Origin: an uncultured Acidobacteriota bacterium
Lineage (GTDB): Bacteria; Acidobacteriota; Thermoanaerobaculia; Thermoanaerobaculales; Sulfomarinibacteraceae
Assembly: GCA_963814875.1 (NCBI GenBank)
Contig: CAWFFJ010000019.1
Span: 67,482 to 131,481, forward strand
Direction of reading: 5' to 3'
DNA length: 64,000 nucleotides
A model generated the notes under the pieces. That model did not search any database. It was not told where the DNA came from and worked only from the letters and a program-made list of their open reading frames with translations. The translations under genes were made by a program, and so were the position numbers. How positions within the stretch are numbered: the first letter of the stretch is position 1; every line of letters begins with the position of its first letter. Shown here piece by piece: positions 1 through 64,000 of this stretch.

Positions 1-3000
1 GAAACGCACCGGAAGCTCGCCTGGGTTGTCGAGCAGCAGCTCGCGCAGGTTCTCGAGCGTCTCCTCGTCGGTGTCATCGAGGTCGAGGCCGATCCGCACC
101 GCGGTCGCCCGACGGGTCTCGAAGGCAGCGAGGGCGGTGAGCTCCTCGGCGGACAGCTCGACGTGATCACCGTCGCCCTTCAAGGTCGCCTCCACGACGA
201 CAGCCGTGTCGTCTGCGAGCAGCGTACCGGTGCGCTCGAAGAGGTCCGGAAACACGACCACGCGGACGGTGCCGGTCCCGTCCTCGAGCTGGAAGGTCGC
301 CATCTGTCGGCCCTGGTTTCGGCCGTCCCGCTTAATCGACATCGTCTTCAAGGAGGTCACCAGCCCACCCACGGTCGCGCGCTCTGCACCGACGGCGAAG
401 CGCTTCGGAAGGTCAGCCACACTGCAGTCCGTGAGCCGTTCGAGCTGGGCGCCGACACGGTCGAGCGGGTGGCCGCTGAGGTAGAAGCCGAGAACCTCTC
501 GCTCCCATCGCAGACGGTCGGCCGGCTCGGCCTCCGCTGCGCCGCGCAGCTCCCCTTCAAGGTCCTCCGACGGCAGGTCATCGAAAAGGAACCCCTGGCC
601 GAGCTCGCGCTGCTCGCGCTCGCGCGCCGTCAGGTCGACGAAACGGTCGAGGTTCTCCAGGAGCGCCTTGCGCGCCACCCCGAAGGCGTCGAAGCTACCG
701 GCCTTCACCAGACACTCGAGCACCTTCTGATTCACGGCGCGAGCTGGCAGCGAGCGCAGACAGTGAGTCAGCGATTCGAAGGCGCCCTCCCGCTCGCGCG
801 CCTCCACCAGCGGCTCCACTGCCGCCATCCCGACTCCCTTGATAGCGGCGAGGCCGTACCGGATTCCGCCCCCCTCGACTGCGAACGCCACCTGAGAGGT
901 ATTGACGTCGGGGGGCAGGACCGGCAGACCCATCTGCCGGCACTGGCCCAGGTACTGGACCAGCTTGTCGGTGTTCGAGGTCTCGGAGGTCAGCATCGAC
1001 GCCATGAAGTGCGCCTGAAAGTGCGCCTTGAGGTAGGCGGTCAGGTAGGCGACGTGAGCGTAGGCAACCGAGTGCGACTTATTGAAGCCGTACTTTGCGA
1101 AGGGCACGATCTGGTCCCACAGCCGCTGCACCTTGTGCTCGGGGAATCCCTTGGCGATCGCTCCCTTGATGAAGTTCTCACCTTCCCGGTCGATGATCTC
1201 CTGCTTCTTCTTGCCCATCGCCTTGCGCAGGGTGTCGGCCTTGGCCATCGAAAAGCCGGCGACCCTCACCGCGATCCGCATCACCTGCTCCTGGTACACG
1301 ATGATCCCGTAGGTCTCGGCGAGGATCTCCTCGACATCGGGCAGGATGTAGGTGATCGGCTTGCGCCCGTGCTTGCGCTCGGAGTAGTCGTCGATGAACT
1401 GCATCGGCCCCGGCCGGTAGAGCGCGTTGAGGGCGGCCAGCTCCGGAAAGGCCCGCGGCTGCACTTTGCGCAGGACGTCCTTCATCCCCGACGACTCGAA
1501 CTGGAACACGCCGTCGGTCGCCCCGGCCGAGAACAGATCGTAGACCGCGCTGTCGTCGAGGGGCACCTCGGCCAGATCGAACTCGGGATCCTCGAGAGCA
1601 CGGATCGAGGCCACGGCATCGGCGATCACCGTCAACGTCCGCAGGCCGAGGAAATCCATCTTGAGGAGGCCGAGCATCTCGACATCGTCCTTGTCGAACT
1701 GGGTTGCGACCTCACCATGCGAGGTTCGCGTGAGCGGCACGAGGTTGACCAGCGGCTCGGGAGCGATCACGACCCCGGCCGCATGGACGCCGCAGTGCCG
1801 CGCGAGGCCCTCCAGCCGCGCCGCCGTATCGACCAGCTGCGCGACGTCGTCGTCACCGTCACGCAGCTCCCTGAGCTGGGCGGAGTCCCTGAGCGCCTGC
1901 TCGACGGTGACGTTGAGGTCGTCCGGGAGCAGCTTCGCGATGCGGTCGACATCCGCGAACGACATCCCCATTACCCGACCCACGTCTCGCACCGCCGAGC
2001 GGGCCTTGAGGATGTTGAAGGTCGCGATCTGGCACACCGAGTCGTTGCCGTAGAGTCGCCGGACGTAGGCGATCACCTCGTCGCGACGCCGCTGGCAGAA
2101 GTCGATGTCGATGTCGGGCATCGAGATCCGCTCGGGGTTGAGGAAGCGCTCGAAAAGTAGGTCGTACTCGAGCGGGTCGATGTCTGTGATGCCGAGCGCC
2201 CACGACGCGACCGAACCCGCAGCCGAGCCGCGCCCCGGCCCGACCGGGATGCCCTGCTCGCGGGCGTAGCGGATGAAGTCCCAGACCACCAGAAAGTAGC
2301 CCGGAAAACCCATGTGCTCGATGATCTCCAGCTCCTGTACGAGACGAGCACGGTAGTCGTCCGGCGGGTGGCGGCGCGGCCGTCCAGTGGCCAGGTGCCG
2401 CTCGAGCCCGGCCGCCGCGACCTCCGACAGGAACGAGCCGAGGGTGTGACCGCCGGACACCGGGTACTGCGGAAGGTGCAGCGTCGAGGTGTCGAACAGC
2501 ACGTGACACCTGGCGGCGATCTCGGCGGTCCGCTCGCAGGCGCCGGGGTAGTCCGCGAACAGCGCGTACATCTCCTCCGGCGACTTGACGTAGAACTCGG
2601 CGTTGTAGCCGTACGACCGCTGCAGGTCCTCGAGCGTCCGGTTGAGGCCGATGCCGAGCAGCACCCGGTGGGCAAAGGTGTCCTCACGCCGGTGAAAATG
2701 ACAGTCGTTGGTGGCCACCAGGGGAATCGCGGTCTGGCGGGCGACCTCGACCACTCCCTCGCGCACGAAGGCCTCGTCGGCAGTGTCGTGGTCCTGGATC
2801 TCGAGAAAGAAGCTGTCCCGGCCGAGGATCTCTCGCAGCTCCTCGGCGCTGCGGCGCGCACCGTCCGGGTCGCGTTCCAGCAGATGCGAGGCGACCTCGC
2901 CCGACAGGCACGCCGACAGGCCGATGAGCCCCTCATGGTGCTCGGCCAGGAGGGCCTTCGAGATCCTCGGCTTGTGGTAGAAGCCCTCGAGGTAGGCGTC

Positions 3001-3345
3001 GCTCACCAGACGAACCAGGTTGCGGTAGCCGGTGTTGTTCTCCGCCAACAGCACGAGATGGGAGTACGGCTTGCGTCGCCCCGGCGTCGGAGATCGGTCG
3101 CGGTGGTCGCCCGGCGCCACGTAGACCTCGCACCCGATGACCGGCCGGATGCCCTCCTTCAGCGCCGCACGGTGGAACTGAAACGCCCCGAAGAGGTTGC
3201 CGTGGTCGGTCACCGCAACCGCCGACATCCCCATTGCGGCCACCTGTCGCGTCAGCTCGGGGATGCCGATAGAGGCGTCGAGCAGCGAGTAGTGGGTGTG
3301 GAGGTGGAGGTGGACGAAGGGCCGCATCTCGCCGTGACCGGTCAT
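1..3345 (-). CDS. dnaE: DNA polymerase III alpha subunit, partial (C-terminal end runs off the window)
   Basis: Absent from the ORF track because the frame has no stop inside the window. My translation of the minus strand from ATG 3345-3343 gives MTGHGEMRPFVHLHLHTHYSLLDASIGIPELTRQVAAMGMSAVAVTDHGNLFGAFQFHRAALKEGIRPVIGCEVYVAP..., a PHP-domain DnaE N-terminus. The same frame read at 60..1 is still open (TLENLRELLLDNPGELPVRF). No tracked minus ORF lies in this frame, and the 665-aa plus ORF 163..2160 is its antisense shadow. Confidence 0.9.
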   Translation of the reverse strand, partial: MTGHGEMRPFVHLHLHTHYSLLDASIGIPELTRQVAAMGMSAVAVTDHGNLFGAFQFHRAALKEGIRPVIGCEVYVAPGDHRDRSPTPGRRKPYSHLVLLAENNTGYRNLVRLVSDAYLEGFYHKPRISKALLAEHHEGLIGLSACLSGEVASHLLERDPDGARRSAEELREILGRDSFFLEIQDHDTADEAFVREGVVEVARQTAIPLVATNDCHFHRREDTFAHRVLLGIGLNRTLEDLQRSYGYNAEFYVKSPEEMYALFADYPGACERTAEIAARCHVLFDTSTLHLPQYPVSGGHTLGSFLSEVAAAGLERHLATGRPRRHPPDDYRARLVQELEIIEHMGFPGYFLVVWDFIRYAREQGIPVGPGRGSAAGSVASWALGITDIDPLEYDLLFERFLNPERISMPDIDIDFCQRRRDEVIAYVRRLYGNDSVCQIATFNILKARSAVRDVGRVMGMSFADVDRIAKLLPDDLNVTVEQALRDSAQLRELRDGDDDVAQLVDTAARLEGLARHCGVHAAGVVIAPEPLVNLVPLTRTSHGEVATQFDKDDVEMLGLLKMDFLGLRTLTVIADAVASIRALEDPEFDLAEVPLDDSAVYDLFSAGATDGVFQFESSGMKDVLRKVQPRAFPELAALNALYRPGPMQFIDDYSERKHGRKPITYILPDVEEILAETYGIIVYQEQVMRIAVRVAGFSMAKADTLRKAMGKKKQEIIDREGENFIKGAIAKGFPEHKVQRLWDQIVPFAKYGFNKSHSVAYAHVAYLTAYLKAHFQAHFMASMLTSETSNTDKLVQYLGQCRQMGLPVLPPDVNTSQVAFAVEGGGIRYGLAAIKGVGMAAVEPLVEAREREGAFESLTHCLRSLPARAVNQKVLECLVKAGSFDAFGVARKALLENLDRFVDLTAREREQRELGQGFLFDDLPSEDLEGELRGAAEAEPADRLRWEREVLGFYLSGHPLDRVGAQLERLTDCSVADLPKRFAVGAERATVGGLVTSLKTMSIKRDGRNQGRQMATFQLEDGTGTVRVVVFPDLFERTGTLLADDTAVVVEATLKGDGDHVELSAEELTALAAFETRRATAVRIGLDLDDTDEETLENLRELLLDNPGELPVRF

Positions 3346-3994
3346 GGCTCCATGATAGCCGGGCGCCGGCGCCCAGGGGATCCCGAAGCCGGCAGATGGA
3401 CGGCGAGTCTCGGAGTGCACTCGAGCTGCCGATGCGGCGACAGCGAGGAGCGCGACTCTGGTCACAGCTCGACAACACAAGCAAATCGGGCGTCTCGTCG
3501 CCCGGAAGGAGGTCGATCTCTCCGTAGGTTGAAGCATGCGCTCTCGGCCGCCGCGAGACGGGTCGCCTGCGCTTCAGTATCGCGCAAATGCCGATGAACA
3601 GACCGCGAGGAGTGGGTTCAAGGTTCTGCTTCTGATTGAACGTGGAAGATGTCAAGCCGATTCTCCGCCGCTCGGTGCGCAGGTCGCATTGTCGAGTCGT
3701 CATGGAGAGCGTCGAGCCGGAAGCTCACTGTGAGTCGATGCTCGGCCTCTGCTCCAACCGGAGTTTGTGACGTCGTTCGCGCTGGGAATCCGTCGTGACC
3801 CGGGTCACGAAGGGCTCGATCTTCCGTCAAAATTCGTGCGCGAGGTCACACGACAGGAGGTGGCCCATCCGGCCGCGGGAAGATTGTCGAGGCCGATACA
3901 GAACGCCTCGAGTTTCGGCTCCAAAATTCACCTCGAAAGCCTGCGAAAAGCGCTTGACATTGCTCTTCGAATCATGCATCTTTCTTCCCGAGGT

Positions 3995-4330
3995 ATGAAG
4001 AAGCTGTCGTTTCTGAAGACGCGTCCCTCCGCCCCGGGCAATCGCTCGGAGGATGCAATTCGCGTCTACCGGAGACACGCCGCTCGGGCAATCTCGGAGG
4101 AGCGCTGGCCCGCAGCCGAGATCTTCTTCGACCGGATTCTGGAGCTCGTTCCGGGTCACACGGAGGCCTGGCTCATGAAGGGCTGGCTGCGCGAGCACTG
4201 TCATCACGACGAGGAGTCCGCCTTGACGTGCTACCGCAAGGTGATCACTCTGGGCGGCTATGATGGGGAAAACCCGCACGTGCAACGGGCGCGACAGTCT
4301 CTCGGCCGCCTGCTGGCCACTCTCGGCTGA
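3995..4330 (+). CDS. small TPR-like protein (hypothetical)
   Basis: Tail of ORF 3767..4330. MKKLSFLKTRPSAPG... is followed by a TPR-like helix pair (AEIFFDRILELVPGHTEAWLMKGWL...ALTCYRKVITLG). The start is uncertain (ATG 3974 or 3995). It lies in a locally lower-GC stretch. Confidence 0.4.
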   Translation: MKKLSFLKTRPSAPGNRSEDAIRVYRRHAARAISEERWPAAEIFFDRILELVPGHTEAWLMKGWLREHCHHDEESALTCYRKVITLGGYDGENPHVQRARQSLGRLLATLG

Positions 4331-4574
4331 GTTCCGAGTTCTTGCTCTCCCCACTCCTGCGGCTACCCTCTACCCTGAGTTTCACCCCCCAAAGAACAAT
4401 GGAGTGCGGTGCGGCCTTGATCGCACCGACCGCTCCCCGCGCGCACGCGATTCCCGTGTTTGCGAGCCTCATGACCAGATGAGCGAAGCTCATCATAAGC
4501 AGCGCACACTGCAGAGTCCCCTCATCCGCCGCCGCCCTCGTGACCGCCTCGATGGGGCTCTGCAGTGCGCGCTG

Positions 4575-5552
4575 CTAGGGTTGGCCCTCGACCAGCTCGA
4601 CGCCGGCCGGAGCCGCTTCTCCGGATGCCTCCAGCACGGCACCCTCGACCGCCCCCGGGTAGAGCCACATGGTCTGGCCGTCGAGGGTGACCACTGGAAC
4701 ATCCTGAATGCCGGCGCCCACCGTCGCGGTTCCATCGCCGAGCCCGATCCTCTGCGGTGTGGGTCCGGCGGTCAGGTCGATCCACAGGTAGCCCTGCAAG
4801 CGCCGCTCGAGGGTACAGGCCCACAATCCCTCACCGACCGCTTCGAAGCAACCTGACGGTATTCGGATTGGATCGCTGAAGACGGAGTGGACCACCGGAC
4901 TCGGGTGGACGACCGGCCGAGGGTAGGTCCACGGGTGATCCGGCGGCTGCCCCCATATCCACGGCTCGCTCCAACCATCCTTCGGGTACACCGAAGGACC
5001 CTCGCCCCAGGTCGTCAGCACACGCCAGCGAGGGCCCGACACCAAGCAGCTGCGCCCGTTGGGATCGCCGGCGCGGCGGCCCTCCGCACTGGCGCGCAGG
5101 TCGAGGGCGAACAGGACCCCACCGACCGACGTAGGGCTGCGGGCCTCGATCGCGATCAGGTTGTCGCCCGCAACCAGCAGATCGGTGACGTCGACGACGT
5201 CGAGCCGGAACTCGGGACGGTTGTGGCCGGCGACCGCCGGCTGGCCGTTGATCCAGAGCACGTACTGGCGATCGCCGCAGACCTTCGCAACCGCACTCAG
5301 TGGGAGTCTTGCGAGTTTGAGCCGACGGAAGAACAAGCCCGCGGTCGGCACCGGGTCGTGGAGATCATCGGTCGTCCACATCCAGCGCGCATCGCCGGTG
5401 AAGTGGTGCAGCTCGCGTCGGTAGAAACCGTTCAGGAGAAGAAAGAGCAGCAGCGCAGCGGCTGCCGCCGCCGCGACTCGGGCGTGCCAGCTCCAGACCG
5501 CCCGACGGAAGTGCGAGAGGATAGCCGCAAATGGCGTCCACGTCCGGCCCAT
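4575..5552 (-). CDS. membrane-anchored hypothetical protein with a galactose-binding-like (rhamnosidase-N-like) beta domain
   Basis: ORF 4575..5756 trimmed to the internal ATG at 5552 (MGRTWTPFAAILSHF...), which lies 8 nt after the stop of the upstream gene. It has an N-terminal TM helix (AAAAAAALLLFLLLNGF). The segment CGDRQYVLWINGQPAVAGHN...VDVTDLLVAGDNLIAIEA resembles sugar-binding jelly-roll domains. Confidence 0.55.
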   Translation of the reverse strand: MGRTWTPFAAILSHFRRAVWSWHARVAAAAAAALLLFLLLNGFYRRELHHFTGDARWMWTTDDLHDPVPTAGLFFRRLKLARLPLSAVAKVCGDRQYVLWINGQPAVAGHNRPEFRLDVVDVTDLLVAGDNLIAIEARSPTSVGGVLFALDLRASAEGRRAGDPNGRSCLVSGPRWRVLTTWGEGPSVYPKDGWSEPWIWGQPPDHPWTYPRPVVHPSPVVHSVFSDPIRIPSGCFEAVGEGLWACTLERRLQGYLWIDLTAGPTPQRIGLGDGTATVGAGIQDVPVVTLDGQTMWLYPGAVEGAVLEASGEAAPAGVELVEGQP

Positions 5553-5560
5553 CGCCCAAG

Positions 5561-6568
5561 TCAGGCCCGACGGTCGAGCAGCAGCTTCGCCGCCCGGATC
5601 AGAGCCTCGCGTTCGGTCCCTGCCGGCAGCGCCGCTGCGGCTTCGCCGGCGCGTTCGGCGAAGCCTTTGGCGCGCTCCCGAACCGTCTCGAGGACCCCGG
5701 ATGTTCTCACCACCTCGACCAGGTCCGCCTCGTCCTCGGCCGACATCTCGCCGCACGTCGCAGCGCGTTCAGCGATGACACGATGGCGGGCGTCGAGGCG
5801 CGGCAGGAGGAGGATCATGGGAAGCGTGACGCGGCCCTCGCGCAGATCGGCCATCACCGGCTTGCCCATCTCGTGACGCGACGCGCTGTAGTCGAGTAGG
5901 TCGTCGACCAGCTGGAAGCAGATGCCGACGCCGCGCCCGAACTCCAGCAGGCGGTCCACCATGTGATGGGTCGAGGCCTGGAACAACGCCGGCACTGCGC
6001 AGGCGGCGGCGAAGAGCTCCGCCGTCTTGCGCCGCGTGATGTCCATGTAGGTGACCTCATCGATGTCGAGGCGACCCCGGACCCGGTCGGCGAGGATTTC
6101 GCCCTCGGTCATCTGGAGGGTGGCCCACGTGAGCCGCCGCATCACCTCGACGTCGCCGAGCTCGAGACACAGGTCCATTGTGCGGGTGTAGAGCCAGTCG
6201 CCGACCAGAACCGCCGCCTGATCCCCCCAACGGCGGTTGGCCGTGGCACGGCCTCGGCGAAGGTCCGAGCCGTCGATGATGTCGTCGTGGATCAGTGTGG
6301 CGGTGTGGATCAGCTCGACCACCGCACCGTAACGCACGTCGCGCTCTCCAACGTAGCCGAGCATGCGGCTGATCAGCAGCACCAGCGCCGGGCGCAGACG
6401 CTTGCCCCCGCTCCCGAGAACCCAACCCGCGGTCTCACGGACCATCGGCATCGCCGCTTCCATCTCGCGCTCGAGGAAACGCTCCACGTCGGCGAGGCGT
6501 CCGGCGATGGGTCGGAACAGGTCACGCACCTCGCGCGCCTGGCGCAGCGTTACCACCGATGCCTTCAT
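5561..6568 (-). CDS. polyprenyl diphosphate synthase (trans-IPPS, IspB-like; chain length not determinable)
   Basis: Both Asp-rich motifs are present: LIHDDIIDGSDLRRGRATANRRWG and FQLVDDLLD. It is full length at 335 aa. Confidence 0.9.
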   Translation of the reverse strand: MKASVVTLRQAREVRDLFRPIAGRLADVERFLEREMEAAMPMVRETAGWVLGSGGKRLRPALVLLISRMLGYVGERDVRYGAVVELIHTATLIHDDIIDGSDLRRGRATANRRWGDQAAVLVGDWLYTRTMDLCLELGDVEVMRRLTWATLQMTEGEILADRVRGRLDIDEVTYMDITRRKTAELFAAACAVPALFQASTHHMVDRLLEFGRGVGICFQLVDDLLDYSASRHEMGKPVMADLREGRVTLPMILLLPRLDARHRVIAERAATCGEMSAEDEADLVEVVRTSGVLETVRERAKGFAERAGEAAAALPAGTEREALIRAAKLLLDRRA

Positions 6569-6636
6569 CGGCGCAGTCTAACGGGTTTTGCCTCCCACGT
6601 CATGGCTCGCCGAGCCCCGCGCGGAACCGCCCGCGC

Positions 6637-7323
6637 TCACGGCACTGTGTCCGGGTCATCGCTGCTGCAGTTGACCCCGGCCGGTGGCTCGGGCAGCCAG
6701 CAGCCCCCGGGAGGGCCATCGGACGGCCGCCAGTCGTGGAAGTCGAGCCGGTTCCGGGCTCCCTGGACATCGATGACTACAACCCGCGCCGGCATGCCGC
6801 CGGCTCCGACGATGAGCTCGACCTTCGCAACCCCTCCCGGTGTCCGAGGCACCAGCACCACGCCGCCTTCAACCTCGACCAGCGTGAAGCGGTCGACCGT
6901 TCCACGAGGGTCGAGGACCGCCGCAAGCGGGATGCGGGCCCACTCATCGTCGCTGACTCGATGGTCGTCACAGGTGTCGAGCTCGAGGTCGACGAGGCGG
7001 ACGGACCGCCCGTCAAGTGCCATCTCCCGCACCGCGGGCCGGCCGGTGGTGAAACGCGCCCGGTCGGGCCAGGCGATCCACACCTCACCCTGGGCGGTGT
7101 CGCCCAGCGTCATTCCTGCCGGCACGTACTCCTGGTCGTAGGTGGCGTGCCACGCCTCCTGGCCGCGAAGCGTCCGACTGAGCCGTTCGAGCGCCTGGAG
7201 CGGTCCCTGGTCCGCGGCGCCGGCCGCACCGGCCGAGCACAGCAGCACGAGGACCAGAGAGAAGGCGTCAGCTCTCGATGTCGACCGTAGCGACCGCAGA
7301 GGCCACCACGAAAATCCGCTCAT
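6637..7323 (-). CDS. LolA-like lipoprotein-carrier-fold periplasmic protein
   Basis: ORF 6637..7491 trimmed to ATG 7323. It has a signal-like N-terminus (MSGFSWWPLRSLRSTSRADAFSLVLVLLCSAGAAGA). A LolA-like pattern follows (LQALERLSRTLRGQEAWHATYDQEYVPAGM...GEVWIAWPDRARF...DGRSVRLVDLE). The start is uncertain because it would overlap the upstream gene's end. Confidence 0.5.
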   Translation of the reverse strand: MSGFSWWPLRSLRSTSRADAFSLVLVLLCSAGAAGAADQGPLQALERLSRTLRGQEAWHATYDQEYVPAGMTLGDTAQGEVWIAWPDRARFTTGRPAVREMALDGRSVRLVDLELDTCDDHRVSDDEWARIPLAAVLDPRGTVDRFTLVEVEGGVVLVPRTPGGVAKVELIVGAGGMPARVVVIDVQGARNRLDFHDWRPSDGPPGGCWLPEPPAGVNCSSDDPDTVP

Positions 7324-7675
7324 TGTTGCTCTCCACCGCGGTCGGGTAAAGGAAGAACCCGCGGTCCGCCACGGAGTAGTGCTGGACCCGCCCGCGGATG
7401 GTCTCTCCGTCGCTGAACTCGACCCGAGCGAGCGCGCTCTCCGGAGGGACGGACAGGGCCCGCCCGAGCTCCATCTCCGCCTGACGCACACGGGGCTCCT
7501 TGAGGAAGAAGACCGCCTTCAGATCCCACAGGTCGGTGACGATCACCGTACCCTCCTGGGTCTCGAGCTCGATCGCGTCGACCTGGGGTGAAAACCCCTC
7601 AAACAAGGTCCCGCGGACAGTCTTGCCACTGCGGTAACGCAGGACGACGGTCGGGTTCGGCGCTGTGTCAGGCAT
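7268..7675 (-). CDS. hypothetical protein with two internally similar halves
   Basis: 135 aa. The two halves share a pattern: VVLRYRSGKTVRGTL...DLKAVFFL versus ARVEFSDGETIRGRV...RIFVVASAV. An SD-like GAGGTGAG lies upstream. No family is assigned. Confidence 0.5.
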   Translation of the reverse strand: MPDTAPNPTVVLRYRSGKTVRGTLFEGFSPQVDAIELETQEGTVIVTDLWDLKAVFFLKEPRVRQAEMELGRALSVPPESALARVEFSDGETIRGRVQHYSVADRGFFLYPTAVESNNERIFVVASAVATVDIES

Positions 7676-7767
7676 CGCTCACCTCGCGGCGACATCGGTT
7701 GACATGGGGTGGGACCGGCGGCAGCTCGCTTGGTTCCATGCTAGCACGGCAACCCGGACCGCAATCG

Positions 7768-9306
7768 CTAGTGCCGAAAGTGGCGCTGCCGGGTGAAGAC
7801 CATTGCGAGGCCTAGCCTGTCGCAGGTAGCGATCACCTCGGCGTCACGGATTGATCCACCGGGCTGGATGACGGCTCGCACGCCGGCGTCGGCGAGCGCC
7901 TCGACACCGTCGGGGAAGGGGAAAAAGGCGTCCGATGCGGCCACCGAACCGGACAGGTCGTGGCCGAGCTCCGTCCCCTTCGCGACCGCGATCCGGGCGG
8001 CATCGACTCGGCTCATCTGACCGGCTCCGATACCCAGAATGCGGTCCGCCCGGCCGACCACGATCGCGTTGGAGCCGACGTGCTTCACGACCCGCCAGGC
8101 GAGCTCGAGAGCGGCAGCCTCGTCGGGCAGGGGCGCGCGCGCCGTTGCCAGCTCCCGGGCCTCCCGGTCCCACCCGGCATCGGTGGCCTGCACCAGAAAG
8201 CCGCCGTCGATGCTGCGCAGCGTGACCTCGTCGCCGCTCTCTCCGGGGGCCTCGAGCACCCGCAGGTTCTTCTTGCGCGCAAAGATCCCGACCGCACCCT
8301 CGTCATAGCCGGGCGCGACCACAACCTCAGCGAACTGCTCGGAAACCGCCTCGGCAAACCCTCGATCGACAGGACGGTTAGCCGCGATCACGCCACCGAA
8401 CGCCGACACGGGGTCGGTGGCCCGAGCCTTGAGGAACGCGTCGACCATCGCCTCGTCGAGCCCGACGCCGCACGGGTTGGCGTGCTTGATCACGGCGACG
8501 CCCGCTCCCGGAAGGTCCCACACCAGACGCCATGCCCCGCTCGCGTCGCCGAGGTTGTTGTACGACAGCTCCTTGCCCTGGAGTTGGCGGGCTCCAGCCA
8601 GCCCACGCTTCGGGTGACTCGCGACTAGCATGCCCCATTGATGAGGGTTCTCGCCGTAGCGCAGGGAAACCTCCTGCCCCGTCAGCAGGGTTTCCGCAGC
8701 ACGAGCCGCCGGTGAAGGCCGGGCGGCGCCCATCAGGGCCGGAAGGTGGGCGGCGATCGCGGCGTCGTAGCCCGCAGTGTGGCGATAGGCCTTGACGGCC
8801 AGGGCCTGGCGCGTGCCTGTGCTGACCGCTCCGGCCGCTAGCTCGCCGAGCACCGTCTCGTAGTCGTCGGGGTCCACCACGACGGTGACCCGCGCGTTGT
8901 TCTTGGCCGCAGCGCGCAGCAGGCTGGGGCCTCCGATGTCGATCTGCTCGACGCACTCCTCGAGCGTGGCATCGGATCGGGCAACGCTCTGCCGGAACGG
9001 GTAGAGATTGACGACGACAAGATCGATCTCGGGCACGCCGGCCGTGACGAGCTGGGCTCGGTGGTCCGCGGTGGGAGCCGCGAGGATGCCGGCGAAGACC
9101 TTCGGGTGCAGTGTCTTCACTCGACCGTCGAGGATCTCGGGCGACCCGGTGTGCTCGCTCACCTCGACCACCGGACAGCCGAGCTCGCGCAGCGCGCGGG
9201 CGGTGCCCCCGGTCGACAGCAGTGTCCAGCCGGACGCGACCAGGACCGGGCCGAGGCGGTCCAGCCCACGTTTGTCCGAGACCGAGATGAGCGCAATCCT
9301 GGCCAT
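7768..9306 (-). CDS. purH: bifunctional AICAR transformylase / IMP cyclohydrolase
   Basis: ORF 7768..9411 trimmed to ATG 9306, which is preceded by GGGGAGGAG. The N-terminus is [18 protein letters not shown]... The MGS-like and AICARFT domains are recognisable through to the C-terminal ...FTRQRHFRH. Confidence 0.95.
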
Positions 9307-9577
9307 GATCTCCTCCCCTTGCCGTCTGCATCGCCTCCCCGCTGGAAGGGACCGACGCCGGTGTTCGCGGTGCCGAGCGACGGGACGCCGGCATTCTACG
9401 GCATCGTTCATGCGCGACTGACGTCTTGCGTCTCGCTTCGAGCGCCTCGCGCCTGTTTGCCCGGCAGGTCACCTGACACTCGACTCGAGCCACGGGCGGA
9501 AACAATCTCCGGCCCTGCAATCGTTCATCCCACGCTCTTCACCACTGTGCGCCCCGCGGGTGAACGGTGCGAGCGCT

Positions 9578-10942
9578 CTACTGACCACCGCCGTCGAGGG
9601 CGGTCCGGGCCTGCTGCGCCGCCATCTCCGGGGACGGCAGGCCAAGTCGTGCGGACTCCGGCACCTCGCGCACCGAGGACGAGCGCAGCGCCGTCAACAC
9701 CTCACGGTGCTCCCGCCGGGCGCGCTGCGGCCACCCGAGACGCTCGAAGCAACCGGCAAGGAGCGCCCGGAACTGGAACAGCCCCGGTTCCAGGTAGAGC
9801 GCCGCCCGGTAGGCCTGGATCGCACCCTCCACATCTCCGCCCCGGTCCAGGCACACCCCGTGCAGCGCGCGCAGCACCGCATCGTCGGGCATTTGCACAA
9901 CCGCGGCCGTCGCGAGAGCGAGGGCCGCCTCCACGCTGCCCTCGGCGAGCGCTTCCACGATGGCCGGTCGAGGTGCCGGGGCAGGCTCCTCGACGTCGGG
10001 CGGTCTGCGGCGGCGCGGCGGTCGCTGTGGGCCGCCAGCTGCCGGCGGCGCCGGAGCAGGAGTCGGAACGAGCGCGCGATGCTCCCTCCTGGCGTCCGGG
10101 TTCCTGGTCCTGTAGGCAAAGCACCCGTCAAGATCGACCGCTTCAAGGCCGGTGTCGAGCCGGAGCAGCGATTCGCTCGGCCCGAGGAACAGCCAGCCGT
10201 CCGGCGCCAGCGCTGCGGCTACGGCGCGGACCACACGTTCCTGGGACTCTTCGCTAAAGTAGATGAGAACGTTGCGGAGAAACACGACGTCCCACGGCAC
10301 CCAGGGCAGCTCCAGCGGCTCCCGAACCAAGTTCAGCGGCCGGAAGTCGATTCGCTCCAGCAGCCGGCCGTCGAGCCGCCACCGGTCGCCCCGACGCTCG
10401 AAGTGCCGAGCGAGCATCTCTGGAGGAACCCTGGCCACTGCTCGAGCACCAAACAGGCCGGTTCGCGCCTCGTCAAGCGCCTGCTCGTCAACATCGGTGG
10501 CGAGAATGCGCCAGCCGCGCCCGACGAGACGGCGGGACTCACTCAGCACCACCGCGAGGGTGGCGGCCTCCTCCCCTCGCGCACATCCGGCCGACCAGAC
10601 CCGCAGCTCGGCTCCGGGCGGCCGACGGGCCAGCAGCTCGGGGAGAACAACCCCCTCGAGAACAGCGAACTGACGAGAGGCACGAAAGAGGTAGGACTCC
10701 TTGACAGTCAGGCGGTCGAGCAAGGCCCGCCATTCCTCGTGTGCGGGGCCGATCGCGAGGTATCTGACGTAGCTCTCGAGATCGCGACAGTGCGCGGCGT
10801 GGAAGCGTGCACGGGCGGCCGATTCGACCCGCGAGCGGTCGCGCGCCGGGACCACGATTCCGCTCGCCTCCTCGATCAGGCTGATCAGGCGATCGAGCGC
10901 ACCCTCACCTTTCGGAGGCTCGGCGCCTCGGTCGGGCCTCAT
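9578..10942 (-). CDS. cheR: chemotaxis protein methyltransferase CheR with C-terminal TPR region
   Basis: CheR signature regions are present (LTVKESYLFRASRQF; LRVWSAGCARGEEAATLAVVL; VVFLRNVLIYF). A C-terminal TPR-like tail follows. The start overlaps the cheB stop by 4 nt (ATGA). Confidence 0.9.
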   Translation of the reverse strand: MRPDRGAEPPKGEGALDRLISLIEEASGIVVPARDRSRVESAARARFHAAHCRDLESYVRYLAIGPAHEEWRALLDRLTVKESYLFRASRQFAVLEGVVLPELLARRPPGAELRVWSAGCARGEEAATLAVVLSESRRLVGRGWRILATDVDEQALDEARTGLFGARAVARVPPEMLARHFERRGDRWRLDGRLLERIDFRPLNLVREPLELPWVPWDVVFLRNVLIYFSEESQERVVRAVAAALAPDGWLFLGPSESLLRLDTGLEAVDLDGCFAYRTRNPDARREHRALVPTPAPAPPAAGGPQRPPRRRRPPDVEEPAPAPRPAIVEALAEGSVEAALALATAAVVQMPDDAVLRALHGVCLDRGGDVEGAIQAYRAALYLEPGLFQFRALLAGCFERLGWPQRARREHREVLTALRSSSVREVPESARLGLPSPEMAAQQARTALDGGGQ

Positions 10943-11949
10943 GGCCGCCCCGCGGCGAGCCGCGTGAGCAGCCGGCCGATAGCCTCCGGCTCGAGCTCGA
11001 GCAGCGCAGCCTCACGCTCCAGTGCGGCCCGCGGCATGCCGAAGACCGCACAGCTGTGTCGGTCCTGGGCCACGGTGAGCACGCCGGCTCGCCGCAGCTC
11101 CAGCATGCCTGTCACCCCGTCGTCGCCCATCCCGGTCAGGAGCACGGCCGCGACGTTGCCGGCCCCCAGCTCGAGGAACGACGAGAAGAGGAGATTGGCC
11201 GACGGTCGATGACCCCGGACCGGCGGCGTCAACGTGTCGTGGCGCAGCCTACCGTTCCGATCGATCACGAGGTGCGCTCCGGGCCGAGCCAGCCGAACCC
11301 GTGCCGAGGAGAGCGTCTCGCCGTCCTTGGCGACGCGGACATCGAGCCCGGTCTCGCGCGCCAGCCACTCTGCGAGCCCGGCCTCGAAGCCCGCAGCGAT
11401 GTGTTGGACGACCGCTACCGCGAGGGAAGTCCCCTTGAGCGCAGCGAGCATCGCGCGCAGCGCGACCGGACCGCCGGTGGAGGCGCCCACCGCGACGAAG
11501 CGTAGCCCGGCGGTCGCCGGCAGGCCCGACGTCTTCGGCCTCACGGCATCGCTGTCGGCGTCGGAGCGGGCGATCTGACGAACGACCTCTGCCAGGGACC
11601 GCCCGAGCTCCTGCCACTCGTCCGGCGTTTCCGGCTTGGCGAACACACCCAGTGCACCTCGGGTCAGGGTCTCGAATGCCAGGCGGGCGAAACGTCTCCG
11701 CCGCGGCGCGAGCACCAGGATGGGAGTCGGCCGTCTCCGAGTGATGGCCTCGGCGACAGCGACACCCCCGTCGGCGAGATCGGCGTCGAGAACCACCACG
11801 TCTGGCCGCAGCCTGGCGACCGCCCCCGCAGCCTCGGCAGGATCGCCGACGTCGCCCACCACGTCGACGCCCTCACCGGCGATCAGACGTCGCAGCAGGC
11901 TGCGGACCGTCGGCGACGCGCTGACCACGACAGCCCGGACCTCGCTCAT
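10939..11949 (-). CDS. cheB: protein-glutamate methylesterase CheB (receiver domain appears degenerate)
   Basis: The esterase triad contexts are present: AVGASTGGP, VVQHIAAGF and LTGMGDDG. The N-terminal receiver keeps LDADL and FAKP but has VVVSASP where the acidic DD pair normally sits. There is a 4-nt overlap with cheA. Confidence 0.9.
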   Translation of the reverse strand: MSEVRAVVVSASPTVRSLLRRLIAGEGVDVVGDVGDPAEAAGAVARLRPDVVVLDADLADGGVAVAEAITRRRPTPILVLAPRRRRFARLAFETLTRGALGVFAKPETPDEWQELGRSLAEVVRQIARSDADSDAVRPKTSGLPATAGLRFVAVGASTGGPVALRAMLAALKGTSLAVAVVQHIAAGFEAGLAEWLARETGLDVRVAKDGETLSSARVRLARPGAHLVIDRNGRLRHDTLTPPVRGHRPSANLLFSSFLELGAGNVAAVLLTGMGDDGVTGMLELRRAGVLTVAQDRHSCAVFGMPRAALEREAALLELEPEAIGRLLTRLAAGRP

Positions 11950-13937
11950 CGTGCCCCCAACCGGGCAACAACCGCGAGCAGCTCACGGGCCTCGAGGCCC
12001 TGCTTCGCCAGGTAGGCATCGGCACCTGCTGCGAGGCCCGCGCGGTGGTCCTCGGGGCGATTCCGGGTCGACACCACCACAACCGGCAGTTGGGCCAGCG
12101 CCGGGTTTGCACGGAGTGCTCGCGTGAGCTCGAGCCCGTTCATGTCGGGCATCTCGATGTCGGTGACTACACAGTCGAAGCCGCCGTCCTCGAGTGCACG
12201 CAGCGCTTCCTCCGCACTCCCGAACGAAGTCACCTCGAAGCCGCCGTCTTCGAGCACCCGGCGCAGCATCTCGCGGGTCACGCGCGAGTCATCCACCAAG
12301 AGCACTCGCACGGGTCCGGGCGCCTGCTGCGCCGCGACAACCTCGGAGCGCACGCCGGTACGGCTCGCGAGATCGTGGACCGAAACCACCGGCACCGGTC
12401 TCCCGGAAGCGAGCAGCGCCATGTCCGTAAAACAGGCGGGCGCTCCCAGGCCAGGCGGTAGCGGTCTCAGCACGACCTCCTCCTCGCCGACGACGGCGTC
12501 GACCGCGAGCGCTATCCGGACGCCGCCGAAGGAGACCTCCACGTGCACCTCGTCCCGCCCGCGCAACCCGGCCAAGAGCTCCCCCAGCGAGCGCACAGCT
12601 GGGGCCCCGCGGGCGGGCTCCGCAGGCGTCGCCGATCCCTTCGCGACGTGCCGGTAGGCGACAACGCCGGCCGCAGGTAGACCAACCTGAAACCCCGCCG
12701 CTGACACCACGAGGAGGCGGTCGGCGTGGCGGGTCACAGGCAACAGAAGGGTCACCTGGGTGCCGCGACCGGGCTCGGAGGCAAGCAGGACATCTCCTCC
12801 AACGTTGCGCACGGCCTCGGCGACGGCATCGAGGCCGACTCCACGCCCGGACACCGCCCCGGCGGCCTCTCGGGTCGTGAAGCCGGGGCGAAAGAGCAGC
12901 CGCAACGCGTCGTCGGGTCCGAGCGCGGCAAGCTCTTCGTCGCTCACCAGCCCGCGCGCCCGCGCCGCGTCGACGACGAGCTTCGGATCGATCCCGCGGC
13001 CGTCATCCTCGATCTCGAGCCGGACCCGCTCGCCTGCGCCGCCGGCAGTGAGACGCAGCCTGCCGGTAGCCGGCTTTCCGGCCGCGGTCCTTTCGTCGGC
13101 GGGCTCGATACCGTGATCGACCGCGTTCCGGACAAGGTGGAGCACCATTTCCTCGATCGCGGTGAGGACCCGCCGGTCGAGCTGTCCGCTGTCGGCGCTG
13201 ATCACGACCTCCACCTCTTTTCCCAGGGAGTGCGCGAGGTCGCGCGCGTGGCGTCCGACGGCAATGAGGAAAGGCTTGAGCGGCTGCAACTGGAGCCCGA
13301 TCAGAGCGTTGAGCTGACGGTCGACAAGCCGGCTCAGGCGACGCTCGCCGCCCTCGAGCTCAAACGCCGCCCGGCGCAGCAACGAGGCGAGCGTGGCGAG
13401 TACTTGCTCGGGGGACTCATCCGCCATGCCCCTCTCTGCAAGCCGTGAGAGCTCGAAGATCCGGTCCTTCACCCCACCCGCTGCCACCGCCAGGACCCGC
13501 ATCCTGGACGCCCGGTCGGCGAGCCGGTCGAGTACCGCCGCGCCCACCCGCATCTGCGTCTGATCCGATGGGGTACGGGATCCCTTGCGTAGCGCGGGCG
13601 GCGCTGCGTCGGTCGTTGCACTGCCGAGCTCGGGGACGGCGGCCTGCCGCCGTTGCGCCAAAAGCCCGGCCAGACCGTCGATCACTGCGACCAGGGAGAC
13701 GACCACCTCCGAGCCGCCCTTCTCGACCAGCGTCTCCGCATCGTGGCAGAGATCTGACATCTCGACCAGGCCCATCATCCGGCTCGCCCCTTTGAGGGCA
13801 TGAAGCTCGCGCTTAACGACCGCAGCCGCCTCGTCGTCCTCCGTGACCCGCGACGCGAGCTCGGCCAGGTGCTCGAGCCGGTCCTCCGCCTCGTCGAGAA
13901 AGAGCGGAATCAGATCGTCGAAGTCGCCTGCCTGCAT
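11946..13937 (-). CDS. cheA: hybrid CheA histidine kinase with C-terminal receiver domain
   Basis: An HPt motif (ELHALKGASRMMGL) is followed by HATPase motifs (HLVRNAVDHGIE, EDDGRGID, GRGVGLDAV) and a CheW-like P5 domain. A canonical REC follows (VLLVDDSRV...VVTDIEMPDMNG...VVVSTR...YLAKQ). Confidence 0.92.
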   Translation of the reverse strand: MQAGDFDDLIPLFLDEAEDRLEHLAELASRVTEDDEAAAVVKRELHALKGASRMMGLVEMSDLCHDAETLVEKGGSEVVVSLVAVIDGLAGLLAQRRQAAVPELGSATTDAAPPALRKGSRTPSDQTQMRVGAAVLDRLADRASRMRVLAVAAGGVKDRIFELSRLAERGMADESPEQVLATLASLLRRAAFELEGGERRLSRLVDRQLNALIGLQLQPLKPFLIAVGRHARDLAHSLGKEVEVVISADSGQLDRRVLTAIEEMVLHLVRNAVDHGIEPADERTAAGKPATGRLRLTAGGAGERVRLEIEDDGRGIDPKLVVDAARARGLVSDEELAALGPDDALRLLFRPGFTTREAAGAVSGRGVGLDAVAEAVRNVGGDVLLASEPGRGTQVTLLLPVTRHADRLLVVSAAGFQVGLPAAGVVAYRHVAKGSATPAEPARGAPAVRSLGELLAGLRGRDEVHVEVSFGGVRIALAVDAVVGEEEVVLRPLPPGLGAPACFTDMALLASGRPVPVVSVHDLASRTGVRSEVVAAQQAPGPVRVLLVDDSRVTREMLRRVLEDGGFEVTSFGSAEEALRALEDGGFDCVVTDIEMPDMNGLELTRALRANPALAQLPVVVVSTRNRPEDHRAGLAAGADAYLAKQGLEARELLAVVARLGAR

Positions 13938-13957
13938 GTCCCGCCGCCGCGCCGAGG

Positions 13958-15592
13958 TCAGATCCGGGTCCAGTTGCGGGCGTTGACGTCGAGACCGAGG
14001 ACACCAATCATCGAACCGTCATCGTCGCGAACACCCGCCGCGATGGTAAAGCAGGGATCGCCGGTCAGCAGCGACTCATAGAGCGGCGTCACCGCCGTTC
14101 GACCGGTCCGCATCACGGCCTGGAACCAGGGCCGCTCGGCATAGAGCTGCCCGACCATGACCGAGCCCGGCATCCGGTCCTCGCCGATGACGTCCCGGTT
14201 GGCGACATAGGCAACCATGCCGCCGCGGGTGTCGACAAGGTAGATCAGCTCCAGGTACGGGAGCGCCCGGAGGCCGTCCTCGAGACTGCCCTCGACCGCC
14301 TCGAGGTTGCCCGAGAAGTCCGCGAGTCCCTCGGCGAGGAGCAGGGCCTGGTGCTTCAGGGAGTGCACCGACTCGAGTCGGAATGACTGGCTGAGCAGCT
14401 GAATCGACAGCGCCAGGTGATTGAGGCGCTCGGCCGCACCGCTGAACTGGTTGAGGCCGCTGGCCATGCGCTGGATGACCTCGCTGACCTCGCGCAACGT
14501 CATCACCACCTGATCCGAGGCCGTGCGTTGCTCCTCGGTGGCGAGCGAGATTTCGCGCGCGGTACGTGCAGTCGTCTCGAGGGCGCTCCGCAGCTCTTCG
14601 ATCGCTGAATCGGCGGCGCGACTGCGCTCGAGCACCTCAGTGGCCGCCTTGCTGCCCTCCTCGGTCGCGACGACCATCGAACGGATGGCACTGGAGAACT
14701 CGTCGAGCAGCACCCGGACCGAGTCGACCGACTCGCGCGAGCGCTCGGCGAGGCGTCGCACCTCGGCCGCAACGACCCCGAACCGGTCGCCGTGGCTCCC
14801 CACCGCGGTCGCCTCGATAGCGGCGTTGAGGGCCAGCACGTGGGTCTCCTGTGCGATGTCGGTGATCAGGTCGAGCACTCGGTAGATTTCGCGCGACCGA
14901 CTCCCGAGAGTGTCGGCGCGAGTCGCGATCGCCTCCATGCGAAGACGCACCGCCTCGACCCCGTCCACCGCACCGCCGACCGCCTCTGCTCCGGCGTTGC
15001 CCTCACGCTCGGCATGTGCCGCAAGGTCGGCCTGGGCGGAGGCATTGGCGGCAATCTGCCCGGCGGTCCGGGCCAGCTCCTCCATGGTGGCGGTGATCTC
15101 GACTACCGCCGCCGCCTGCTGAGACGAACCCGAGGCGAGCTCGGCCGAGGTCTCCTGGACGACCTGGGCGGAGCTTGCGACCTCGACCGAGGACGCCTGG
15201 ATCTGCTGGATCAGGCCGCCCAGGGACCGAGCCGCGACCTCGACCGCCGAAGCGAGCTCGGCGGCGAGGTCTTCGGAGCGCTCCGCCATCGCCACCAGGT
15301 CGCCCTGACGCAGCTCGGCGAACGACGCCCGCAGCGCGGTGCTCTCACCGGCATGGCGCTCACGGTCCGCCTCGGCCTGCTGCTCCGCGCGGAGCTGCGG
15401 GCGCAGCACGAACATGATGTACACCGCAATAGCCAGTGCAGCAGAGGCAAGGAATGTCTGGACCAGCCACGCCCCACCATCGTCCAGGGTTTGCGCGGCG
15501 ACGACAACCACGGCCGCGATCACTAGCGCCGCCACCAGAACTGCGAAGCCCAGCAACGCTCGCGTCCTCGCCTGACTCGATTCACCCGCCAT
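13958..15592 (-). CDS. methyl-accepting chemotaxis protein with C-terminal Cache/PAS-like domain
   Basis: ORF 13958..15856 trimmed to ATG 15592, which is preceded by GGAGG. Two N-terminal TM helices are separated by an ~8-aa loop. The MCP hairpin-tip motif is present (ETHVLALNAAIEATAVGSHGDRFGVVAAEVRRLAERS). The C-terminal ~110 aa (LIYLVDTRGGMVAY...ERPWFQAVMRTG...MIGVLGLDVN) looks Cache-like. Confidence 0.85.
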   Translation of the reverse strand: MAGESSQARTRALLGFAVLVAALVIAAVVVVAAQTLDDGGAWLVQTFLASAALAIAVYIMFVLRPQLRAEQQAEADRERHAGESTALRASFAELRQGDLVAMAERSEDLAAELASAVEVAARSLGGLIQQIQASSVEVASSAQVVQETSAELASGSSQQAAAVVEITATMEELARTAGQIAANASAQADLAAHAEREGNAGAEAVGGAVDGVEAVRLRMEAIATRADTLGSRSREIYRVLDLITDIAQETHVLALNAAIEATAVGSHGDRFGVVAAEVRRLAERSRESVDSVRVLLDEFSSAIRSMVVATEEGSKAATEVLERSRAADSAIEELRSALETTARTAREISLATEEQRTASDQVVMTLREVSEVIQRMASGLNQFSGAAERLNHLALSIQLLSQSFRLESVHSLKHQALLLAEGLADFSGNLEAVEGSLEDGLRALPYLELIYLVDTRGGMVAYVANRDVIGEDRMPGSVMVGQLYAERPWFQAVMRTGRTAVTPLYESLLTGDPCFTIAAGVRDDDGSMIGVLGLDVNARNWTRI

Positions 15593-15641
15593 CACTCGTC
15601 CTCCACTCCCGCCTCCGCCCCGTCTCCTGGGGCGCCGCGAG

Positions 15642-16067
15642 TCAGCCCTCTCGTCGAAGCTCCATCGGGTCGAAAAGCCGAAGCTCTTCGCCCTCGACCC
15701 ACACCCGGCCGGCGGCTGCGGACTGTTCGCCCGGCACTGTCGCCTTGACCTCGATCGCCTCGTCCACCGCGAGGCCGAGCAGCTGCTCGCCGGCCTCACC
15801 GGCGATCCCAACGACGACCGCGAGCCGGTTCGGAGCGACCGTTCTCTCCGCCGCACCGATCAGCACACCGAGGTCCATCACCGGGAGCGGCTCGCCGCCG
15901 AGCTGCGCGAGCCCGGCGAACCGGGGCTCGGCGCCTGGCAGGGGAAACACCTGCAGGTCGCGGACAATCCTGCGGAGGCTCGCCACCGGCAGCGCGAGAC
16001 GACAACCACCGGCCCGTACCACCAGAACGTGGTGCGGCAGGACCTTCGGACCCGAGTCAGGACACAT
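15642..16067 (-). CDS. cheW: CheW-like coupling protein
   Basis: A single CheW-like domain (HHVLVVRAGGCRLALPVASLRRIV...FAGLAQLGGEPLPVMDLGVLIG...). The start is ambiguous between ATG 16067 and GTG 16100. Confidence 0.8.
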   Translation of the reverse strand: MCPDSGPKVLPHHVLVVRAGGCRLALPVASLRRIVRDLQVFPLPGAEPRFAGLAQLGGEPLPVMDLGVLIGAAERTVAPNRLAVVVGIAGEAGEQLLGLAVDEAIEVKATVPGEQSAAAGRVWVEGEELRLFDPMELRREG

Positions 16068-16119
16068 CTTCGGCTCAGGATAGCACCCGGAAAACAGCAC
16101 ACCGGGGCGCGGCGTCGCG

Positions 16120-16962
16120 TCAGGTCCGGGGCGCTGATGCCACCGAGCCCTCTGCGGCCGGGTCGACCTCCCAGGCGAGCTGGGAACCCCGGCTCGAGTG
16201 GGGGATCAGGAACACCGCCATCATCACCGCCCAGCCGAGCGCGACCGCGAGCCGGTTCGACCGCCGCCGGAGTGCGAGCACGGCAGCCGGCAACCACGCC
16301 AGGACCGCTGCCAGCGTCTTGGTGTCGGTGAGGTCCTCCCCCACCGGCCAGCCGGTCCAGAAGGCGCCGAAGGCGAAGCGCTGGACAATGGGGCCGAGCA
16401 CGAGACCCCCGATGACCATCAGCACGGCGGCGACGAGCACCGGCCCCCGGACCGAGCGGGGTCCCGGGCGCAGAGCGGCGAACAACGCCCGGGTGGCGAC
16501 CAGCATGCCCGTGAACATCGCCAGGATGTGCGGGATCAGGACCCTCGCGGGGACGGCCCCCTTGAAACGCGCCACCGCAGAGCTGTCGGCGGGCACCATC
16601 ACTTTCCGCGCGCCGTCGCCGAGCACCAGTCGGTACTCGACCTTTCCCGCCGGCGGCTGGTGTGGAACCTCGGCGCGCAGTCCCTGCGACGAGGCGGTCA
16701 TCAGCACCTCCTGCCATGGCTCCTCTGTCGGGAATCTCCGCCACAGCAGAGTCCCGGTCACACCAGCAGGGGCCGGAAGCCGAACGACCAACCCGCCGGC
16801 GCCGCCGTGGGAGCGCGGCAGCCGAAAGGCGACGTCATGACCGTGAAGCTCGACCCGCCCTGTGATCGGGTGCGTCGGACCCGTCAGACGCTGGAAGACG
16901 GCCAGGGCGAGCGTCAGAAGCAATGCCGCGAGCCACGGTGCAACGGCGCGAAACTGTCCCAC
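16120..16962 (-). CDS. hypothetical polytopic membrane protein (N-terminal extracytoplasmic beta-rich region plus ~4 TM helices)
   Basis: 280 aa. It has an N-terminal TM/signal (VAPWLAALLLTLALAVF) and several C-terminal hydrophobic helices. It is on the same strand as cheW and 20 nt upstream of it. No family is recognised. Confidence 0.55.
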   Translation of the reverse strand: MGQFRAVAPWLAALLLTLALAVFQRLTGPTHPITGRVELHGHDVAFRLPRSHGGAGGLVVRLPAPAGVTGTLLWRRFPTEEPWQEVLMTASSQGLRAEVPHQPPAGKVEYRLVLGDGARKVMVPADSSAVARFKGAVPARVLIPHILAMFTGMLVATRALFAALRPGPRSVRGPVLVAAVLMVIGGLVLGPIVQRFAFGAFWTGWPVGEDLTDTKTLAAVLAWLPAAVLALRRRSNRLAVALGWAVMMAVFLIPHSSRGSQLAWEVDPAAEGSVASAPRT

Positions 16963-16970
16963 GAGCCGGG

Positions 16971-16976
16971 ATTATA
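16971..16976 (-). promoter_or_regulatory. candidate -10 element (TATAAT) 8 nt upstream of the GTG start at 16962
   Basis: The minus strand reads ...gacccgTATAATcccggctcGTGgga. It is a perfect -10 consensus with no SD between it and the start. I found no convincing -35. Confidence 0.4.
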
Positions 16977-17014
16977 CGGGTCGAGGCCATCCCGCCGTGG
17001 TAGCCTCGCGCGGG

Positions 17015-17803
17015 ATGACCACGGCGTCGTCGCCTTCACCGTCCGCGATCGAGTCCCTCGCGCTGCGCCTGCCCGGCGACGATCGCAGCGACGACGAGCG
17101 ATGCCGCCTCGCCCGGCTGGTGATTCTGCTCGCCTGGCTGCCGCTACCGCCCTCCGGGCAGCGCCTGTTCCCCCTCTTCACGTCACTCCAGGACCTACTT
17201 CGCTCGTCCCTCCACAACGGCAACGGCGAGTCGATCGAGGAGGCATTCCTCGAGCTCTACTGCCACCTGCACATGCACGAGGCGCCCTATACCCCCAAGG
17301 AACGGCGGGTGGTTGACGCGAGCGGCGGCTACTGGGCGCATGCCGGAGGCATCAGCCCACTGCTGCGGGCGGGACGGTGGATCTCACCACAGACGGTGAG
17401 CGCCGACTACGGCGCCGGCAACGGCCTCCAGGGTCTGCTGCTGCAGTGGCTCGACCCCCACGCTCTGACGGTCCAGATCGAGATCTCGAGCCGGATGGTG
17501 GCGATCGGCCGAAGGCTCGCCGGTTGGCTCGGCATTCCTCCCGAGCGCCTGCGCTGGCTCGTGGCCGACGTCCGCGACGTGCCGCCGGTCGGTCTCGACT
17601 TCATCTACCTCTATCGCCCGCTCCGCCCGGAGGGGCCCGGCGACGCCTTCTACCGCAACTTCGCCGCCACCCTCGAGGCGCAGCCGCGGCCCGTGGTCGT
17701 GTTCAGTGTTGCGGACTGCCTGCGCGGCTACCTGTCCGATCGCTTCGAGCTGCTGTCCAGCGACGGTCACCTCACGTGCGTGCGCGGCCCTGTCAACCAC
17801 TGA
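17015..17803 (+). CDS. putative class I SAM-dependent methyltransferase-like protein
   Basis: ORF 16862..17803 trimmed to ATG 17015 (MTTASSPSPS...). It has a glycine-rich motif-I-like segment (SADYGAGNGLQGLLL) and an acidic motif-II-like segment (LVADVRDV). The assignment is weak. Confidence 0.45.
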   Translation: MTTASSPSPSAIESLALRLPGDDRSDDERCRLARLVILLAWLPLPPSGQRLFPLFTSLQDLLRSSLHNGNGESIEEAFLELYCHLHMHEAPYTPKERRVVDASGGYWAHAGGISPLLRAGRWISPQTVSADYGAGNGLQGLLLQWLDPHALTVQIEISSRMVAIGRRLAGWLGIPPERLRWLVADVRDVPPVGLDFIYLYRPLRPEGPGDAFYRNFAATLEAQPRPVVVFSVADCLRGYLSDRFELLSSDGHLTCVRGPVNH

Positions 17804-17938
17804 CGCATCGGCCCGCTCCGACGGTGTACGCTGCGCGACGTAGCCGCGCCGAGTCGAACTGTCATTTGGGTTCATGAACAAGAAAACATGTACATATTCA
17901 ATGGCTGCAAGAAGAGCGTCAGCGGTCTAGAATGCGCC

Positions 17939-18640
17939 ATGGTCGTGCACCGGAGTCGCGAGCCTCGGAGTGATGCCGGCGCGTGCCCGCCGAGCCGCTG
18001 GGTGGCACTGACCTTCTCCGTACTACTCCTCTTCGCCGGCACGGCGATTGCCGGCAGCGGCGGTCAGATCCTGTTCACGCCGCCGGGGAACCAGGTCCGC
18101 GCGCACGAGGTCGTCGAGCTGCGCTGGACGCCGCTTGGCGACGATGTCGACGAGCTCGAGGTGCTGCTCTCCCTCGACGGGACCTGGGAGCAGCCGCTCC
18201 GGCTGACCGGGCAGCTCGACCCCCACGCGCTGTCCTTCGAGTGGAGAGTCCCTAACCTGCCGACCGGCACCGCCAGGATCCGCATCCGGTTCGGCGGGTC
18301 CAGCGGCGAAGAGCTCGCGCCGGCGAGCGCGCCGTTCACGATTGTCGGCACCGGGTCCCGACCCGCCGCGGGGCTCTCGTGGCACCGCGCGGAATGGTGG
18401 GTCGTCGAACCGGGTGCCGCCAGCCGTTCGCGGACGAGCCGTCGGCAACCTGACGTGACCGAGGCCGCCAACCGAACCGAAACACTCGCTGCCGGGCTCG
18501 CTCCCAAGACCCCGGACGCCGGTTCGTCCGGTTCCGCAGGTCACTCCACCTCACCCTCGGGGCCCTCGGTCGCCTCGGGCAGCAGACGGGGCCTCGTCGC
18601 CCGAATCCGACAGCCGCTGACGTTCCCGATGCGGCCCTGA
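17939..18640 (+). CDS. secreted hypothetical protein with Ig-like beta domain and Ser/Gly/Pro-rich tail
   Basis: ORF 17888..18640. ATG 17939 (MVVHRS...) is preferred because a TAGAAT hexamer lies 5 nt upstream. A hydrophobic signal is present (WVALTFSVLLLFAGTAIAG). An Ig-like segment follows (VVELRWTPLGDDVDELEVLLSLDG...ARIRIRFG). Confidence 0.45.
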   Translation: MVVHRSREPRSDAGACPPSRWVALTFSVLLLFAGTAIAGSGGQILFTPPGNQVRAHEVVELRWTPLGDDVDELEVLLSLDGTWEQPLRLTGQLDPHALSFEWRVPNLPTGTARIRIRFGGSSGEELAPASAPFTIVGTGSRPAAGLSWHRAEWWVVEPGAASRSRTSRRQPDVTEAANRTETLAAGLAPKTPDAGSSGSAGHSTSPSGPSVASGSRRGLVARIRQPLTFPMRP

Positions 18641-18808
18641 TCCTCCAGCTGACATTGAACCCCTACACATCGATGTCAATCGCCGTTCGTTGACGGCTTC
18701 GATCCCGAGTGCGGGCGCCGGTCGCCCGCTCCGGTCCGGATCGCAGCAGGAGCGTCGGCGACGAGTTGCGGCGCCCGCTCCGGACGTGGCGCCGCGTGGA
18801 GGTTCCGC

Positions 18809-20911
18809 ATGCGACTCTCGTTACCCATTCGACTGCTCGCCGCCGTGGCGTGCACGATTCTGATCATCACCATGGGCCTGCCCGCTCTCGCGGCCGAGCC
18901 GACAGCGACCCCGACGGCGACACCGACCCCGACGCCGCCGCATGTCGGGAGCGGCGAGCTGCTGGTGACGGCACCCCGGCTCGAGGTCTCCCTTGCCGAG
19001 AACCCCGCAGCGACCACCGTGATCGGCGAGGAGACCCTGTCGGTGCTGCCGCGCGCCATCGCCGCCGAGGAGGCGCTGGCTCTCGTCCCCGGTGTCAAGG
19101 TCGACAATCAGGCCAACGGCGAGCGCGTCCACATGTCGATCCGCGGTCAGGGCATCCTGACCGAACGTGGCATCCGCGGCATCAAGATCCTGCTCGACGG
19201 GCTGCCGCTCAACGACCCGACTGGGTTCGCTCCCGATCTCTTCGACGTCGACTGGGCCACGGTCGACCGCATCGAGGTGCTGCGCGGACCCGCCTCGGCT
19301 CTGTACGGCGGAGGCGCCAACGGTGGCATCATTGCGATCCAGACCCGTGACGGCGTCGACGCCCGGGTCGGCGGCGAGGGCCTCGCGACCTTCGGCTCGA
19401 ACGGGTTCTGGAAGGTCCTCGGCGAGGCCAGCGGCAGCGGCGACGGCAACGACTGGCGGGTAAGCGCCTCGCGCACCGCGGGAGATGGGTACCGCGTCCA
19501 CACCGCCTTCGCCGCAACCAATCTGTACGGCAAGTTCCACGTCCTCTCGAGCGACGCCTTCTCGCTGACGGTGATCACCGCCGGTACCAAGTTCTTCAAC
19601 GAGAACGCTGAAGGCCTCAACATCGACCAGGTCCACGAGGACCCGACCCAACCCAACCCCGATGCCGAGGTCTTCAACGAGTACCAGCGCACCCAGCGCG
19701 GCACCCTCGGCCTCGTCGGCCACGTCGCCCTCACTGCCGACCAGGAGCTGACCTTCGCGGCCTGGTATCGCCAGACCCTGTGGCGCGAGTCGGTCCCATC
19801 GTCGGTCCAGCACCGCACCTACGGCACGCCGGGCGCGTACCTCCAGTACACGCTTCACACACCGATCGGCGGGCTCGACAACCACTTCAGCCTCGGCACC
19901 GACCTCGACTGGCAGACGATCGACGAGACCAAGCGCCCGAACCTCGGCGGGGCGGTCGAAGGCTCTGAGATACTCTCCGACCAGCTCATTCACCAGAAGG
20001 GCACCGCCTGCTACCTGCTCGACCGGCTCGAGCTCGCCGAGGGCTGGAGCCTGACCTTCGGCGCCCGCCACGACAGCATCGACAACCAGCTCCAAGACCA
20101 GCTGGTCACCGACGGCGTCGACCTGTCCGGCAGCGCCGACTTCAGCAAAACGACGGCGAGGGTCGGCGTGGCGTGGAGCGTGAGGGAGGACCTCGGCGTC
20201 TACGCCAGCTGGGGTCAGGGCTTCCTGCCGCCGGCGACCGAGGAGCTGGCCAACAACCCCGTGCAGCAGGGCGGCTTCAACCAGGGGCTCGTGCCGGCGA
20301 CCTCGGACGGCTTCGAGATCGGGGTCCGCGGGGCCGCGTCCCACACACTGTGGTACGACGTCACGGCCTTCCAGCTCTCGACGGACAACGACTTCGGCCG
20401 CTACCGGACGCCCGATCGGCCGCTCGAGACCTTCTACCGCAATGCCGGCTCGAGCAGCCGCTGGGGTCTGGAGAGCTCCCTCGTGTGGATGCCCTTCGAC
20501 GCCCTGGTCGTCCGCCTCTCCTACACCTACTCAGACTTCACCTACGACCGCGTCGAGGTCGGGACCGACGTCTACCACGACACCAAGCTGCCCAACTCTC
20601 CCGAGCACATGACGGCCCTTGACCTCGCCTACACGCTGCTGCCCAGGTTGACCCTCGGCACCACCGTCAGCACCATGACCCGTGCCTACATCGACGCCAC
20701 CAACGCGACCTGGATCGGCGGCTACACCCTGGTCGATGCACGGCTTGGTTGGGGTTTTGCGATGTCAAGCTGCACCGGCGAGCTGCTGGTGTCGGCACGC
20801 AACCTGACCGACAAGGCGTACATTGCGTTTACCGAACCCGACCCCGACGGCAACTCCTACCAACCTGGCACCAGCCGAGAGCTCTTCGCCGGCGTTTCGC
20901 TGCATTTCTAG
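18809..20911 (+). CDS. TonB-dependent outer-membrane receptor
   Basis: A signal peptide is followed by a plug domain (LLVTAPRLE..., VPGVKVDNQANGERVHMSIRGQG, RIEVLRGPASALYGGGANGGII). A long beta-barrel ends in the typical aromatic terminus ...ELFAGVSLHF. An SD GGAGG lies upstream. Confidence 0.92.
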   Translation: MRLSLPIRLLAAVACTILIITMGLPALAAEPTATPTATPTPTPPHVGSGELLVTAPRLEVSLAENPAATTVIGEETLSVLPRAIAAEEALALVPGVKVDNQANGERVHMSIRGQGILTERGIRGIKILLDGLPLNDPTGFAPDLFDVDWATVDRIEVLRGPASALYGGGANGGIIAIQTRDGVDARVGGEGLATFGSNGFWKVLGEASGSGDGNDWRVSASRTAGDGYRVHTAFAATNLYGKFHVLSSDAFSLTVITAGTKFFNENAEGLNIDQVHEDPTQPNPDAEVFNEYQRTQRGTLGLVGHVALTADQELTFAAWYRQTLWRESVPSSVQHRTYGTPGAYLQYTLHTPIGGLDNHFSLGTDLDWQTIDETKRPNLGGAVEGSEILSDQLIHQKGTACYLLDRLELAEGWSLTFGARHDSIDNQLQDQLVTDGVDLSGSADFSKTTARVGVAWSVREDLGVYASWGQGFLPPATEELANNPVQQGGFNQGLVPATSDGFEIGVRGAASHTLWYDVTAFQLSTDNDFGRYRTPDRPLETFYRNAGSSSRWGLESSLVWMPFDALVVRLSYTYSDFTYDRVEVGTDVYHDTKLPNSPEHMTALDLAYTLLPRLTLGTTVSTMTRAYIDATNATWIGGYTLVDARLGWGFAMSSCTGELLVSARNLTDKAYIAFTEPDPDGNSYQPGTSRELFAGVSLHF

Positions 20912-20931
20912 ACCACGGTGTTTCCCTCCAG

Positions 20932-20959
20932 ACCGGGGCGACCAAACGGTCGCCCCGGT
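20932..20959 (+). terminator. GC-rich hairpin after the TonB-dependent receptor
   Basis: accggggcgacc-aaac-ggtcgccccggt is a perfect 12-bp stem with a 4-nt loop, 21 nt after the stop. No U-tract follows. Confidence 0.5.
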
Positions 20960-21084
20960 CGACTCGGGAAGGTCCCTGCGGTCACACATCCTGATTCAGA
21001 ATCTCACCTTTATTGCCAGCCCTCTGTAACTGTCTCGACTTGCGGCGTACCATCACTTTGTACTGATACGGCTCAGCCGAGCCG

Positions 21085-23991
21085 ATGGAGGCCAGCATGC
21101 TACTCGGTCGCCGCACCCTGACCCACGTCCTGCGCCGTGTTCCGGTCGTGCTCATGGCCACCCTTGCCGCCGCCTCACCCGCGTCCGCCGGCTGGCGCGT
21201 CATTGCCTGGAACGACCTCGGCATGCATTGCATGGACTCGAGCTACGCGGTCTTCTCCATTCTGCCGCCGTACAACAACCTCCACGCCCAGATCGTCGAC
21301 GCGTCGGGGCGGTTGGTGACGTCTCCAGGGACCCTCAGCGTGACCTGGGAGGCGGTCGCGGACGCGAGCGGCTCGCGCAACACGACCTCTGTCGGCAAGA
21401 CCGACTTCTGGAGCTTCGTCGCCGCCCTTTACGGAGCCGACCTCGCCCCTGATCATGGGCTCGCCGGCTCGGCCATGCCCGGCACCGGCAACACACCGCA
21501 GCCGATGTCGTTCGATGTGGGTGCGCACCAGTTCGTCGCATCTGGCATCCCGATCACCGCGTACGACGACAGTGGGCGGAAAAACGCCTATCCGATGGTG
21601 CGGGTCGTGGTCCGCGACGGATCCGGGGCCATCCTGGCATCGACCGATGTCGTGCTGCCGATCTCGGATGAGATGGACTGCCGGGCGTGCCACGGCTCCG
21701 GAAGCTCAGCGGCGGCCCAGCCTGCTGCCGGGTGGGTGACCGACCCCGATCCCGACCGCGACTATCGGCTCAACATCCTTCGTCTGCACGACGATCTCGA
21801 GGGATGGCGGCCCCGATTCGCCTCCGCCCTCACCGAGGCCGGCTACTCCGCCGACGGGCTGTATGCGACTGTCACCGCGCAGGGAACGCCGGTGCTGTGC
21901 GCCCGATGTCATGGCTCCAACGCCCTGCCCGGCACCGGGCTCGCCGACATCCCACCCCTCACCCACTCCGTGCACGGCAAGCACGCGCAGGTCGAGGATC
22001 CGGTCAATGGGCTGACCCTCGACGCCAGCAGCAACCGCTCGGCGTGCTACCGCTGCCACCCTGGCAGCGAGACGCGGTGTCTGCGCGGTGCGATGGGCTC
22101 CGCGGTCGCCGCCGACGGCAGCCTCGCAATCCAGTGCCAGAGCTGTCACGGCTCGATGAGCGCGGTGGGCGGCAACCGCGAAGGCTGGCTCGACGAGCCC
22201 GGGTGCGGAGGCTGCCACACGGGCACTGCCACCGCCAACAGCGGCCAGATCCGCTACACCTCGGCGCTCCTTGCCGACGGCTCTCGACGACAGCCCGCTG
22301 ATTCCACCTTCGCAACCAACCCCGACACGCCGAGCGCCGGCTTCTCGCTCTACCGGTTTTCCGACGGCCACGGCGGGCTCGCCTGCGAGGCATGCCACGG
22401 CTCCACCCATGCCGAGTACCCCAGCCTCGACGCCAACGACAACGCCCAGAGCCTCGCCGTCCAGGGCCATGTCGGATCCATCGGCGACTGCACCGCCTGC
22501 CACGCCTCGTCGCCGTCGACCACCTCCGGCGGTCCGCACGGCATGCACCCGGTCGGACAGGACTGGGTGAGCAGGCACGGCGACGCCGCCGAGCACTCGA
22601 GCTCGGCATGCCAGGTGTGCCACGGGGCGGACTCGCGCGGCACCGTGCTGTCTCGGGCCCTCGGACCGCGCAGCTTGTCGACGAAGTGGGGAAGCCGGAC
22701 CTTCTTCCGCGGCGCCACCATCGGCTGCTACACCTGCCACAATGGGCCATCGAGCGAGAGCGGCAACCCCAACCACCCTCCTACCGTGGCCAGTGCCTCG
22801 ATCTCGACCACTCACGACACGCCCGTGACCGTAACGCTCTCCGCCACCGACGCCGATGGCGACTCGCTCACGGTGCGGATCGTGACCCAGCCCCGGCACG
22901 GCACCGTCGCGCTGAGCGGCCGGTCCGCGACCTACCTCCCAGAGGCTGGGTTCGGCGGAACCGACAGCTTCACCTTCGCGGCCTGGGACGGCGCCTCGGA
23001 CTCCAACCTCGCAACCGTCTCCGTTTCCGTGTCGGCCGCGGCGCTCGCCGTCAGCGCGGCGGCGAGCCCGTCGAGCGGCCAGACGCCGCTCGAGGTACAC
23101 TTCAGCGCCACGGTCTCCGGGGGCACCGAGCCATACAGCTACGACTGGGACTTCGGAGACGGCAGCGCTCACGCCGTCACCTCGAACCCGACCCACACCT
23201 ACACCGCCGACGGGACCTTCCCGGTGAGCGTGTCAGTGCGGGACGCGGTCGACATCACAGCGAGCGACAGCCACCTGGCGGTCACGGTCGGCTCCACCGC
23301 GGTGTGGCGCTACCTGGTGCCCGCCGCGGCCCACAACACAGGGGTCGGCGGAACCCTGTGGCAGACCGACCTGGTGGCCGTGGTGCCGGGGTCGCAGTCG
23401 GCGAACCTCGAAATGGAGTTCCGCTTCCCGGGTGGGCAGCGGACCGCCGTCGAGGTCCTTGCCGCAGGCTCGACCGTGGTGTGGACCAACGCCGCCGAGA
23501 GCCTGTTCGGGCTCGCCCCCTCCGAGCCCGCCGCCGGCGTCATCGAGGTCACCTCCGACGCGCCCGTCGTGCTCAGCGCGCGGACCTTCAACTCGACCGC
23601 GACCGGGACCTTCGGGCAATCCATGCCGGTCCTCGACGAGGCCGCCGCGCTGCACGCCACCGAAGAGGGCGTGCTGCCGCACATCGTCGCCAACGCGAAG
23701 TTCCGGTCGAATCTCGGGCTGGTCAACCTTGGCAACGCCCCCTGCACGGCCACCGTCCGGCTGTTCGGTGGCTCGGGCACGCCGCTCGGACAGTCGATCT
23801 CCGAGACCGTGTCGGCTCGGGGTTGGACGCAGCTCAACAACATCGGCGATCTCGTGGGCGCGGGCCAGATCGAGATCGCCTACGCGACGGTGAGCGTCGA
23901 CACCCCTGGCGGTGCCATGTGGGCCTACGTCTCGCTGATCGACCAGGCCACCGGCGATCCCACCACGATCCCAGTCGTCCGCCGGCCCTGA
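21085..23991 (+). CDS. secreted nonaheme c-type cytochrome fused to cadherin-like Ig, PKD and an unassigned C-terminal domain
   Basis: It has a signal peptide (VPVVLMATLAAASPASAGW). There are nine CxxCH motifs: CRACH, CARCH, CYRCH, CQSCH, CGGCH, CEACH, CTACH, CQVCH and CYTCH. A cadherin-like repeat (VTVTLSATDADGDSLTVRIVTQPRHGTV...DSFTFAAWDG) and a PKD signature (PLEVHFSATVSGG...YDWDFGDGS...HTYTADGTFPVSVSV) follow. The last 232 aa are unassigned. Confidence 0.88.
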   Translation: MEASMLLGRRTLTHVLRRVPVVLMATLAAASPASAGWRVIAWNDLGMHCMDSSYAVFSILPPYNNLHAQIVDASGRLVTSPGTLSVTWEAVADASGSRNTTSVGKTDFWSFVAALYGADLAPDHGLAGSAMPGTGNTPQPMSFDVGAHQFVASGIPITAYDDSGRKNAYPMVRVVVRDGSGAILASTDVVLPISDEMDCRACHGSGSSAAAQPAAGWVTDPDPDRDYRLNILRLHDDLEGWRPRFASALTEAGYSADGLYATVTAQGTPVLCARCHGSNALPGTGLADIPPLTHSVHGKHAQVEDPVNGLTLDASSNRSACYRCHPGSETRCLRGAMGSAVAADGSLAIQCQSCHGSMSAVGGNREGWLDEPGCGGCHTGTATANSGQIRYTSALLADGSRRQPADSTFATNPDTPSAGFSLYRFSDGHGGLACEACHGSTHAEYPSLDANDNAQSLAVQGHVGSIGDCTACHASSPSTTSGGPHGMHPVGQDWVSRHGDAAEHSSSACQVCHGADSRGTVLSRALGPRSLSTKWGSRTFFRGATIGCYTCHNGPSSESGNPNHPPTVASASISTTHDTPVTVTLSATDADGDSLTVRIVTQPRHGTVALSGRSATYLPEAGFGGTDSFTFAAWDGASDSNLATVSVSVSAAALAVSAAASPSSGQTPLEVHFSATVSGGTEPYSYDWDFGDGSAHAVTSNPTHTYTADGTFPVSVSVRDAVDITASDSHLAVTVGSTAVWRYLVPAAAHNTGVGGTLWQTDLVAVVPGSQSANLEMEFRFPGGQRTAVEVLAAGSTVVWTNAAESLFGLAPSEPAAGVIEVTSDAPVVLSARTFNSTATGTFGQSMPVLDEAAALHATEEGVLPHIVANAKFRSNLGLVNLGNAPCTATVRLFGGSGTPLGQSISETVSARGWTQLNNIGDLVGAGQIEIAYATVSVDTPGGAMWAYVSLIDQATGDPTTIPVVRRP

Positions 23992-24012
23992 GCCCGGCTC
24001 TTTCGAGTCGAT

Positions 24013-24042
24013 CCCGCCCCGTCGGCCTGACGACGGGGCGGG
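24013..24042 (+). terminator. GC-rich hairpin after the multiheme cytochrome gene
   Basis: cccgccccgtcg-gcctga-cgacggggcggg is a perfect 12-bp stem, 21 nt after the stop. Confidence 0.5.
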
Positions 24043-24071
24043 GGTAGACTGCGAGCGTGGAGGACACCGCC

Positions 24072-25040
24072 ATGGCTCGACACCTCTGGCCGTCGTTCCT
24101 GCTCACTCTTGCCCTGATCCCGGCCGCGGCCTTCGCCGCGCCGCCGGACCCATCCACCTTCTCGATCGTCGCCGCTGACCCGGACGCCGGTGAGGTCGGC
24201 GTTGCTGTTGCGAGCCGTTTCTTTGCGGTCGGTACCGTCGTTCCCCACGCCCGCGCCGGCGCCGGAGCGGTCGCGACCCAGGCCTACGCCAACACGAGCT
24301 ACGGCCCGCGCGGGCTCGACCTGCTCGCCATGGGTCTGAACCCGACCGAGGTCGTCGAGATCCTCACCCGCAGCGACGACGGCGCCCAGCGCCGCCAGGT
24401 CGGTGTGGTCGACGCCTCCGGCCGCTCGGCGACGTTCACCGGACCGGGCTGCAATGCATGGGCCGGCGGACGGTCGGGCCCGGGTTATGCAGTGCAGGGC
24501 AACATCCTGGTCGGCGCACCGGTGGTCGCTGCGATGGAGACGTCGTTCCTGTCCAGCGCCGGAAAGCCCCTCGCCGAGCGGCTGCTCGCCGCCCTCTCGG
24601 CCGGTGACGCCGCCGGAGGCGACGCCCGAGGACACCAGTCAGCGGCGCTCATCGTGGCGCGCGCCGGGGGAGGCTACGGCGGCTTCTCCGACCGCGCGAT
24701 CGACATCCGGGTCGACGACAGCCAGGACCCCTTCGGCGAGCTGCGCCGCCTGCTCGGGATCGCGATGGTTAACGACGACTGGAACCGCGGCTGGACCGCA
24801 TTCACCGAGAAGCGCTTTCCGGACGCCCGCCGATGGCAGGAGCGCGCCGCCGAGCGCGCCGGCGCTCAGCCCGAGGTTCTGCCGGAGGTCCTCTACGACC
24901 TCGCGGTGATCCGTCTCGCCGATGGCGACCGCCCGGGTGCCGAGGCTGCACTTGCGAAGGCCGTGTCCCTCAACCCCAAGCTCGCCGAGCAGGCCAAGGT
25001 CGACGACGACCTCGCCGGCCTCCACCCCGAGGGAAAGTAG
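24072..25040 (+). CDS. secreted DUF1028-family (Ntn-hydrolase-fold) protein with C-terminal TPR-like extension
   Basis: ATG 24072 is preceded by GGAGGA. After the signal peptide the protein reads TFSIVAADPDAGEVGVAVASRFFAVGTVVPHARAGAGAVATQAYAN, the characteristic DUF1028 N-terminus. The C-terminal ~90 aa are helical and TPR-like. Confidence 0.8.
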   Translation: MARHLWPSFLLTLALIPAAAFAAPPDPSTFSIVAADPDAGEVGVAVASRFFAVGTVVPHARAGAGAVATQAYANTSYGPRGLDLLAMGLNPTEVVEILTRSDDGAQRRQVGVVDASGRSATFTGPGCNAWAGGRSGPGYAVQGNILVGAPVVAAMETSFLSSAGKPLAERLLAALSAGDAAGGDARGHQSAALIVARAGGGYGGFSDRAIDIRVDDSQDPFGELRRLLGIAMVNDDWNRGWTAFTEKRFPDARRWQERAAERAGAQPEVLPEVLYDLAVIRLADGDRPGAEAALAKAVSLNPKLAEQAKVDDDLAGLHPEGK

Positions 25041-25050
25041 CGAGAGAACA

Positions 25051-25179
25051 AACCACAGAGGCACAGAGACACAGAGGAAGACAGAACTCACGCCTGGTCG
25101 GGAGCGGGCCCTGTGGCCCCGCTCCCGACCAGGCGTGAGATTCTCCGTGCCTCTCTGTGACCTCTGTGTTTCTGTGGTC
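25051..25179. repeat. CACAGAG-type inverted-repeat element with perfect 22-bp core hairpin (copy 1)
   Basis: Left arm: aaccacagaggcacagagacacagaggaagacagaa. Core: ctcacgcctggtcgggagcggg / cccgctcccgaccaggcgtgag, a 22-bp perfect stem at 25087-25108 / 25118-25139. Right arm: attctccgtgcctctctgtgacctctgtgtttctgtggtc. It fills the gap between two convergent genes. Confidence 0.75.
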
Positions 25180-25189
25180 CAGCGCTCGC

Positions 25190-26908
25190 TCAGATCCTGC
25201 GCGCGAGGGCCCGTCCGAGCATTCGCAGGCGGTCGCGGCCCGGGAATCGCCAGAAGTTCGTCTTGACAACGCCCTTGGTGAAATACGTCAAGTGCGAGTA
25301 GTCGATCGCGACTTCGACCACCGCCGCCTGACCGCCGCGGGTCAGGCCCAACGCAGCCTCGAGCACTCCGTCGACGTCGGCGTCGACCGCGATCGACAGG
25401 TAGCGGGCGCCAACCAATCGCGCGTAGTTCTCGACCCGATAGGGCGCGAGCACAGTGCAGGTCTTGCGGTTGAGCGGGATGCGCTGGAACTGGGCAATCT
25501 GTCCGAGCTCACCATCGCGCAGCACGAGGACGAGGGGAGCAATACCACGCGACGAGGCGGTGATCAGCTCGAGGCCGGTCATCAGCAACGCTCCGTCGCC
25601 CGCCAGCGCCACCACGTCCTTCTCCGGAGCGGCCAGCGCCGCACCAATTGCGGCGGGCACCGCGTAGCCCATGCACGAGAAGTCGATCGGACCGAGGAAG
25701 CAACCGGGGCCGTCGAGGCGGAGGTGCTCCATAGCGAGAAAGGTGCCGTTGCCGCTGTCGGTGGTGAACACAGCGCCTGGCCGGGCATGACGCGAAAGGC
25801 CGTCGAACAGGCACGCGGGTGTGACCCGGTCGCTGCTCCGCCGCTTCGTCCACTTCCGGCGCACGTCGTCCTGGCCCGCCGCAATCTCCTCGGCGAGATC
25901 GTCCCACGGACGACGGCCGCCGATCAGATCCAGCAGGCCGTTGAAGAACCGCCCTGCGTCGGACCGGATCGCGAGGGCCGCATGATAGTTGCGGTCGAAC
26001 ACCGAGGGGTCGACGTCAACGTGGATCAAGTTCGCCGGGGGCGTGACGCCGTAGCTTCCGGTGGCCACCTCGGCGAAGCGGCAGCCGACCGCGAGCAGGC
26101 AGTCCGAACGGTCCATGATGCGGCGGACAAAGGGCGGCGCCTGCGGCCCAAAACCGTTCCACAACCACAGTGGATGGCTCTCCGGGAAGACTCCCTTGCC
26201 GTGGATGGTCGTGGTGACGGGCGCGCCAAGGCGCTGCGCCAGCTCGACCAGCGCGGGTCCGGCACCAGCGGCGCCGACGCCGAGGTAGAGAGCCGGGCGC
26301 TCGGCCTCGCCGAGACGCTTTGCGGCGGCCTCCAGGAGCTCCTGCGACGGATCCACCGGCGGTTCCGGATCGGGTATCCAGTGCGGCACGTCGTCGAGCT
26401 TCTGCACGAGCAGCATCAGCTCGGCCGGGATCTCGACCGCGACCGGACCGCGCGGGCTGCGGCGGGCGAGCTGGAAGGCCCGGCGGATGGTCGGGTAGAT
26501 GTCCTCCGCCCGAGTCGCCCGCCATGCCGCCTTGGTCACCGGCTCGAGCACGGCGAGCTGGTCGATGGCGTGGAGCTGGAAGGACGCCCCGGTGTCGGAT
26601 CGGATGCCGGTCGCGAGGACCACCAGCGGCACCTGATCCATCCACGCCTCGGCGATGCCCGACAGAGCGTGGGTCACACCGGCACCGGGCACCACCGCGA
26701 GCACGCCGACCTCTCCGGTTGATCGCGCGAGGCCGTCGGCGAGGAACGCGGCCGCATGCTCGCTGGTCACGAGCACCGGCTCGATTGGCGAAAGATCAAG
26801 GGCGTCGTAGAGCTCGGTGTTGTGGGTACCCGGGATCCCGAAAGTCCAGCGGACGCCCTCAGCAAGGAGCGCCTGGACGACCGCCTGCGAGCCTCGGACC
26901 TTCTTCAT
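25190..26908 (-). CDS. thiamine-diphosphate-dependent enzyme (acetolactate-synthase-like family; substrate unknown)
   Basis: ORF 25190..27100 trimmed to ATG 26908, which is preceded by GGGGAG and overlaps the upstream stop as ATGA. The N-terminal Pyr domain reads MKKVRGSQAVVQALLAEGVRWTFGIPGTHNTELYDAL. The ThDP-binding motif is ALAGDGALLMTGLELITA. Confidence 0.85.
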   Translation of the reverse strand: MKKVRGSQAVVQALLAEGVRWTFGIPGTHNTELYDALDLSPIEPVLVTSEHAAAFLADGLARSTGEVGVLAVVPGAGVTHALSGIAEAWMDQVPLVVLATGIRSDTGASFQLHAIDQLAVLEPVTKAAWRATRAEDIYPTIRRAFQLARRSPRGPVAVEIPAELMLLVQKLDDVPHWIPDPEPPVDPSQELLEAAAKRLGEAERPALYLGVGAAGAGPALVELAQRLGAPVTTTIHGKGVFPESHPLWLWNGFGPQAPPFVRRIMDRSDCLLAVGCRFAEVATGSYGVTPPANLIHVDVDPSVFDRNYHAALAIRSDAGRFFNGLLDLIGGRRPWDDLAEEIAAGQDDVRRKWTKRRSSDRVTPACLFDGLSRHARPGAVFTTDSGNGTFLAMEHLRLDGPGCFLGPIDFSCMGYAVPAAIGAALAAPEKDVVALAGDGALLMTGLELITASSRGIAPLVLVLRDGELGQIAQFQRIPLNRKTCTVLAPYRVENYARLVGARYLSIAVDADVDGVLEAALGLTRGGQAAVVEVAIDYSHLTYFTKGVVKTNFWRFPGRDRLRMLGRALARRI

Positions 26909-28425
26909 GCGAGGAGCTCCCCGGCGCGGTCGCGGATCCGCTCGGCGACGCGATCCGCCAGCGCCATGATCGTGACGTAGGGGTTGATCTCGGAACAGTG
27001 TGGGAACAGCGAGGCATCGGCGACGTAGAGCCACGGCGTGCCGTGCACCTGGCCCCACGCGTCGGTGACCGAGTCCGCTACCCCGGAGCCCATTCGGCAC
27101 CCGCCCATCACGTGGGCGCTGGTGACGGACATTCGTCCCGGCACCACCCGCTCACGGGGGATCAGCTCGTCGACGCGGTCGGCCTGGGAGCGGTCGATGA
27201 AGAACCGTACCCCGGCCGGTGCATGGACCCGCCGGGCGCCGGCAGCGAAGAAGATCCGCGCCGACGCCCTCATCGATGCGTGCAGCGAGTCGAGCACCGG
27301 CTCGGTCAGGGTGTAATCGACCACCGGTTCGCCATCCCGGTCAATCGTGACTCGGTTCGACGGGATCGCCGGGTCGAGGGCGAGGACCAGGATCATCTGC
27401 AGGCGCGGAAAGGCGTGCATCAGTTGGGAGTGCTCGGCACCGAACCCGATCAGGTTCTTCGCGGTCGTGAACGGGAAGTACATGCAGGTCTCGAGCAGGA
27501 AACGTCCGGACTCCAAGAACTCGTCGCTGTAGTAACTCTTGGGGTGGCCGTAGAAGTTGGTGATCTCGTGCTCGTGCTCGCCAACCAGGATCAGGGCCGG
27601 ATGGAGGGTAAGGTAGCGGCCAAGCGCAGGCAGGCGGTCGCCGAAGCCGGAGCGCAGCAGCAGCGCCGAGCCCTGCACCGCTCCGCCCGCCACGACGACG
27701 ACCTTCGCCCGAATCCGGTAGGCACCCGGCTCCCACGCCGACGGCTCGCCCCACCCCGGGTTCGCGACCGTCGCGCTGACCTCACCCTCGCCGATGCGCT
27801 CGACCCGGCAGTTGGTCACCACCTCCACGCCCGCGCGCTCGGCCGCGGGCAGCTGCACGCGGTGGGTTCCCTGTTTGGCGAGATTCGGGCAGCCGAGGTT
27901 GCACAGGCTCGAGCCGCGGCACCCCGAGACGTTGATCGGGAACTGCTGGACCCTGAAGCCGAGACGCCGGCAGCCGTCCCGGAACAGGCGGTTGTTGTCG
28001 TTGATCAGTTCGTCCTCCTCGAGGTGGACGTTGTTCTCCTCGAGGTACTTCTCCGACCTGGTCACGACATCGGCCCAGTCCAGACCGGGTACCGCCCAAC
28101 GTGCGACCACCCGCTCAGGCACGGTCAACGAGGTGCCGGTGTAGACCACCGTCGAGCCGCCGTAGGCGCGGCCCATGGCGAGGGTCATGGTACGGTCTCT
28201 GGTCAGAGTTCCACCGGAGTCGAAGAAGAGCTTCTCGGCCATCTCGACTTCGCGGCCGGTGTACTCCTCGGGCCGCAGCTTGGCGCCCCACTCGAGGACA
28301 GTCACCCGTTTACCTGCAGTCGCCAGGGGGGCGAGCTCCTTGGCGACCGCTCCGCCGCCGGCGCCCGAACCGATCACCAGGACGTCGGTCTCACGCTCCG
28401 CCACCGAGCCTCCCGCGAGCGTCAC
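26905..28425 (-). CDS. GMC-family FAD-dependent oxidoreductase
   Basis: FAD Rossmann motif TDVLVIGSGAGGGAVAKEL. GMC C-terminal features include HVMGGCRMG and LYVADASLFP. An alternative GTG start at 28404 follows GGGAGG. Confidence 0.9.
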   Translation of the reverse strand: MTLAGGSVAERETDVLVIGSGAGGGAVAKELAPLATAGKRVTVLEWGAKLRPEEYTGREVEMAEKLFFDSGGTLTRDRTMTLAMGRAYGGSTVVYTGTSLTVPERVVARWAVPGLDWADVVTRSEKYLEENNVHLEEDELINDNNRLFRDGCRRLGFRVQQFPINVSGCRGSSLCNLGCPNLAKQGTHRVQLPAAERAGVEVVTNCRVERIGEGEVSATVANPGWGEPSAWEPGAYRIRAKVVVVAGGAVQGSALLLRSGFGDRLPALGRYLTLHPALILVGEHEHEITNFYGHPKSYYSDEFLESGRFLLETCMYFPFTTAKNLIGFGAEHSQLMHAFPRLQMILVLALDPAIPSNRVTIDRDGEPVVDYTLTEPVLDSLHASMRASARIFFAAGARRVHAPAGVRFFIDRSQADRVDELIPRERVVPGRMSVTSAHVMGGCRMGSGVADSVTDAWGQVHGTPWLYVADASLFPHCSEINPYVTIMALADRVAERIRDRAGELLA

Positions 28426-28801
28426 GCAGCGGAGCGTAGCCGATCTCGGGCCACACCTCCGGCTGGCCGTAGTAACCCATGAAAACGAGTGCTTTCAGCC
28501 CCCAGAAGCCCTGGCGGAGAAGGCCGATCGGGCCGTCCTGGAGCCATCGCAGCCAGACATCGCGCCGCCCGTCGTCGAGGCGGTCGAAGGTCCGGCCCCA
28601 CCGCAGCGCCGGCCCAATCTGGATGAGGTTGAGGAAGGTCCCGATCTGACGCCGGACGCCGGGCGGACGCGCGGCCAGCGCGGAGTCCACGATCGCCTCG
28701 AAGCGGGCCCACCCGCCGCTGTCCATCGCGGACGTCTCCGGCACCACGCGGCGAGCGATCGCCCGGAGCACGTCGACCTTCGAGTCTGGCAGGTGCCGCA
28801 T
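28391..28801 (-). CDS. gluconate-2-dehydrogenase-subunit-3-like small subunit (no Tat signal seen)
   Basis: It shows the family pattern VLRAIARRVVPETSAMDSGGW...FWGLKALVFMGYYGQPEVWPEIGY. ATG 28801 has TAGAAT 6 nt upstream; the track start GTG 28804 is 3 nt further. It overlaps the GMC gene start. Confidence 0.6.
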   Translation of the reverse strand: MRHLPDSKVDVLRAIARRVVPETSAMDSGGWARFEAIVDSALAARPPGVRRQIGTFLNLIQIGPALRWGRTFDRLDDGRRDVWLRWLQDGPIGLLRQGFWGLKALVFMGYYGQPEVWPEIGYAPLRDARGRLGGGA

Positions 28802-28810
28802 CACCCCATT

Positions 28811-29318
28811 CTACGGCGACCGGGCGAGAACCACAGAGCTCTGCGCGCAGTAACCCGTCGATCGGCCGCCCAAGCGATCAGCGTGATGGAGGACCGCTGC
28901 GGGGATCTCGACCCCGCGAGCTCGCATCAGGACAAGATCGCTCTGCACTTCCTGGTTTTCTGCATACGCCGCCTCCAGATGCTGATATCGGTTGCCCAGC
29001 GTCCGCCCGCTGGCCTCCGACAACCGCAGCGCGGTATTACTGCGCCGCTTCGCGGCTTGTGACTCACCCCGATCAGCCCGCTCCTGCTGTCGTCCTCGCT
29101 TCGCGATGACGACGCGATCGCTGGGCTGCTCGCGGCGAGTTGTCGGCAGCCCGGACCAGGTGGTCTCTCAGATGTGACAGGCCACGAGGCAATGACAGCT
29201 CGGCGAGGCTCGCGGCGAGCTCTACGGCGACTGAGAGCGCGACGAGCTTGGCCCGACCCCGAGGCAGGCTACGGTGGGAGGTTCGTGGCTGGCTGGACGG
29301 GGGAGTGTGCTGGCTCAT
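28811..29318 (-). pseudogene. possible disrupted four-helix-bundle (23S rRNA IVS / TIGR02436-like) protein gene
   Basis: Two minus-strand ORFs lie in different frames. ORF 29073..29420 contains LVALSVAVELAASLAELSLPRGLSHLRDHLVRAADNSPRAAQRS, which resembles the helix1-helix2 consensus ...PKEE.YGLTSQ.RRAA.SIP.NIAEG. ORF 28811..29023 contains RYQHLEAAYAENQEVQSDLVLMRARGV, which resembles F..IA.GS..E..T.L.LA..LGY. A stop and frame change separate them. Confidence 0.35.
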
Positions 29319-29480
29319 GCCATTCCACAGAGGCGGGCGGTGGCCGGCTGTCAGGGGCGGCCGTAGGCCGCGAGCGCAGCGAGCTTGCCCTTGACTGCCG
29401 GCCGCCGGTCGCCTACCCACTCCAGCTGAGCCAGCACACTCTCCGTCCAGCCAGCCCGGCCACCCGCGGGACCTCGATCC

Positions 29481-29533
29481 CGACCCCGCCGCCAGCTGCC
29501 TGCGGCCCGCTGCCCGACCCCCCGGATTCGGCC
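29481..29533. repeat. GC-rich direct repeat, copy A
   Basis: cgaccccgccgccagctgcctgcggcccgctgcccgaccccccggattcggcc. It matches copy B, 180 bp downstream, apart from a 6-7-nt indel and a few substitutions. Confidence 0.55.
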
Positions 29534-29660
29534 CCAGACCGCTTACAGGTCGGCCCAGCTGCTCCGCCCCGGCGTTCGGGTCCGGGATCAGGCTGCGGGC
29601 GGCAGGCCGCGGGGAGCCGGAGTCGGGAGGCCACGGCGTTGCCGGCCGAAATGCCGACCC

Positions 29661-29705
29661 CGACCCCGCCGCCAGCCGCCCGCTGCCCGGCCCCCGGATT
29701 CGGGC
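29661..29705. repeat. GC-rich direct repeat, copy B
   Basis: cgaccccgccgccagccgcccgctgcccggcccccggattcgggc. See copy A. Confidence 0.55.
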
Positions 29706-29803
29706 TCCCGATGCCTCTGGTTCACAGCCGGCAGCACCGGCTCTCAGACCCGCCCGTGAAGTGCTCTTGGGTTGCGGGCGGCGCCCGCGCTGAGGTTCAG
29801 ACC

Positions 29804-31060
29804 CTACGTCAGCGTCTCCGGCGGGTGGAACGTCGGCATGATGTCGTTCAGCACCCGGATGACGTCGCGCGCGATCGTCTTCTCCTCGTTGGTCGGCACG
29901 ACCATCGCTTTGACCCCCGAAGTGGGCGTGCTGATCTCAGCCTCCGCACCTCGGACTGAGGCGTTGACGTCGCGGTCGAGCTCGAGGCCCATGTACTCGA
30001 GCCCACTGAGAGCGGCCTCGCGGACCTCGGGAGAGTTTTCTCCGATGCCACCCGTGAAGAACACGGCATCGACGCCGCCCATCGCCGCAGTGTATGCGCC
30101 GATGTACTTCTTCACGCGGTAGCAGAACATCCGAAACGCGACATCGGCGCGCTGGTTGCCGGAGGCCCTCGCCGCAAGGATCTCGCGCATGTCAGACGAA
30201 ACCCCGGAGATCCCGTACATCCCCGAGTGCTTGTTGAGCATGGTGTTGCACTGGTGGAGGGTCATCTCCTCCATCGCAATCAGCCACGGGATGATCGCCG
30301 GGTCCATGTCGCCCGACCGGGTGCCCATCAGCAGCCCTTCGAGCGGGGTGAACCCCATCGAGGTGTCGATGCTCCTGCCGTGGTCGATCGCCGCGAGCGA
30401 GCAGCCGTTGCCGAGGTGGATCGTGATCAGGCGGCGGTCCTCCCGCTCCCAGCCGAGCAGCTGGCAGCCGCGGAACGCGACGTACCTGTGCGAGGTTCCA
30501 TGGAAGCCGTACCGCCTCAGGTGGTGCTTCTTGTAGAACTGGAAGGGAATGCCGTACAGGAAGGCGTGCGCGGGCATGGTCTGGTGGAAGGCGGTGTCGA
30601 AGACCGCCACGTGCGGCACATCGGGCAGCGCCTGGTGGGCGGCGCGGTAACCGCGCAGGTTGGGCGGATTGTGCAGCGGCGCCAGCACGGAGCAGGCCTC
30701 GATCCTCGACACCACCTCGGGAGTGATCAGCACCGACGAGGCGAACTCCTCGCCGCCGTGTACCATGCGGTGCCCGACCGCGCCGATGTCGGTGACCTTC
30801 TCGAGGATGCCGTGCTCGGGGTCGGCCAGCAGGCGCAGCGCCCAGTCGATCGCCGCGCGGTGCTCGAGGATTTCCCGGTAGTCCTGGAACTGCTTTCGGC
30901 CCGGGATGCTGAGCACGAGCCTGGAGTCGGAGAGCCCGATCTTCTCGACCAGGCCGATCGCCAAGGTCAGGTCGTTGTGGGCGTTCATCCGTTCGAGGTC
31001 GGTCTCGATGACTTGGAACTTGACCGAAGACGATCCACTGTTGAGCACAAGGACCTTCAT
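29804..31060 (-). CDS. ackA: acetate kinase
   Basis: MKVLVLNSGSSSVKFQVIE... It is a full-length (418 aa) acetate/propionate kinase family member. SD GGAGGGAG lies upstream, and it starts 35 nt after the hbd stop. Confidence 0.95.
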   Translation of the reverse strand: MKVLVLNSGSSSVKFQVIETDLERMNAHNDLTLAIGLVEKIGLSDSRLVLSIPGRKQFQDYREILEHRAAIDWALRLLADPEHGILEKVTDIGAVGHRMVHGGEEFASSVLITPEVVSRIEACSVLAPLHNPPNLRGYRAAHQALPDVPHVAVFDTAFHQTMPAHAFLYGIPFQFYKKHHLRRYGFHGTSHRYVAFRGCQLLGWEREDRRLITIHLGNGCSLAAIDHGRSIDTSMGFTPLEGLLMGTRSGDMDPAIIPWLIAMEEMTLHQCNTMLNKHSGMYGISGVSSDMREILAARASGNQRADVAFRMFCYRVKKYIGAYTAAMGGVDAVFFTGGIGENSPEVREAALSGLEYMGLELDRDVNASVRGAEAEISTPTSGVKAMVVPTNEEKTIARDVIRVLNDIMPTFHPPETLT

Positions 31061-31094
31061 GACGCTCCCTCCGCGGGCCCGCCCGGACTGTCGA

Positions 31095-32003
31095 TCAGGC
31101 CATGCCGGGGCGGTCGTCCGCCAAGCGGTCGAGACGGCGGCGGTTCTTATCGTAGGTGAAGAACCCGCGCCCCGTGCGGGCCCCGAACAGACCCGCCCGT
31201 ACCAGGCGCTTGAGCAGCGGGCACGGACGGAACCGCGGCTCTCCCGACTCGTGATAGAGGTGCTGCAGCCAGTTCAGCACCTTGTCGAGGCCGACTCGGT
31301 CGGCCCACTCGAGCGGCCCGGTGCGGAAGTCGAACCCGAGCTTGAGCGCCAGGTCGACGTCGGCCGCCTCGGCGACCCCCTCCATCACCACGTGCATCGC
31401 CTCGTTGACCAGGGGCAGCACCACTCGCGTGGTGACGAAGCCCGGCATCTCGAAGACCTTGATCGGCACCTTGCCGAGCAGACGGGCGAAGGCGACTGCG
31501 TGCTCGAGCGACTCATCCGAGGTCAGCTGGCCGCGCACCACCTCGATCACGCGCGTCGACGTAACCGGGTAGAGGAAGTGCATGCCCAGGATGCGTTCGG
31601 GCCGATTGCAGGATGCCGCAAGCTCGGTGATCGAGAGCGTCGAGGTGTTGATAACGATCGGGTTGTCGCGCGGCATCAAGGAATCGAGCTGCTTCAGGAT
31701 CTCGGCCTTGATGTCGTGGTCCTCCTGGACGGTCTCGATGGCGAGGTCGCACTCGGCCGCGCAGTCGAACTGGGTCACCCAGTGGATGCGGGACAGGATC
31801 GCCTTCTTCTCCGACTCAGTGCGGTCGAAGCGCGCGATCGAGTGGTTGAGCTCGGCCTCGAGCTCGCGCCGACACTGCTCGGCGCGCTCCATCGAGATCT
31901 CCTTCAGACAGACGTTGAGGCCCTCCTGGGCCGCCTTGGTGGCGATGGAACGACCCATCATCCCAGCGCCGATGATCGCGACGGAATGCAGCTCCCAACT
32001 CAT
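31095..32003 (-). CDS. hbd: 3-hydroxyacyl/3-hydroxybutyryl-CoA dehydrogenase
   Basis: NAD Rossmann motif VAIIGAGMMGRSIA. The family core ILGMHFLYPV...RVIEVV and the C-terminal domain GFVTTRVVLPLVNEA...D.ALKLGF..PTGPLEWADRVGLD are both present. Confidence 0.9.
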   Translation of the reverse strand: MSWELHSVAIIGAGMMGRSIATKAAQEGLNVCLKEISMERAEQCRRELEAELNHSIARFDRTESEKKAILSRIHWVTQFDCAAECDLAIETVQEDHDIKAEILKQLDSLMPRDNPIVINTSTLSITELAASCNRPERILGMHFLYPVTSTRVIEVVRGQLTSDESLEHAVAFARLLGKVPIKVFEMPGFVTTRVVLPLVNEAMHVVMEGVAEAADVDLALKLGFDFRTGPLEWADRVGLDKVLNWLQHLYHESGEPRFRPCPLLKRLVRAGLFGARTGRGFFTYDKNRRRLDRLADDRPGMA

Positions 32004-32075
32004 GGCGCGAAGTCTAGCATAGGACTTGTGAAATTATGCGCAAGCACTGCTCAGTTCCGCCCAAAGGCGTCATTG

Positions 32076-32104
32076 TTGTGGGAACTACGAGGCTCCCGTA
32101 TCAT
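32076..32104 (+). promoter_or_regulatory. candidate sigma70-like promoter (TTGTGG-17-TATCAT) ending 6 nt before ATG 32111
   Basis: The sequence is read directly. No SD lies between the -10 and the start, which would imply a leaderless transcript. Confidence 0.4.
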
Positions 32105-32110
32105 GCCGGC

Positions 32111-32617
32111 ATGAGAGGGCGCCTGGCTTTCGTTGTGCTGGCTGTGGTTGCGAGCGCTGTCCTGGCGAGCGCGGCCGAGCACCCCATGTTCCCCGCTGTC
32201 GCCGTGATCTCCCTCGACGACGGCTCCGCGATCGATGTTGCCAGCTTCCGGGGCAGGCCCGTGCTGATGACCTTCTGGGCGAGCTGGTGCGGGCCGTGCC
32301 GGCTCGAGATGCCGGAGCTCAAGCGCCTCTACGACGAGCTCGCGGGCCGCGGCTTCGTCTTTCTTCCGGTCACGATGGACGACTCCAATGAGGCTGCACT
32401 GGAGTTCCTCAAAAAGACCGGATTGGCGTTGCCCGTGTACCGGATGAGCGACCGCGACCTCCGCACCGTGCGCGTGCGGGCGCTGCCGACGAGCTTTCTG
32501 ATCGGTGCCGACGGGCGTGCGGTCCAGGTTTACGAGGGCTACTCTCCGGGCATGGCCGGTCAGGTGCGGGCCCGCGTGCTCGAGATGCTCGGTGCCGCAC
32601 CGGCCGCGATGCCCTGA
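32111..32617 (+). CDS. TlpA/ResA-like periplasmic thiol:disulfide oxidoreductase (thioredoxin fold)
   Basis: ORF 32036..32617 trimmed to ATG 32111. It has a signal peptide ([21 protein letters not shown]). The active site is [16 protein letters not shown]. Confidence 0.8.
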
Positions 32618-32623
32618 AGGCGC

Positions 32624-33478
32624 ATGTCGCCCGCCACCCGCAGCTGCACCATCCGACGCGCCGCCGACCTGCTGGCGGTTGTGGGTCTCGCCCTGCTCTC
32701 CGGAGGATGGAGCGGCACTACCATCCGTCACGTCGCGTGGAAGGCGGTCGACTTCTTTCCGCCAGACCTCGCCGAGCAGGTGCGCCGCAACCACCGCCGC
32801 TACGATGCCGGCATCCGGCGCGGCCTGGCCGCACCGCCCGCCTGGCGGGCGGGCGAACCCGGCAGCCTCGAGGCCGCCCTGCTCGACCAGTCGACCCGGT
32901 GCCGCGACGACCTGCTGCGCCCGATCCCACTCGACGACCTGGTCGAGGAGCTCGGCGTGCTCGCGGTGCGCGTGCTCGATGCCAACGATCCGCTGGCGGT
33001 GGCTCATGGAGATCCCCGCGAGCCCGAGTACGCCGGTGCCTACCAGGCGTACACCGACTCCGTCCGCGGGCGCCTCCGGCTGGTCTACTACGGCCGCGAT
33101 ATCGATCTCACCGGGACAGGCGGCCTCCACTCTGCGGTGAGTGCCATCATCGCCCGCAGCCGCACCCTCTACCCCTTCGTCGGCGACGAGTTCTTCCGTG
33201 GCGGCCAGCTGCGCGACTGGCACGCCTTCGACGACCGCTCGGTCGCTTTCGGCGTTGCGGCGGTCGCCCTGTCGCGCGCGATGTCTGACCTCGCCAACTT
33301 CAGCCAGTGGATCTGGCGATCGGGCGGAGGCCTCGTCCCGCCGCCCCCGCCAACACCGGCAGGTCACGTCGGCCCGACGGTCACGGTGATGCTCGGCGGC
33401 GGTTTCCCCGAGCGTGACAAGCAGAGCTCCGGCCAACCCGCCATCCCACGCCGTAGCCTGAGCCTCCCACCGCCATAG
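32624..33478 (+). CDS. hypothetical exported protein
   Basis: 284 aa with an N-terminal hydrophobic segment (LLAVVGLALLSGG) and SD GAAGG. It starts 6 nt after the upstream stop. It has a Pro-rich C-terminus. No family is recognised. Confidence 0.5.
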   Translation: MSPATRSCTIRRAADLLAVVGLALLSGGWSGTTIRHVAWKAVDFFPPDLAEQVRRNHRRYDAGIRRGLAAPPAWRAGEPGSLEAALLDQSTRCRDDLLRPIPLDDLVEELGVLAVRVLDANDPLAVAHGDPREPEYAGAYQAYTDSVRGRLRLVYYGRDIDLTGTGGLHSAVSAIIARSRTLYPFVGDEFFRGGQLRDWHAFDDRSVAFGVAAVALSRAMSDLANFSQWIWRSGGGLVPPPPPTPAGHVGPTVTVMLGGGFPERDKQSSGQPAIPRRSLSLPPP

Positions 33479-33482
33479 TCTT

Positions 33483-33562
33483 CACCACAGAGACACAGAG
33501 AATCACAGAGCCGCCCAGCCAATCCAGGGAGGCGGGTGGGGGGCCTCTGTGCCTCTGTGGTT
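33483..33562. repeat. CACAGAG-type inverted-repeat element (copy 2, short)
   Basis: Left arm: caccacagagacacagagaatcacagag. Then a 33-nt core. Right arm: cctctgtgcctctgtggtt. It sits between convergent genes and abuts the ltaE stop codon. Confidence 0.65.
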
Positions 33563-34606
33563 CAGAACTTGCCGAGCAGGCGGCCGACCGCGGCTGCGGC
33601 GCGCTCGACGTCGGCCATCGAGACCTGGTAGTGGGTCACCATCCGGATGCTGTCGCGCCCCAGGGCGTGCACCAGCACACCCTCCTCGGCCAGTGCGGAG
33701 GCCAGCGCCGCGGCATCCAGCTTCGCGCCGGCCGAGACCTTGAGGAAGACGATATTGGTCTCGACCGCGGCTGGGTCGATCTCGATCCCGGGCACCTCCG
33801 CCAGCAACTCTGCCAAGCGGTGAGCGGTCGCATGGTCCTCGCCGAGCCTCGGCAGCATCTCATCGAGGGCAACCAGCCCCGCCGCGGCGATCACGCCGAC
33901 CTGGCGCATGCCGCCGCCGAACATCTTGCGGATCCGCCGCGCTTCGACAATCGCTGCAAGCTCGCCCACGAGCAGCGACCCGACCGGAGCTGCGAGCCCC
34001 TTGGAAAGGCAGAACATGACCGTATCGCAACCCTCGCAGAGCTCGGCCGGCAGAGACGCCGGCTGCGAGAGCGGCATTGTGGACGCGGGCGCCGTCGAGG
34101 TGGACGGGCAGGCCGTGGCGTTTCGCTGTCGCGACCAGCTCCCGCATCCTCGCGGGCGGCGTCACCCGTCCGCCCGCCAGGTTGTGCGTATTCTCGAGCA
34201 CGACCAGCGAGGTCGGCGTCCGGTAACCGGCCTTGGGCTGGATCGCACCCTCGAGGTCGCTCGGGGAGAGAATCCCGTCGCGGGTCGAGACCGGCCGCGG
34301 CAGCGCGCCGGAAAGCGCCGCCATCGCGCCCATCTCAAAGTTGAAGACGTGGCTCCCCGCCTCGGCGACGACCTCGCTGCCAGCACGGCAGTGCAGGTGG
34401 ATCGCGATCTGGTTGCCCATCGTGCCGGAAGGCACGAACATGCCGGACTCGCGGCCGAGCAGTGCGGCGCCGCACTCCTCCAGACGGCGGACCGTGGGGT
34501 CTTCGCCGTAGACGTCGTCGCCGACATCCGCATGGGCCATGGCCTCACGCATGCTGGGGGTTGGCTGTGTTACCGTATCGGACCGAAGATCGACGGTGGC
34601 ACTCAT
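33562..34606 (-). pseudogene. ltaE: low-specificity L-threonine aldolase interrupted by a 1-nt frameshift
   Basis: ORF 33860..34606 reads MSATVDLRSDTVTQPTPSMREAMAHADVGDDVYGEDPTV...LDGARVHNAALAAGVS and then becomes nonsense. ORF 33562..34077, in another frame, supplies the rest (...LPAELCEGCDTVMFCLSKGLAAPVGSLLVG...), including the PLP-lysine motif. The frames switch within about 34045-34062. Confidence 0.8.
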
Positions 34607-34632
34607 GGTCCGGTATTCTACTCCCTGAACGC

Positions 34633-34661
34633 TTGACTTCCGCTTCCGGGATAGCTAGGAT
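34633..34661 (+). promoter_or_regulatory. candidate promoter of the act operon (TTGACT-17-TAGGAT), 8 nt before ATG 34670
   Basis: gcTTGACTtccgcttccgggatagcTAGGATtcattctcATG. This is a near-consensus -35 with 17-nt spacing. No SD is present. Confidence 0.5.
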
Positions 34662-34669
34662 TCATTCTC

Positions 34670-35325
<656 letters not shown>

Positions 35326-35338
<13 letters not shown>

Positions 35339-38300
35339 ACCGACGCCAGTCCGCCCGCACCTCCTGGCGGAGCCTCGACGAGTTGGCCCAGACGCCGGAG
35401 TTTCAGCAGATGGTGAGCCGGGAGTTCCCCAACGACTCCTGGGACACCCTGCCTCCGGCGACCCGAAGGCAGTTCCTGAAGGTCATGGGCGCCTCGCTCG
35501 CGCTCGCCGGGCTCACCGCATGCCGCTGGCCGGAGGAGGAGATCGTCCCCTTCGCCCACCGCCCCGAGGACCGGGTGCCGGGCGAACCACGGCGGTTTGC
35601 CACCTCGTACGAGCTCGGCGGCGCCGCCTTCGGGCTCCTGCTGACCAGCAACGACGGTCGGCCGACGAAGGTCGAAGGCAACCCGCTCCACCCGGACAGC
35701 CTCGGCGCCGCCACGGCACAGCTCCAGGCAACGGTGCTCGAGGTCTGGGACCCCGACCGCAGCCGGACGCCGGTAGAACGCCGCAGTGGTCAGTCGGTTC
35801 CATCCGGCTGGACCCAGTGGGACGCGTTTGCCGGCGACCACTTCGCCGAGCTGCGCAAGGCTGGAGGCCGCGGCCTGGCGGTGCTCGCCGAGCCGTCGTC
35901 GTCTCCCACCCTGGCGAGGCTGCGGAGCCGGCTCCGCGAGGTGATGCCCGAGGCCGCGTGGATCGAGTACCAGGCGATCTCCCGCGATGCCGAGCGCGAG
36001 GCCACCCGGATGGCGTTCGGCCGGCCGCTGCGGCTGATCCCACGGCTTGACCGGGCGCGGGTGGTGGCCTGCATCGACGCCGACCCGCTGGTCGACCACC
36101 CGGCGGCGGTCGCGCTCGCCCGTCAGTTCGCCGGCCGCCGTCAGCCCGACCCGGCCAGGTTCAACCGGCTGTGGGTCGCGGAGGGCGGCTACACCAGCAC
36201 CGGAGCAGTCGCCGACCACCGGCTCGCTCTCGCAGCGAGCGCCGCGCCCCGCCTTCTCGCCGAGCTCGCCCGCGAGCTGGAATCGGTCCACGGAATCACA
36301 CTGCCCCGCGAGGCCGCGGGCCTCGCGAAAAGAACTCGAGCAGTACGCGCGAGCGAGACCGAGCACGCATTCATCGCCGGGCTCGCGCGCGACCTCGCCG
36401 CTGCGCGCGGCGAAGGCGTGATCCTCGTCGGCACTCGGCAGCCGCCCGCGGCGATCGCGCTCTCGCTGGCGCTGAACCATGCACTAGGTAACATCGGCGC
36501 AGGGGTGGCCCTGGTCGAGGACCCCGAGCCGGATCGTCCAACCCATCTCGAGGCGATCGCCCAACTGGCACGGCGTCTCGAGGCCGGTGAGGTCGGCACG
36601 CTCGTCGTGATCGGAGGCAACCCCGCCTACGATGCACCGGCCGATCTGAAGTTCGCGGACGCCATCGCCAAGGCAGCGACGGTCGTTCGGGTCAGCCTCA
36701 CCGCCGACGAAACCGCCGCCCTCGCCAACTGGCATCTCCCGATGGCGCACGCTTACGAGGCGTGGGGGGACGGACGCGCCTGGGACGGCACCCTGACCCT
36801 GCGCCAGCCCCTGATCGAACCCCTCTACGGCGGCCGCAGCGACCTCGAGCTGGTCGCCGCACTGCTCGGTGAAGCCAAGGTCAAGGGCTACGACCTCGTC
36901 CGGACAACCCACCTTTCGGCTGGCGGGCCCGACTTCGAGCGCTGGTGGCGGCGCGCGCTGCATGACGGCGTCGTCGACGGCACCGCGTGGTCCGAGGTCA
37001 CGCGGGCGGCCCTCGACCCGGAGGGCCTGGATGCTGCGGCGACCGCCTACGACACCTTGCTCACCGCTCCCGGCCCCTCGGCCCAGGCCCCGGAGCTCGT
37101 CCTGGTCGCCGACCCTCGGGTCCGCGACGGGCGCTTCGCCAACCTGGGCTGGCTCCAGGAGCTGCCCGATGCGTTCACCAAGATCACCTGGGACAACGCG
37201 CTCCTGGCGTCGCCCGCAACCGCCCGCGAGCTCGGCCTGGCCGACGGCGAGGTGGTCGCGGTCTCCTCCGGTGGGGTCTCGGTCGAGCTGCCGCTGTACG
37301 TCGTTCCCGGCGCTGCGCGCTACTGCCTCACCGCGTCCCTCGGCTACGGACGCACCCGGGCTGGCGAGGTCGGCACCGGCGTCGGCGTCGATCTCTACCC
37401 GATGCGCACCACCGCCCGGCCACACCTGCTCACCAGCGTGTCGGTCCGCGGCACCGGCCGCCGAGAACGGCTTGCCACGACCCAGGATCACTTTGCGATC
37501 GACCGCCGCGGCTTCGAGGCGCGCAACCTGCGCATTGGCGAGCTCGCCCGGGAAGCGTCTCTCGACGAGTACCTCGCCGACCCCGAGGTCATCCACCACG
37601 AGGACCACCATCCGCCCCTGGTCTCGCTGTGGCGCGAGCACACCTACGAGGGCGAGCAGTGGGGCATGGCGATCGACCTCGGCAGCTGTATCGGCTGCAA
37701 CGCCTGCATCGTCGCCTGCCAGGCGGAGAACAACATCCCGGTGGTCGGCCGCCAGCAGGTCATCAACCAGCGCGAGATGCAGTGGATCCGCCTCGACCGC
37801 TACTTCCGCACCCCCGAGGGTCTCGGCCCCGACGAGGTCGACGACGCCGAGGTCGCCTTCCAGCCGGTCGCATGCGTCCAGTGCGAGATGGCCCCGTGCG
37901 AGCAGGTGTGCCCGGTCGCGGCGACCCAGCACACCAACGACGGCCTCAACGCGATGGTCTACAACCGCTGCGTCGGCACCCGCTACTGCTCCAACAACTG
38001 CCCGTTCAAGGTCCGGCGGTTCAACTTCTTCAACTACCACAAGCATCTGACCACGATCGAGCAGATGCAGTACAACCCCGACGTCACAGTCCGCTCGCGC
38101 GGCGTGATGGAGAAGTGCACCTACTGCGTCCAGCGCATCGAGGCCGTGCGCATCACGGCAAAGAACGACCGTCGCCCGATCGCGGACGGTGAGATCGTCC
38201 CCGCCTGCGCCCAGACCTGTCCGAGCCGGGCGATCGTGTTCGGCAACCTCAACGACCCGACCAGCGAGGTCGCGCGTCTGCGCGAGGACCACCGCGCGTA

Positions 38301-38403
38301 CGCCACCCTCGCCGAGCTCAACATCAAGCCGCGCACCCACTACCTCGCGCGCCTGCGCAACCCGGCCGGCGGTGCCGGGCACCACGGGGAGGAGTCGGCG
38401 TGA
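35326..38403 (+). CDS. actB: Alternative Complex III subunit ActB (molybdopterin-oxidoreductase-like plus 4Fe-4S domain, fused B1-B2)
   Basis: ORF 35176..38403 trimmed to ATG 35326. It has a Tat signal ([21 protein letters not shown]). The C-terminal ferredoxin-like Cys clusters are [37 protein letters not shown] and CTYC.... Confidence 0.92.
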
Positions 38404-39890
38404 GCACCCTGAGCCCGACCGCGCGAGAACCGCTCGCCTACCTCGACAACACGACCAACGACCCGACCCATCGGGCGCCGCTGATCGTCGGGGACAACGA
38501 CTTCAACTCGATAACCAGCACCGTCTGTGGCATCGTCGAGCGCAAGACGCCCAGAGCGTGGTGGATCGCCTTCGCCATCGCCTCCAGCGGGACCGCGATC
38601 CTGGTCTCGATGGTCACCTACCTGATCTCGACCGGAGTCGGAGTGTGGGGCCTCAACATTCCGGTCGCCTGGGGCTTCGCGATCGTCAACTTCGTCTTCT
38701 GGGTCGGCATCGGCCACGCCGGCACGTTGATCTCGGCAATCCTGTTCCTGCTCCGGCAGAAGTGGCGGACCTCGATCAACCGCTTCGCCGAGGCGATGAC
38801 CATCTTCGCCGTCGCCTGCGCGGGGATGTTCCCCGCGATCCACGTCGGCCGCGTCTGGGTCGCCTACTGGCTGTTCCCGATCCCCAACCAGATGCGGATG
38901 TGGCCCAACTTCCGCAGCCCGCTGCTGTGGGACGTGTTCGCGGTCTCGACCTATGCCATCGTCTCGGCCCTGTTCTGGTACATGGGCATGATTCCCGACC
39001 TCGCCACGGTGCGCGACCGGGCTCGGACCAAGGTCCGTCAGATCATCTACGGCGTCCTGGCCATGGGCTGGCGTGGTTCGAACCGCCACTGGCACCGCTT
39101 CGAGATGGCCTACCTGCTGCTCGCGGCCCTGGCGACGCCGCTGGTGCTGAGCGTGCACTCGGTGGTCAGCTTCGACTTCGCCGTCGCGCAGCTCCCCGGC
39201 TGGCACTCCACGATCTTTCCGCCCTACTTCGTCGCCGGCGCGATCTTCTCCGGGTTCGCGATGGTGATCACCCTGGTCATCCCCACCCGGGCGATCTTCG
39301 GTCTCCACGAGATCATCACCGCTCGGCACCTCGAGAACATGGCGAAGATCCTGCTCGCGACCGGCATGATGGTCGGGTTCGGCTACTCGACCGAGTTCTT
39401 CATCGCCTGGTACAGCGGCAACCCCTACGAGGGCTTCACCTTCCTCAACCGCGCCTTCGGCCCCTACGCCTGGGCCTACTGGATCATGGTCACGTGCAAC
39501 GTGCTCGTGCCGCAGATCTTCTGGTCGGCCAGAGCGCGCCGCAGCGTGGTCGTGCTGTGGATCGCGTCGGTCCTGGTCAACGTTGGCATGTGGTTCGAGC
39601 GCTTCGTGATCGTCGTCAGCTCCCTGAGCCGTGACTACCTGCCGTCGAGCTGGGGCTACTACACTCCGACCTGGGTCGACCTTCTCACGCTGTTCGGCTC
39701 GTTCGGCCTCTTCTTCACCCTGTTCCTGCTCTTCATCCGCTTCGCGCCGATGATCGGCATGGCCGAGGTCAAGGGCGTGATGCCGAGCGCGCACTTCGAA
39801 CGCGACGGGCATCGAGGTCACGGCGATTACCACGGCGAGATTCCCTCGCACCATCAGTTCGTCAGCTTCGTCAAGGAGGAGTCGTCGTGA
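38400..39890 (+). CDS. actC: Alternative Complex III subunit ActC (NrfD/PsrC-like quinol-interacting membrane subunit)
   Basis: Polytopic membrane protein of 496 aa with NrfD-like motifs ([34 protein letters not shown]). The GTG start overlaps the actB stop. Confidence 0.9.
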
Positions 39891-40465
39891 GCGACCAGAC
39901 CTCTGCGACCACGCGAGCCGAGAGCACTCCCACGACCTACGGCTACATCGTCGAGTTCGACGACATCGACCTATTCCTCAACTCCGTCGAGAAGGTCCGG
40001 GACGCCGGCTTCACGCGCTGGGACGCCCACACGCCCTTCGTGGTCCACGGCCTCGACGACGCAATGGGCATCAAGCCGACCATTCTGCCGTACCTGGTGT
40101 TCGGGGGCGGTCTCACGGGGACCCTCGCCGGCATCGGGCTCCAGTGGTGGACCAACGCCGTCGACTACCCGTTCCTGATCAGCGGCAAACCCTACTTCAG
40201 CCTGCCCGCCAACATTCCGATCGCCTTCGAGATGACGATCCTGTTCGCAGCGCTGACGAGCCTGATCGGTATGCTCGCGTTGAACGGGCTGCCCCAGCTG
40301 CACCACCCGCTGTTTACGAGCCGGCGCTTCAGGCGGGTGACCAACGACCGTTTCTTCATCTCGGTCGAGGCCGACGACCCGATGTTCAACGACCGTGCCA
40401 CCCCCGAATTTTTGGCCTCCCTCGGCGGGCTCGCCGTCGAGCGGGTTGACGAGGAGGCGGAATGA
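39887..40465 (+). CDS. actD: Alternative Complex III subunit ActD (DUF3341)
   Basis: [44 protein letters not shown] is followed by two TM helices. The position in the operon fits. It has a 4-nt overlap with actC. Confidence 0.85.
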
Positions 40466-41109
40466 AGCTCCCCCGTTGGCTCACCTACTCGGTGGCCGTG
40501 GTCGTGGCCCTGTCCTGGATCCCGCTGGCGATGATCGCCCGCGCTCGGGTGACGACGAGCCCGAAGACCCGCCTCCACGTCGTACCCGACATGGACAGCC
40601 AGCCCAAGTTCAAGGCCCAGGCGCGCAACCTGCTGTTCGCCGACCTGCGCTCGATGCGCCCCGATCCTCCCGGCACGGTCGCCAGGGGCGAACTCGACGA
40701 GGACGACGCCACCTACCGGGGCAAACAGGGAGATGAGTGGATCACGACGATTCCGGTCCCGGTCACTGGCGCGCTGCTGGCGCGAGGACGCCAGCGCTTC
40801 GACATCTACTGCTCACCGTGCCACGGCCTCGCCGGTTACGGCGACGGCATGGTGGCGAAGCGTGCCGAGGCGCTCCAGGAGGGTACCTGGACGCCGCCGT
40901 CGTCGTTCCACACCGACCTCGTCAGGTCGCGCCCGGTCGGCCACATCTTCAACACCATCACCCACGGAATTCGCAACATGCCCGCCTACGGGCCGCAGAT
41001 CCCGGTCGCCGATCGCTGGGCCATCGTGTCCTACGTCCGGGCGCTCCAGCGTAGCCAGAATGCCACCGTCGCCGACGTCCCGCCCGATCTGCGGGCGCAG
41101 CTGCGCTGA
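40462..41109 (+). CDS. actE: Alternative Complex III subunit ActE (monoheme cytochrome c)
   Basis: An N-terminal TM helix, a single CSPCH motif and a downstream Met (NMPAYG). It overlaps the actD stop (ATGA). Confidence 0.85.
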   Translation: MKLPRWLTYSVAVVVALSWIPLAMIARARVTTSPKTRLHVVPDMDSQPKFKAQARNLLFADLRSMRPDPPGTVARGELDEDDATYRGKQGDEWITTIPVPVTGALLARGRQRFDIYCSPCHGLAGYGDGMVAKRAEALQEGTWTPPSSFHTDLVRSRPVGHIFNTITHGIRNMPAYGPQIPVADRWAIVSYVRALQRSQNATVADVPPDLRAQLR

Positions 41110-41124
41110 GGGGGAAGGCAGACC

Positions 41125-42345
41125 ATGGATCGCCACGCTGTGGACACCATCGAGATCCCGGAGAGCCAGATCCGCATGGACGGGCTCGCAGCCCGGGTCG
41201 CGCGTTGGGCGGCCGTCGCCGCGGTGGTCGGGATCGCAGGCTCGCTCGCCCTCTCGCTCTCCGGCGAAGGCGGGCTCGACCGCTGGCTCTCCAGCTACCT
41301 GGTGAGCTTCGCCTTCCTGCTCAGCCTGTGCCTCGGCGCGCTCTTCTTCGTCATGCTCCAGCACGTCACCCGAGCGGGATGGAGCGTGGTCGTGCGTCGT
41401 ATCGCCGAGGGGGTGGCGGCCAACGTCGACCTCATGGCGGTGCTCGCCATTCCAGTGGTGCTGGGCCTCGGCCGCCTCTATCACTGGGCGCACACCGACG
41501 CGGTCGCGACCGATCCCCTCCTCTCCGGCAAGGCCGGCTACCTCAACCCGCCCTTCTTCGTGGTCCGCTTGGTCCTCTACTTCGCGATCTGGATCCTTCT
41601 GTCCCGCCTCCTGCTCTCGCGCTCAACCGCCCAGGACGGCAGCGGCGAGCCGCGGTTGACGATCAGGATGGAGAAGATCTCGGCGCCGGGGCTGGTGCTG
41701 TTCGCGCTGAGCACCAACTTCGCCGCCTTCGACCTCCTGATGTCGCTCGACCCCCACTGGTTCTCGACCATCTTCGGGGTCTACTACTTCAGCGCCGGTG
41801 TCGTCGGGTTCTTCGCCGCGTTGGCGATCCTCCTCTACTGGCTGCAACGTCGCGGCCGACTCGTCGATGTCGTGAGCTCGGAGCACTACCACGAGGTCGG
41901 CAAGCTGATGTTCGCCTTCACGGTGTTCTGGGCCTACATCGCCTTCAGCCAGTACATGCTGATCTGGTACGGCAACATCCCCGAGGAGACCGAGTGGTTC
42001 CTCAAGCGCCAGGCCGGCGACTGGGCATGGGTCAGCGTCGCGCTGTTGTTCGGCCACTTCCTGCTGCCCTTCTTGGCCTTGATCTCGCGTCCGCCCAAGC
42101 GCCACCCCGCTGCGCTCGCGGCGATCGCCGTCTGGGTCGTCGCAGCCTGCTGGCTCGACATCTACTGGCTGGTGGTCCCCGAGTTCAGCCCGGGGGTCGC
42201 GCGTTTCGGCGCCATCGACGTGCTCTGCTTCCTCGGCCTCGCCGGGACCTGGACCGCGGTCCTCGCCTGGCGCTTAGGCCGGCGAGAGCTGGTGCCGAGG
42301 AGCGATCCGCGTCTGGGCGAGTCACTCGCGTTCGAGAGCGCCTGA
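41125..42345 (+). CDS. actF: Alternative Complex III subunit ActF (ActC-like membrane subunit)
   Basis: 406-aa polytopic membrane protein at the canonical position after actE. The overlapping 482-aa ORF 41205..42653 is an Arg/Pro-rich out-of-frame shadow. Confidence 0.85.
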   Translation: MDRHAVDTIEIPESQIRMDGLAARVARWAAVAAVVGIAGSLALSLSGEGGLDRWLSSYLVSFAFLLSLCLGALFFVMLQHVTRAGWSVVVRRIAEGVAANVDLMAVLAIPVVLGLGRLYHWAHTDAVATDPLLSGKAGYLNPPFFVVRLVLYFAIWILLSRLLLSRSTAQDGSGEPRLTIRMEKISAPGLVLFALSTNFAAFDLLMSLDPHWFSTIFGVYYFSAGVVGFFAALAILLYWLQRRGRLVDVVSSEHYHEVGKLMFAFTVFWAYIAFSQYMLIWYGNIPEETEWFLKRQAGDWAWVSVALLFGHFLLPFLALISRPPKRHPAALAAIAVWVVAACWLDIYWLVVPEFSPGVARFGAIDVLCFLGLAGTWTAVLAWRLGRRELVPRSDPRLGESLAFESA

Positions 42346-42356
42346 CGGGAGGGACG

Positions 42357-42653
42357 ATGCGTTACGACGACCCCAACGTCCCACGCAGCGCGGTCGCCGG
42401 CCTGATCGGAGCGGTGCTGCTGTTCGTCATCATCGTCTTCCTGCAGGCCCTGTTCTTCCGCATGGAGCGCGCGGAGGTCGTGCGCAAGGTCGACAGCCAG
42501 CAGAACGACGCGCTGGCCCGTCTCCGGGCCGATCAGCAGGAGCTTCTCAACTCCTACCACATGGTCGATCCGAAGGCCGGCGTCGTGCGGATTCCGATCG
42601 AGAGGGCGATGGAGATCGAGGTCGCGGAATCGCAGAGCGCCCAGTCCCGTTGA
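42357..42653 (+). CDS. small single-TM membrane protein (possible ActG-position subunit)
   Basis: MRYDDPNVPRSAVAGLIGAVLLFVIIVFLQALFFRMERAEVV..., 98 aa. GGGAGGG lies 4 nt upstream of the ATG. It is the in-frame tail of shadow ORF 41205..42653. No family is recognised. Confidence 0.55.
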   Translation: MRYDDPNVPRSAVAGLIGAVLLFVIIVFLQALFFRMERAEVVRKVDSQQNDALARLRADQQELLNSYHMVDPKAGVVRIPIERAMEIEVAESQSAQSR

Positions 42654-42684
42654 AGCGGTTCAAGAAGGGTAGGAGTTTGGCCAG

Positions 42685-43530
42685 ATGAAGAGAACGGGAC
42701 GCATAGCTGCTCTCATCCTTACCATGATCGCGCTCACCGCCGCGCCACCGCTGCACGCGCAGCGCGCCGAGCCGGTGCCCAAGGAGCTCCAAGACGTCAA
42801 GGTCATCGAGCATCCGGACGTGGCGCTGCCGCTCGACGCCCAGTTCGTCGACGAGAACGGCAACACGGTCAGGCTCGGGGACTTCTTCTCCGGCGACCGG
42901 CCGGTGATCCTGACCCTGAACTACTACGAGTGTCCGATGCTGTGCGGTCTCCAGCTCAACGGGCTGGTGGATGGCCTCGACGGGCTCGACTGGACTCCTG
43001 GGGACCAGTTCGAGATCGTCACGATCTCGATCAACCCGCTCGAGACGCCGACCCTCGCCAAGCTCAAGAAGCAGAATTACATCAAGCACTACGGCCGACC
43101 CAAGGCGGCGGCCGGCTGGCACTTCCTGACCGGTCGCGAGAGCGACATCCGCCGGGTCGCCGACACCGTCGGATTCGGCTACCGCTACGACCCCGAGGCC
43201 AAGCAGTACGCCCACCCCGCAGTCATGTTCGTGGCCACACCCGCGGGGCACGTCGCGCGCTACCTCTACGGCATCGAGCTGCCGACCAAGACGTTGCGCC
43301 TGGCGCTGGTCGAAGCGGCCAAGGGCAAGGTGGGCAGCGCCATCGACCAGATCGTGCTCTACTGCTACCACTACGACCCCAGCACCCACCGCTACGCACC
43401 GGTAGCGATGAACATCATGCGCCTCGGAGGAGGCGCCACTCTGGCCATCTTCGGAACGTCCCTGCTCGCCTTCTGGGTCCGGGACGGCCGCAAACGACGC
43501 AGCACCGACGGTGGCAACGAGCGGACCTGA
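42685..43530 (+). CDS. SCO1/SenC copper chaperone (thioredoxin fold)
   Basis: A signal/TM segment is followed by PVILTLNYYECPMLCGLQLNG (CxxxC) and a downstream His (QYAHPAVMFV). A C-terminal TM helix is present. SD AGGAG lies upstream. Confidence 0.85.
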   Translation: MKRTGRIAALILTMIALTAAPPLHAQRAEPVPKELQDVKVIEHPDVALPLDAQFVDENGNTVRLGDFFSGDRPVILTLNYYECPMLCGLQLNGLVDGLDGLDWTPGDQFEIVTISINPLETPTLAKLKKQNYIKHYGRPKAAAGWHFLTGRESDIRRVADTVGFGYRYDPEAKQYAHPAVMFVATPAGHVARYLYGIELPTKTLRLALVEAAKGKVGSAIDQIVLYCYHYDPSTHRYAPVAMNIMRLGGGATLAIFGTSLLAFWVRDGRKRRSTDGGNERT

Positions 43531-43692
43531 CCGCCGTGGAATGGAATCGCGGAACTGGGGTTTGAGTCAGCACAATCGAGCGACCGCAGCGCGACCCGGG
43601 CCGAGGTGGCCGGTGAGCCATGAACCGGCCTCGGCGCCGCCTGAAGTGGGCCGGCTCGCGGTCACACCACAGGGGAAGAGGTCTGGGGGGTC

Positions 43693-44688
43693 ATGACGTA
43701 CAACCTCGTTGCCGGCCTGCTGTCAGCCGCAGACGCGCTGCAGCCGCAGCCCAAGAAGCCCTCGTTCTGGATGCCGCCGCAGGTGTCGACGTTCGCTGCC
43801 AACGTCGACTGGCTGTTCATGGTCATCCTCGGCATCTCAGTCTTCTTCTTCGTGCTCATCGTGGCGCTGATGATCGTCTTCGTCATCCGCTACCGCCACC
43901 GGGAAGGGCACGTCGCGGAGGCTTCGCCGACTCACAACCTCCCGCTCGAGGTGGTGTGGACAGCGATCCCGGTCGCCGTTGTGATGGTCATCTTCTATCT
44001 CGGTTTCACCAGCTACCTCGACATGGCGACGCCGCCGGCGAACGCCTACGAGGTCCGGGTCGAAGGCCAGAAGTGGAAGTGGACCTTCACCTACCCCAAC
44101 GGCTACGTGGACGAGAACCTCCACGTCCCGGTCGACCGCCCGATTCGACTCGTCATGTCATCCGCGGACGTCATCCACAGCCTCTACGTACCGGCCTTCC
44201 GGATCAAGCGCGACGTGGTGCCCGGTCGCTACTCGAAGGAGTGGTTCCAGGCCACCACCCCCGGCGAGTACGACGTGTTCTGTGCCGAGTACTGCGGCAC
44301 GGGGCACTCCGACATGCTCGCCCATGTCATCGTCCACCCGCCCGGTGAGTTCGAGCAGTGGCTGGAGAAGGCGTCCAACTTCCTCGACACCATGACGCCG
44401 GTCGAGGCCGGCCGCAAACTCTACCAGGTGCGCGGCTGCCAGCAGTGCCACTCCGTCGACGGCACCGCCAAGGTCGGCCCGTCCTTCAAGGGCATCTTCG
44501 GCGAGCCGCAGGCGCTCAGCAACGGCAGCAAGGTCACGGTCGACGAGAACTACATCCGCGAGTCGATCCTCGAGCCTCAGGCGAAGGTCGTGGCCGGCTT
44601 CGAACCGGTGATGCCAACCTACCAGGGCCGCCTCAAGGACCCCGAGATCGACGCGCTCATCCAGTACATCAAGTCGCTGGCGAAGTGA
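43693..44688 (+). CDS. ctaC: cytochrome c oxidase subunit II with fused C-terminal cytochrome c (caa3 type)
   Basis: Two TM helices, the CuA site (HSLYVPAF...[12 protein letters not shown]) and a C-terminal CQQCH heme-c domain. Confidence 0.92.
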
Positions 44689-44702
44689 CCGGGGGAGGAA
44701 GC

Positions 44703-46406
44703 ATGGCCACCGCGGACCCCGCCCTGACCGACAATCGGCTCCTTCATGAGAAAGAGTCCGGTGAGAGCTACCTGACCCACGGCAAGGGCATTCGGTCATG
44801 GCTGCTGACCCTCGACCACAAACGCATCGGGGTGATGTACCTGATGTTCATCCTCGCCTCCTTCCTGCTCGGCGGGATCTTCGCCCTCCTGGTGCGCACC
44901 GAGCTGCTCACCCCGGGGCGGACCATCATGGACGCCGACACCTACAACAAGATGTTCACCCTGCACGGCGCGGTGATGATCTTCCTGTTCATCATCCCCG
45001 GCATTCCGGCGGCGCTCGGCAACTTCGTGCTCCCGCTCATGCTCGGCGCCAAGGACGTCGCGCTGCCGCGGCTCAACCTGGCGAGCCTCTACTGCTGGAT
45101 CAGCGGAGCGATCCTCGCCCTGGTCTCGATCACGGTCGGAGCGATCGACACCGGTTGGACCTTCTACACGCCCTACTCGACGACCACCGGAACGGCGGTG
45201 ATCTGGATGGTGCTGGGGGTGTTCATCCTCGGCTTCAGCTCGATCTTCACCGGCCTCAACTTCATCGTGACGATCCACAAGATGCGGCCCGAAGGGATGA
45301 CCTGGTTCCGCATGCCGCTGCTGCTGTGGGGCCTGTACGCCACCGCGATCATCCAGGTCCTGGCGACGCCGGTGCTCGCGATCACGCTGCTGCTGCTGGT
45401 CGCCGAGCGGACGCTGGGGGTCGGGATCTTCGACCCCGCGCTGGGCGGCGATCCGGTGCTCTTCCAGCACTTCTTCTGGTTCTACTCACACCCCGCCGTG
45501 TACATCATGATCCTGCCCGCGATGGGTGTGATGAGCGAGGTCATCTCGACCTTCTCCCGCAAGCACATCTTCGGCTACCGCTTCATCGCCTACTCGTCGA
45601 TCGCGATCGCCATCCTCAGCTTCCTGGTGTGGGGTCACCACATGTTCGTCAGCGGCCAGTCGGGCCTCGCCAACATGATCTTCTCGGCCCTCACCTTCTC
45701 GGTCGCGATCCCGTCGGCGGTGAAGGTCTTCAACTGGATCGCGACCATGTACAAGGGCTCGATCCGTCTCGACGCACCGATGATCTACGCGCTCGCCTTC
45801 CTCTTCCTGTTCGCGATCGGCGGCCTCACGGGGCTCTTCCTCGGCGCGCTCGCCACCGACATCCACCTCCACGACACTTACTTCGTCGTCGCGCACTTCC
45901 ACTACGTGATGTTCGGCGGCACCGTGATCGCGTTTCTATCGGGATTGCACTACTGGTGGCCCAAGATGTTCGGGAAGATGTACTCCGAGCGCTGGGCGCG
46001 GGTGGCCGCGCTGCTCATCTTCGTCGGCTTCAACCTGACCTTCTTCACCCAGTTCGTCATGGGCAGCCACGGCATGCCGCGGCGCTACTACAACTACCTG
46101 CCCCAGTTCACCGTCTACCACCAGGCGTCCTCCGTCGGCTCCTACATCCTCGCTCTCGGCTTCGTGGTCATGGCCGTCTACCTCCTGCACTCGCTCGTGC
46201 GCGGCGAGCGCGCACCGCGCAACCCCTGGGGGGCCGCCACCCTGGAGTGGGAGACCAGCTCGCCGCCGCCGGCGCACAACTTCGACCACGACATGCTCGC
46301 CGGCGATCCCTATGACATCGACGCCCTGGTGTGGGACCCGACGCAAAAGGGCTATGTGCGGCGGGATCCCTTGTCAGTCCTGCTCCATCCCGCGGAGGCC
46401 CGCTGA
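44703..46406 (+). CDS. ctaD: cytochrome c oxidase subunit I
   Basis: ORF 44358..46406 trimmed to ATG 44703 ([20 protein letters not shown]...). Heme-copper oxidase motifs are present: [23 protein letters not shown] and VWGHHMF. Confidence 0.95.
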
Positions 46407-47263
46407 TGTCCGCCGAGGCCACCGCCCCCGACAGCCACCACGATCCGAACGTGGCCCACCACTTCGAGAACGCCGAGCAGCAGTTCGAGTCGGCCAACCT
46501 CGGCATGTGGATCTTCCTGGCCACCGAGATCCTGTTCTTCGGGGGATTGTTCTGCGCCTACACGGTGTACCGAGCCAACCACCCCGAGGTCTTCGTCTTC
46601 GCCCATGCTTTCCTCGACAAGAAGCTCGGCGCCCTCAACACGGCCGTCCTGATCTGCAGCTCGTTCACCATGGCCTGGGCGGTGCGCGCAGCCCAGCTCC
46701 GCCAGATCCGCATCCTCAAGCTGATGTTGTGGTTGACGATCCTGTTCGCGTTCGGATTCCTCGGCGTGAAGTACACCGAGTACAGCCACAAGTGGCACCA
46801 CGGTCTGCTGTGGGCCCGTCAGTACCACCCCGACGCCGAGATCCTCGCCGAGGTCGAGGGCGAGGCCGGCCAAAGTACAGCTTCCTCAGCCCAGGTGCCG
46901 TCAGAGCCCGCACCGCCGCCCCCGGCGGCGACGGCTCCTGCAGGCGATGCTGCGGACGTGTCGAAGATCCCGCCCGCCGCGGTCGGTCCGGCTGGTCTGG
47001 CCGTGCCCGGCGAGAAGGTCCACACCATCGTCCCCGAGCCAAAGAAGGCGCAGATCTTCTTCAGCATCTACTTCCTGATGACGGGGCTGCACGGCGTCCA
47101 CGTCGTGCTCGGCATCGGCGCCATGCTCTGGCTCCTGATGTGCGCTAGTCGGGGCGACTTCGCCGGCGGACATTTCACCCGGGTCCACATGGTCGGCCTC
47201 TATTGGCACCTGGTTGACCTCATCTGGATCTACCTGTTCCTGCTCCTGTACCTGATCCACTGA
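46406..47263 (+). CDS. ctaE: cytochrome c oxidase subunit III (with long Pro/Ala-rich loop insertion)
   Basis: ATG 46406 overlaps the ctaD stop (TGATG). Motifs: HHFENAEQQFESANLGMWIFLATEILFFGGLF and YFLMTGLHGVHVVLG...GLYWHLVDLIWIYLF. A low-complexity segment of ~75 aa sits at about 46826-47050. Confidence 0.9.
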   Translation: MSAEATAPDSHHDPNVAHHFENAEQQFESANLGMWIFLATEILFFGGLFCAYTVYRANHPEVFVFAHAFLDKKLGALNTAVLICSSFTMAWAVRAAQLRQIRILKLMLWLTILFAFGFLGVKYTEYSHKWHHGLLWARQYHPDAEILAEVEGEAGQSTASSAQVPSEPAPPPPAATAPAGDAADVSKIPPAAVGPAGLAVPGEKVHTIVPEPKKAQIFFSIYFLMTGLHGVHVVLGIGAMLWLLMCASRGDFAGGHFTRVHMVGLYWHLVDLIWIYLFLLLYLIH

Positions 47264-47273
47264 GGAGACGACG

Positions 47274-47606
47274 ATGAGCGAGCACACCCAGGTCGGCCAC
47301 GTTACCTCGATCCGCCTCCTGGTGACCGTCTGGATCGCCCTCCTTTTCGGCACCTGGCTGACGGTGAGCGCGACCTACTTCGACTTCGGATCGTGGAACA
47401 TCTGGATCGGCCTCGCCATCGCCACCGGCAAGGCTCTCCTGGTCGCGATCTACTTCATGCACCTACGCTGGGACAAACCGTTCAATGCCTTCGTCTTCAT
47501 GTCCGCGTTCCTGTTCCTGGCGCTGTTCATCGGCATCACGCTGATGGACACCGGCCACTACCAGGTCGAGCTCATCCCGGGCTACCAACCCGGCATGACG
47601 AACTGA
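47274..47606 (+). CDS. ctaF: cytochrome c oxidase subunit IV (bacterial CtaF-like)
   Basis: 110 aa with three TM helices. The family-typical motif is ATGKALLVAIYFMHLRWDK. Confidence 0.75.
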   Translation: MSEHTQVGHVTSIRLLVTVWIALLFGTWLTVSATYFDFGSWNIWIGLAIATGKALLVAIYFMHLRWDKPFNAFVFMSAFLFLALFIGITLMDTGHYQVELIPGYQPGMTN

Positions 47607-47612
47607 GCCAGC

Positions 47613-48200
47613 GTGGACGAGCCCCGCACTTTCTTCGGCTCTTCCGAGCCCGTGTCCGCCGAGGCGGGGCTGCTCGGGATGCGCCTCTTCCTCGCCGCGC
47701 TCGGCATGCTTTTCGCCGCGGCGGTGGTCGGCTTCCTGGTGGTCCGACTCCGTGCCCCCGCCTGGCCGCCGTCGGGCACCCCCGGGCTCCCGCTCCTGGG
47801 GCTGTGGTTCGCGACCGCGATCCTCGCCGCCCTCAGCTTCGCCCTGTCCCGCGCCGAGCGAGCCCTTGCGGCGGACCGCCAGCATCCGTTCCGCCGCGCC
47901 CTCGCGTCGGCGCTCGTACTGGCAGTCGTCTTCCTGGTCGCCCAGGCGGTCAACTGGTGGGAGATGATCGCCGCCGGCGCCGTCCCCCGGGCCAGCATGA
48001 TGGCGTTCGGTTTCTTCGTCCTCACCGCCCTCCATGCCCTCCACGTCATCGGCGGGCTGCCACCCCTCGCCGCGGTCGTGGTGCGGGCACGCGCCGGACG
48101 CTATGACGCCAGCCGCCGTCACGGCGTGCACTGGGTCGCGATGTACTGGCACTTCCTCGGCGTTGCCTGGCTTGCGCTCTTCGCCGTGCTGGCGCTCTGA
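47613..48200 (+). CDS. second heme-copper-oxidase subunit-III-like membrane protein
   Basis: GTG start, 195 aa. Subunit-III-like motifs are present: GMRLFLAALGMLFAA, FFVLTALHALHVIGG and VAMYWHFLGVAWLALF. Confidence 0.65.
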   Translation: MDEPRTFFGSSEPVSAEAGLLGMRLFLAALGMLFAAAVVGFLVVRLRAPAWPPSGTPGLPLLGLWFATAILAALSFALSRAERALAADRQHPFRRALASALVLAVVFLVAQAVNWWEMIAAGAVPRASMMAFGFFVLTALHALHVIGGLPPLAAVVVRARAGRYDASRRHGVHWVAMYWHFLGVAWLALFAVLAL

Positions 48201-48265
48201 GCCCCAAGCAACCTTGCGTCCCTGGCGCATCGGCTCGTACGGGGGTCTCATGCTACGCTCCGCCG

Positions 48266-49759
48266 ATGGAGTGGATCGTCTCCCTCACCCCTGAAGCAGG
48301 TGATGTCTGGGCCTGCCTGGAGGCACCGCCCCCGGGTTCCGGGATCGTTGAGCTGCGGGCCGACCTCTTCCCTCCGATCGACCTCCGGCGCGCGGTGTCG
48401 ACCTGTCCGTTGCCCCTGCTCGCGACCCTGCGCTCGACCGCCGAGGGCGGACGCGGCCCGGACGACCCGGCCGCCCGGGCGGCCTTCGTCAGGGCGGCCC
48501 GGGACGCCGACGTCGGCCTGATCGACCTCGAGCTCGACCGGGATCTGGCACTGATTCGAGGTCTGGGACTCGAACCGGAACGCATCGTCCTTTCGACGCA
48601 CCGCTCCTCTGCCGCCGAGCTCCCCGCCGCCGCGGCCGCCCTGCTCGCTGCGCCTGCTCGATGGCTCAAGGCGGTCGCGCCGGCCGATCGCCTCGCCGAC
48701 CTCGAGACGGTGCTCTCGCTCCACGCCCGCCACAACCGCGGCAGGCCCCATCAACGGCGCCTGATCGCCTTCGCGATGGGCGCTGTCGGCCTACCGAGCC
48801 GGTTCCTCGGTCCTCTCCTCGGCCCGCCCCTCGGCTACGCCGCGTGGAGCCTCGACGCCGCCGCCGCCCCGGGACAGCGCACGGTACCCGAGATGGAGGC
48901 CGCGGTCGGTCACCTCCGCGCCGCCCCGCAGCGCCTCTACGGCGTCGTCGGAGCCGACGTCACCGGCAGCCTCAGCCCCGCGTTGCACGCCGCCGGTTAC
49001 CGGGCCCTCGGTCTGCCCTACCTCATGATCCCGGTCAGCGTCAGCGATTCCGTAGACCTCGACGAGCTGTTCCGACCGGCGGGCGAAACCCTGTTTGACC
49101 GCCTCGGGCTCCCGGTGGGCGGTTGGGCGGTGACCACACCCTACAAGGCCGAGGCGGCGGCTGCAGCCACGGTTCCGGCGCCGCGGGTGCGGACGGCCGG
49201 CGCCGCGAACACCCTCGTGCTGCGCCCGGGCCAGATCCTCGCCGACACCACCGACGCCGACGGAGTCGTGGCAGGTCTGGCAAGTGTCGCAGTCGAGGTG
49301 GTCGGACGTACCGCGCTGGTGCAGGGTACCGGTGGCGCCGCTCGCTGCGCCGCGATCGGGCTTCACCTGGCGGGGGCGACGGTAACCCTGCGCGGCCGCG
49401 ACGAGGAGCACACGCGCACAGTCGCGCGCGAGCTCGGGGTGGCCGCCTGCTCGCCCGCGAGCACATCCGCGGCGGCAGTGCTGGTCAACGCGACGCCTCT
49501 CGGCACTCTCGCCACCGATGAGCTGCCGTTCTCAGAAGCCGAGATCGGAGCGGCCCAGGCGGTCGTGGACATGGTCTACGGCGCCGTGCCCACGCCCCTC
49601 GCCCTTGCCTGCCGGGCCACCGCCACGACCCTCGTCGACGGCCGTTCGGTGTTGCTCTACCAGGGACTGGCTCAGTTCGCGGCATTCACCGGCAAGGCCC
49701 CGCCGAAGGACGCCATGCACGCCGCGATCTTCCCCGAGGAGCTGTCAGCCGACGAGTAA
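48266..49759 (+). CDS. bifunctional type I 3-dehydroquinate dehydratase / shikimate 5-dehydrogenase fusion
   Basis: The N-terminal half is AroD-like (VELRADLF..., ATLRSTAEGG, WLKAVAPAD). The C-terminal half is AroE-like (LYGVVGADVTGSLSPALHAAGY, GWAVTTPYK, AANTLV, VQGTGGAARCAA). Confidence 0.85.
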   Translation: MEWIVSLTPEAGDVWACLEAPPPGSGIVELRADLFPPIDLRRAVSTCPLPLLATLRSTAEGGRGPDDPAARAAFVRAARDADVGLIDLELDRDLALIRGLGLEPERIVLSTHRSSAAELPAAAAALLAAPARWLKAVAPADRLADLETVLSLHARHNRGRPHQRRLIAFAMGAVGLPSRFLGPLLGPPLGYAAWSLDAAAAPGQRTVPEMEAAVGHLRAAPQRLYGVVGADVTGSLSPALHAAGYRALGLPYLMIPVSVSDSVDLDELFRPAGETLFDRLGLPVGGWAVTTPYKAEAAAAATVPAPRVRTAGAANTLVLRPGQILADTTDADGVVAGLASVAVEVVGRTALVQGTGGAARCAAIGLHLAGATVTLRGRDEEHTRTVARELGVAACSPASTSAAAVLVNATPLGTLATDELPFSEAEIGAAQAVVDMVYGAVPTPLALACRATATTLVDGRSVLLYQGLAQFAAFTGKAPPKDAMHAAIFPEELSADE

Positions 49760-50479
49760 CTTGACGGCCATCGCGACCACCGCGACGGCGAACACCACGC
49801 GAATAATGCCCTCGCCACGGCTGATTTGGACCCTCGTCCCGAGCCAGCCTCCGAGTGAGTTGCCGACCGCGAGCACCGCCCCGGCGAGCCATCGCACCTG
49901 CCCGGTTGCGGCGAACACGAGCAGCGACGGTACCATGTACATGCCGATTACGAAGACCTTGTGCATGTTCGTTCGCACCAGATCAAGGTGGAGAAGGCCG
50001 CGAACCAGCGCCATGAAAATGAACCCGACTCCGGCCTGGATGAAGCCGCCGTAAAAGCCCACGCCGACCATCCCGAGGTGTGCCCACGCCGGACGGACAG
50101 GTCCCTCGCCGGTACCCGGCTTGCGCCCTTTCAGTGTGACAACGAGGACGCCGATCATCACCGCCGCCAGCAATCTCTTGAACCACAGCGGGTCGATCCG
50201 AACCGCCGCGAAAGCCCCGAGCACCGCTCCAGGCAACGTGCACAAACCCAGAGTCAGGCTGAGCCGGAAGTCCGCCAGGCCCTTGCGCCGAAACTCGCTC
50301 ACCGACGTGATGTTCTGGGCGAGCAGGGCGATCCGGTTGGTGCCGTTGGCGGTCGCCGGCGACATGCCCATGAAGATCATGGCGGGCATGGTCAGCAATG
50401 ATCCGCCACCGGCCATCACGTTGACGAACCCGGCGAGGCCTCCGATCGCGACCAGCATCAGGTACTGCCAGATTTCCAC
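49745..50479 (-). CDS. TauE/SafE (DUF81) family anion/sulfite exporter
   Basis: ORF 49745..50572 trimmed to GTG 50479, which is preceded by GGAGG. The sequence VEIWQYLMLVAIGGLAGFVNVMAGGGSLLTMPAMIF shows the duplicated 4-TM TauE pattern. Confidence 0.85.
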   Translation of the reverse strand: MEIWQYLMLVAIGGLAGFVNVMAGGGSLLTMPAMIFMGMSPATANGTNRIALLAQNITSVSEFRRKGLADFRLSLTLGLCTLPGAVLGAFAAVRIDPLWFKRLLAAVMIGVLVVTLKGRKPGTGEGPVRPAWAHLGMVGVGFYGGFIQAGVGFIFMALVRGLLHLDLVRTNMHKVFVIGMYMVPSLLVFAATGQVRWLAGAVLAVGNSLGGWLGTRVQISRGEGIIRVVFAVAVVAMAVKLLVG

Positions 50480-50705
50480 GCTGCCTCCGTCGCCTTCGCG
50501 CGCCGCAGTACTGTAACCCGCGCCGCTGCCCGGCTTGAAGACCGTTGGACGAACCCGGACCCACCTCAGCATGGCCCTGCTGGTTTCTCGCGTTCAGCCG
50601 GGATGCCAATCCGGCTCGACCGGAGTAGAATTGGTCTCAGGATCGTTAGCACCGGCGACGGGCGGGCGTCGCCGCAATTCGGGGACCAGCCGTCGCGGAG
50701 GACTG

Positions 50706-51581
50706 ATGAGCCTACTGACCAAGTTCAACCTGGCGATGGTGGCGGTCTTCTCCCTGGCGATGGTGCCCGCTGGCTGGATCTCTCATGCTCTCTTGCAGAA
50801 GAGCGCCCGGACACAGGTCATTCAAAACGCGAGGATCATGATGGAAACCGCGATGGCGGTCCGCGGCTACACCATCTCCCAGGTCAAGCCGCTGCTGAAT
50901 GCACAGCTTGCGGAGAAGTTCCTCCCCCAGACAGTCCCGGCCTACTCCGCCACCGAAGTCTTCAACGCCCTGCGCAAGAGCCACCCCGAGTACGAGTACA
51001 AGGAGGCGACGCTCAATCCGTCGAATCCCCGCGACCGCACCACGGACTGGGAGGCCGACGTCGTGAACGAGTTTCGTCGCGATCCTGCACGGACCGAGTT
51101 CATCGGAGAGCGGCAGACGCCGCAGGGACGGTCCCTGTTCCTCAGCCACCCGATCCAAATCACGGATCCCAAGTGCCTGTCGTGCCACTCGACCCCGGAG
51201 GAGGCGCCGCCGTCGCTGATCCGGGAGTACGGCCCGAGCAACGGCTTCGGGTGGAAGCTCAACGAGATCATCGGCGCCCAGATCGTCTCGGTCCCGATGT
51301 CGGTCCCCGTCTCCATGGCGAACCAGGCGCTCGGCACGCTGCTCGCCACGCTGGCCGGGGTCTTCGTGGTCACGCTGCTGGTGCTCAATCTCCTGCTCCG
51401 GTTCGCGGTCACCGGCCCGCTGACGCGATTGGCCGCAATGGCAGACGAAGCGAGCCGGGGCAACCTGGCTGTTGCGAACTTCGAGGCCACGGGAACCGAC
51501 GAGGTCGCCGTTCTCGCGGGTTCATTCAATCGTATGAAGATCAGCCTCCAGAAGGCGATGGCGATGCTCGATGAAGGATGA
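50706..51581 (+). CDS. membrane sensor: DUF3365 (Tll0287-like c-heme PAS-like) domain plus HAMP, with no output domain
   Basis: ORF 50535..51581 trimmed to ATG 50706 with SD GCGGAGGA. The order is TM1, the DUF3365 pattern (NPSNPRDRTTDWEADVVNEFR...DPKCLSCHSTPEEAP...GAQIVSVPMS) with one CxxCH, TM2, then HAMP (VTGPLTRLAAMADEASRGNL...GTDEVAVLAGSFNRMKISL). The protein then stops. Confidence 0.8.
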   Translation: MSLLTKFNLAMVAVFSLAMVPAGWISHALLQKSARTQVIQNARIMMETAMAVRGYTISQVKPLLNAQLAEKFLPQTVPAYSATEVFNALRKSHPEYEYKEATLNPSNPRDRTTDWEADVVNEFRRDPARTEFIGERQTPQGRSLFLSHPIQITDPKCLSCHSTPEEAPPSLIREYGPSNGFGWKLNEIIGAQIVSVPMSVPVSMANQALGTLLATLAGVFVVTLLVLNLLLRFAVTGPLTRLAAMADEASRGNLAVANFEATGTDEVAVLAGSFNRMKISLQKAMAMLDEG

Positions 51582-53001
51582 TGCGCACACCCGTCCGGTC
51601 GCGGGAGAGGTCTTCGGCGGTTACGAGATTGTCGAGGAGCTGGGCCACGGCGGCATGGGCCTGGTCTTCCGCGCCCGACACCTGACGCTCGACCGAGAGG
51701 TCGCGCTCAAGGTGCTGGGCAGCGGTCTCTCCGCGGACGCAGGCTACCGCCAGCGCTTCCTCAAGGAGGCCCGGTCCGCGGCCCGGCTCAACCACCGCAA
51801 CATCGTCCAGATCTACGACTTCGGGCAGTGCGGCGAAACGGCCTACCTGGCGATGGAGTTCGTCCCAGGCCGATCCCTCGGCGACCTCTTGCGGGTGAGG
51901 AGCGCGTTTCCCGAGGCCCAAGCCATCGCACTCTGCCGCCAGGCCAGCACCGCACTCGGCTTCGCGCACACGGCCGGGGTCGTGCACCGGGACGTCAAGC
52001 CTGACAACCTGATTCTGAGAGACGACGGCGTGCTCAAGCTGGTCGACCTCGGGCTCGCCAAGAGCGTGTCCGATGATCAGGGGCTCACCCAGACCGGTGT
52101 CGTCGCCGGAACGCCCCACTACATCTCGCCGGAGCAGATCGAGGGCCGCAAGGACATCGACGGGAGAGCCGACGTCTACTCCCTCGGCGCGACCCTCTTC
52201 CACCTCGTCACCGGGCACACGCCCTTCGAGGGATCCTCGCCGATGGTGGTCATCGCCAAGCACCTCCATGACGACCCCAGGGACCCGAGGAGCTTCCAAC
52301 CGGCCCTGAGCGAGGCCCTCTGTGCGGTGATCCTGCGCATGATGGCGCGCAGCCGCGACGACCGCTACCCGGACATGGCCTCGGTCGACCTCGAGCTCGC
52401 CCGCCTTCAGAACGGGGAGGCTCCCGAGCAGGCGACCCTCGCGGGGCTCGAGACGACCGTCGTGGCGGCTGGCGTCGACCCGGCCGGGTCCACCCTTGCC
52501 GTCGACCCGCGATTCAACCCGGAAGAGCTGGCACGGGTCGAGGCCCACCTCGCCGAAGCGATCGGACCTCTCGCGAGGGTGTTGGTGAAGAGAACCTCTG
52601 CGATGACGTCCGATCTCGGCGAGCTGTGCGAGGCCGTGGCCCGACACATCCCTTCGCCACCAGTGCGCGAGAGGTTCCTGTCCACGGTCCTCAATCGAGC
52701 AGCGACCGGAAAGCCGCCGACCGCCACGAGAGACGGGAGCGCCGCCTCGAGGAGCGGCCCGTCGCAGGCCGAACCGCCGTCGACCGGTGAGGTCTCATCA
52801 GGTTCCATCGAGTGGGACCCGCAGTCTCTGGAGGCCCTGGAGAAACGGTTGGCAGCGTCGATTGGCCCGGTCGCCAGGGTCCTGGTGGCCAAGACGGTAC
52901 GACGGGCCTCGTCGTGGAGGGCCCTGGTCGGAACCCTCGCCGAAAACCTGTCCGACCCCGCCGACAGGGCGGCTTTTCAACGGGAGTTCGAGCAGCCGTG
53001 A
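51571..53001 (+). CDS. Hanks-type Ser/Thr protein kinase with two C-terminal ~55-aa repeats
   Basis: Kinase motifs are present: LGHGGMGLVFRA, ALKVL, HRDVKPDNL, DLGLA and GTPHYISPEQ. The start overlaps the upstream sensor gene by 11 nt. The C-terminal repeats are centred on IGPLARVLV and IGPVARVLV. Confidence 0.9.
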   Translation: MKDDAHTRPVAGEVFGGYEIVEELGHGGMGLVFRARHLTLDREVALKVLGSGLSADAGYRQRFLKEARSAARLNHRNIVQIYDFGQCGETAYLAMEFVPGRSLGDLLRVRSAFPEAQAIALCRQASTALGFAHTAGVVHRDVKPDNLILRDDGVLKLVDLGLAKSVSDDQGLTQTGVVAGTPHYISPEQIEGRKDIDGRADVYSLGATLFHLVTGHTPFEGSSPMVVIAKHLHDDPRDPRSFQPALSEALCAVILRMMARSRDDRYPDMASVDLELARLQNGEAPEQATLAGLETTVVAAGVDPAGSTLAVDPRFNPEELARVEAHLAEAIGPLARVLVKRTSAMTSDLGELCEAVARHIPSPPVRERFLSTVLNRAATGKPPTATRDGSAASRSGPSQAEPPSTGEVSSGSIEWDPQSLEALEKRLAASIGPVARVLVAKTVRRASSWRALVGTLAENLSDPADRAAFQREFEQP

Positions 53002-53029
53002 CCCCTCGAGGGTCCCTGCCCCGCGGCGC

Positions 53030-53995
53030 CTAACGGATCCCGACGGCCCGACGCACCCGGTCCATCAGCGGTGCGACGGTTTCCCGAGCTCGCTCGGCGC
53101 CCCGTGTGAGGACCCGGTCGACCTCACTCGGATCCGCGGAAAGCTCGGTGAAGCGTTGACGGGCGTCGCCGAAGGTGGCCAGGAAGTACTCGAAGAGCTT
53201 CTTCTTCATCTCGCCATAGCCTGTGCCGCCCTCACGGAAGGCACGCTCAACCCACGCGCGCTCGGGCTCGGGAGCGAACAGCTTGAGGAGCTGGTAGAGG
53301 GCGTTGTCCTGGGTCGGTTTGGGCTCCTCGACCGGTGTTGAGTCGGTGACGATCGACATGATCCGCTTCCGGGTCGCCTTCTCGGGGCCGAAGAGGTCGA
53401 TGGTGTTGCCGTAGGACTTCGACATCTTGCGCCCGTCGACACCCGGCACCACCGCAACCTCGTCAAGGATCAGCGGGTCCGGGAGGGTGAAGATCTCCTG
53501 TCCGTAGGTCGTGTGAAAGTTGGTCGCGATATCGCGGGTGACCTCGAGGTGCTGCTTCTGGTCCTTGCCGACCGGGACCAGGTCGGCATCGACGATCAGG
53601 ATGTCCGCCGCCATCAGCACGGGATACGCGAACAGGCCGTGGCTCGGCACCACTCCCTGGGCGACCTTGTCCTTGAACGAGTGGCAGCGCTGAAGCAGAC
53701 CCATCGAAGTTGCCGTGGACAGGTACCAGGCGAGCTCGGAGACCTCGGGCACGTCGGACTGCCGGTAGACCACAGAGCGTTTCGGGTCGAGGCCAAACGC
53801 AAGGAACCCGGTGGCGAGGTCCCGCACCAGGCTCCGCATCCGGTCCGCGTCATGGACAGTGGTCAGGGCGTGCAGGTCGGCGAGAAAGTAGAAGCACTGG
53901 TGTTCGGCCTGCAGGGCGACAAACTGCCGGATCGCGCCGAAGTAGTTGCCAATGTGGAGAATCCCCGAAGGCTGAACGCCGGACAGGACGCGCAT
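53030..53995 (-). CDS. trpS: tryptophan--tRNA ligase
   Basis: MRVLSGVQPSGILHIGNYFGAI (HIGH-type motif) and KMSKS (GRKMSKSYGN). 321 aa. SD GAGGAGG lies upstream. Confidence 0.95.
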   Translation of the reverse strand: MRVLSGVQPSGILHIGNYFGAIRQFVALQAEHQCFYFLADLHALTTVHDADRMRSLVRDLATGFLAFGLDPKRSVVYRQSDVPEVSELAWYLSTATSMGLLQRCHSFKDKVAQGVVPSHGLFAYPVLMAADILIVDADLVPVGKDQKQHLEVTRDIATNFHTTYGQEIFTLPDPLILDEVAVVPGVDGRKMSKSYGNTIDLFGPEKATRKRIMSIVTDSTPVEEPKPTQDNALYQLLKLFAPEPERAWVERAFREGGTGYGEMKKKLFEYFLATFGDARQRFTELSADPSEVDRVLTRGAERARETVAPLMDRVRRAVGIR

Positions 53996-54048
53996 CGCAC
54001 CCTCCTCGAAGGCGGGATCTTACACCATGCGGAAAGGCGGACGGAGGA

Positions 54049-54292
54049 AACCACAGAGGCACGGAGGCACAGAGAAACACAGAGCCGACGCCCACCCAGA
54101 AGACAAGGAGACCTGCTCCGGTTTGACGACGAATGGTGAGACGATGACTCGGAAGTGATTGACGTCACCATGAGATACGGAGAGAACCCGATGACGTGGT
54201 GAACGCCCCCACGTCTGGCGACTCACCTTCTCACGTCTTGCGGCGCGGGCTGAGGGCAGCGCCTGCACTGTCTCTCTGGGTCTCTGTGGTGA
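54049..54292. repeat. CACAGAG-type inverted-repeat element (copy 3, long, ~185-bp lower-GC interior)
   Basis: Left arm: aaccacagaggcacggaggcacagagaaacacagag (54049-54084). Right arm: ctgtctctctgggtctctgtggtg (54268-54292). The interior contains the palindrome tgacgtca and no convincing ORF. Confidence 0.55.
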
Positions 54293-54368
54293 AGACCACC
54301 CGCCGTACATGGATCGGGCCGACACCTTTGGTGCCGGCCCGCGGGACCTGCTCGAATGACTGGGCAGC

Positions 54369-54605
54369 TCAGTCTTCGCCGTCGTCCCCGATCGCCTCCA
54401 CCGGGCAGGACTCCAAGGCCTCCTGGCACTGGGCCTCTTCCTCGTCCGTCTCCGGTTGCTTGTAGACGTACGAGAAGCCCTCGTCCTCGTTGGCCATGAA
54501 GTTGTTGGGGGCAGTCGTCCGGCACACGTCGCAGTCAATACAGCTCGTGTCGACGTAGAACTTGCCGGAGACGTTGGTTTCAACCTTGTCGGTGGGGTCC
54601 GCCAT
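54369..54605 (-). CDS. small ferredoxin (single Fe-S cluster type)
   Basis: ORF 54369..54662 trimmed to ATG 54605, preceded by AGGAG. The sequence is MADPTDKVETNVSGKFYVDTSCIDCDVCRTTAPNNF...ALESCPVEAI, giving the CxxCxxC...CP pattern. The C-terminus is acidic. Confidence 0.8.
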   Translation of the reverse strand: MADPTDKVETNVSGKFYVDTSCIDCDVCRTTAPNNFMANEDEGFSYVYKQPETDEEEAQCQEALESCPVEAIGDDGED

Positions 54606-54698
54606 CGGATCGATCTCCTTTCGCCCGGTCGCCCGGGGTCGCGTCGGGGGTGATGCTAACACACGCTAGAAGCCTGTCAATTCTCACGAGCCGAGCCA

Positions 54699-55808
54699 TT
54701 ATCGAGCAGGAATCTCAAGTGGTCGCGGGATCGAATCGAGCCGGATTGTCTGCTGCTGGACGCCTGTTGCGGCTGCGCTGGTGGTGCGAGAGGACCACAC
54801 ACACTCCACGTCATAGGGCTTCGAGAACGATGGCAGGACAGTCGTCGGGTCGTTCGAGCGGTTGTCCACCAGGGAACCGTAGGCGACCATCGCCGGGACG
54901 ACCTTGGTCCCGGTCGTGGTGTAGCTGGCGATGGACACCTTGAGCGTGATATCGCTCACTCCGGTGAGCCCGAATCGGGTGGACAGCACCTGATTGTACT
55001 GCTCGTGCTGGAGCGGTGCCACGTAAAAGGAGAAGGACAGCGGCTTGCCATCCGCATCCTCGAGCTGGACCCCGTCCGGACCGTACGGATCGATCTGGAT
55101 CAGCAGAGAGGTCTGGGGATCGGAGGTGTTGAAGACACCGATATTGAAACGGAAGTTGTTATCCTCGGCGGCACCGGTAATGAGCTGGTACGAAAGGTCG
55201 GTGAACCCGGCATCGGCGACGTTGTACCAGGGCACCCCCGGGATGGTCTGACCGTAGGTGGCCGCCTTCTGGATGAACTGGCCTGTGTTGTCCGGGTCCG
55301 GCACCCACACCGTGGTGTCGTTGTACGTCCGCGACTGGACCACCACATTGCGATACTGGCGGTCACCACCCGCGTCGAGCGTACCCGCCTGGTACGCGAA
55401 GACCACCAACCCGCCGAGGTTGGCGCGCGAGCCGAACTCGTCGGACCAGTACTGGCCGACGATGTCGCGCAAGGTCACCGAACCGCCGGGCGGAATGTCG
55501 GCGAGGCTCGCATCGACGTGTCCCCAACCCTCGGAGTCCCGTCCGCCGAGACCAGAGGTCCGGTCGTCGAGAATCGTCGAGTTGTCGCCGGCGCCCGACG
55601 GCATGAAGTAGATCGCGACATCGACGGCATCCGTCGTCTCGACGTTGGCGATCGTCAGGTCAGTGCGCCACACGCTGCCCTCGACGCCGCTGTTATGCGC
55701 CGCCACCGGGACATAGACAAGATCCGAAGCCATGAAGGACGCCCATGCCGGCGCACCGGCGAGGAGCAGTACGGCCAACAGGCCGAGCCGCCCGCAGAAT
55801 CGAGCCAT
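54699..55808 (-). CDS. secreted hypothetical protein sharing the unassigned C-terminal domain of the nonaheme cytochrome
   Basis: ORF 54699..55880 trimmed to ATG 55808, preceded by GGAGG. It has a signal peptide (MARFCGRLGLLAVLLLAGAPAWA). The motifs VPVAAHNSGVEGSVWRTDL, RTYND...ATYGQTIPGVP, FRFNIGVFN and AYGSLVDNRSNDPTTVLP parallel those in 21085..23991. Confidence 0.65.
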   Translation of the reverse strand: MARFCGRLGLLAVLLLAGAPAWASFMASDLVYVPVAAHNSGVEGSVWRTDLTIANVETTDAVDVAIYFMPSGAGDNSTILDDRTSGLGGRDSEGWGHVDASLADIPPGGSVTLRDIVGQYWSDEFGSRANLGGLVVFAYQAGTLDAGGDRQYRNVVVQSRTYNDTTVWVPDPDNTGQFIQKAATYGQTIPGVPWYNVADAGFTDLSYQLITGAAEDNNFRFNIGVFNTSDPQTSLLIQIDPYGPDGVQLEDADGKPLSFSFYVAPLQHEQYNQVLSTRFGLTGVSDITLKVSIASYTTTGTKVVPAMVAYGSLVDNRSNDPTTVLPSFSKPYDVECVWSSRTTSAAATGVQQQTIRLDSIPRPLEIPAR

Positions 55809-55876
55809 GAGAACCTCCGCGATCCGCGGCAGGGTCACCGCGATAGACGCTGTCAACGGGAGGGACGCGCGGCCCC

Positions 55877-57295
55877 TCACCCGGTCATGTTGCCATCGCC
55901 GGCCGGGCCCGGCAAGACGATACGTGCTTCGAAGCCACCGGTCGCCAGATTCTCCAGCTCGAGCTCACCCCCGTGGGCGGTCACGATCCGGTCCGCGATC
56001 GCCAGCCCTAGCCCGGTCCCGCCGCGGCGGTTGGTGACGAAGGCTCTCCGCACCTGCCCGAGCTGGTCCTCCGGGATGCCGTTGCCGCGATCGCGAACCA
56101 AGAGCACGACCTGGTCGTTCTCACACGCTGCGGCCAGCTCGACGACGCGGCGCTCGGCGGGCTCCAACAGCGCGACCGCCTGGATCGAGTTCAGGGCGAG
56201 GTTGAGCAGCACCTGGCGGAGCTGGGCCGCGTCACCTTGGATCGCGATATCGGGAACATCCGGGGCGAGGCGAAGATGGGTAGCCATCGCCCGCGCTTCG
56301 CCGCGCAGAAACTCCGCAACCTCACGCAGAAACGGAACCAGTCGCACGGGCTCGAGATTGGGCTCGGTTGGCCGGGCATAGGTGAGGAAGTCGCTCACCA
56401 GTCGGGCCAGGCGGCTGACCTCCTGGCGCGTCGACGCCAGCGAGCCTGAGCTTTCGGACGGTCCGGCAGCCAAATCCTCTTCCAGCAGCTCGAGATTGAG
56501 GTTGATCGAGTTCAGGGGGTTCCGGATCTCATGGGCCAGGTTGGCCGCGAGGCTTCCGAGGGCTGCGAGCTCTTCGGCTTCGTGGCGCGCACCCTCGAGG
56601 CGGCGGTTGCGCTGGATCAGCAGCCAGACACATGCGAAGGCCACCAGCAGGGTCGACAAGGTCAGCACCGCAACGGTCACCGTCTGTCGGAGCAGCTCCG
56701 AGCGCAGCTGCTGCACGCGCGCGGCGAGCTTGACCTTGCTGACGTTGAGAACAACCTCGCCCACCTCGCCCGCCGGAACGGCGATCTGATAGCTGTGCTC
56801 GGTCTGGCGCACGTCCGCATCGGAGAGATCCCCGCGGAGCTCGAGCTCCGGGACCGTGCCGGGCGGAATGTCCTCCGTGCTCTGCAGGAACGACGTGAAG
56901 ACCACGTTGCCGTTGGCATCGGTCACTTCAACCGACTCGAGCACCTTCTTCTGTGCGAGGCCACCCAGCGTCCGGACCAGGGCCTCCTGGCGCTTGGACA
57001 TGACCTGGAGTAGATCGGTGCCGCCGCCACTCTTGAGCTGCTCCGCGAACCGCTCCGCGTCCTCGCGCCCGGTGAGCAGAACGTCCTCGAGGTAGCGCCT
57101 CGACAGCGACGAGGCGATCAGGTGGCCAAACAGGAAGATGATGCCGAGCACGAGCACGGCGAACGCCGACGCCGCCAGGGCGAGCTGGCGGGACAACGGG
57201 CTCGGGCCGGACTTCCTTCGCCGCGTGACGCCCTCGCGCCGCATCGGTGCGTCGGTGCGCTGATCGAGTCGCAACGCGGCCGGGGCCTCAGACAT
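55877..57295 (-). CDS. sensor histidine kinase (two TM helices, extracytoplasmic loop domain, HisKA plus HATPase)
   Basis: H-box LGSLAANLAHEIRNPLNSI. N/G boxes LLNLALNSIQA, VRDRGNGIPEDQL and GGTGLGLAIADRIV. The start is uncertain (ATG 57295 or GTG 57346). No response regulator is adjacent. Confidence 0.85.
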   Translation of the reverse strand: MSEAPAALRLDQRTDAPMRREGVTRRRKSGPSPLSRQLALAASAFAVLVLGIIFLFGHLIASSLSRRYLEDVLLTGREDAERFAEQLKSGGGTDLLQVMSKRQEALVRTLGGLAQKKVLESVEVTDANGNVVFTSFLQSTEDIPPGTVPELELRGDLSDADVRQTEHSYQIAVPAGEVGEVVLNVSKVKLAARVQQLRSELLRQTVTVAVLTLSTLLVAFACVWLLIQRNRRLEGARHEAEELAALGSLAANLAHEIRNPLNSINLNLELLEEDLAAGPSESSGSLASTRQEVSRLARLVSDFLTYARPTEPNLEPVRLVPFLREVAEFLRGEARAMATHLRLAPDVPDIAIQGDAAQLRQVLLNLALNSIQAVALLEPAERRVVELAAACENDQVVLLVRDRGNGIPEDQLGQVRRAFVTNRRGGTGLGLAIADRIVTAHGGELELENLATGGFEARIVLPGPAGDGNMTG

Positions 57296-57645
57296 CGGCT
57301 CGCCGATCACTGCGCTCGCGCTGCTCCCCACCTCTCCACCAGCCACGCAAGTGCGAACCCGCAGGACCCGTCCCGTCGATGTGGCGACAGCGCGAGAATG
57401 CCAAAACGGCAGCCATAGACTGCCCGAAGAGGCTCGAGGCGGTCACAGCCTCAGTCCAAGCGGGCTCGCCTTCACGTCTCACCATCTCTCTACCGTGGGC
57501 ACCGTCCTGCCAGCGATCGCGGGCCCACTCGCAACTCGGCGCCCACAGCGTGTGCTCGCTGACGACCCGGCCCCGCGTTGTTGGGCTTCCCTGTGGTAAC
57601 AGGCATCTCGGCTCCCTCGCGACCTCACGCGGTGTGACATGCAGG

Positions 57646-58797
57646 CTAGATGCCACACCCGGTTCGGAGGTCTTTCGCCCGGTCGGTACGCTCCCAGGTA
57701 AAGTCCGGGTCGTTGCGTCCGAAGTGACCGTAGGCTGCGGTCTTGCGGTAGATTGGGCGGAGCAGGTCGAGGGCCTGGATGATCGCGCGCGGCGTGAGCG
57801 GGAAGACCTCACGGACCACGCGGGTGATCCGCTCGTCCGGAACCTGTCCGGTGCCGAAGGTGTCGACCATGATGGAGACCGGGTCCGCGACACCGATCGC
57901 ATAGGCCAGTTGGACCTCGGCCCGGCTCGCGAGACCGGCAGCGACGATGTTCTTTGCGACGTAACGGGCCATGTACGACGCGGAGCGGTCGACCTTGCTG
58001 GGGTCCTTTCCGGAAAAGGCCCCCCCGCCGTGCGAGCCGACGCCGCCGTACGTGTCGACGATGATCTTGCGTCCGGTCAGACCGCAGTCGCCTTGAGGCC
58101 CGCCAATGACGAAGCGCCCGGTCGGGTTGATGAGAACCTTGGTGTCGTCGTCCATCATCGCCAACGGAAGGACCGGAGCAATGACCTTCTCGCGCACCTC
58201 CATCCGCAGCTCGCGGATCGACACCGAGTCCGAGTGCTGACACGAGACCACCACCGCCTCGATGCGGTGCGGTGCGCCGTTCCGGTACTCGACCGACACC
58301 TGGCTCTTGCCGTCCGGCCGAAGCCACTCAATCTCGTCCGTCCTCCGGGCCTCGGCAAGCCGCATCGCGAGCTTGTGTGCGAGCATGATCGGCATCGGCA
58401 TCAGCTCGGGCGTCTCGTCGCAGGCGAATCCGAACATCAGCCCTTGGTCGCCGGCGCCGCCGGTGTCGACCCCCTGCGCGATGTCCGGCGACTGCGGATC
58501 GATCGACGAAATCACTGCACAGGTCTCGTAGTCGAAGCCGAACTTCGCCCTGGTGTAGCCGATGTCCCGGATGGTCTCGCGTACGAGTCGAGGAAAATCG
58601 ACGTAGACGGTGGTTGAGATCTCGCCCGCGATAAAGGCGAGCCCGGTGGTCACCAATGTTTCGCAGGCGACTCGGCCGTCGGGATCTTCGCTGAGCACCG
58701 CATCCAGGATCGCGTCCGAGATCTGGTCCGCGATCTTGTCGGGGTGCCCTTCCGTGACCGACTCCGAAGAGAAAACATGCATACCGTTAGGAGCCAT
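57646..58797 (-). CDS. metK: S-adenosylmethionine synthetase
   Basis: [35 protein letters not shown] and [16 protein letters not shown]. 383 aa. SD GGAGG lies upstream. Confidence 0.95.
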
Positions 58798-58996
58798 AGG
58801 ACCTCCGCAGACGGGCTACCGTATCACCCGCCGAGATCAGGGGTCAATCAACCCGCCGCCGAGGGAAACCGCCGCTGGAAAGCGAAATCCCGCCTCCCGC
58901 ATTCGTGCGCTGGGCACAGGACGCACGCCCTGGCGACGTACCCGTTCCCGTGGTCCGTGGTTGACGACCGGGGGCCATGAACAGGATGATCCCGGC

Positions 58997-59353
58997 GTGA
59001 GAGGGCTCATCATCCCTGTCGTCGGCGCGGCCCTGGCCTCGTTGTGGATCGTCGCCGCCGCCTTCGACGTTCCGGCGATGGCCGCGCTGGTGGCGGCCGC
59101 CGCGGTCTCGGCGAGCGTCTGCTTGGCGGTGCGCCGGCGTCGCCGCCATCGACGAAAGCTGGTCGCCGTCGCCGTGGGCGCGGGCCTCGCGGTCGGCGTG
59201 TTGCTCGGGGCCGAGCTGCTGCTACCCCACGGTGGTCCCACACGACTCGTGCTGCAGCTGGCCTTCGCGCTCCTTCTCGCACCGGTTCTCCCGGCGTTCT
59301 ACGCCGCGACCTTCGAGCCCCCGCACGACGACTGCGACGGGAGCGGAACGTGA
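58997..59353 (+). CDS. possible small 3-TM membrane protein translationally coupled to the symporter
   Basis: In-frame tail of ORF 58610..59353 from GTG 58997 (VRGLIIPVVGAALASLWIVAAAF...). Its stop overlaps the symporter GTG (GTGA). The part of the tracked ORF upstream of 58797 is antisense to metK. Weak call. Confidence 0.35.
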   Translation: MRGLIIPVVGAALASLWIVAAAFDVPAMAALVAAAAVSASVCLAVRRRRRHRRKLVAVAVGAGLAVGVLLGAELLLPHGGPTRLVLQLAFALLLAPVLPAFYAATFEPPHDDCDGSGT

Positions 59354-60753
59354 CCTCGGCTCTCGTGGTGCTCGCCGTGCTCGCCGCAGGGCTGGCCATT
59401 TGGGGATGGCGCCACGGCGGTACCGAGCTCGCCTACTTCGCTGCGGAGCGCTCCGCCGGTCCAGTGCTCGCGGGACTGGGCGGTACCGCCGCCGGGCTGT
59501 CGGCATTCGTCTTCGTCGGCGGACCGGGCCTCTTCGCGACTCTCGGCGCTGCTTCGCTCTGGATCATCCTGTCGGCACCGCTCACCGGCGCACTCCAGTG
59601 CTGGGTCGTCGGCGAGCCGGTGGTGTCGATGGCACGGCGTCACGCGTGTCTCACGGTGCCCGACCTGATCGACGCCCGGTTCGGGGGGGGCTGGCCGCGC
59701 GGGCTGGCCGCCGCCGCGATTGCAGTCGGCGGCGTTGCGGTCCTCGCGGTTCAAGTCAAGGGCCTCGCCGTGGTCGGTGAGACGTTGCTCGGGTTGCCGG
59801 GACCGGCGGTCGCAGCCGCGACGGTGGCCGCCACGGTGGCGTACACGGCCGCCGGCGGCATGCGTGCCGGCCTCCTCGCCGAAGCGGCGCAAGGGGCGCT
59901 CATGGCCGTAGTCTCAGTCGCGCTTGCAGTCGCCGCCCTGGCGGCGGCGGGCGGACCGACCGCCGCCATCGCGACCCTGGTCGCTCGCCGCCCCGAGCTG
60001 CTCGATCCCTGGCATGGCATCGGCGCCACCGGAGCGATCGCCTGGTTCCTTCTCTTCGCCTTGGGTACCTGCGCCCAGCCGCACTACCTGCAGAAGTTCC
60101 TGCTGCTGCGCTCAGCCGCCAGCCTGCGTCGCCTGCCGCTAGTGATGACCGGCGCGCTGGTCGCCGTGCTGACGGTCTGGGTAGGTATCGGGCTCGGGGC
60201 CGGCGCCCTGTGGGCCGACGGACACCTCGCCCTCTCCGGACCCGACGACCTCGCACCGGCTTTTCTCGCCCGGACCGCACCCTGGCTGTTGGTCGCCGCC
60301 GTGGTGGCCGTGCTTGCCGCGGTCATGTCGACCGCCGCTTCGCTGCTCAATGTGGTCGCGGCGGCGCTGGTGCGCGACCTTCCCATGGCGCTTGGCCGAC
60401 GCCCGCCCAAGTCCCTGGCCCCGGCCCGGCTCGCAACGCTTGCGGTGGCCGCCGCCGGAGGCGCCTGCGCAGTCGCCTCCGCGCGGCAGGTCGCGATCCT
60501 CGGCATTGTCGGTTGGGGCACCTTCACCGCCGCGTTGTTCCCGACCGTGGCGCTCGGACTCAACTGGCCGGGAGCGACCCGGCACGGTGCCGCCGCCGCC
60601 CTTGTCGCCGGACCGGCGACACAGCTCCTGCTCGAGGTCTTGCACCACGCCGAAAGGCTGACACCGGCCTGGGAGCCCGGCCTGGCAGGGACGGCCGTCG
60701 GGGTGCTGGTGCTGATCGTGGTCTCCTCGCTGACCTCGCGGAGAACAGCGTGA
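59350..60753 (+). CDS. sodium:solute symporter family (SSF) transporter
   Basis: ORF 59044..60753 trimmed to GTG 59350, preceded by GGGAG. It is a polytopic protein of ~467 aa with an SSF-like core (AAGGMRAGLLAEAAQGALM...; VLAAVMSTAASLLN). The substrate is unknown. Confidence 0.75.
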   Translation: MTSALVVLAVLAAGLAIWGWRHGGTELAYFAAERSAGPVLAGLGGTAAGLSAFVFVGGPGLFATLGAASLWIILSAPLTGALQCWVVGEPVVSMARRHACLTVPDLIDARFGGGWPRGLAAAAIAVGGVAVLAVQVKGLAVVGETLLGLPGPAVAAATVAATVAYTAAGGMRAGLLAEAAQGALMAVVSVALAVAALAAAGGPTAAIATLVARRPELLDPWHGIGATGAIAWFLLFALGTCAQPHYLQKFLLLRSAASLRRLPLVMTGALVAVLTVWVGIGLGAGALWADGHLALSGPDDLAPAFLARTAPWLLVAAVVAVLAAVMSTAASLLNVVAAALVRDLPMALGRRPPKSLAPARLATLAVAAAGGACAVASARQVAILGIVGWGTFTAALFPTVALGLNWPGATRHGAAAALVAGPATQLLLEVLHHAERLTPAWEPGLAGTAVGVLVLIVVSSLTSRRTA

Positions 60754-61415
60754 GGCGCTGGACCTCAGCTGCGGTGCTGGATCTGGCGACGCGCCTGGCG
60801 CACTGTCGCGATCACAGCCGCGTCACCACCCTCACTGAGGTCCAGCACGCGACCCGCTCGCCGTACCACGTTCTGGTCGCGTGCATCATCTCGCTGCGGA
60901 CCAAGGACGCGGTCACCCATGCGGCGAGCCGGCGGCTCTTGCGACTGGCCGATTGCCCCCGCGCCCTCGCGACGCTCGACGAGACCACCATCGCCGAGGC
61001 GATCTTCCCGGCTGGCTTCTACCGTACCAAGGCTCGGCAGCTGCGCGAGATCGGACGCGTCCTCGAGGATCGACACAGCGGCCGGGTCCCCTGCGACGAG
61101 GGCGAGCTCCTGGCACTCCCAGGCGTGGGTCGAAAGACCGCGAACCTCGTGCTCGGACTGGGCTTCGGAGTTGCCGCAATCTGCGTCGACACCCACGTTC
61201 ATCGAATCTCGAACCGCCTCGGTCTCGTGACCACCCGCACGCCCGAGGAGACCGAGAAAGCACTACAGAAACTCCTGCCGCGCGAGCTCTGGATCGAGAT
61301 CAACGACCTGCTGGTGACGTTCGGACAGAACCGATGTCATCCGACCTCGCCCCGGTGCAGCAACTGCCCGCTCGCCGACCTCTGCCCCCGGCACGGCGTG
61401 ACCCGCAGCCGGTAG
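60750..61415 (+). CDS. nth: endonuclease III (DNA glycosylase/AP lyase)
   Basis: ORF 60210..61415 trimmed to GTG 60750, which overlaps the symporter stop. It has the HhH-GPD motif LLALPGVGRKTANLVL, VDTHVHRISNRLGL, and the C-terminal 4Fe-4S cluster CHPTSPRCSNCPLADLC. Confidence 0.9.
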   Translation: MRRWTSAAVLDLATRLAHCRDHSRVTTLTEVQHATRSPYHVLVACIISLRTKDAVTHAASRRLLRLADCPRALATLDETTIAEAIFPAGFYRTKARQLREIGRVLEDRHSGRVPCDEGELLALPGVGRKTANLVLGLGFGVAAICVDTHVHRISNRLGLVTTRTPEETEKALQKLLPRELWIEINDLLVTFGQNRCHPTSPRCSNCPLADLCPRHGVTRSR

Positions 61416-61540
61416 CCCTTTCCCTCGCCTGGTCGTGCTCCGGCTCACCATCGCCACCGTGGACCAGGAGCATGCCGCTCCCAAGCCCTTCGACACTGTG
61501 CAGGTCAATCCCTCGGCGCATCCGAGAGTAGAATCCCCCG

Positions 61541-62401
61541 GTGCAGCGCGGACCTTCGGTCGCATGGATCGGTGATCGCCTCGTGCCATGGCCCGAGGCG
61601 GTGCTCCCGATCGAGGATCGCGGCCTGCAGTTCGCCGAGAGCGTCTACGAGGTGCTTCCGGTGACTCGCGGCCGTGCCCGTCTCGTGACGCCTCATTTCG
61701 AGCGGATGCGGACCGGGGCGGCTGCGGTCGGCGTGGAGGCGGGCGTACCGGACGACGATGTCCTCCTGGCCTTGGCGGAGCTGCTGATCGCACGTGAGCG
61801 CCTCGACGAGGCTCTGCTCTACCTCCAGGTCACCGGAGGCGTCGCGCCTCGTCGCCACATCCCAACCGAAGGCCCCCGGCCGACCCTGGTCGCATACCTC
61901 CGTGAACATCGCTTCCCTCGTGAGGCGGACGTCGCCCGCGGGCTGACCGCGATTACCACACCAGACCCGCGCTGGGCGCACTGCGACCTCAAGACCACCA
62001 TGCTCCTCCCTGCCGTCCTCGCCCGCCGCGCCGCTGCCGCGCACGGCGCCGATGAGGCAATCTTCCTCGGGCCTGATGATCGGGTCCTCGAGGGAGCCGC
62101 AAGCAACGTGTTCGCGCTCGCGGACGGCCGGCTCAGCACCCCTGGAAATAGCGAGCACATGCTTCCCGGAACGATGCGGGCTCTGGTGTATGCAGCCGCC
62201 GGCCGCCTCGGCATTCCGGTCGACGCACGCGATCTCTTTCGATACGAGCTCCTCACCGCCGACGAGGTCTTCGTGACCGCGACCTCGAGCCTCGCGCTGC
62301 CTGTGCTGGCCGTCGACGGCACGCTGGTCGGCGATGGTCGCTGCGGTCCGGTCGTCACCGCCATTGCCAACGATCTACGCCAACGCCTGGAGCTCGAGTG
62401 A
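61541..62401 (+). CDS. class IV (fold type IV) aminotransferase, D-amino-acid/branched-chain-like
   Basis: GTG start. Motifs: EDRGLQFAESVYEV, LYLQVTGG, the Lys context DLKTTMLLPAVLA, and EGAASNVFAL...PGTMR. Confidence 0.8.
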   Translation: MQRGPSVAWIGDRLVPWPEAVLPIEDRGLQFAESVYEVLPVTRGRARLVTPHFERMRTGAAAVGVEAGVPDDDVLLALAELLIARERLDEALLYLQVTGGVAPRRHIPTEGPRPTLVAYLREHRFPREADVARGLTAITTPDPRWAHCDLKTTMLLPAVLARRAAAAHGADEAIFLGPDDRVLEGAASNVFALADGRLSTPGNSEHMLPGTMRALVYAAAGRLGIPVDARDLFRYELLTADEVFVTATSSLALPVLAVDGTLVGDGRCGPVVTAIANDLRQRLELE

Positions 62402-63534
62402 AGAGCTCTCTGCGAATCGTCTCGGTGCGTGGCATCCCGGTCCGTGTCCACGCGTCCTTCCTGCTGCTGCCCGCGTTTCTGCTGTGGCAGTCCGGCGGAA
62501 ACGTGCGGCTGTCCGTGGCCCTGATCGAGACCTTGCTGCTGCTGCTGCTCTTCGCGAGCGTGGTTTTCCACGAGCTCGGCCATGCCCTCGTCGCCCGTCG
62601 CTGGGGGATCGAGACCCGCTCGATCGTCCTCTATCCGTTCGGCGGGGTCTCCAACTTTTCCCAGCGACCTCCAGGGGGACGCGCCGAGCTTGCTATCTCA
62701 CTCGCCGGACCTGCGGTCAACCTGGTGATTGCTGTTGCGCTGTGGCTGATCGCGTCTGCCGGCGAGATGCCAATGACGGCCGAAGAGATGGTGAGAGGCC
62801 TGGCGTGGATCAATCTCCTGATCGCGGGTTTCAATCTGCTGCCAGCGTTCCCTCTTGACGGAGGTCGCGTCCTGCGAGGTGCCCTCAGCGAGCGTCTCGG
62901 AGAGGCACGCGCCACCGTGTGGGCGGCCTCCGCCGGCCAGGTCACCGCTGTTGTCCTGATCGGCGTCGGTATCTTCCACGAGCCGTGGCTGGCCCTCGCC
63001 GGCGTGGTGCTGCTGCCAGCCGCCAACCTCGAGCTACGCGCCGCCCTGCGCCGTCGCGAGCTCGATCGCACGACGGTCATGGCAGTGGTCCCGCCACGAC
63101 CGCTGCGGGTCGGTGCCGGCGTCACGTTCGACGAGGTCGGCACGCGCTGGCAGCGCAGCCCGCTGAGCGACGTCGTCGTGGACGACGGACCGACCCTCGC
63201 CTGGATCCCGGCCGCCAGGATGTGGCAGGGCTTCGGACATGGAGCCGGGCCGACCCGTATCGGCGACATTGCCGATCCCCTTGAGCTGCGCCTCGCTGCC
63301 GACACTCCCCTGGCCGAGGCCAAGCGCCTGCTCGCAAACCGCCGCGCAGACACGGCCGCCCTGGTCGACGACCACGGCAACGTGATCGGGGTCCTCACCA
63401 GTGATCGCCTGCGCCGCGCGCTCGCCCTGCGCGACAGCCTCGAGAGCTCGCGCTTCGGCCCGTTTGCCGACGGTCCGCCGAGCGAGGAAGCCACTGCTGC
63501 TGACAACCCCGCCCCACCGCACCCACCCCACTGA
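62398..63534 (+). CDS. site-2-protease family (M50) zinc metalloprotease with C-terminal CBS-like region
   Basis: HExxH motif (VFHELGHALVARRWG). The second motif is NLLPAFPLDGGRVL. It has multiple TM helices and a CBS-like tail (ALVDDHGNVIGVLTSDRL). The GTG start overlaps the upstream stop. Confidence 0.85.
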   Translation: MKSSLRIVSVRGIPVRVHASFLLLPAFLLWQSGGNVRLSVALIETLLLLLLFASVVFHELGHALVARRWGIETRSIVLYPFGGVSNFSQRPPGGRAELAISLAGPAVNLVIAVALWLIASAGEMPMTAEEMVRGLAWINLLIAGFNLLPAFPLDGGRVLRGALSERLGEARATVWAASAGQVTAVVLIGVGIFHEPWLALAGVVLLPAANLELRAALRRRELDRTTVMAVVPPRPLRVGAGVTFDEVGTRWQRSPLSDVVVDDGPTLAWIPAARMWQGFGHGAGPTRIGDIADPLELRLAADTPLAEAKRLLANRRADTAALVDDHGNVIGVLTSDRLRRALALRDSLESSRFGPFADGPPSEEATAADNPAPPHPPH

Positions 63535-63662
63535 CTCGCCACGAGACGATCCAATTGACCGCGCCACATGGCGCGGACGACCCTGACGGCCCTTTCGACA
63601 CACCTTTTCAGGGGCCCGGCCGGGAACTCCGTTCGAAGCGGAAGACCTTGGCGATCTGCAGG

Positions 63663-64000
63663 CTAGTTGGCTCGGCGTCGCTGGGAGAGGCTCGACAAGC
63701 GTTCCTGTACGTCCCGAAAACCTGCCCGCTCGGACTCGATCTCCTCGAGGACGCCGTAGGCGCGACCGACGTCGCCGGCCAGCTCGAGGGCTGACGCGAG
63801 GTCGTAGCGCAGGGCCATGCGTGGCTCCGGCTCGAGGCCCGGCGCTTGGAGCGCGCGCTCGAACCACTCCACTGCCGAGGTCGGGATACCCTGCTCCACG
63901 TAGCACACGCCGATCATCGAGCAGCACTCGACAAAGTAGCCCGGGTCGCGGGAGGCAATCTGAAACTCGCGAATCGCCTCCGGGATGAGGCCCATCTCCT
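63663..64000 (-). CDS. TPR-repeat protein, partial (N-terminus beyond the window)
   Basis: ORF 63663..63995. The frame stays open to 64000. It has TPR-like pairs (GLIPEAIREFQIASRDPGYF...GVCYVEQGIPTSAVEWFERALQ). Confidence 0.6.
   Translation of the reverse strand, partial: EMGLIPEAIREFQIASRDPGYFVECCSMIGVCYVEQGIPTSAVEWFERALQAPGLEPEPRMALRYDLASALELAGDVGRAYGVLEEIESERAGFRDVQERLSSLSQRRRAN

Follow-up and report, generated by a model that had tools for sequence, protein, structure and literature searches.

What does a chemotaxis-like operon sense, and what does it control, when its surroundings are housekeeping genes and an unannotated membrane protein stands at its head? The question is raised by an operon on the minus strand of a 64-kb stretch of DNA (hereafter the window) from an uncultured acidobacterium. 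Che-like pathways with no assigned output are common and poorly understood, and this one is conserved in a clade of uncultured acidobacteria whose thousands of metagenomic homologues point to abundance in sediments and soils. The answer that we consider somewhat better than an even bet is a chemosensory module of a Thermoanaerobaculia-type clade, most likely non-flagellar and equipped with its own Cache/PDC sensor, in which the membrane gene is an inherited neighbour.

Results

Composition of the operon

The locus is a genuine chemotaxis-like signalling operon, conserved within a clade of uncultured Acidobacteriota of the Thermoanaerobaculia type (Table 1). A first-pass annotation had proposed the minus-strand order of a 280-aa membrane protein followed by cheW, mcp, cheA-REC, cheB and cheR; ORF coordinates and Pfam domains bear out this order, with a TPR tail on CheR, and the ORF coordinates confirm the claimed 4-nt ATGA overlaps of cheA with cheB (11946-11949) and of cheB with cheR (10939-10942). 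By Pfam, the core set of CheA, CheW, MCP, CheB and CheR is complete in this one operon, with a single copy of cheW. The Cache-like domain at the C terminus of the MCP and the TPR tail of CheR had been overlooked on first reading. The che cluster has guaA, X, scpAB or purH as neighbours, not motility genes; X is a cDPG-synthetase-like protein whose gene precedes the membrane gene in relatives. The MCP starts at ATG 15592 (544 aa, GGAGG upstream), not at GTG 15856 of the long ORF, and cheW most likely starts at ATG 16067, because this codon is conserved in two related loci (L001 and L166) and GTG 16100 is not.

Table 1. Coordinates of genes, domains and promoter-like elements in the window.
Feature	Position	Strand	Evidence or remark
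TATAAT (perfect)	16971..16976	-	8 nt before GTG 16962 of membrane gene
Membrane protein, 280 aa	16120..16962	-	AlphaFold2 mean pLDDT 85
Extended -10-like TGcTATCCT	16077..16085	-	9 nt upstream of conserved cheW ATG
cheW, 141 aa from conserved ATG	15642..16067	-	Pfam CheW E 1.4e-14; longest ORF 15642-16100 (GTG)
MCP, single and dedicated, 544 aa	13958..15592	-	Pfam MCPsignal and dCache_1
MCP TM hairpin, loop ~8 residues	15401-15559	-	Hydropathy
MCP HAMP-like segment	15218-15400	-	
MCP signalling hairpin, roughly 40 heptads, tip near S266	14369-15217	-	Length comparison with Tar and CtpM models
MCP C-terminal Cache/PDC domain	13961-14368	-	Model, Foldseek, motif alignment
Hybrid CheA-REC, 663 aa	11946..13937	-	Pfam Hpt, HATPase_c, CheW-like, Response_reg
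CheA Hpt with His46	13656-13913	-	
CheA P3-P4-P5	12348-13553	-	PDB match to Thermotoga CheA P3-P5
CheA receiver, intact (D548/D549, D593, T624, K645)	11970-12305	-	PDB match to CheY
CheB methylesterase, REC and methylesterase	10939..11949	-	Pfam
CheR methyltransferase, C-terminal TPR region (~9683-9967)	9578..10942	-	Pfam CheR 6.8e-47

CheA contains a single Hpt domain, joined to P3 by a linker of ~34 residues (95-128) that is too short for a P2 domain, so the earlier statement that CheA has no obvious P2 region holds. The fused receiver retains all catalytic residues. In CheB, by alignment with relatives, the receiver of the window's lineage has VVSAS in place of the canonical DD and has lost the acidic Mg2+ pocket. 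The CheR tail matches TPR_16 and TPR_19 weakly. Several relatives have lost CheB, CheR or both, and adaptation is therefore not universally kept.

A receptor with a C-terminal Cache/PDC domain

The receptor is 543-544 aa long, almost without variation, over more than 100 listed homologues at ~60% identity, and hydropathy shows no periplasmic domain in it. Measured against the window MCP, median identity reaches 73% for the signalling region and 60% for the C-terminal domain, and falls to 27% for the TM hairpin, the least conserved region of the receptor. From the HAMP GDL motif to its end, the signalling hairpin exceeds the 36H Tar model by 27 residues and equals the CtpM model in length, and its arms measure ~140 residues each from the S266 tip; these values are consistent with about 40 heptads, a count taken from lengths. 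The 40H chemoreceptor class of Alexander and Zhulin (2007) has 20 heptads per arm.

The C-terminal domain was modelled with a pLDDT of 86.5, and in Foldseek it pairs best with the dCache ligand-binding domains of Tlp3, KinD, CtaA, PctA/B/C and DctB (E ~2e-8, TM ~0.68). Residues R487, W489, Y505 and D535, which are invariant in a 41-sequence MCP alignment, line up with RPWY, Y144 and D173 of PctA, PctB and Tlp3. We take the ligand motif of the dCache_1AA family to be Y121, R126, W128, Y129, Y144 and D173 (PctA numbering); in the motif alignment of the window domain, the equivalent of Y129 is Phe and that of Y121 is uncertain. The Pfam dCache_1 match scores 41.2 bits against a curated gathering cut-off of 45. 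The domain is one C-terminal module of ~135 residues with no TM segment after it, not an extracytoplasmic double module between two TM helices. As no membrane segment follows the signalling hairpin, the domain has to be cytoplasmic; Cache domains are usually described as extracellular. Because the Arg-x-Trp...Tyr...Asp ligand residues are kept, we infer that the input is a cytoplasmic amino-acid-like metabolite. The likely sensor of the operon is this domain, not the neighbouring membrane protein. A literature search returned nothing specific on C-terminal Cache receptors.

The membrane gene and its link to the che genes

In its AlphaFold2 model the membrane protein has five TM helices, the first of which is separated from the other four by a periplasmic beta-sandwich (residues 33-133); conserved His/Trp/Asp/Lys motifs lie on the periplasmic face. 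Sequence searches of Pfam, NCBIfam and the PDB gave no match, and in a Foldseek search of the PDB the beta-sandwich matched generic FN3/Ig folds only. Over 900 homologues of the protein and 1018 representative clusters were counted, and the family has members in Bacteroidota, Ignavibacteriota, Chlorobiota, Fimbriimonadales, KSB1 and others that have no che genes nearby. No neighbouring gene is conserved across phyla: the synteny is with rhomboid, AlgH and GH3 genes in Bacteroidales and with guaA and X in Acidobacteriota. Among longer members of the family, the only fusions were one to a TonB receptor and one to an acetyl-CoA hydrolase; each resembles an artefact of gene calling and was discarded as a functional clue. 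The order His, two TM helices, Trp-rich loop, two TM helices, His is that of CcmC. A relation to the haem-handling WWD proteins (CcmC/CcsA) was rejected, as hhalign against E. coli CcmC put the probability at 0.2% when 23 sequences were used and at 0.04% when 315 were used.

When the MCP alignment was scanned against metagenomes, the patterns fell on the universal receptor tip and only generic MCPs of at most 39% identity were returned; reverse synteny was taken instead from seven exact-protein look-ups of the MCP. The membrane gene lies directly upstream of cheW, in the same orientation, in 18 of 20 informative Acidobacteriota loci and in five of the seven MCP-anchored loci. The upstream synteny in relatives thus stands for most loci and fails in two (L081 and L167), where a full che cluster lacks the membrane gene and X is followed directly by cheW. 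These two represent divergent lineages whose MCPs are only 58% identical. Conversely, two loci (L010 and L015) have the membrane gene without che genes, as do ~59 loci of other lineages, mostly from other phyla. In L015, X and the membrane gene are adjacent with no che genes beside them, an arrangement that suggests that the pairing is older than the che cluster.

The perfect TATAAT that had been reported 8 nt before the GTG of the head gene was found in place, and it is the sole perfect copy on either strand of the window. Two relatives keep the arrangement, as TATAAT-N8-GTG in L001 and TATACT-N8-ATG in L166, and the spacing suggests a leaderless or near-leaderless transcript of the membrane gene. 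Between the membrane gene and cheW lie a weak hairpin and the conserved extended -10-like element. Its pattern TGnTAnnnT-N9-ATG recurs in L001 and L166, although the flanking intergenic sequence there diverges, and it is possibly a separate che promoter. Co-transcription of the membrane gene with the che operon is also possible.

The first-pass annotation had named the membrane protein as a candidate for input or output. On this view it would be a true pathway partner within the clade, either a co-sensor acting through TM contacts or the target of the phosphorylated CheA receiver. As a co-sensor it would relay a signal from the periplasm or the membrane to the loop-less receptor, much like the accessory membrane proteins of intramembrane-sensing kinases. 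The receptor's lack of a periplasmic domain, the strongly conserved periplasm-facing site of the membrane protein and its usual co-oriented adjacency to cheW argue for partnership, as do the gap between the two genes, which narrows to 0-50 nt in many relatives, and the junction with the che genes, which is intact in the window, L001 and L166 although both flanks are rearranged. Against this stand the intact che clusters that do without the gene, the wide che-free distribution of the family, the che-free pairing with X, the hairpin and promoter-like element that separate the gene from cheW, and a receptor that has its own sensor and is least conserved in its TM hairpin. This weakens the nomination, and we judge a true partnership unlikely. 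The membrane protein looks more like a neighbour inherited from a guaA-X-membrane-gene backbone than an obligatory pathway component.

Output and pathway class

The first-pass annotation had noted no CheY, no flagellar or pilus gene and no GGDEF-type or other effector in the window, and our searches agree. Pfam scans of the called ORFs across the 64 kb detected no stand-alone receiver and no flagellar, pilus, GGDEF, EAL or HD-GYP domain, and a six-frame search with a receiver-domain HMM recovered only the receivers of CheA and CheB. Likewise, cheY, cheZ, cheV, cheC, cheD, cheX, fli, flg, mot and pil were absent from the ORFs scanned across the window and from the called genes of the seven MCP-anchored loci (~21 kb each). 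No output gene for the che operon was found within the window. Several relatives have a stand-alone receiver gene ~9 kb upstream; it was rejected as a part of the window's system, its counterpart being missing there.

Clusters of the alternative-cellular-function (ACF) class have a core of CheA, CheW, MCP, CheB and CheR and are not known to contain auxiliary CheC, CheD, CheV, CheX or CheZ, and Pfam detected none of these auxiliary proteins in the cluster or the window. Together with the hybrid CheA-REC without P2 and the lack of a nearby effector, this makes the operon fit the ACF type by architecture, as previously proposed; formal membership in that class (Wuichet and Zhulin 2010; MiST) is decided by class-specific HMMs or clades of CheA, CheW, CheB and CheR. 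The kinase core does not discriminate, reaching 147 bits with a Wsp-type kinase and 139 bits with E. coli CheA. In a plasmid collection, the best annotated matches to the window CheA are CheA-REC hybrids of Wsp-type clusters (36-37% identity over P4-P5-REC), whose regulators are of the GGDEF or transcription-factor kind. We rejected a Wsp-type assignment by best match, as the ranking is driven by the fused receiver.

Flagellar classes pair flagellar genes in the genome with a cognate CheY that is usually encoded in the cluster. If the operon served ordinary chemotaxis by flagella or type IV pili, its CheY and the motor or pilus genes would be encoded at another place in the genome, and the fused receiver would be a phosphate sink only. 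The complete core set, the non-discriminating kinase core and the stand-alone receiver of relatives all speak for such a system, and hybrid CheA-REC kinases are also known from flagellar systems, such as Helicobacter CheAY2 in the Campylobacterota. However, the scanned ORFs of the window and the seven MCP-anchored loci yield neither motility nor cheY genes, the relatives' receiver has no equivalent in the window, there is one receptor only and its sensor is cytoplasmic, and several lineages have dispensed with adaptation genes. Nor does the locus resemble the type IV pilus (Pil-Chp) class, which combines a ChpA-type kinase of several Hpt domains with PilG/PilH receivers and PilI/PilJ: CheA has one Hpt, and neither PilG/PilH nor stand-alone receivers occur in the window. 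We therefore give a motility system a low probability. For Thermoanaerobaculia and Sulfomarinibacter, a literature search gave no specific account of chemotaxis or motility.

Discussion

The analysis separates a chemosensory operon, whose single and nearly length-invariant receptor carries a cytoplasmic C-terminal Cache-type sensor, from an adjoining unannotated membrane family, which spans many phyla in ~1000 representative clusters and has a conserved site facing the periplasm. In the module that we favour, a two-helix hairpin that is poorly conserved and has hardly any periplasmic loop would anchor the receptor, and the signal, probably a cytoplasmic amino-acid-like metabolite, would most likely enter through the receptor's own Cache/PDC domain. 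Receptor, CheW and CheA P5 would form the usual core complex; CheA would autophosphorylate at His46 and hand the phosphate on to the intact receiver fused to it, which most likely acts as a gate or a phosphate sink; and adaptation of the receptor at EE/QQ sites would fall to CheR-TPR and CheB. A non-motility output would most likely be reached through an unlinked response regulator, or through the receiver itself by protein contacts.

It is very unlikely that the operon is instead a self-contained metabolite sensor in which the CheA receiver is the sole output and acts on a co-transcribed membrane protein, possibly also on X, although such a system would represent a new output type for Che-like pathways and provide a first function for a membrane protein family of many phyla.

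The non-flagellar module with its own Cache/PDC sensor, which remains our preferred reading, resembles several known systems in part. With the Wsp clusters of the ACF class (Pseudomonas WspA-F and WspR, and those of Ralstonia and Deinococcus grandis) it shares a hybrid CheA-REC without P2, a CheR with a long C-terminal extension, CheB, CheW and one dedicated receptor in the cluster. Unlike Wsp, it has no REC-GGDEF regulator of the WspR kind, either in the window or among the called genes of the MCP-anchored loci; it has one CheW where Wsp has WspB and WspD; its receptor lacks a periplasmic domain and probably relies for sensing on the cytoplasmic Cache-like domain at its C terminus; and its kinase core resembles E. 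coli CheA about as much as it does the Wsp type. The Che-like cluster of Azospirillum lipoferum plasmid p2, a top match, likewise has a hybrid kinase and CheB/CheR in its Che-like core, and serves non-swimming control, as do the Che3 cluster of Myxococcus and the Che3-type cluster of Rhodospirillum centenum. These clusters encode an output regulator beside the core, a transcription factor or an extra hybrid kinase, whereas none was found in the window.

The sensor itself has the PDC fold of the dCache_1 amino-acid sensors (PctA/B/C, Tlp3, CtaA and Mlp24) and their R-P-W-[YF], Y and D positions, which in those sensors hold the carboxyl and amino groups of the ligand. It differs from them in being a single module, in following the signalling domain, in lying in the cytoplasm and in having Phe for Tyr129. 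A sensor C-terminal to the signalling domain reportedly defines topology IIIc of Lacal et al., exemplified by Helicobacter TlpD with its CZB domain. The window receptor shares this layout, with a cytoplasmic sensor that follows the signalling hairpin, but it differs from TlpD-type receptors in that its sensor has a Cache/PDC fold and a hairpin anchors it in the membrane.

Gene content and start sites of the Che operon

The Che operon is real and conserved. ORF coordinates and domain matches bear out the gene order and domains proposed in the first-pass annotation (see table), and the two ATGA overlaps described there follow from the ORF coordinates. The TATAAT that it placed 8 nt ahead of the GTG at 16962 is likewise present, and no second perfect TATAAT occurs in the 64 kb, which have a G+C content of ~69%. 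The MCP start was corrected to the ATG at 15592, for a length of 544 aa, and cheW probably starts at a conserved ATG at 16067. Overlooked in the first reading were the C-terminal domain of this receptor and the TPR tail of CheR.

The closest genome relative of the window is the Acidobacteriota MAG L001, with 74-90% amino-acid identity over the region; the next-nearest MAGs are labelled Thermoanaerobaculia/Thermoanaerobaculales and Candidatus Sulfomarinibacteraceae. The promoter-like arrangement before the membrane gene is retained as TATAAT-N8-GTG in L001 and as TATACT-N8-ATG in L166, a more distant locus. The spacer that separates the membrane gene from cheW contains a weak hairpin carrying a short T run, then TGcTATCCT, N9 and ATG. 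By pattern matching, TGnTAnnnT-N9-ATG is kept ahead of cheW in the window, L001 and L166 although the surrounding spacer diverges. The TATAAT-N8-GTG and TGcTATCCT-N9-ATG arrangements hint that the window's organism may use leaderless transcripts.

Features of the Che operon and other genes noted in the window
Feature	Position	Strand	Content
Che operon	9578-16962	-	ORF coordinates and Pfam: 280-aa membrane protein, CheW, MCP, CheA, CheB, CheR
CheA	in operon	-	Hpt, HATPase_c, CheW-like and receiver domains
CheB	in operon	-	receiver and methylesterase
CheB receiver	11614-11937	-	
CheR	in operon	-	methyltransferase and TPR tail
MCP C-terminus	within 13961-14368	-	...RNWTRI
TGcTATCCT	16077-16085	-	ahead of cheW
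Weak hairpin, short T run	16098-16115	-	membrane gene/cheW spacer
TATAAT	16976-16971	-	ahead of membrane gene
Divergent neighbour of membrane gene	16862-17803	+	start probably near 17015; no Pfam or NCBIfam match; SAM-methyltransferase-like motifs (DYGAGNG); conserved in L001 and L166
TonB-dependent receptor	18809-20911	+	1.9 kb upstream of membrane gene, opposite strand
975-aa protein	21067-23991	+	MtrC/MtrF-like multihaem cytochrome, Big_9/cadherin-like and PKD domains
Alternative-complex-III-like set	34655-48200	+	cytochrome c7, molybdopterin/Fe-S subunit, NrfD; followed by SCO1, then cytochrome c oxidase operon (COX2, COX1, COX3, COX4)
Sensor and kinase pair	50517-53001	+	Tll0287-like sensor with HAMP domain, then directly a Ser/Thr protein kinase
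HisKA/HATPase kinase	55877-57442	-	adjoins 421-aa ORF without family match

A receptor with a C-terminal Cache-type domain

By hydropathy, the receptor has a pair of N-terminal transmembrane helices, with a loop of ~8 residues between them, and no membrane segment afterwards. A HAMP-like stretch follows, then a signalling hairpin with its tip near S266, arms of ~140 residues each and EE/QQ methylation-type sites in both arms. From the GDL motif of the HAMP region to the hairpin end, the receptor exceeds a 36-heptad Tar model by 27 residues and equals a Pseudomonas CtpM model in length, which is consistent with a 40-heptad receptor. The final ~135 residues match Pfam dCache_1, albeit under the curated cut-off. 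The AlphaFold2 model of this domain (mean pLDDT 86.5) has as top PDB matches the dCache ligand-binding domains of Tlp3, KinD, CtaA, PctA/B/C and DctB (E ~2e-8, TM ~0.68). In alignments with PctA, PctB and Tlp3, R487-P-W489-F490 falls on their RPWY segment, Y505 on the Tyr of T-x-P-Y and D535 on the Asp of G-x-D, positions that bind the carboxyl and amino groups of the ligand in amino-acid-binding dCache domains. R487, W489, Y505 and D535 are invariant among 41 family members.

Because the C-terminal domain trails a cytoplasmic signalling hairpin without an intervening membrane segment, it must itself be cytoplasmic. Receptor length hardly varies in the family, being 543 aa in almost every member. 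Measured against the window receptor, median identity reaches 73% in the signalling region and 60% in the C-terminal domain but drops to 34% in the HAMP-like stretch and 27% in the membrane hairpin. This regional pattern suggests that the membrane hairpin serves as an anchor and the C-terminal domain as a sensor. The receptor's C-terminal ...RNWTRI, with N537 and W541 invariant in the family, resembles the CheR-tethering pentapeptide NWETF; in the model it is predicted to form the final short helix of the Cache fold, not a flexible tail.

Kinase, adaptation enzymes and output

CheA carries its phosphorylatable His46 within H-x-LKG, and its fused receiver, whose best PDB matches are CheY proteins, retains the DD pair, D593, T624 and K645. 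Just ~34 residues separate Hpt from the region that aligns with P3-P5 of Thermotoga CheA, so the kinase lacks P2, as first proposed. In the CheB receiver the acidic Mg2+ pocket is lost, reading VVSAS in the window and IVGSS in L001, with the downstream Asp and Lys retained in both; most relatives have ADRS at this position (canonical DD). Judged from these residues, CheB may be under weaker phosphorylation control, or none, in the lineage of the window and L001. L003, L006, L012, L016 and L168 lack both CheB and CheR, and L014 and L020 lack CheB alone; adaptation genes have been lost in several lineages from an otherwise conserved cluster.

Two absences reported in the first-pass annotation also hold. 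A receiver HMM run over all six frames of the 64-kb window finds the CheA and CheB receivers and no further receiver domain, hence no stand-alone CheY, and Pfam scans of the window's called ORFs find no motility, pilus or cyclic-di-GMP genes. No output gene is encoded near the Che operon. A stand-alone receiver gene of 123-126 aa is found upstream of the che cluster, ~9 kb away, in L003 (353-733, minus strand), L081 (376-747, minus strand), L006 and L012; in L081 it adjoins an lspA-like gene, and the window has no equivalent.

Conservation of the membrane gene beside the che cluster

The membrane protein was found at 80 genome loci, the 21 closest being Acidobacteriota and 20 of these informative. 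CheW-MCP-CheA lies directly downstream of the membrane gene on the same strand in 18 of the 20, usually with CheB and CheR next. No gene of the che cluster occurs within 10 kb of the membrane gene at the other 59 loci, which span Bacteroidota, Ignavibacteriota, Chlorobiota, Fimbriimonadales, KSB1, Vicinamibacteria, Holophagales and others. The usual order in relatives is guaA, a gene denoted X, the membrane gene, the che cluster, an RNase-H-like gene on the opposite strand, scpA and scpB. X encodes 438-470 aa with 80-92% identity among relatives, belongs to no Pfam or NCBIfam family and is distant kin of cyclic 2,3-diphosphoglycerate synthetase (PDB 9sxb, E 2e-5). It adjoins the membrane gene or cheW on the upstream side in L002-L021, L081 and L162-L168, and is absent from the window. 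The pair of X and membrane gene occurs without che genes in L015. A PAS-PAS-histidine kinase-receiver hybrid stands between the two genes in L010 (1653-3680) and L016 (7858-9816), one of which has a downstream che cluster and the other not.

Reverse synteny, by seven exact-protein look-ups starting from the receptor, recovered the membrane gene at five loci (L162, L163, L165, L166 and L168). At the other two, L081 and L167, cheW comes straight after X, with the rest of the cluster intact; since their receptors are just 58% identical, the absence does not represent one recent event. The membrane protein's candidacy as input or output of the pathway is weakened: the synteny stands (18 of 20 and five of seven loci), but the gene is absent from L081 and L167, and 59 of 80 loci have it without genes of this che cluster within 10 kb. 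A true functional link to the che pathway would explain why the membrane gene stays beside cheW in the window, L001 and L166, where guaA-X has been lost upstream and purH lies downstream. On the other side, the TGnTAnnnT-N9-ATG element and weak hairpin ahead of cheW, as pattern matches only, would speak against simple co-transcription of the membrane gene and cheW. We regard a functional link as unlikely and favour the view that the membrane protein is an inherited neighbour, not a pathway component.

An unannotated membrane protein family

The membrane protein has no Pfam, NCBIfam or PDB sequence match. Its AlphaFold2 model (pLDDT 85) comprises an N-terminal helix, a 100-residue beta-sandwich, for which Foldseek returns generic FN3/Ig folds only, and four more helices. 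Judged by the position of the Arg-rich loops (165-171 and 232-236), the sandwich, a Trp-rich loop and the C-terminal tail are periplasmic. Homologues number >900 in one database, and a second contains 1018 representative clusters; nearly all are stand-alone proteins of 265-300 aa. Across 315 sequences drawn from many phyla, every conserved polar residue (Q24, R25, R50, Q102, K107, Y110, R132, H145, Q194, D210, D213, K215, H255, S256 and S260) sits on the periplasmic face, which points to a site at the membrane surface for ligand binding or catalysis. The protein shares with haem-handling WWD proteins the order His, two helices, Trp-rich loop, two helices, His; relationship to them is unsupported (hhalign probability 0.2% and 0.04%). 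Rare fusions in the family look like gene-call artefacts. One member, P0376 (1012 aa), is either a fusion with a CarboxypepD_reg-Plug-TonB-dependent receptor or the product of calling both genes as one; the TonB-dependent receptor near the membrane gene in the window is probably a coincidence.

Comparison with known systems

The nearest annotated CheA-REC hybrids in a plasmid collection, at 36-37% identity, belong to clusters of Ralstonia (MCP, CheW, methyltransferase, CheW, hybrid kinase and diguanylate-cyclase regulator), Deinococcus grandis (ending with a diguanylate-cyclase regulator) and Azospirillum (carrying a transcription-factor regulator). Because the nearest hybrids sit in such clusters, the operon architecture is of the non-motility Che-like type, and to this extent the earlier assignment to the alternative-cellular-function class stands; the kinase core, however, does not discriminate (147 bits to the Ralstonia kinase, 139 bits to E. 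coli CheA), so the best-hit ranking, driven by the fused receiver, gives no class membership. The Che operon may have a flagellar role. The cluster departs from Wsp in defining features, having no GGDEF regulator and only one CheW, and from Pil-Chp in the single Hpt of its CheA and the absence of PilG/PilH. An orphan Che-like cluster is in itself no surprise to a specialist; concrete, testable leads come from the way the receptor is built and from a membrane family that has no annotation. The Che operon is probably a non-motility variant of known Che-like pathways, best read as distinguished by a membrane-anchored receptor with a predicted cytoplasmic C-terminal Cache-type sensor.

Follow-up and report, generated by a model that had tools for sequence, protein, structure and literature searches.

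A nonaheme cytochrome with an adhesin-type tail from an Acidobacteriota bacterium belongs to a large and seemingly uncharacterised cross-phylum family

Extracellular electron transfer is poorly understood beyond Shewanella and Geobacter. Among the closest described systems is the OmcA/MtrC family of Shewanella (MtrC, MtrF, OmcA and UndA). Its members are exported c-type cytochromes in which many hemes, tightly packed, are joined to a heme-free domain of beta-sheet, in the four-domain order beta-barrel I, pentaheme II, beta-barrel III and pentaheme IV. The hemes of MtrC have bis-His ligation, and a conserved redox-active disulfide in its domain III gates the binding of flavin. Nine hemes are found in OcwA, a surface cytochrome of Thermincola potens (PMC6703420 / bioRxiv 10.1101/641308; phylogeny in PMC7829351), which is reported to act at the cell surface as the terminal reductase of an organism that has no Mtr-type conduit (PMC6703420 / bioRxiv 10.1101/641308). 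From peat Acidobacteriota and Verrucomicrobiota the porin-multiheme-cytochrome clusters EET1-EET4 have been described, with uncharacterised cytochromes of 8-13 hemes that are predicted to be extracellular, and what defines these clusters is that outer-membrane porins and periplasmic cytochromes are encoded in synteny (bioRxiv 10.64898/2026.05.27.727921). Together with the Planctomycetota these two phyla dominate soils, peat and sediments, and their multiheme cytochromes are nearly all uncharacterised (bioRxiv 10.64898/2026.05.27.727921).

The gene described here lies in a 64,000-nucleotide stretch of DNA from an uncultured Acidobacteriota bacterium, hereafter the window (Table 1). Its ORF has a coding-type composition (GC3 of 0.88), and public gene callers place the start at Met5 (21097), which gives a product of 964 aa (P0001/P0132). 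The order of parts in the original prediction, from a signal peptide through a heme-free N-terminal region, nine CxxCH sites and cadherin-like and PKD domains to a 232-aa C-terminal domain, was confirmed on the translation and with Pfam.

Table 1. Features of the cytochrome gene, its product and its immediate surroundings (window positions)
Feature	Position	Strand	Details
TonB-dependent receptor	18809-20911		Co-oriented with the cytochrome gene; best matches PqqU and siderophore receptors, sub-threshold
Upstream hairpin	20931..20960	+	13-bp perfect GC-rich stem, 4-nt loop; just past the stop of the TonB-dependent receptor
Cytochrome ORF	21085..23991	+	968 aa
Signal peptide, Sec-type	21085..21189	+	aa 1-35; ...ASPASA/GW, without lipobox; cleavage site read by eye from the sequence
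Heme-free N-domain, family-defining, predicted beta-sandwich	21190..21678	+	aa 36-198; motifs WNDLGMHC(M)D, LPPYN, SxxKTxFW, VLPxSDEM; Cys49
Nine-heme region	21679..22752	+	aa 199-556; CxxCH at aa 199, 272, 321, 351, 374, 434, 469, 509, 548
MtrC/MtrF-type pentaheme module, hemes 4-8	22132..22635	+	aa 350-517; PF22113
Big_9/Cadherin_5 Ig domain	22771..23031	+	aa 563-649; Pfam
PKD domain	23053..23289	+	aa 657-735; Pfam, NCBIfam and PDB matches
C-terminal 232-aa module, two tandem beta-sandwiches	23293..23988	+	Model pLDDT 96.7
Downstream hairpin	24013..24042	+	12-bp perfect stem, 6-nt loop; 22 nt past the stop codon
DUF1028+TPR protein	24057-25040		Downstream neighbour of the cytochrome gene

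Exactly nine CxxCH motifs are present in the window protein, and the variant heme motifs CxxCK, CxxxCH and CxxxxCH were sought in it and not found. The nine sites are not a product of chance, since exactly nine are present in 197 of 200 homologs and in all 80 full-length representatives of clusters at 50% identity, down to 33% identity, and every Cys and His of the motifs is invariant in the homolog alignments. The original prediction of nine sites depended on such conservation and is upheld by it. Outside the motifs, nine candidate axial ligands are conserved: H235, H297, H300, H429, H442, H485 and H488 (each at 97% or more), H498 (78/81) and M337 (78/81, with His as the sole substitute). Judged from the alignments, each of the nine hemes probably has six-fold coordination, His/His in eight cases and His/Met337 in one. 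A match of nine candidate ligands to nine hemes would make the protein an electron wire and not an open-site enzyme.

Part of the heme region matches a domain model of MtrC. Hemes 4-8 score above the cutoff of the Pfam model for MtrC/MtrF domains II/IV, PF22113 (44 bits, gathering cutoff 30; positions 8-167 of the 176 in the model, five CxxCH covered), and this match recurs among relatives. As in the OmcA/MtrC family, a beta-sheet heme-free domain is here joined to hemes in an exported multiheme protein, but there are nine CxxCH instead of ten (eleven in UndA), and one beta-domain with a single PF22113 match instead of the four alternating domains. A relative (P0217) consists of the N-domain and five hemes twice over, which gives an MtrC-like four-domain layout. 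The window protein differs further from the OmcA/MtrC family in its additional Big_9, PKD and beta-sandwich tail, in the missing lipobox (there is no Cys before the mature N-terminus), and in that no MtrA/MtrB-type porin-cytochrome is adjacent here or in 85 of 86 loci. No cytochrome family model in NCBIfam, including OmcA/MtrC, matched it at E<=0.01, and no MtrC, OmcA, MtrF or UndA chain was matched in the PDB at E<=10; PDB homology searches with the whole protein, the core profile, the heme region and the N-domain returned PKD matches only. In the AF2 model the heme half has low confidence, and the Foldseek comparison of this model with MtrC (6qyc) was at noise level, with a probability of 0.13.

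The conspicuous N-terminal motif of the original prediction proved to be real and, as WNDLGMHCMD...ILPPYN, nearly invariant family-wide. The N-domain carrying it was modelled with confidence as a beta-sandwich (AF2, pLDDT about 90). It has no PDB match, aa 1-198 have no Pfam match, and for this domain Foldseek found, with the core model, no more than weak matches to Ig/p53-like sandwiches. Cys49 of the N-domain and Cys332 of the heme domain are both present in 74 sequences and both absent from seven, and neither was found alone in any. Because the two residues co-vary perfectly, an inter-domain disulfide between them is predicted, and this putative functional pair recalls the disulfide of MtrC. 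His48, beside the cysteine pair, is highly conserved and surplus to the heme ligand count.

The core of the protein (aa ~36-556) defines a family of more than 4,700 matches, in 526 clusters at 50% identity (E<=1e-30), with members in the Acidobacteriota, Planctomycetota, Verrucomicrobiota, Beta- and Gammaproteobacteria, Campylobacterota and others. Core identity across phyla is 48-62%, and conservation is confined to the core and ends at about aa 556. The window protein has every family-defining feature, each of them conserved among homologs, namely the WNxLGMHC N-domain, nine CxxCH with conserved spacing, the motif CYxCHPGxxTxCLRGxM, and Cys49 and Cys332. Ig-like heads and tails differ by lineage (tails of Big_9, PKD or SLH; heads of BACON_2, Big_7 or Ig_3/I-set), and members from the Proteobacteria and Campylobacterota are mostly a bare core. 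The conserved unit is the N-domain with the nine-heme core, and the cadherin-like, PKD and C-terminal tail is one lineage-specific decoration among many. In Pfam, NCBIfam and the PDB, no described family, model or solved structure covers this unit, and no paper describing it was found in the literature searched. The view that the domain combination was undescribed therefore holds with respect to known families, but the combination is not a one-off, and it is the core that forms the unit.

The cross-phylum nonaheme family seems to be uncharacterised, and it is notable for its very large size, its unusually conserved core, its unique N-domain and its genetically approachable cultured carriers. 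Paludibaculum fermentans and Ideonella alba are cultured carriers, and carriers known as MAGs fall in genera with cultured members (Prosthecobacter, Sulfurimonas and Sulfuricurvum). The database labels of members are only 'PKD domain-containing' or 'Ig-like domain-containing' protein, so genome surveys of electron-transfer potential miss them. The window gene itself is an ordinary member of the family, and its striking neighbourhood appears to be without meaning.

With OcwA the window protein shares the number of c-type hemes; to our knowledge, OcwA has neither the N-domain of this family nor an Ig-like tail. Neither the sequence nor the family profile matched the PDB chain of OcwA at E<=10, and OcwA was absent among the top Foldseek matches. 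Assignment to the OcwA-related 'nonaheme clade from Gram-negative bacteria' (PMC7829351) was rejected for want of sequence similarity to OcwA. The EET1-EET4 cytochromes come from the same phyla as the nonaheme family, and both are largely unrelated in sequence to the characterised cytochromes of Shewanella and Geobacter. In contrast to EET1-EET4 as described, the nonaheme family is stand-alone with no conserved partner.

The tail domains have clear counterparts among the Ig modules of bacterial adhesins. The Big_9 domain (59.9 bits, gathering cutoff 23.6) and the PKD domain (PKD_4 50.5, cutoff 27; PKD 46.7, cutoff 23.5) give clear Pfam, NCBIfam and PDB matches over aa 563-735 to Big_9/cadherin-like 'tandem-95' modules and, for the PKD segment in the PDB, to the PKD domains of ColG/ColH; here, however, they are single copies appended to a redox core and not long repeat arrays. 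The remaining part, aa 737-968, has no Pfam match, and Foldseek returned weak partial matches only (TM1070; sandwich domains of GH2 enzymes and vicilins). Nearly all carriers seen end in this module; among them are other cytochromes of the same family and, in related MAGs, unrelated secreted proteins. The module probably serves anchoring or binding. The adhesin-type domains, the sharing of the C-terminal module with non-cytochrome secreted proteins and the weak resemblance that Foldseek shows between the tail and RbmA, pilin and carbohydrate-binding sandwiches would all fit a protein that is mainly an adhesin or matrix protein, serving attachment or biofilm through its Ig-like, PKD and beta-sandwich domains with the heme core as an accessory (conductive matrix or charge storage). 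Such a role is improbable, since all conservation lies in the heme core and stops at its end, and many family members are without any adhesin domain.

Both perfect GC hairpins that had been said to bracket the gene are real and are stable on folding (20921-20975, -38.6 kcal/mol, z -5.9; 24003-24060, -39.6 kcal/mol, z -4.6; 0/200 shuffles equal in either case). A T-tract was sought at both and not found. The upstream hairpin is likely a terminator or insulator, and the stand-alone cytochrome gene is probably monocistronic. The TonB-dependent receptor and the DUF1028 gene were also found as described, the latter as a DUF1028+TPR gene, while the product of 17888-18640, earlier called Ig-like, had no family match. 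A functional link with the receptor had been proposed, in which the cytochrome would assist uptake through it. In such a scheme, which could include DUF1028, the cytochrome might for instance reduce ferric chelates or minerals at the receptor. The adjacent, co-oriented receptor with its sub-threshold likeness to PqqU and siderophore receptors speaks for this idea, as does the synteny kept in a near-identical contig. That contig is of the same species, however, and the synteny is kept there only: tblastn with all window neighbours gave 0 matches in 80 related loci (+/-10 kb), four same-architecture homologs (53-58% identity) have entirely different neighbours, and a Pfam scan of 112 immediate neighbours showed no recurrent TonB-dependent receptor family. 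A strong hairpin also separates the two genes. The link had been proposed on the understanding that an unconserved neighbourhood would speak against it, and it was not sustained; the adjacency of the receptor appears to be a coincidence, and redox-assisted uptake, largely refuted by the missing conservation, is very improbable.

A conserved porin-cytochrome partner was likewise ruled out, as none recurred in all-vs-all ORF clustering, in Pfam searches of the 112 neighbours, in a CxxCH census or in tblastn with the MtrA-like neighbour of locus L044. A DmsE/MtrA-type decaheme lies within 6 kb in this locus alone (1/86), and no cytochrome or porin stands beside the window gene. The only recurrent neighbours are regulators. 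An OmpR-type response regulator, usually with a nearby histidine kinase, directly adjoins the gene in about 15 of 80 loci, and an ArsR-family repressor with an LCxxVC motif is divergently upstream in four Bryobacterales/Solibacter loci. A shared Fe-sensing signal (PmrB/BqsS-like ExxE/RExxE) for the adjacent kinases was unsupported, their periplasmic loops being heterogeneous.

The reading we prefer, with about even confidence, is that of a stand-alone electron-transfer cytochrome of the envelope or displayed at the surface. The earlier view of a cell-surface redox protein with adhesion-type domains stands as far as an extracytoplasmic multiheme protein with such domains is concerned, and a surface or envelope position is plausible given the Ig-like, BACON, PKD and SLH heads and tails, the few lipoproteins and the T2SS neighbours. 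As its N-terminal sequence suggests, the pre-protein would be exported by Sec and lose its signal peptide, and nine hemes would be attached covalently at the invariant CxxCH, in keeping with the established role of this motif. The N-terminal beta-sandwich may pack on the first hemes, pinned by the disulfide to which the co-variation of Cys49 and Cys332 points. The core, with hemes 4-8 as a putative MtrC-type pentaheme module, could serve as an electron conduit that, by the count of conserved ligands, would have no open heme site. Considering the nature of its domains and the Ig-like heads and tails across the family, the Big_9-PKD-double-beta-sandwich tail may be a stalk or anchor that positions the core in the envelope or at the surface. 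There the core might swap electrons with an extracellular or envelope partner, such as a mineral, a humic or polymeric substance, a metal ion or a surface protein.

The cross-phylum identity of the core is unusually high for a wire, counts against that reading and might stem from a particular role in catalysis or docking. The family also occurs in aerobes (Prosthecobacter, Ideonella and Nitrotoga among the carriers) and the host of the window gene also encodes ACIII and a caa3 oxidase, both of which were counted against the preferred reading. Such identity, as for a protein with a defined site, and the occurrence in aerobes would suit an inducible periplasmic redox protein, that is a soluble reductase, oxidase or shuttle whose substrate or stressor might be a metal(loid), a sulfur or nitrogen oxyanion or peroxide, and whose Ig-like tail would serve docking or stability only. 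The same can be said of the mostly bare, anchorless core in Proteobacteria and Campylobacterota, of dedicated regulators as sole recurrent neighbours, and of His48, which is not needed as a heme ligand and could belong to a functional site. We nevertheless consider a periplasmic role somewhat unlikely. By the count of ligands no heme is obviously open, and the window protein has no NCBIfam or PDB similarity to the catalytic NrfA, HAO/ONR, Otr or MccA. The heterogeneous sensor domains of the adjacent kinases allow no common signal to be inferred, and in many lineages surface display is favoured by stalks of the Ig-like, BACON and PKD kinds, by variants that are lipoproteins and by adjacent T2SS genes.

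One may extend the preferred reading of an envelope or surface cytochrome to the family as a whole. The N-domain and nonaheme core would then represent a major unrecognised class of stand-alone surface redox 'antenna', independent of the Mtr/Omc porin-cytochrome systems and spread over hundreds of lineages, aerobes and anaerobes, in at least eight phyla. It would be induced by dedicated metal- or redox-sensing regulators and pass electrons to or from minerals, humic matter and metal ions, and a redox-active Cys49-Cys332 pair by His48 would gate its activity in an MtrC-like manner. This extended proposal is speculative and, taken as a whole, doubtful.

Several observations were counted against a surface position. 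The Sec signal of the window protein is plain, nothing in the window accounts for a crossing of the outer membrane, and neither a porin nor a periplasmic decaheme is a conserved partner in the vicinity. The bare core of the Proteobacteria and Campylobacterota fits a soluble periplasmic protein, and SLH tails in diderms would mean the periplasm. Among the homologs, a lipobox pattern is absent from 186 of the 193 that carry the N-terminal motif (seven more of the 200 are without the motif). Some relatives of the window protein are, like MtrC, lipoproteins or T2SS-adjacent. Four of the seven homologs with a lipobox pattern look like real lipoproteins, with a lipobox and a Gly/Ser linker. At three loci (L050, L051 and L062) the cytochrome gene has GspD/E/F/G of the T2SS no more than a few kb away, GspE-type ATPase ORFs are found at L009, and in L051 gspG directly follows the cytochrome gene.

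The best description of the 968-aa cytochrome places it in a family of extracytoplasmic multiheme cytochromes that is distinct and uncharacterised. Interest attaches to this family rather than to the window gene itself, which is an ordinary member with an uninformative neighbourhood. The open reading frame called in the original prediction is real; it carries the coding signature of the 68% GC window (GC3 0.88), and public gene callers place its start at Met5. Exactly nine CxxCH motifs, at aa 199, 272, 321, 351, 374, 434, 469, 509 and 548, were counted in the product, in accordance with the number first proposed, and a motif scan of the 968 aa found no variant heme motifs. The cadherin-like and PKD domains were borne out by Pfam, which additionally recognised an MtrC/MtrF pentaheme domain (see table). 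The N-terminal region described as heme-free (aa 1-198) and the C-terminal domain left unassigned (aa 737-968) gave no Pfam match. Of the two hairpins announced as perfect 12-bp stems both exist, but the first has a perfect 13-bp stem. With short flanks these regions fold at -38.6 and -39.6 kcal/mol, which none of 200 shuffles equalled (0/200), and a T-tract is absent from both.

Features of the window, of the cytochrome and of loci of relatives (window positions unless marked aa or preceded by a locus name)
Feature	Position	Strand	Remark
Chemotaxis cluster	10939-15856	-	
CheB methylesterase	10939-11949	-	
CheA-like hybrid kinase	11946-13937	-	
dCache methyl-accepting chemotaxis protein	13958-15856	-	
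TonB-dependent receptor	18809-20911		best matches PqqU and siderophore receptors, all below cutoff
Cytochrome gene	21085-23991	+	968 aa
MtrC/MtrF pentaheme domain, PF22113	aa 350-517		hemes 4-8; Pfam, 44 bits vs cutoff 30
Big_9/Cadherin_5	aa 563-649		Pfam
PKD	aa 657-735		Pfam
232-aa C-terminal module	23293-23988	+	
DUF1028+TPR	24057-25040		neighbour of cytochrome gene
Thiamine-pyrophosphate enzyme	25190-27100	-	downstream of DUF1028; also in near-identical contig L085
GMC oxidoreductase	26905-28425	-	downstream of DUF1028; also in near-identical contig L085
Alternative-Complex-III-like operon, then caa3-type oxidase	34670-46406	+	
ActA-like pentaheme protein	34670-35338	+	5 CxxCH
ActB-like, fused molybdopterin/4Fe-4S	35176-38403	+	
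ActC-like, NrfD-type	38400-39890	+	
Monoheme ORF	40450-41109	+	
CoxII with cytochrome c domain, caa3-type oxidase	43693-44688	+	
CoxI, caa3-type oxidase	44358-46406	+	
Campylobacterota locus	L064 11589-13066	+	
Campylobacterota locus	L069 11595-13006	+	
Decaheme, DmsE/MtrA family	L044 937-3938	-	TIGR03508, 267 bits
46-CxxCH ORF, Ideonella alba	L065 410-4360	-	1,316 aa
Tandem nine-CxxCH ORFs, Victivallales MAG	L015 4773-10739	+	

More than 4,700 matches were found in a search of about 5.8 billion proteins, and each of the 120 best-scoring ones exceeded 900 bits. The shared stretch spans aa ~36-556 at 50-66% identity, while the C-terminal parts diverge. In an exhaustive phmmer search of the core against 1.84 billion 50%-identity representatives, 526 clusters reached E<=1e-30 and 1,272 reached E<=1e-10. 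Species-representative genomes yielded at least 429 relatives, and the hosts comprise Acidobacteriota, Planctomycetota (including Brocadiaceae), Verrucomicrobiota, Binatia, Beta- and Gammaproteobacteria (Thiobacillus, Rhodocyclaceae, Nitrotoga, Ideonella alba, Methylococcaceae), Campylobacterota (Sulfurimonas, Sulfurovum, Sulfuricurvum), Thermaceae and others; across them, identity is 48-62%. NCBI names the members solely 'PKD domain-containing protein' or 'Ig-like domain-containing protein'. Neither Pfam nor NCBIfam has a model for the N-domain or one spanning the whole core, sequence searches linked neither the N-domain nor the heme region to any solved structure, and full-text literature searches returned no publication describing the family. 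The initial impression of an unfamiliar domain fusion thus holds in that no described family matches, but the conserved unit is the core. The closest published work is a 2026 preprint describing cytochrome clusters linked to porins in Acidobacteriota and Verrucomicrobiota from peat (bioRxiv 10.64898/2026.05.27.727921); those clusters are syntenic systems, whereas the nine-heme family lacks such synteny. The finding is less surprising because uncharacterised multiheme cytochromes are abundant in these phyla (bioRxiv 10.64898/2026.05.27.727921).

Residues are densely conserved between aa 42 and about aa 556, where conservation ends. Exactly nine CxxCH motifs are kept in 197/200 homologs and in each of the 80 full-length representatives, even at 33% identity. 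Among 81 sequences the non-motif residues His235, 297, 300, 429, 442, 485 and 488 show little or no variation, and His498 is present in 78, as is Met337, for which His is the sole substitute; replacement by His only is the pattern expected of an axial heme ligand Met. His462 is found in only 64 of the 81, with Tyr in 13. Met337 and the eight His residues are nine distal-ligand candidates for nine hemes, and from this count we infer that eight hemes have His/His and one has His/Met ligation, which leaves none obviously open. Perfect co-variation links two lone cysteines, Cys49 in the N-domain (WNDLGMHCMD) and Cys332 after heme 3 (CYRCHPGSETRCLRGAMG): 74 sequences have both, seven, spread over several sequence contexts, have neither, and none has one alone. 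This pattern predicts a direct contact, most simply an inter-domain disulfide, the alternative being a common metal site. His48 is probably part of this local site rather than a heme ligand, since it is missing in 5 of the 7 sequences devoid of the pair. AlphaFold2, run on an 84-sequence alignment, gave a confident model of aa 36-325 (pLDDT about 90), with a beta-sandwich leading into helices. The part that holds hemes 4-9 was modelled poorly, which is expected when cofactors are missing. Against the PDB, Foldseek returned no more for the N-domain than weak similarity to Ig/p53-like sandwiches, and the match to MtrC was at noise level.

What surrounds the core varies. Proteobacterial and campylobacterotal members are mostly bare cores of about 560-590 aa, tails in Acidobacteriota and the Planctomycetota/Verrucomicrobiota group include Big_9, PKD, Ig_3 and SLH, and other members carry the core C-terminally behind BACON_2, Big_7, Ig_3/I-set or Temptin_C heads. 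The cadherin-like and PKD domains are thus one lineage's version of an arrangement seen throughout the family, in which Ig-like spacers carry the core. The 232-aa C-terminal module is predicted to form two tandem beta-sandwiches (pLDDT 96.7), and a fold search against the PDB gave weak, partial matches only. It lies at the extreme C-terminus of nearly all carriers, about 50 of which are family members, is doubled in two proteins (P0021 and P0039), and also ends unrelated secreted proteins with PKD or proprotein-convertase domains from Thermoanaerobaculales-like MAGs (P0121-P0127). An anchoring or binding role is a natural guess, and the module may belong to an undescribed kind that serves anchoring or sorting. 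The N-domain also recurs in variant architectures: P0217 has it with five hemes twice, in an MtrC-like four-domain plan, P0250 combines it with seven hemes, and the divergent relative P0256, whose N-domain lacks the GMHC motif, has seventeen.

The TonB-dependent receptor and the DUF1028 gene flank the cytochrome gene as reported, but their proposed link to it did not survive comparison. None of the window neighbours was found within +/-10 kb of 80 relatives, and four homologs of the same architecture (53-58% identity) have unrelated surroundings with no receptor, DUF1028, cytochrome or porin beside them; only one near-identical contig (L085) retains the synteny. Coupling of the cytochrome to the adjacent receptor is accordingly very improbable. 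Regulators were the only genes to recur when adjoining ORFs were clustered all-vs-all and 112 immediate neighbours were scanned with Pfam. Response regulators of the OmpR type, as a rule accompanied by a histidine kinase, make up 12 of the 112 and are directly adjacent in about 15 loci, mainly of Betaproteobacteria and Campylobacterota; the sensor loops of the kinases are heterogeneous and no common signal could be deduced from them. In four Bryobacterales/Solibacter loci (L043, L044, L045 and L048) a repressor of the ArsR family, with a conserved LCxxVC motif at its C-terminus, lies divergently upstream. With no conserved partner and regulators recurring, the family gene is thus a stand-alone gene, often under separate regulation. 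Several Campylobacterota loci, L064 and L069 among them, share the order response regulator, cytochrome, 330-350-aa ORF, 137-aa ORF and histidine kinase; neither intervening ORF has a Pfam or NCBIfam match. T2SS genes are a few kb away at most in L050, L051 and L062, the cytochrome gene of L051 being immediately 5' of gspG, and GspE-type ATPase ORFs are nearby in L009. Genuine lipoboxes with Gly/Ser linkers were found in four members.

The analysis establishes that all nine heme-attachment sites are invariant, that the N-domain is conserved and unique, that a pentaheme module of the MtrC type and Ig-like decorations are present, and that no partner is conserved. Closest in working are the MtrC/OmcA-type outer-surface cytochromes, with which one homologous pentaheme module is common; the window protein differs from them in heme number, domain plan and family HMM, and lacks a lipoprotein signal and the MtrAB partnership. 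With OcwA it has only the heme count of nine in common. We give about even chances to a surface or envelope electron conduit. The pre-protein would be exported by Sec and receive its hemes in the periplasm, the nine six-coordinate hemes would form a wire, Cys49-Cys332 would link the N-domain to the heme domain, and the tail would display the core in the envelope or on the surface, where electrons would be exchanged with an external or envelope-bound partner. The unusually high core conservation, the bare-core forms, the adjacent regulators and the occurrence in aerobes, the window's host itself having ACIII and a caa3 oxidase, speak for the main rival, an inducible redox protein or enzyme that is soluble in the periplasm, which we nevertheless consider less likely.

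The ACIII-like operon followed by the caa3-type oxidase indicates, from gene content, that the host respires aerobically or facultatively. The window also holds a chemotaxis cluster (see table). Additional cytochromes near family genes are sporadic among 86 loci. The L044 decaheme, the sole such case, adjoins a 685-aa ORF with no family match, possibly a porin; the two lie some 5.4 kb upstream of the cytochrome gene of the family. The 46-CxxCH ORF of Ideonella alba lies 5.5 kb from its family member, and of the two tandem ORFs in the Victivallales MAG, with nine CxxCH each, the second has weak, sub-threshold NCBIfam cytochrome-family matches.

Follow-up and report, generated by a model that had tools for sequence, protein, structure and literature searches.

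A two-gene Cache_heme-HAMP receptor and Ser/Thr kinase module of the CHH-STPK type in an uncultured acidobacterium

Previously, a signaling system consisting of a Cache_heme-HAMP (CHH) receptor and a separate Ser/Thr protein kinase (STPK) has been described in Pseudomonas azotoformans by Deshpande, Xu, Dunleavy, Zhulin and Crane, in a preprint that was posted on 28 May 2026 and is not peer-reviewed (bioRxiv 10.64898/2026.05.25.727664; hereafter Deshpande et al., 2026) and that has a companion preprint on the same system (bioRxiv 10.64898/2026.02.01.703092). According to the CHH preprints, the receptor-kinase complex is a heterotrimer of nanomolar affinity from whose heme NO dissociates slowly (k_off 6e-4 s-1). 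Cryo-EM revealed that two repeats of the kinase, IGPLARFLVRKSLN and IGPIARIVVSRALR, clamp the HAMP dimer (PDB entries 35YV and 35YX), and NO binding raises the phosphorylation of HAMP residue Thr256 (Deshpande et al., 2026). The stated taxonomic range of CHH-STPK is gamma- and betaproteobacteria, and a PP2C phosphatase is an optional, less frequent member of the gene clusters (Deshpande et al., 2026). Two-protein gas sensing with a heme sensor gene next to the kinase that it controls is also known from H-NOX and NosP; according to the CHH literature, these are cytoplasmic heme b proteins that pair with histidine kinases or c-di-GMP enzymes.

Here, we examined a pair of genes in a stretch of 64,000 nucleotides (the window) from a Thermoanaerobaculia metagenome-assembled genome (Acidobacteriota). 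Since the same system has been described in the Pseudomonas preprint (Deshpande et al., 2026), this locus is a new acidobacterial member of CHH-STPK and not a new architecture; the initial annotation, in which neither a two-protein nor a fused arrangement of these domains was recognized as described, has been overtaken by that preprint. Public records label the two genes only as "DUF3365 domain-containing protein" and "serine/threonine protein kinase", and a confident annotation is now possible. Compared with H-NOX and NosP, the window system differs in its periplasmic heme c, its transmembrane signal through HAMP and its Hanks-type kinase partner.

The receptor gene (50706..51581; ATG at 50706, TGA at 51579-51581; this and all features below are on the + strand) encodes a protein of 291 aa containing, in order, a transmembrane segment (TM1), a periplasmic sCache_heme domain, a second transmembrane segment (TM2) and a cytoplasmic HAMP domain, and lacking any output domain. 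Both transmembrane segments are predictions from hydropathy and AF2 helices: TM1 covers residues ~7-30 (50724..50795), and TM2, residues ~207-233 (51324..51404), has a 19-residue Kyte-Doolittle maximum of 2.54 and lies inside the AF2 helix 199-250. The sCache_heme (Tll0287-like/DUF3365) domain spans residues 31-197 (50796..51296; Pfam PF11845, E 3.3e-40), and HAMP spans residues 234-282 (51405..51551; Pfam PF00672, E 2e-08), so that the sensor stops nine residues past HAMP. The c-type heme attachment motif CLSCH (C157, C160 and H161; residues 157-161, 51174..51188) is the sole CxxCH of the protein, and no Cys occurs elsewhere in it. Pfam, motif scan and hydropathy thus agree with the initial reading of this gene as a transmembrane segment, a DUF3365/Tll0287-like domain with a single CLSCH, a second transmembrane segment and a HAMP without output. 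Because a second Cys is absent, the sensor cannot have the Cys/His ligation seen in the redox-type Tll0287/P. putida class; the absence of an axial Cys is shared with P. azotoformans CHH and with the NO-binding Cluster 2 class.

In the AF2 model of the sensor, a long N-terminal helix is followed by an alpha/beta core, and the C-terminal part comprises the TM2-AS1 helix (199-250), a connector (251-265) and AS2 (266-290). The fold of the model matches Tll0287 (5b82), GSU0935 (3b42) and the Af1503 HAMP, the last being the best match of sensor residues 227-290, in sequence and in fold, in a PDB set that contained no CHH or DUF8082 entry. Like the window receptor, Af1503 of Archaeoglobus fulgidus, the archetypal HAMP structure, is a transmembrane protein that ends in HAMP with no output domain. 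To our knowledge, however, Af1503 is not associated with a kinase or a DUF8082 partner, nor does it have a heme-c sensor domain. The periplasmic heme-c Cache and the transmembrane topology are also common to the Geobacter MCPs GSU0582 and GSU0935 and to DUF3365-HAMP-histidine kinase and DUF3365-HAMP-GGDEF proteins; the output of such fused sensors is covalent, whereas that of the window would be a separate protein recruited non-covalently, as judged from the Pseudomonas system. Relatives that share 37-50% identity with the window sensor include fusions to GAF-HK, hybrid HK, GGDEF or SpoIIE outputs, and these are distinct proteins.

The kinase gene (51571..53001; ATG at 51571) encodes a soluble Hanks-type Ser/Thr kinase of 476 aa, identified by Pfam and a repeat HMM, with two C-terminal DUF8082 repeats. 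Its PknB-like catalytic domain occupies residues 18-265 (51622..52365; Pfam Pkinase E 1.5e-48) and contains the motifs GHGGMG, VALK47, HRD139-141, DLG159-161 and SPE186-188 and the activation loop LTQTG. No hydrophobic segment that could serve as a transmembrane helix is present (maximum 19-residue Kyte-Doolittle score 1.14); both results uphold the earlier description of a TM-less eukaryotic-like Ser/Thr kinase with its catalytic domain near the N-terminus. The catalytic domain resembles that of the PASTA kinases PknB and Stk1 (M. tuberculosis PknB 1mru, E 2.5e-63; TQT in the activation loop, VALK and HRD). Unlike these proteins, however, the window kinase has neither a transmembrane helix nor PASTA domains (none in Pfam and NCBIfam searches; NCBIfam PknB_PASTA_kin covers only residues 17-290, its catalytic part), and a membrane protein of its own takes over the sensing.

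The C-terminal repeats of the kinase are probably the key to its coupling with the sensor. In the AF2 model, a disordered linker of 24 residues joins the catalytic domain to a four-helix bundle, from which a linker of 32 residues leads to a second four-helix bundle. Repeat 1 (residues 317-378, 52519..52704; helices 317-331, 335-345, 349-357 and 363-378, pLDDT ~90) holds IGPLARVLVKRTSA at residues 331-344 (nt 52561-52602), and repeat 2 (residues 417-474, 52819..52992) holds IGPVARVLVAKTVR at residues 431-444 (nt 52861-52902); both repeats were delimited with the repeat HMM and AF2, and each is a predicted four-helix bundle. The window segments IGPLARVLVKRTSA and IGPVARVLVAKTVR match the contact helices IGPLARFLVRKSLN and IGPIARIVVSRALR seen by cryo-EM in the preprint. 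Two C-terminal four-helix bundles, linkers of ~30 residues and IGPxAR-type helices are thus common to the window and P. azotoformans kinases. PF26309 (DUF8082), a family name taken here from precomputed family matches, was present in all 120 nearest kinase clusters.

The two genes overlap by 11 nt (51571..51581), which suggests translational coupling, and all these coordinates agree with the kinase start, sensor stop and overlap given in the initial annotation. As the kinase ORF is read in the +1 frame with respect to the sensor, the overlap could also be taken as the mark of a single DUF3365-HAMP-Pkinase receptor kinase that has been split by a frameshift or assembly error at 51560-51590, all the more so because a direct Cache_heme-TM-Pkinase fusion exists in at least one cluster representative (P0206). 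Several observations argue against such a split. The junction is identical in L001, L081 and L082, and no indel was found at it across three independent assemblies (the window, L081 and L001). The nearest homolog clusters of the sensor are all ~291 aa long (120/120), almost all 291, and among the 150 closest representatives at the 50%-identity level most keep a length of ~290 aa, with identity down to 36%. The sensor stop codon falls 0-4 residues past the aligned HAMP end in 82/82 related loci (83 sequences with the window). Across these loci all three relative frames are represented among the kinases, which lie anywhere from 18 nt before to 140 nt after the sensor stop, with a gap of 14-40 nt between sensor and partner gene in most relatives, and in L077 the gene order is reversed, with the kinase upstream. 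A continuous sensor-kinase reading frame across the junction was seen in 0/82 loci; orthologous pairs, for which the earlier note had asked whether they are fused, overlapping or separate, are mostly separate and variably spaced. Moreover, the fused P0206 has no HAMP at all and carries a kinase of a different subtype. Both ORFs are intact and form a two-gene module with no frameshift, and the split-gene interpretation raised earlier, refuted by the conserved 291-aa stub, the variable frames and spacing and the indel-free junction, now has almost no chance of being correct.

A further question was whether two adjacent genes need to have anything to do with each other. In a set of 80 loci from Acidobacteriota, Krumholzibacteria, Burkholderiales, Verrucomicrobiia and Fibrobacteraceae, ~74 have a kinase immediately downstream of the sensor; the window sensor has no exact-sequence database record, and the 99%-identical P0001 stood in for it in the neighbourhood look-up. 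When partners were classified by six-frame HMM searches, a same-strand neighbour with one or two C-terminal DUF8082 repeats was found in all 74 assessable loci, spread over at least five phyla (the longest ORFs of L006, L028 and L070 were spurious products of high GC content). Reciprocally, the sensor was directly upstream in 4/4 kinase-seeded contigs, with unrelated flanking genes each time. As it recurs in every assessable related locus, the pairing of sensor and kinase is far beyond chance, and the co-occurrence of the HAMP stub with DUF8082 is strict. Together with the overlap of the genes in the window and the HAMP-docking repeats on the partner, these data make it extremely unlikely that the two are neighbours of unrelated function. 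The earlier proposal that the HAMP stub and the Hanks kinase work together as two proteins gains support from the strict conservation of the pair and the dyad of docking repeats, by analogy with the Pseudomonas complex, and it is most likely that the soluble kinase docks on the sensor HAMP.

The partners were not uniform. The window partner is of the ordinary form (kinase plus two repeats), while 12 loci had a kinase with a single repeat, seven had a kinase, a cyclase-like domain and two repeats, and three (L033, L061 and L074) had a class III cyclase-like domain and two repeats with the kinase domain absent. Among the partners, kinase identity drops to 30-40% with the repeats retained. Because the kinase diverges or is replaced while the repeats stay, the repeat and not the enzyme is the constant part of the partner. 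This raises the possibility, which we consider evenly balanced, that DUF8082 is a portable HAMP-docking adaptor by which output-less Cache_heme-HAMP receptors recruit different enzymes in at least five bacterial phyla. If kinases with a single repeat dock likewise, a 2:2 instead of a 2:1 stoichiometry would be expected. When the 56-aa repeat was used for a profile search, only 12 short fragments were retrieved, which were uninformative on other architectures. The spread outside Proteobacteria, the cyclase-like partners without a kinase domain and the single-repeat partners are apparently new; the main text and one supplement of the preprint contain no mention of non-kinase partners, single-repeat partners or an adaptor role.

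The window module closely follows the P. azotoformans plan, with a receptor of ~290 aa built from a transmembrane segment, a heme-c Cache, a second transmembrane segment and a terminal HAMP, and with an adjacent TM-less PknB-like kinase. It differs in coming from Acidobacteriota (Thermoanaerobaculia), in the 11-nt gene overlap, in a kinase domain only 43% identical to the Pseudomonas CHH-associated kinase domain and, compared with CHH clusters that include one, in having no PP2C gene nearby. A PP2C phosphatase was absent within 8 kb on either side (99%-identical contig L081) and from the conserved neighbours in 79 loci. Another possible difference concerns the HAMP connector, whose first residue in the AF2 model of the window sensor is R251. 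This column holds Thr in 33 of 83 homologs and may be the counterpart of Thr256, the residue phosphorylated in P. azotoformans, so that HAMP phosphorylation at that site may not occur in the window protein. The invariant S250 as well as T262 and T264, which lie in the connector, are alternatives. A plasmid search for CHH relatives returned homologs from Paraburkholderia, Caballeronia, Skermanella, Rhodovulum and cyanobacteria only.

Taken as a whole, it is highly probable that sensor and kinase genes constitute a self-contained operon encoding a split transmembrane receptor kinase of the CHH/STPK type, which is tethered through DUF8082 and controlled by a heme ligand. A sigma-70-like promoter match (ATGCCA-17-TAGAAT, 50603..50631; one site versus 0.1 expected in shuffles), a consensus match only, precedes the sensor gene within a divergent intergenic region of 133 nt, and no intrinsic terminator match was found after the kinase gene. 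By homology to P. azotoformans we infer physical docking, the 2:1 stoichiometry, NO as the ligand and ligand-dependent phosphorylation. The sensor would be a dimeric inner-membrane protein with a periplasmic Cache fold, each periplasmic domain carrying one covalent c-type heme bound through C157/C160 thioethers with H161 as the proximal ligand, and the cytoplasmic end of the dimer would be a bare HAMP four-helix bundle. The PknB-like kinase would be tethered to this HAMP through its two DUF8082 bundles, each offering its IGPxARVLV helix to a different HAMP subunit, so that a receptor dimer would hold a single kinase. When a diatomic ligand, most probably NO, binds to the heme, the HAMP conformation may change across the membrane and thereby alter what is phosphorylated by the tethered catalytic domain: HAMP itself, as in Pseudomonas, and possibly other substrates.

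With the same two-protein module, the signal might be something other than NO, such as the heme redox state, O2 or superoxide, CO or another periplasmic heme ligand. Deshpande et al. (2026) allow another heme ligand as the real signal, and the P. azotoformans heme domain autoxidises rapidly and produces superoxide (CHH preprints). In addition, the module of this Thermoanaerobaculia genome has a cytochrome c oxidase cluster with SCO1 as its neighbour. However, phosphorylation in P. azotoformans was similar with oxidised and reduced heme and was enhanced by NO only (Deshpande et al., 2026), and the window heme pocket, like that of the NO-binding class, lacks an axial Cys. The oxidase neighbourhood is also not conserved, as the flanking genes differ in every locus. 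We consider a signal other than NO possible but less likely. No conserved third gene was found in the acidobacterial loci. Betaproteobacterial loci have a weak FecR-like gene and a divergent cyclase-FHA gene nearby, neither of which has a match in the window.

On the other hand, the sensor of this receptor-kinase pair could be mainly an anchor or substrate, with flow from kinase to receptor or mere localisation, the heme state not controlling the kinase. The receptor is the only demonstrated substrate and direct modulation of the catalytic domain was thought unlikely by the preprint authors (Deshpande et al., 2026), and the affinity is independent of ATP/Mn2+, the complex forming with both the reduced and the NO-bound receptor (CHH preprint). 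[quoted passage not shown] In addition, C157, L158, C160 and H161 were invariant in 61/61 aligned sensor homologs and the HAMP columns A246, S250, G252, D265, L270, S280 and A284 in 83 sequences; this strong conservation of both the heme site and the HAMP core argues that signal transmission matters. A purely anchoring role is therefore improbable, and control of the tethered kinase by the heme ligand is the reading that we retain.

The CHH design was shown experimentally only months ago and in one Pseudomonas species, and its unusual feature, a HAMP without an attached output that holds a soluble Hanks-type kinase, could be read from raw sequence. The window locus and the 80 related loci show that the module also occurs outside Proteobacteria. 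The window HAMP may lack the Pseudomonas phospho-Thr, which would point to substrates other than HAMP. The two genes make up a compact cassette whose internal adjacency is kept while its genomic surroundings change, and whose docking repeat is joined to more than one kind of enzyme.

The sensor gene extends on the forward strand from an ATG at 50706 to a TGA at 51579-51581 and encodes 291 aa. Pfam searches assigned residues 31-197 to a Tll0287-like (DUF3365) domain (E 3.3e-40) and residues 234-282 to HAMP, and hydropathy analysis revealed two hydrophobic segments (residues ~7-30 and ~207-233). The single CLSCH (CxxCH) motif is located at residues 157-161 (nt 51174-51188), and a scan of the whole 291-aa sequence found no cysteines other than this pair. 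The protein ends 9 residues beyond HAMP with no output domain, consistent with the order TM, DUF3365, TM and HAMP proposed in the initial annotation. Its predicted structure resembled Tll0287 (5b82), GSU0935 (3b42) and the Af1503 HAMP.

The kinase gene (forward strand, ATG 51571 to 53001, 476 aa) lies in the +1 frame relative to the sensor gene and overlaps it by 11 nt, an arrangement suggesting that the two subunits are translationally coupled. The start and overlap noted initially were confirmed by the ORF coordinates, as was the lack of a TM by hydropathy, which detected no hydrophobic segment over the full 476 aa. The protein kinase domain (residues 18-265, Pfam E 1.5e-48) contains the typical GxGxxG, VALK, HRD, DLG and SPE motifs and a PknB-like activation loop (LTQTG). 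The closest solved structure was Mycobacterium tuberculosis PknB (1mru, E 2.5e-63), and the match to the NCBI PknB/PASTA model was confined to the catalytic part of that model. A key feature not described in the initial annotation is the C-terminal repeats: two copies of a ~56-residue unit (residues 317-378 and 417-474), each with one IGPxARVLV helix (IGPLARVLVKRTSA and IGPVARVLVAKTVR), which precomputed hits assigned to Pfam PF26309 (DUF8082). An AlphaFold2 model (76 homologs in the alignment, mean pLDDT 83.7) predicted a catalytic domain of high confidence followed by two four-helix bundles, each preceded by a disordered linker (289-312 and 380-411, respectively). Only one DUF8082-bearing ORF was found in the whole 64-kb window.

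It had also been proposed that the two genes represent a single receptor kinase split by a frameshift. The best 120 homolog clusters of the sensor were nearly all 291 aa in length (identity 63-99%), and the best 150 relatives from an index-free search of 1.84 billion representatives were mostly ~290 aa, with identity down to 36%. The sensor stop was 0-4 residues past the aligned end in all 82 related loci, and the start of the kinase-like frame ranged from −18 to +140 nt relative to this stop, with all three relative reading frames occupied; in one locus (L077) the order is reversed and the kinase gene lies upstream. Comparison of the window with contigs of 97% (L081) and 89% (L001) identity showed no indel near 51560-51590; the closest relatives of the window indicate that it comes from a Thermoanaerobaculia (Acidobacteriota) MAG. 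The conserved length and stop of the sensor, the varied frames and spacing and the indel-free junction exclude the frameshift, and both ORFs are intact. Elsewhere, L081 (ENA ERZ25039500 contig_10601) contains one extra A at the position matching 52847, which shifts the kinase frame before the second repeat and gives a 487-aa product; a length of 476 aa is shared by the window kinase, L001 and the homologous proteins P0283 and P0284, which identifies the window copy as intact. In L084, the sensor gene is broken and just a 94-aa HAMP fragment was called.

The alternative reading, a HAMP stub paired with a separate Hanks-type kinase, proved correct. Six-frame HMM classification of the 82 related loci revealed a kinase with two repeats in 52, a kinase with one repeat in 12, a kinase with a class III cyclase-like domain and two repeats in 7 and a kinase-free cyclase-like protein with two repeats in 3, whereas 8 contigs were too short to be assessed. 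Thus, 74/74 assessable loci encode a repeat-bearing partner adjacent to, and in the same orientation as, the HAMP stub. Reciprocally, in all four kinase-seeded contigs the gene immediately upstream encoded Tll0287-HAMP, whose other neighbours and those of the kinase differed from contig to contig, and PF26309 was present in each of the best 120 nearest kinase clusters. In Proteobacteria, kinase identity to the window falls to 30-40% and the repeats are still there; therefore, what stays constant in the partner is the repeat rather than the enzyme.

The kinase-free partners follow the HAMP stub in three proteobacterial loci (L033 6890-8005, L061 1339-2406 and L074 6887-8026); their divergent class III cyclase-like assignment clears the Pfam Guanylate_cyc threshold (23-37 bits versus a cutoff of 21.9). 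The composite partners (~700-810 aa; L043, L050, L066, L067, L075, L078 and L080, from Methyloversatilis, Rhodoferax/Albidiferax and Ramlibacter) lie downstream of the sensor and combine a kinase of a different subtype (GGFGxTY) with the cyclase-like domain and two repeats. The single-repeat kinases (L016, L019, L022, L031, L032, L036, L037, L039, L040, L041, L042 and L044; recovered ORFs of ~390-420 aa) are mostly labelled Thermoanaerobaculia or Acidobacteriota; L039 is from Krumholzibacteria, and its lone repeat match is short and weak. A cyanobacterial homolog of 40% identity on a Rippkaea orientalis PCC 8801 plasmid (pP880101, 47395-48303) had no DUF8082-bearing ORF within 4 kb upstream and ~2.6 kb downstream (record end), and may be an orphan receptor or have its partner encoded elsewhere.

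Among proteins closely related to the sensor, fusions to GAF-HK, hybrid HK, SpoIIE, GGDEF, TPR-pentapeptide or TIR modules occur, such as P0229 (Cache_heme-HAMP-TPR-pentapeptide repeats), P0200 (TIR N-terminal to Cache_heme) and P0204 (Cache_heme-SpoIIE(PP2C)-HATPase_c_2). Among the best 150 relatives, P0206 (588 aa) is a direct fusion of Cache_heme, TM, a ~65-residue low-complexity linker and Pkinase that lacks HAMP; this form, a heme-c receptor Ser/Thr kinase in one chain, is rare, and P0206 may be a gene-call artefact.

In the window, the module lies between a TauE-family gene (divergent) and the gene for tryptophanyl-tRNA synthetase (convergent). The upstream region (from 44358 to 48200) contains a gene cluster for an aa3-type cytochrome c oxidase, with homologs of COX1 and COX3 (SCO1 and COX2 lie farther upstream in L081); next come a gene encoding fused dehydroquinase/shikimate dehydrogenase and the TauE-family gene. 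Downstream (53030-58797), the synthetase gene is followed by genes for a small ferredoxin, a histidine kinase (HisKA/HATPase) and SAM synthetase. In the other loci, these window neighbours are not conserved beside the module. As the pairing is conserved while the flanks change, the module is a self-contained two-gene unit. In ten proteobacterial loci, mostly Burkholderiales/betaproteobacterial MAGs (L079, L038, L046, L052, L053, L057, L058, L064, L065 and L071), we observed a divergently transcribed Guanylate_cyc-FHA gene (~297 aa; 3996-4892 on the minus strand in L079) ~1 kb upstream of the sensor. Its product is a candidate kinase target because FHA domains bind phospho-threonine; the window has no counterpart. 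In twenty loci, the sensor gene is immediately preceded, in the same orientation, by a ~300-320 aa gene (e.g. L057 5076-5981 and L087 3042-3998; 4-nt overlap in Paraburkholderia pBN1). The N-terminus of its product resembles a signal peptide, and its weak FecR match scores 22.1 bits, under the cutoff of 24; this gene is absent from the window.

The architecture, initially not recognised as a described one, is contained in one of two 2026 preprints on DUF3365 by the Crane and Zhulin groups (10.64898/2026.02.01.703092; 10.64898/2026.05.25.727664). DUF3365 was redefined there and named sCache_heme, being a Cache fold into which a CXXCH element is inserted; NO binds to a Pseudomonas azotoformans TM-Cache_heme-TM-HAMP protein and dissociates slowly, and Cys/His-ligated stand-alone relatives act as redox proteins (10.64898/2026.02.01.703092). 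Genes for such Cache_heme-HAMP (CHH) receptors with an uncoupled HAMP adjoin, in gamma- and betaproteobacteria, a PknB-like Ser/Thr kinase (STPK) without PASTA domains but with two C-terminal four-helix bundles on ~30-residue linkers; in a 3.47 Å cryo-EM map of the heterotrimer, IGPLARFLVRKSLN and IGPIARIVVSRALR are the helices with which the two bundles clamp the two HAMP subunits, receptor-kinase affinity is nanomolar and ATP-independent, and HAMP Thr256 is phosphorylated by the kinase faster with NO bound (10.64898/2026.05.25.727664). The window pair has every sequence-level defining feature of this system, with 43% identity between the kinase domains (preprint Fig. S2 sequence), and the docking motifs are present in the window kinase with the corresponding fold predicted. 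It is an acidobacterial member of an architecture already published as a preprint.

The pair was also found in Acidobacteriota, Krumholzibacteria, Verrucomicrobiia and Fibrobacteraceae (genome scan), and cultured Paraburkholderia, Caballeronia, Skermanella and Rhodovulum carry it on megaplasmids. This wider phyletic range, the kinase-free cyclase-like, kinase-cyclase and single-repeat partners and the fused relatives extend what the text and one supplement of the preprint report; resting on 80 loci, they are leads rather than a census.

By homology, the kinase would be permanently tethered to the HAMP dimer through its two bundles; a periplasmic heme ligand, most likely NO, would alter HAMP conformation and thereby phosphorylation by the flexibly linked catalytic domain. 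The HAMP connector begins with Arg251 in the window sensor and its closest relatives, and this column is Thr in 33/83 homologs (motif VSTG). If it corresponds to Pseudomonas Thr256, the window sensor would be without the reported phosphosite, whose place would have to be taken by the invariant Ser250, by Thr262/Thr264 or by a third-party substrate.

It is plausible, with chances about even, that DUF8082 acts more generally as an adaptor by which several output enzymes dock on HAMP domains. If docking occurs as in Pseudomonas, the single-repeat kinases would imply one kinase per HAMP subunit, not per dimer.

Follow-up and report, generated by a model that had tools for sequence, protein, structure and literature searches.

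Two copies of a secreted all-β module are encoded in the window (the whole stretch of 64,000 nt, or 64 kb, of an uncultured Acidobacteriota contig that was analyzed here), one forming the C-terminus of a multihaem cytochrome and the other forming most of a stand-alone protein (hereafter X) that is encoded directly behind a sensor histidine kinase. The module consists of two homologous β-sandwich repeats and represents a very large protein family, and we interpret it as a divergent dyad belonging to the ASRT-like (ASRAH) β-sandwich superfamily, based on its predicted fold and on sequence scores below the curated thresholds. The explanation that we tentatively favor is that this ASRT-like module is a promiscuous ligand-binding unit, appended singly or in tandem to secreted proteins, and that X would serve the kinase as a co-sensor outside the cytoplasm.

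The ORFs for X and for the cytochrome were found as given in a preliminary description of this DNA (Table 1), and the two module copies are homologous. When X was compared by BLASTP with the C-terminal 239 aa of the cytochrome, the E was 5e-10; the alignment covered 309 columns at 27% identity and contained long gaps. The Smith-Waterman score of X against the cytochrome module was 139, as compared to 36.6 ± 5.8 (maximum 62) for 1000 shuffled sequences (z = 17.7; Gumbel p ~3e-11), which rules out composition as the source of the similarity; the relationship proposed in the preliminary description thus survived comparison with shuffled sequences. The family HMM matched the cytochrome copy with an E of 2.1e-69 (aa 741–966) and X with an E of 8.9e-36 (aa 29–78 and 103–326). 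All four motif pairs that had been quoted for the two proteins were recovered, in identical order in X and in the cytochrome, and the extra insertions ascribed to the stand-alone copy are seen in alignment A2 relative to the compact module. Motifs 1 and 3 of the original set are one motif, present in the two halves. No third copy of the module was found in the window with the family HMM on the six-frame translation, in agreement with tblastn, ruling out hidden extra copies.

Table 1. Features of the cytochrome gene and of the kinase–X locus (window coordinates).
Feature	Position	Strand	Basis
Secreted multihaem cytochrome, 968 aa	21085..23991	+	Pfam matches; CxxCH count
Compact module copy, cytochrome C-terminus	23293..23988	+	Family HMM, AF2, Foldseek
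trpS, downstream flank	53030..53995	-	Pfam; synteny
Ferredoxin Fer4_13, single-cluster, 78 aa from ATG	54369..54605	-	Pfam E 5.9e-21
X gene, stand-alone secreted module protein	54699..55808	-	ORF, 369 aa + stop codon
X-specific C-terminal tail	54702..54830	-	Alignment A3 and pLDDT
X second β-sandwich repeat, aa 194–326	54831..55229	-	AF2 model, alignment A2, family HMM
X first β-sandwich repeat, aa 29–193	55230..55724	-	Family HMM alignment and AF2 strand pattern
X signal peptide, aa 1–24, A-x-A site (AWA before SF)	55737..55808	-	Read from sequence
Sensor histidine kinase	55877..57346	-	Pfam; topology from sequence
metK, upstream flank	57646..58797	-	Pfam; synteny

The module spans ~225 residues and arose by internal duplication, as HHalign of the family N-halves versus the C-halves yielded a probability of 96% (E 4.4e-9), pairing VPaaAH..WRTDl.l.N with L.qL..fRTNiG.vN. 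Each repeat contains a signature strand of the form [W/F]-R-[T/S]-[D/N]-h-x-h-h-N, whose Asn residues are nearly invariant in alignment A4 (N31 and N145); in the X orthologues (alignment A3), N55 is nearly invariant and N227 is invariant. In the cytochrome, the N-half extends over ~23293–23643 and the C-half over ~23644–23988. Both copies were confidently predicted to be all-β (AF2 pLDDT of 94.7 and pTM of 0.89 for the cytochrome module; pLDDT of 89.9 and pTM of 0.86 for X, modeled as a double sandwich) and both proteins carry signal peptides, consistent with the β-rich extracytoplasmic module anticipated in the preliminary description.

No sequence family covering the module was found in Pfam, NCBIfam, or the PDB; X itself had no match in any of the three, and searches of PDB sequences with X and with profiles A2 and A4 found nothing. 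A clean mapping of the module to a named family, which would have spoken against the domain described earlier, was thus rejected because nothing in Pfam or NCBIfam reaches its curated threshold. In Foldseek searches with both AF2 models, TM1070 (1nc7) was the only low-rmsd match (probability 1.00 and rmsd 3.6 Å for both; target-normalized TM-score of 0.72 for X and 0.68 for the cytochrome module), all other matches having an rmsd >9 Å in both searches.

TM1070, an ASRT-family protein, links the module to the ASRAH superfamily described by De Souza, Iyer and Aravind in 2009 (PMC2739507), in which strand 1 begins with a conserved Trp, the strand-2 signature ends in a near-invariant Asn followed by a tight turn, and secreted families form dyads or tetrads. 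Binding of sugars or of other small molecules has been predicted for its members, including ASRT, the sensory rhodopsin transducer of Anabaena. The predicted fold of the module superposes on TM1070 (1NC7), and the module presents a strand-2 signature with a near-invariant Asn and a tight turn that aligns with the ASRT Asn in both phmmer and HHalign. The module is itself a dyad, and with two copies per protein, as is often the case, four sandwiches result. Like ASRT/TM1070 (PF07100), each repeat would be a β-sandwich of ~110–120 residues, with the ASRT strand SHEshChhN in register with [W/F]R[T/S][D/N]hxhhN. The two differ in that ASRT is a small cytoplasmic protein with a single domain that forms tetramers, whereas the module is secreted and consists of two fused repeats; in addition, the module has Arg and Gly/Thr in place of the His and Cys that are the proposed ligand contacts of ASRT.

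At the sequence level, the best Pfam score for ASRT was 24.3 bits (E 3.2e-5), obtained with the second half of the module in P0084 and just below the cut-off of 25 bits for PF07100, which no member reached; X and the cytochrome showed no ASRT match at E ≤ 0.1. A phmmer search of the PDB with a half-module returned ASRT (2ii7) as the best match, pairing RSNIGILNAG with HETVCILNAG. HHalign against ASRT, whose profile is shallow (11 sequences, Neff 2.5), gave 72% for the N-half (E 3.4e-5 over 85 columns) and 34% for the C-half (E 4.2e-4). These scores, all below curated thresholds where such thresholds exist and with HHalign reaching 72% and 34%, leave some room for convergence, in which case the module would represent an unrelated β-sandwich family that binds ligands in its own way or has a function of its own; β-sandwiches recur often, and the conserved strand-1 Trp of ASRAH is absent at the equivalent position, strand 1 reading VPaaAH in the N-half and L.qL in the C-half (the module has a conserved Trp of its own where the signature strand begins). 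However, four independent approaches (Pfam HMM, phmmer against the PDB, HHalign, and Foldseek) all pick ASRT/TM1070, with the signature strand in register, and the dyad arrangement agrees with that of secreted ASRAH families (PMC2739507), making convergence very improbable. Under the ASRAH assignment, the predicted binding cleft would be lined by the signature strand, providing a testable candidate cleft centered on the conserved Arg/Asn strand, and the small-molecule binding predicted for ASRAH is, by analogy, in line with the ligand binding suggested for this module in the preliminary description.

Among 33 module sequences scanned (the cytochrome copy and 32 diverse instances), only two Pfam families recurred below threshold at E ≤ 0.1, ASRT in three sequences and DUF5719 (PF18986) in ten (best E 1.1e-5). 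In a scan of whole proteins, DUF5719 matched four of 48 (best E 1.2e-7). X and the cytochrome copy differ in having no DUF5719 match at E ≤ 0.1, and in the one case with a listed score, P0084, the match (20.4 bits) was below the cut-off of 26.2. DUF5719 was not mentioned in the literature searched; it may be identical to the actinobacterial lipoprotein family that was assigned to ASRAH in 2009.

The module is not rare, as its profile matched 11,243 protein clusters (50% identity) at E ≤ 1e-3. The majority of the best family matches were large secreted proteins that contain PKD, β-propeller, or protease domains and end in tandem modules, and the partner domains include PKD, LVIVD and other propellers, Sortilin/BNR, BACON, FGE-sulfatase, subtilase, and β-lactamase. 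NCBI names such proteins after their partner domains (e.g., “PKD domain-containing protein”); defining this module of >11,000 clusters, for which Pfam and NCBIfam have no model, would improve the annotation of large secreted Acidobacteriota proteins. A homologue search with profile A4, limited by its word index, returned 33 proteins and added no information on taxonomy or partner domains.

In being promiscuous, all-β, often C-terminal, and placed after PKD or Ig spacers, the module resembles carbohydrate-binding modules (CBMs), BACON, and the C-terminal domains of T9SS substrates. Since a C-terminal position and diverse partners are typical of sorting domains, the module could be a tag for sorting, secretion, or surface retention with a T9SS-like role, in which case X would be a copy without cargo that occupies or regulates the machinery. 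Indeed, of the 150 best family members, 109 have their last module ending ≤15 residues from the protein C-terminus, and the partner domains vary widely and share no catalytic theme. The module differs from CBMs and sorting domains, however, in being larger, internally duplicated, often tandem, and not restricted to the C-terminus: two copies are present in 149 of the 150 best members (a ranking by summed score, which favors tandems), the first module starts ≤60 residues from the N-terminus in 38 of the 150, and P0094, P0097, and P0098 have further domains C-terminal to the module. X also has a conserved tail beyond the module, and no model of a CBM or of a sorting domain in Pfam or NCBIfam matches, so that the module presents neither the model match nor the strictly C-terminal single copy by which T9SS C-terminal domains are recognized. 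A sorting tag would, furthermore, leave a stand-alone protein tightly coupled to a kinase unexplained, and we consider such a role doubtful.

In the cytochrome, which contains nine CxxCH motifs, Pfam matches indicate the domain order MtrC/MtrF-like, Big_9/cadherin-like, PKD, and module. If the module is a binding domain, it would most likely anchor the cytochrome to a glycan or to another surface ligand; its presence on a secreted nonaheme cytochrome would thus bear on how extracellular electron-transfer proteins are retained at surfaces or substrates.

X is a lineage-specific, insert-bearing version of the module. Its putative Sec-type signal peptide, judged by eye, would be cleaved between MARFCGRLGLLAVLLLAGAPAWA and SF, and the orthologue alignment A3 shows conservation of both the hydrophobic N-terminus and the A-x-A motif with its following F. 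The first repeat contains the motifs VPVAAH..G..GSVWRTDLTIAN and SRTYN...ATYGQ, as well as lineage-specific insertions; the second contains FRFNIGVFN and AYGSLVDNRSNDPTTV. The X-specific tail consists of a conserved PSF..PYDV(E/D)C.W, a variable linker of low confidence (pLDDT <50 at residues 340–358), and a conserved terminal motif of the RPLxxPPR type, with a pLDDT of 89 over the last nine residues. A total of 83 full-length X orthologues were identified (41–95% identity), the nearest being P0001 with 95% identity. A GTG at 55880 was rejected as the start codon, as the alignment with the orthologues begins at the ATG (55808) and the GTG would place an unlikely 24-residue extension before the signal peptide.

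The preliminary description placed a kinase upstream of X, on the same strand and 69 nt away; its position and strand are correct, and the distance to the X ATG is 68 nt. The kinase is predicted to consist of a first transmembrane segment, a periplasmic domain of ~140 aa (at about aa 79–218) without an assigned family, a second transmembrane segment, and HisKA and HATPase_c domains, with no HAMP domain. The periplasmic domain had no family match in Pfam (at E ≤ 10) or among PDB sequences, and its conservation (0.63) is close to that of the catalytic domain (0.68). Because the only receiver domain in the window is located at ~11967–12311, the kinase is an orphan within these 64 kb, as had been reported. 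In each of the 69 related loci compared (64 from species-representative genomes; nearly all labeled Thermoanaerobaculia or related Acidobacteriota), this histidine kinase lies directly upstream of X and on the same strand, extending the earlier observation that the module occurs both as a cytochrome appendage and alone beside a sensor. The stop codon of the kinase and the start of X are separated by a median of 32 nt across loci and mostly by <70 nt, with several pairs overlapping by a few nt. The conserved block comprises metK, the kinase, X, the ferredoxin, and trpS, whereas flanks beyond these five genes differ between genomes; aroDE also flanks the block in relatives. No Rfam match was found in 53800–57800.

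X and the kinase are thus probably carried on one transcript, an arrangement that, as judged from the genes, pairs an exported protein with a kinase possessing a periplasmic domain. Since X is always encoded right behind this kinase in the loci compared, X may help it. According to the co-sensor explanation, X would be made from the same transcript as the membrane histidine kinase, be exported by its Sec signal peptide, bind an extracytoplasmic ligand, and relay information to the kinase via the conserved periplasmic domain, acting as an accessory co-sensor as other periplasmic proteins do for their own kinases. Such a signaling role would be specific to X, because the neighbors of other stand-alone module proteins encode secreted enzymes, not kinases.

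Alternatively, X may be a structural or enzymatic envelope protein that shares a transcript with the kinase by chance in a conserved housekeeping neighborhood, with no signaling link. Because the block lies between metK and trpS, part of the conserved adjacency could represent plain synteny of a slowly rearranging core, a view to which the aroDE genes of relatives, the ferredoxin (with no obvious connection to an exported protein), and the enzyme neighbors of other module proteins also lend themselves; likewise, the polar residues that are near-invariant across the family (H, R, N, Q, and D) could equally mark an active site. Against this, the adjacency is kept in all 69 loci despite divergence of X to 32–50% identity, the kinase–X gaps are mostly short and include several start-on-stop overlaps, the flanks outside the five-gene block vary, and the periplasmic domain of the kinase is conserved and has no other assigned input. 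A purely coincidental association therefore appears unlikely.

Periplasmic accessory proteins of kinases are known from the LuxP-LuxQ, TorT-TorS, and ChvE-VirA systems, in which the accessory protein has a periplasmic-binding-protein fold. The kinase–X pair is similar in that the genes for an exported protein and for a kinase with a periplasmic domain occur together, and by analogy it may follow the same logic, the ligand being bound by the accessory protein, which in turn is sensed by the kinase. It differs in that X is predicted to be a double β-sandwich and not a periplasmic-binding protein, and in that no response regulator is encoded near X, a point that speaks against the co-sensor explanation. 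If that explanation is true, ASRT-like β-sandwiches would partner membrane sensors twice, with a rhodopsin in Anabaena and with a histidine kinase here. The invariant kinase–X pair offers a compact genetic system in which to ask how an all-β accessory protein might provide input to a two-component sensor, in a class that has received little study and is mostly uncultured. A bolder version, in which X is the dedicated co-sensor of a Thermoanaerobaculia-wide orphan kinase and the module family is a new glycan- or surface-binding class tethering extracellular enzymes and multihaem cytochromes in Acidobacteriota, is somewhat unlikely to hold in full.

The small ferredoxin reported to follow X was confirmed as a Fer4_13 protein, and 66 of the 69 loci have a matching ferredoxin (60–96% identity) on the downstream side of X. 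A promoter-like site was identified between the two genes (54680–54653, minus strand); the ferredoxin is syntenic with X but may be transcribed from its own promoter.

Two copies of one secreted module of ~225 aa were identified in the window, one at the C-terminus of a multihaem cytochrome and one in a stand-alone protein (hereafter X). The four motif pairs from which the preliminary description had proposed a domain shared by these proteins were all found and are collinear. BLASTP aligned X with the cytochrome tail at E 5e-10 (27% identity over 309 columns, with long gaps), and the local alignment score of 139 significantly exceeded that of 1000 shuffled sequences (36.6 ± 5.8; z = 17.7). Together with a family HMM that matched the cytochrome copy (E 2.1e-69) and X (E 8.9e-36), these results confirm the shared domain; neither the HMM nor tblastn detected any further copy when all six frames of the window were searched. 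While Pfam identified an MtrC/MtrF-like domain, Big_9/cadherin-like domains and a PKD domain in the cytochrome, it assigned no domain to its final ~230 residues. A GTG at 55880 is a possible alternative start of X that would give a 4-nt overlap (GTGA) with the stop codon of the kinase, the arrangement also found in the called genes of two related loci (L003 and L005); the ATG at 55808 is the better fit to the orthologue alignment, and the GTG was rejected as the start in the window.

Features of the module-containing loci in the window
Feature	Coordinates	Strand	Remarks
ORF with receiver domain	11946-13937	-	663 aa; sole CheY-like domain detected in the window
TonB-dependent receptor gene	18809-20911		directly precedes the cytochrome gene
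Cytochrome gene	21085-23991	+	968 aa; nine CxxCH motifs
Secreted DUF1028 + TPR protein	24057-25040		downstream of the cytochrome
45-nt element, first copy	25050-25094		downstream of the DUF1028 gene
45-nt element, second copy	54048-54092		within the 373-nt ferredoxin–trpS gap
Putative σ70-like promoter	54653-54680	-	TTGACA-16-TAGCAT, upstream TG, 10 of 12 matches; between X stop and ferredoxin start
X C-terminal tail	54702-54830	-	residues 327-369; PSF..PYDV(D/E)C.W, variable linker, terminal RPLxxPPR-like motif
X gene	54699-55808	-	369 aa counted from ATG
X signal peptide	N-terminus	-	Sec-type; MARFCGRLGLLAVLLLAGAPAWA/SF, read by eye from the sequence

The module belongs to a very large, unnamed and promiscuous family. 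As the preliminary description had supposed, no named family accounts for it: Pfam and NCBIfam gave zero matches for X and for the cytochrome tail, PDB sequence searches with X and two family profiles were empty, and NCBI and JGI names of family members refer to partner domains or are uninformative (“PKD domain-containing protein”, “PKD repeat protein”, “hypothetical protein”). A 20-sequence profile searched against 1.84 billion representative proteins matched 11,243 at E ≤ 1e-3 and 4,108 at E ≤ 1e-30. The best 150 of the 11,243 matches carry at least two module copies; part of this is due to the ranking, in which scores sum over copies. The partner domains (PKD, LVIVD and other beta-propellers, Sortilin/BNR, BACON, FGE-sulfatase, subtilase, beta-lactamase, Kelch and NHL) all belong to the repertoire of large proteins that are secreted or lie at the surface; none of the same 150 is a multihaem cytochrome, so the cytochrome fusion in the window represents one atypical architecture among many. 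Traceable named members come from Thermoanaerobaculaceae, Thermoanaerobaculia, Holophagae, other Acidobacteria and one MAG labelled Nitrospirae. Diverse partners and a frequently C-terminal position (last copy ≤15 residues from the C-terminus in 109 of these 150) would also suit a sorting or retention tag; however, tandem copies exist, in 38 of the 150 no more than 60 residues separate the N-terminus from the first copy, and X has a tail beyond the module and is coupled to a kinase.

The module is an internal duplication. When 287 instances were split at the GQxxP motif, HHalign matched the N-halves to the C-halves with 96% probability (E 4.4e-9), pairing VPaaAH..G..GT.WRTDl.l.N...v.l with L.qL..n..fRTNiG.vN...V.V.L; motifs 1 and 3 of the preliminary description are therefore one motif in two repeats. 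The beta-rich character proposed there is borne out by confident AlphaFold2 models of X (pLDDT 89.9, pTM 0.86) and of the cytochrome copy (pLDDT 94.7, pTM 0.89), both all-beta with two strand runs of like pattern. The extra insertions attributed to X are likewise present, as three conserved segments relative to the compact copy (GLGGRE..G.G.VD..LADIPPGG, FAYEAGTLD.DG and TTIWVPDPDNEG.FIE). The X tail, with a single nearly invariant Cys, is common to X orthologues and absent from the rest of the family. In the model, pLDDT is < 50 for the tail linker but 89 for the last nine residues, a pattern that would fit docking of the terminal peptide back onto the protein body; the tail could act as a plug within the molecule or as a peptide for partner recognition.

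Foldseek searches of PDB with both models retrieved no structure matching the whole module; the only well-superposed match in either search was Thermotoga TM1070 (1nc7; probability 1.00, target-normalised TM-scores 0.72 and 0.68, rmsd 3.6 Å over the full 117-residue target), all others having rmsd > 9 Å. TM1070 serves as structural representative of the “sensory rhodopsin transducer” (ASRT) family and is the basis on which De Souza et al. defined the ASRAH superfamily (PMC2739507). Sequence methods also point weakly to ASRT. In a Pfam scan of 33 module sequences (the cytochrome copy and 32 diverse instances), the only recurrent sub-threshold families were DUF5719 (10/33) and ASRT (3/33). Separately, one protein (P0084) reached 24.3 bits for ASRT, against a cut-off of 25, over the C-terminal half of a module. 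By the curated thresholds the module belongs to neither family. The best PDB sequence match of a half-module is the ASRT structure 2ii7, with RSNIGILNAG.. placed on HETVCILNAG.. (the SHEshChhN signature strand). HHalign against 11 annotated “sensory rhodopsin transducer” genes from plasmids gave 72% probability for the N-half (E 3.4e-5, 85 columns) and 34% for the C-half (E 4.2e-4), both in the same register. In this register the strand-closing Asn is conserved in both repeats, and the His proposed to contact ligand in ASRT is replaced by a nearly invariant Arg. The position that corresponds to the ASRAH strand-1 Trp shows no conserved Trp in the module. The resemblance could alternatively be convergent; we regard the module as a probable ASRAH-superfamily dyad, fused and divergent, and hold this structural and evolutionary assignment with good confidence. 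The superfamily is already known; no description of the fused-dyad family, its size or the class-wide pairing of X with a kinase was found in the literature searched, in which the 2009 paper was the only relevant work on ASRAH and none concerned DUF5719. The plasmid ASRT genes (loci L074–L084) adjoin genes related to sugars or sugar acids (glycoside hydrolase family 15, D-arabinono-1,4-lactone oxidase, GMC oxidoreductase, MFS sugar porter), consistent with the 2009 prediction of sugar sensing by ASRT proteins.

Full-length X orthologues number 83 (41-95% identity). One genome per GTDB species yielded 64 related loci, to which five from other assemblies were added; nearly all of the 64 are labelled Thermoanaerobaculia, Thermoanaerobaculales, Ca. 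Sulfomarinibacteraceae, Holophagae or Acidobacteriota, and the few odd labels are probably binning errors. The placement of X behind a sensor histidine kinase on the same strand, noted previously in the window, holds in all 69 loci, each with a homologue of the window's kinase immediately upstream, making the gene pair invariant among those compared; kinase stop codon and X start are a median of 32 nt apart, with overlap in several pairs. In the kinase, two TM segments flank a ~140-aa domain and are followed by HisKA and HATPase_c, with no HAMP domain detected by Pfam or sequence reading; this periplasmic domain, which matched no Pfam or PDB family, is conserved at 0.63 versus 0.68 for the catalytic domain. 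The kinase was previously described as lacking a nearby partner regulator, and indeed the single receiver domain detected in the window (~11967-12311) lies > 43 kb away, too distant for its ORF to be labelled a partner. Three other stand-alone module proteins (P0094, P0249 and P0265) adjoin secreted enzymes rather than kinases, and kinase linkage is therefore specific to X.

By analogy with the prediction made for ASRAH domains, the module may bind a ligand, be it a glycan or some other small or surface ligand, in a cleft that has the conserved [W/F]R.[D/N]....N strand as its lining; we give such a binding function an even chance. Its copy in the cytochrome would tether that protein to such a ligand, while X would take up ligand outside the cytoplasm and modulate the kinase through its periplasmic domain; this co-sensor role is put forward tentatively. 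Alternatively, X may be an envelope protein, structural or enzymatic, that has no part in signalling, as the housekeeping genes flanking the block might suggest (metK upstream of the kinase in every locus reaching far enough, and trpS downstream of the ferredoxin in most of the 69), but the kinase–X pairing is tight and invariant even though X has strongly diverged.

The ferredoxin reported to follow X has a downstream match in 66/69 loci and, at 60-96% identity, is far better conserved than X; a promoter-like sequence suggests that it may be transcribed on its own. This conservation and the promoter-like site make a functional tie to X doubtful. The cytochrome gene and its two neighbours (18809-25040) could represent an outer-membrane electron-transfer or uptake locus. 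In L003, the gap equivalent to ferredoxin–trpS contains two small 23S_rRNA_IVP-family genes. The 45-nt CACAGAGG-rich element (AAACCACAGAGGCACAGAGACACAGAGG...), with 84% identity between its two copies, may be a short repeat dispersed among intergenic regions.
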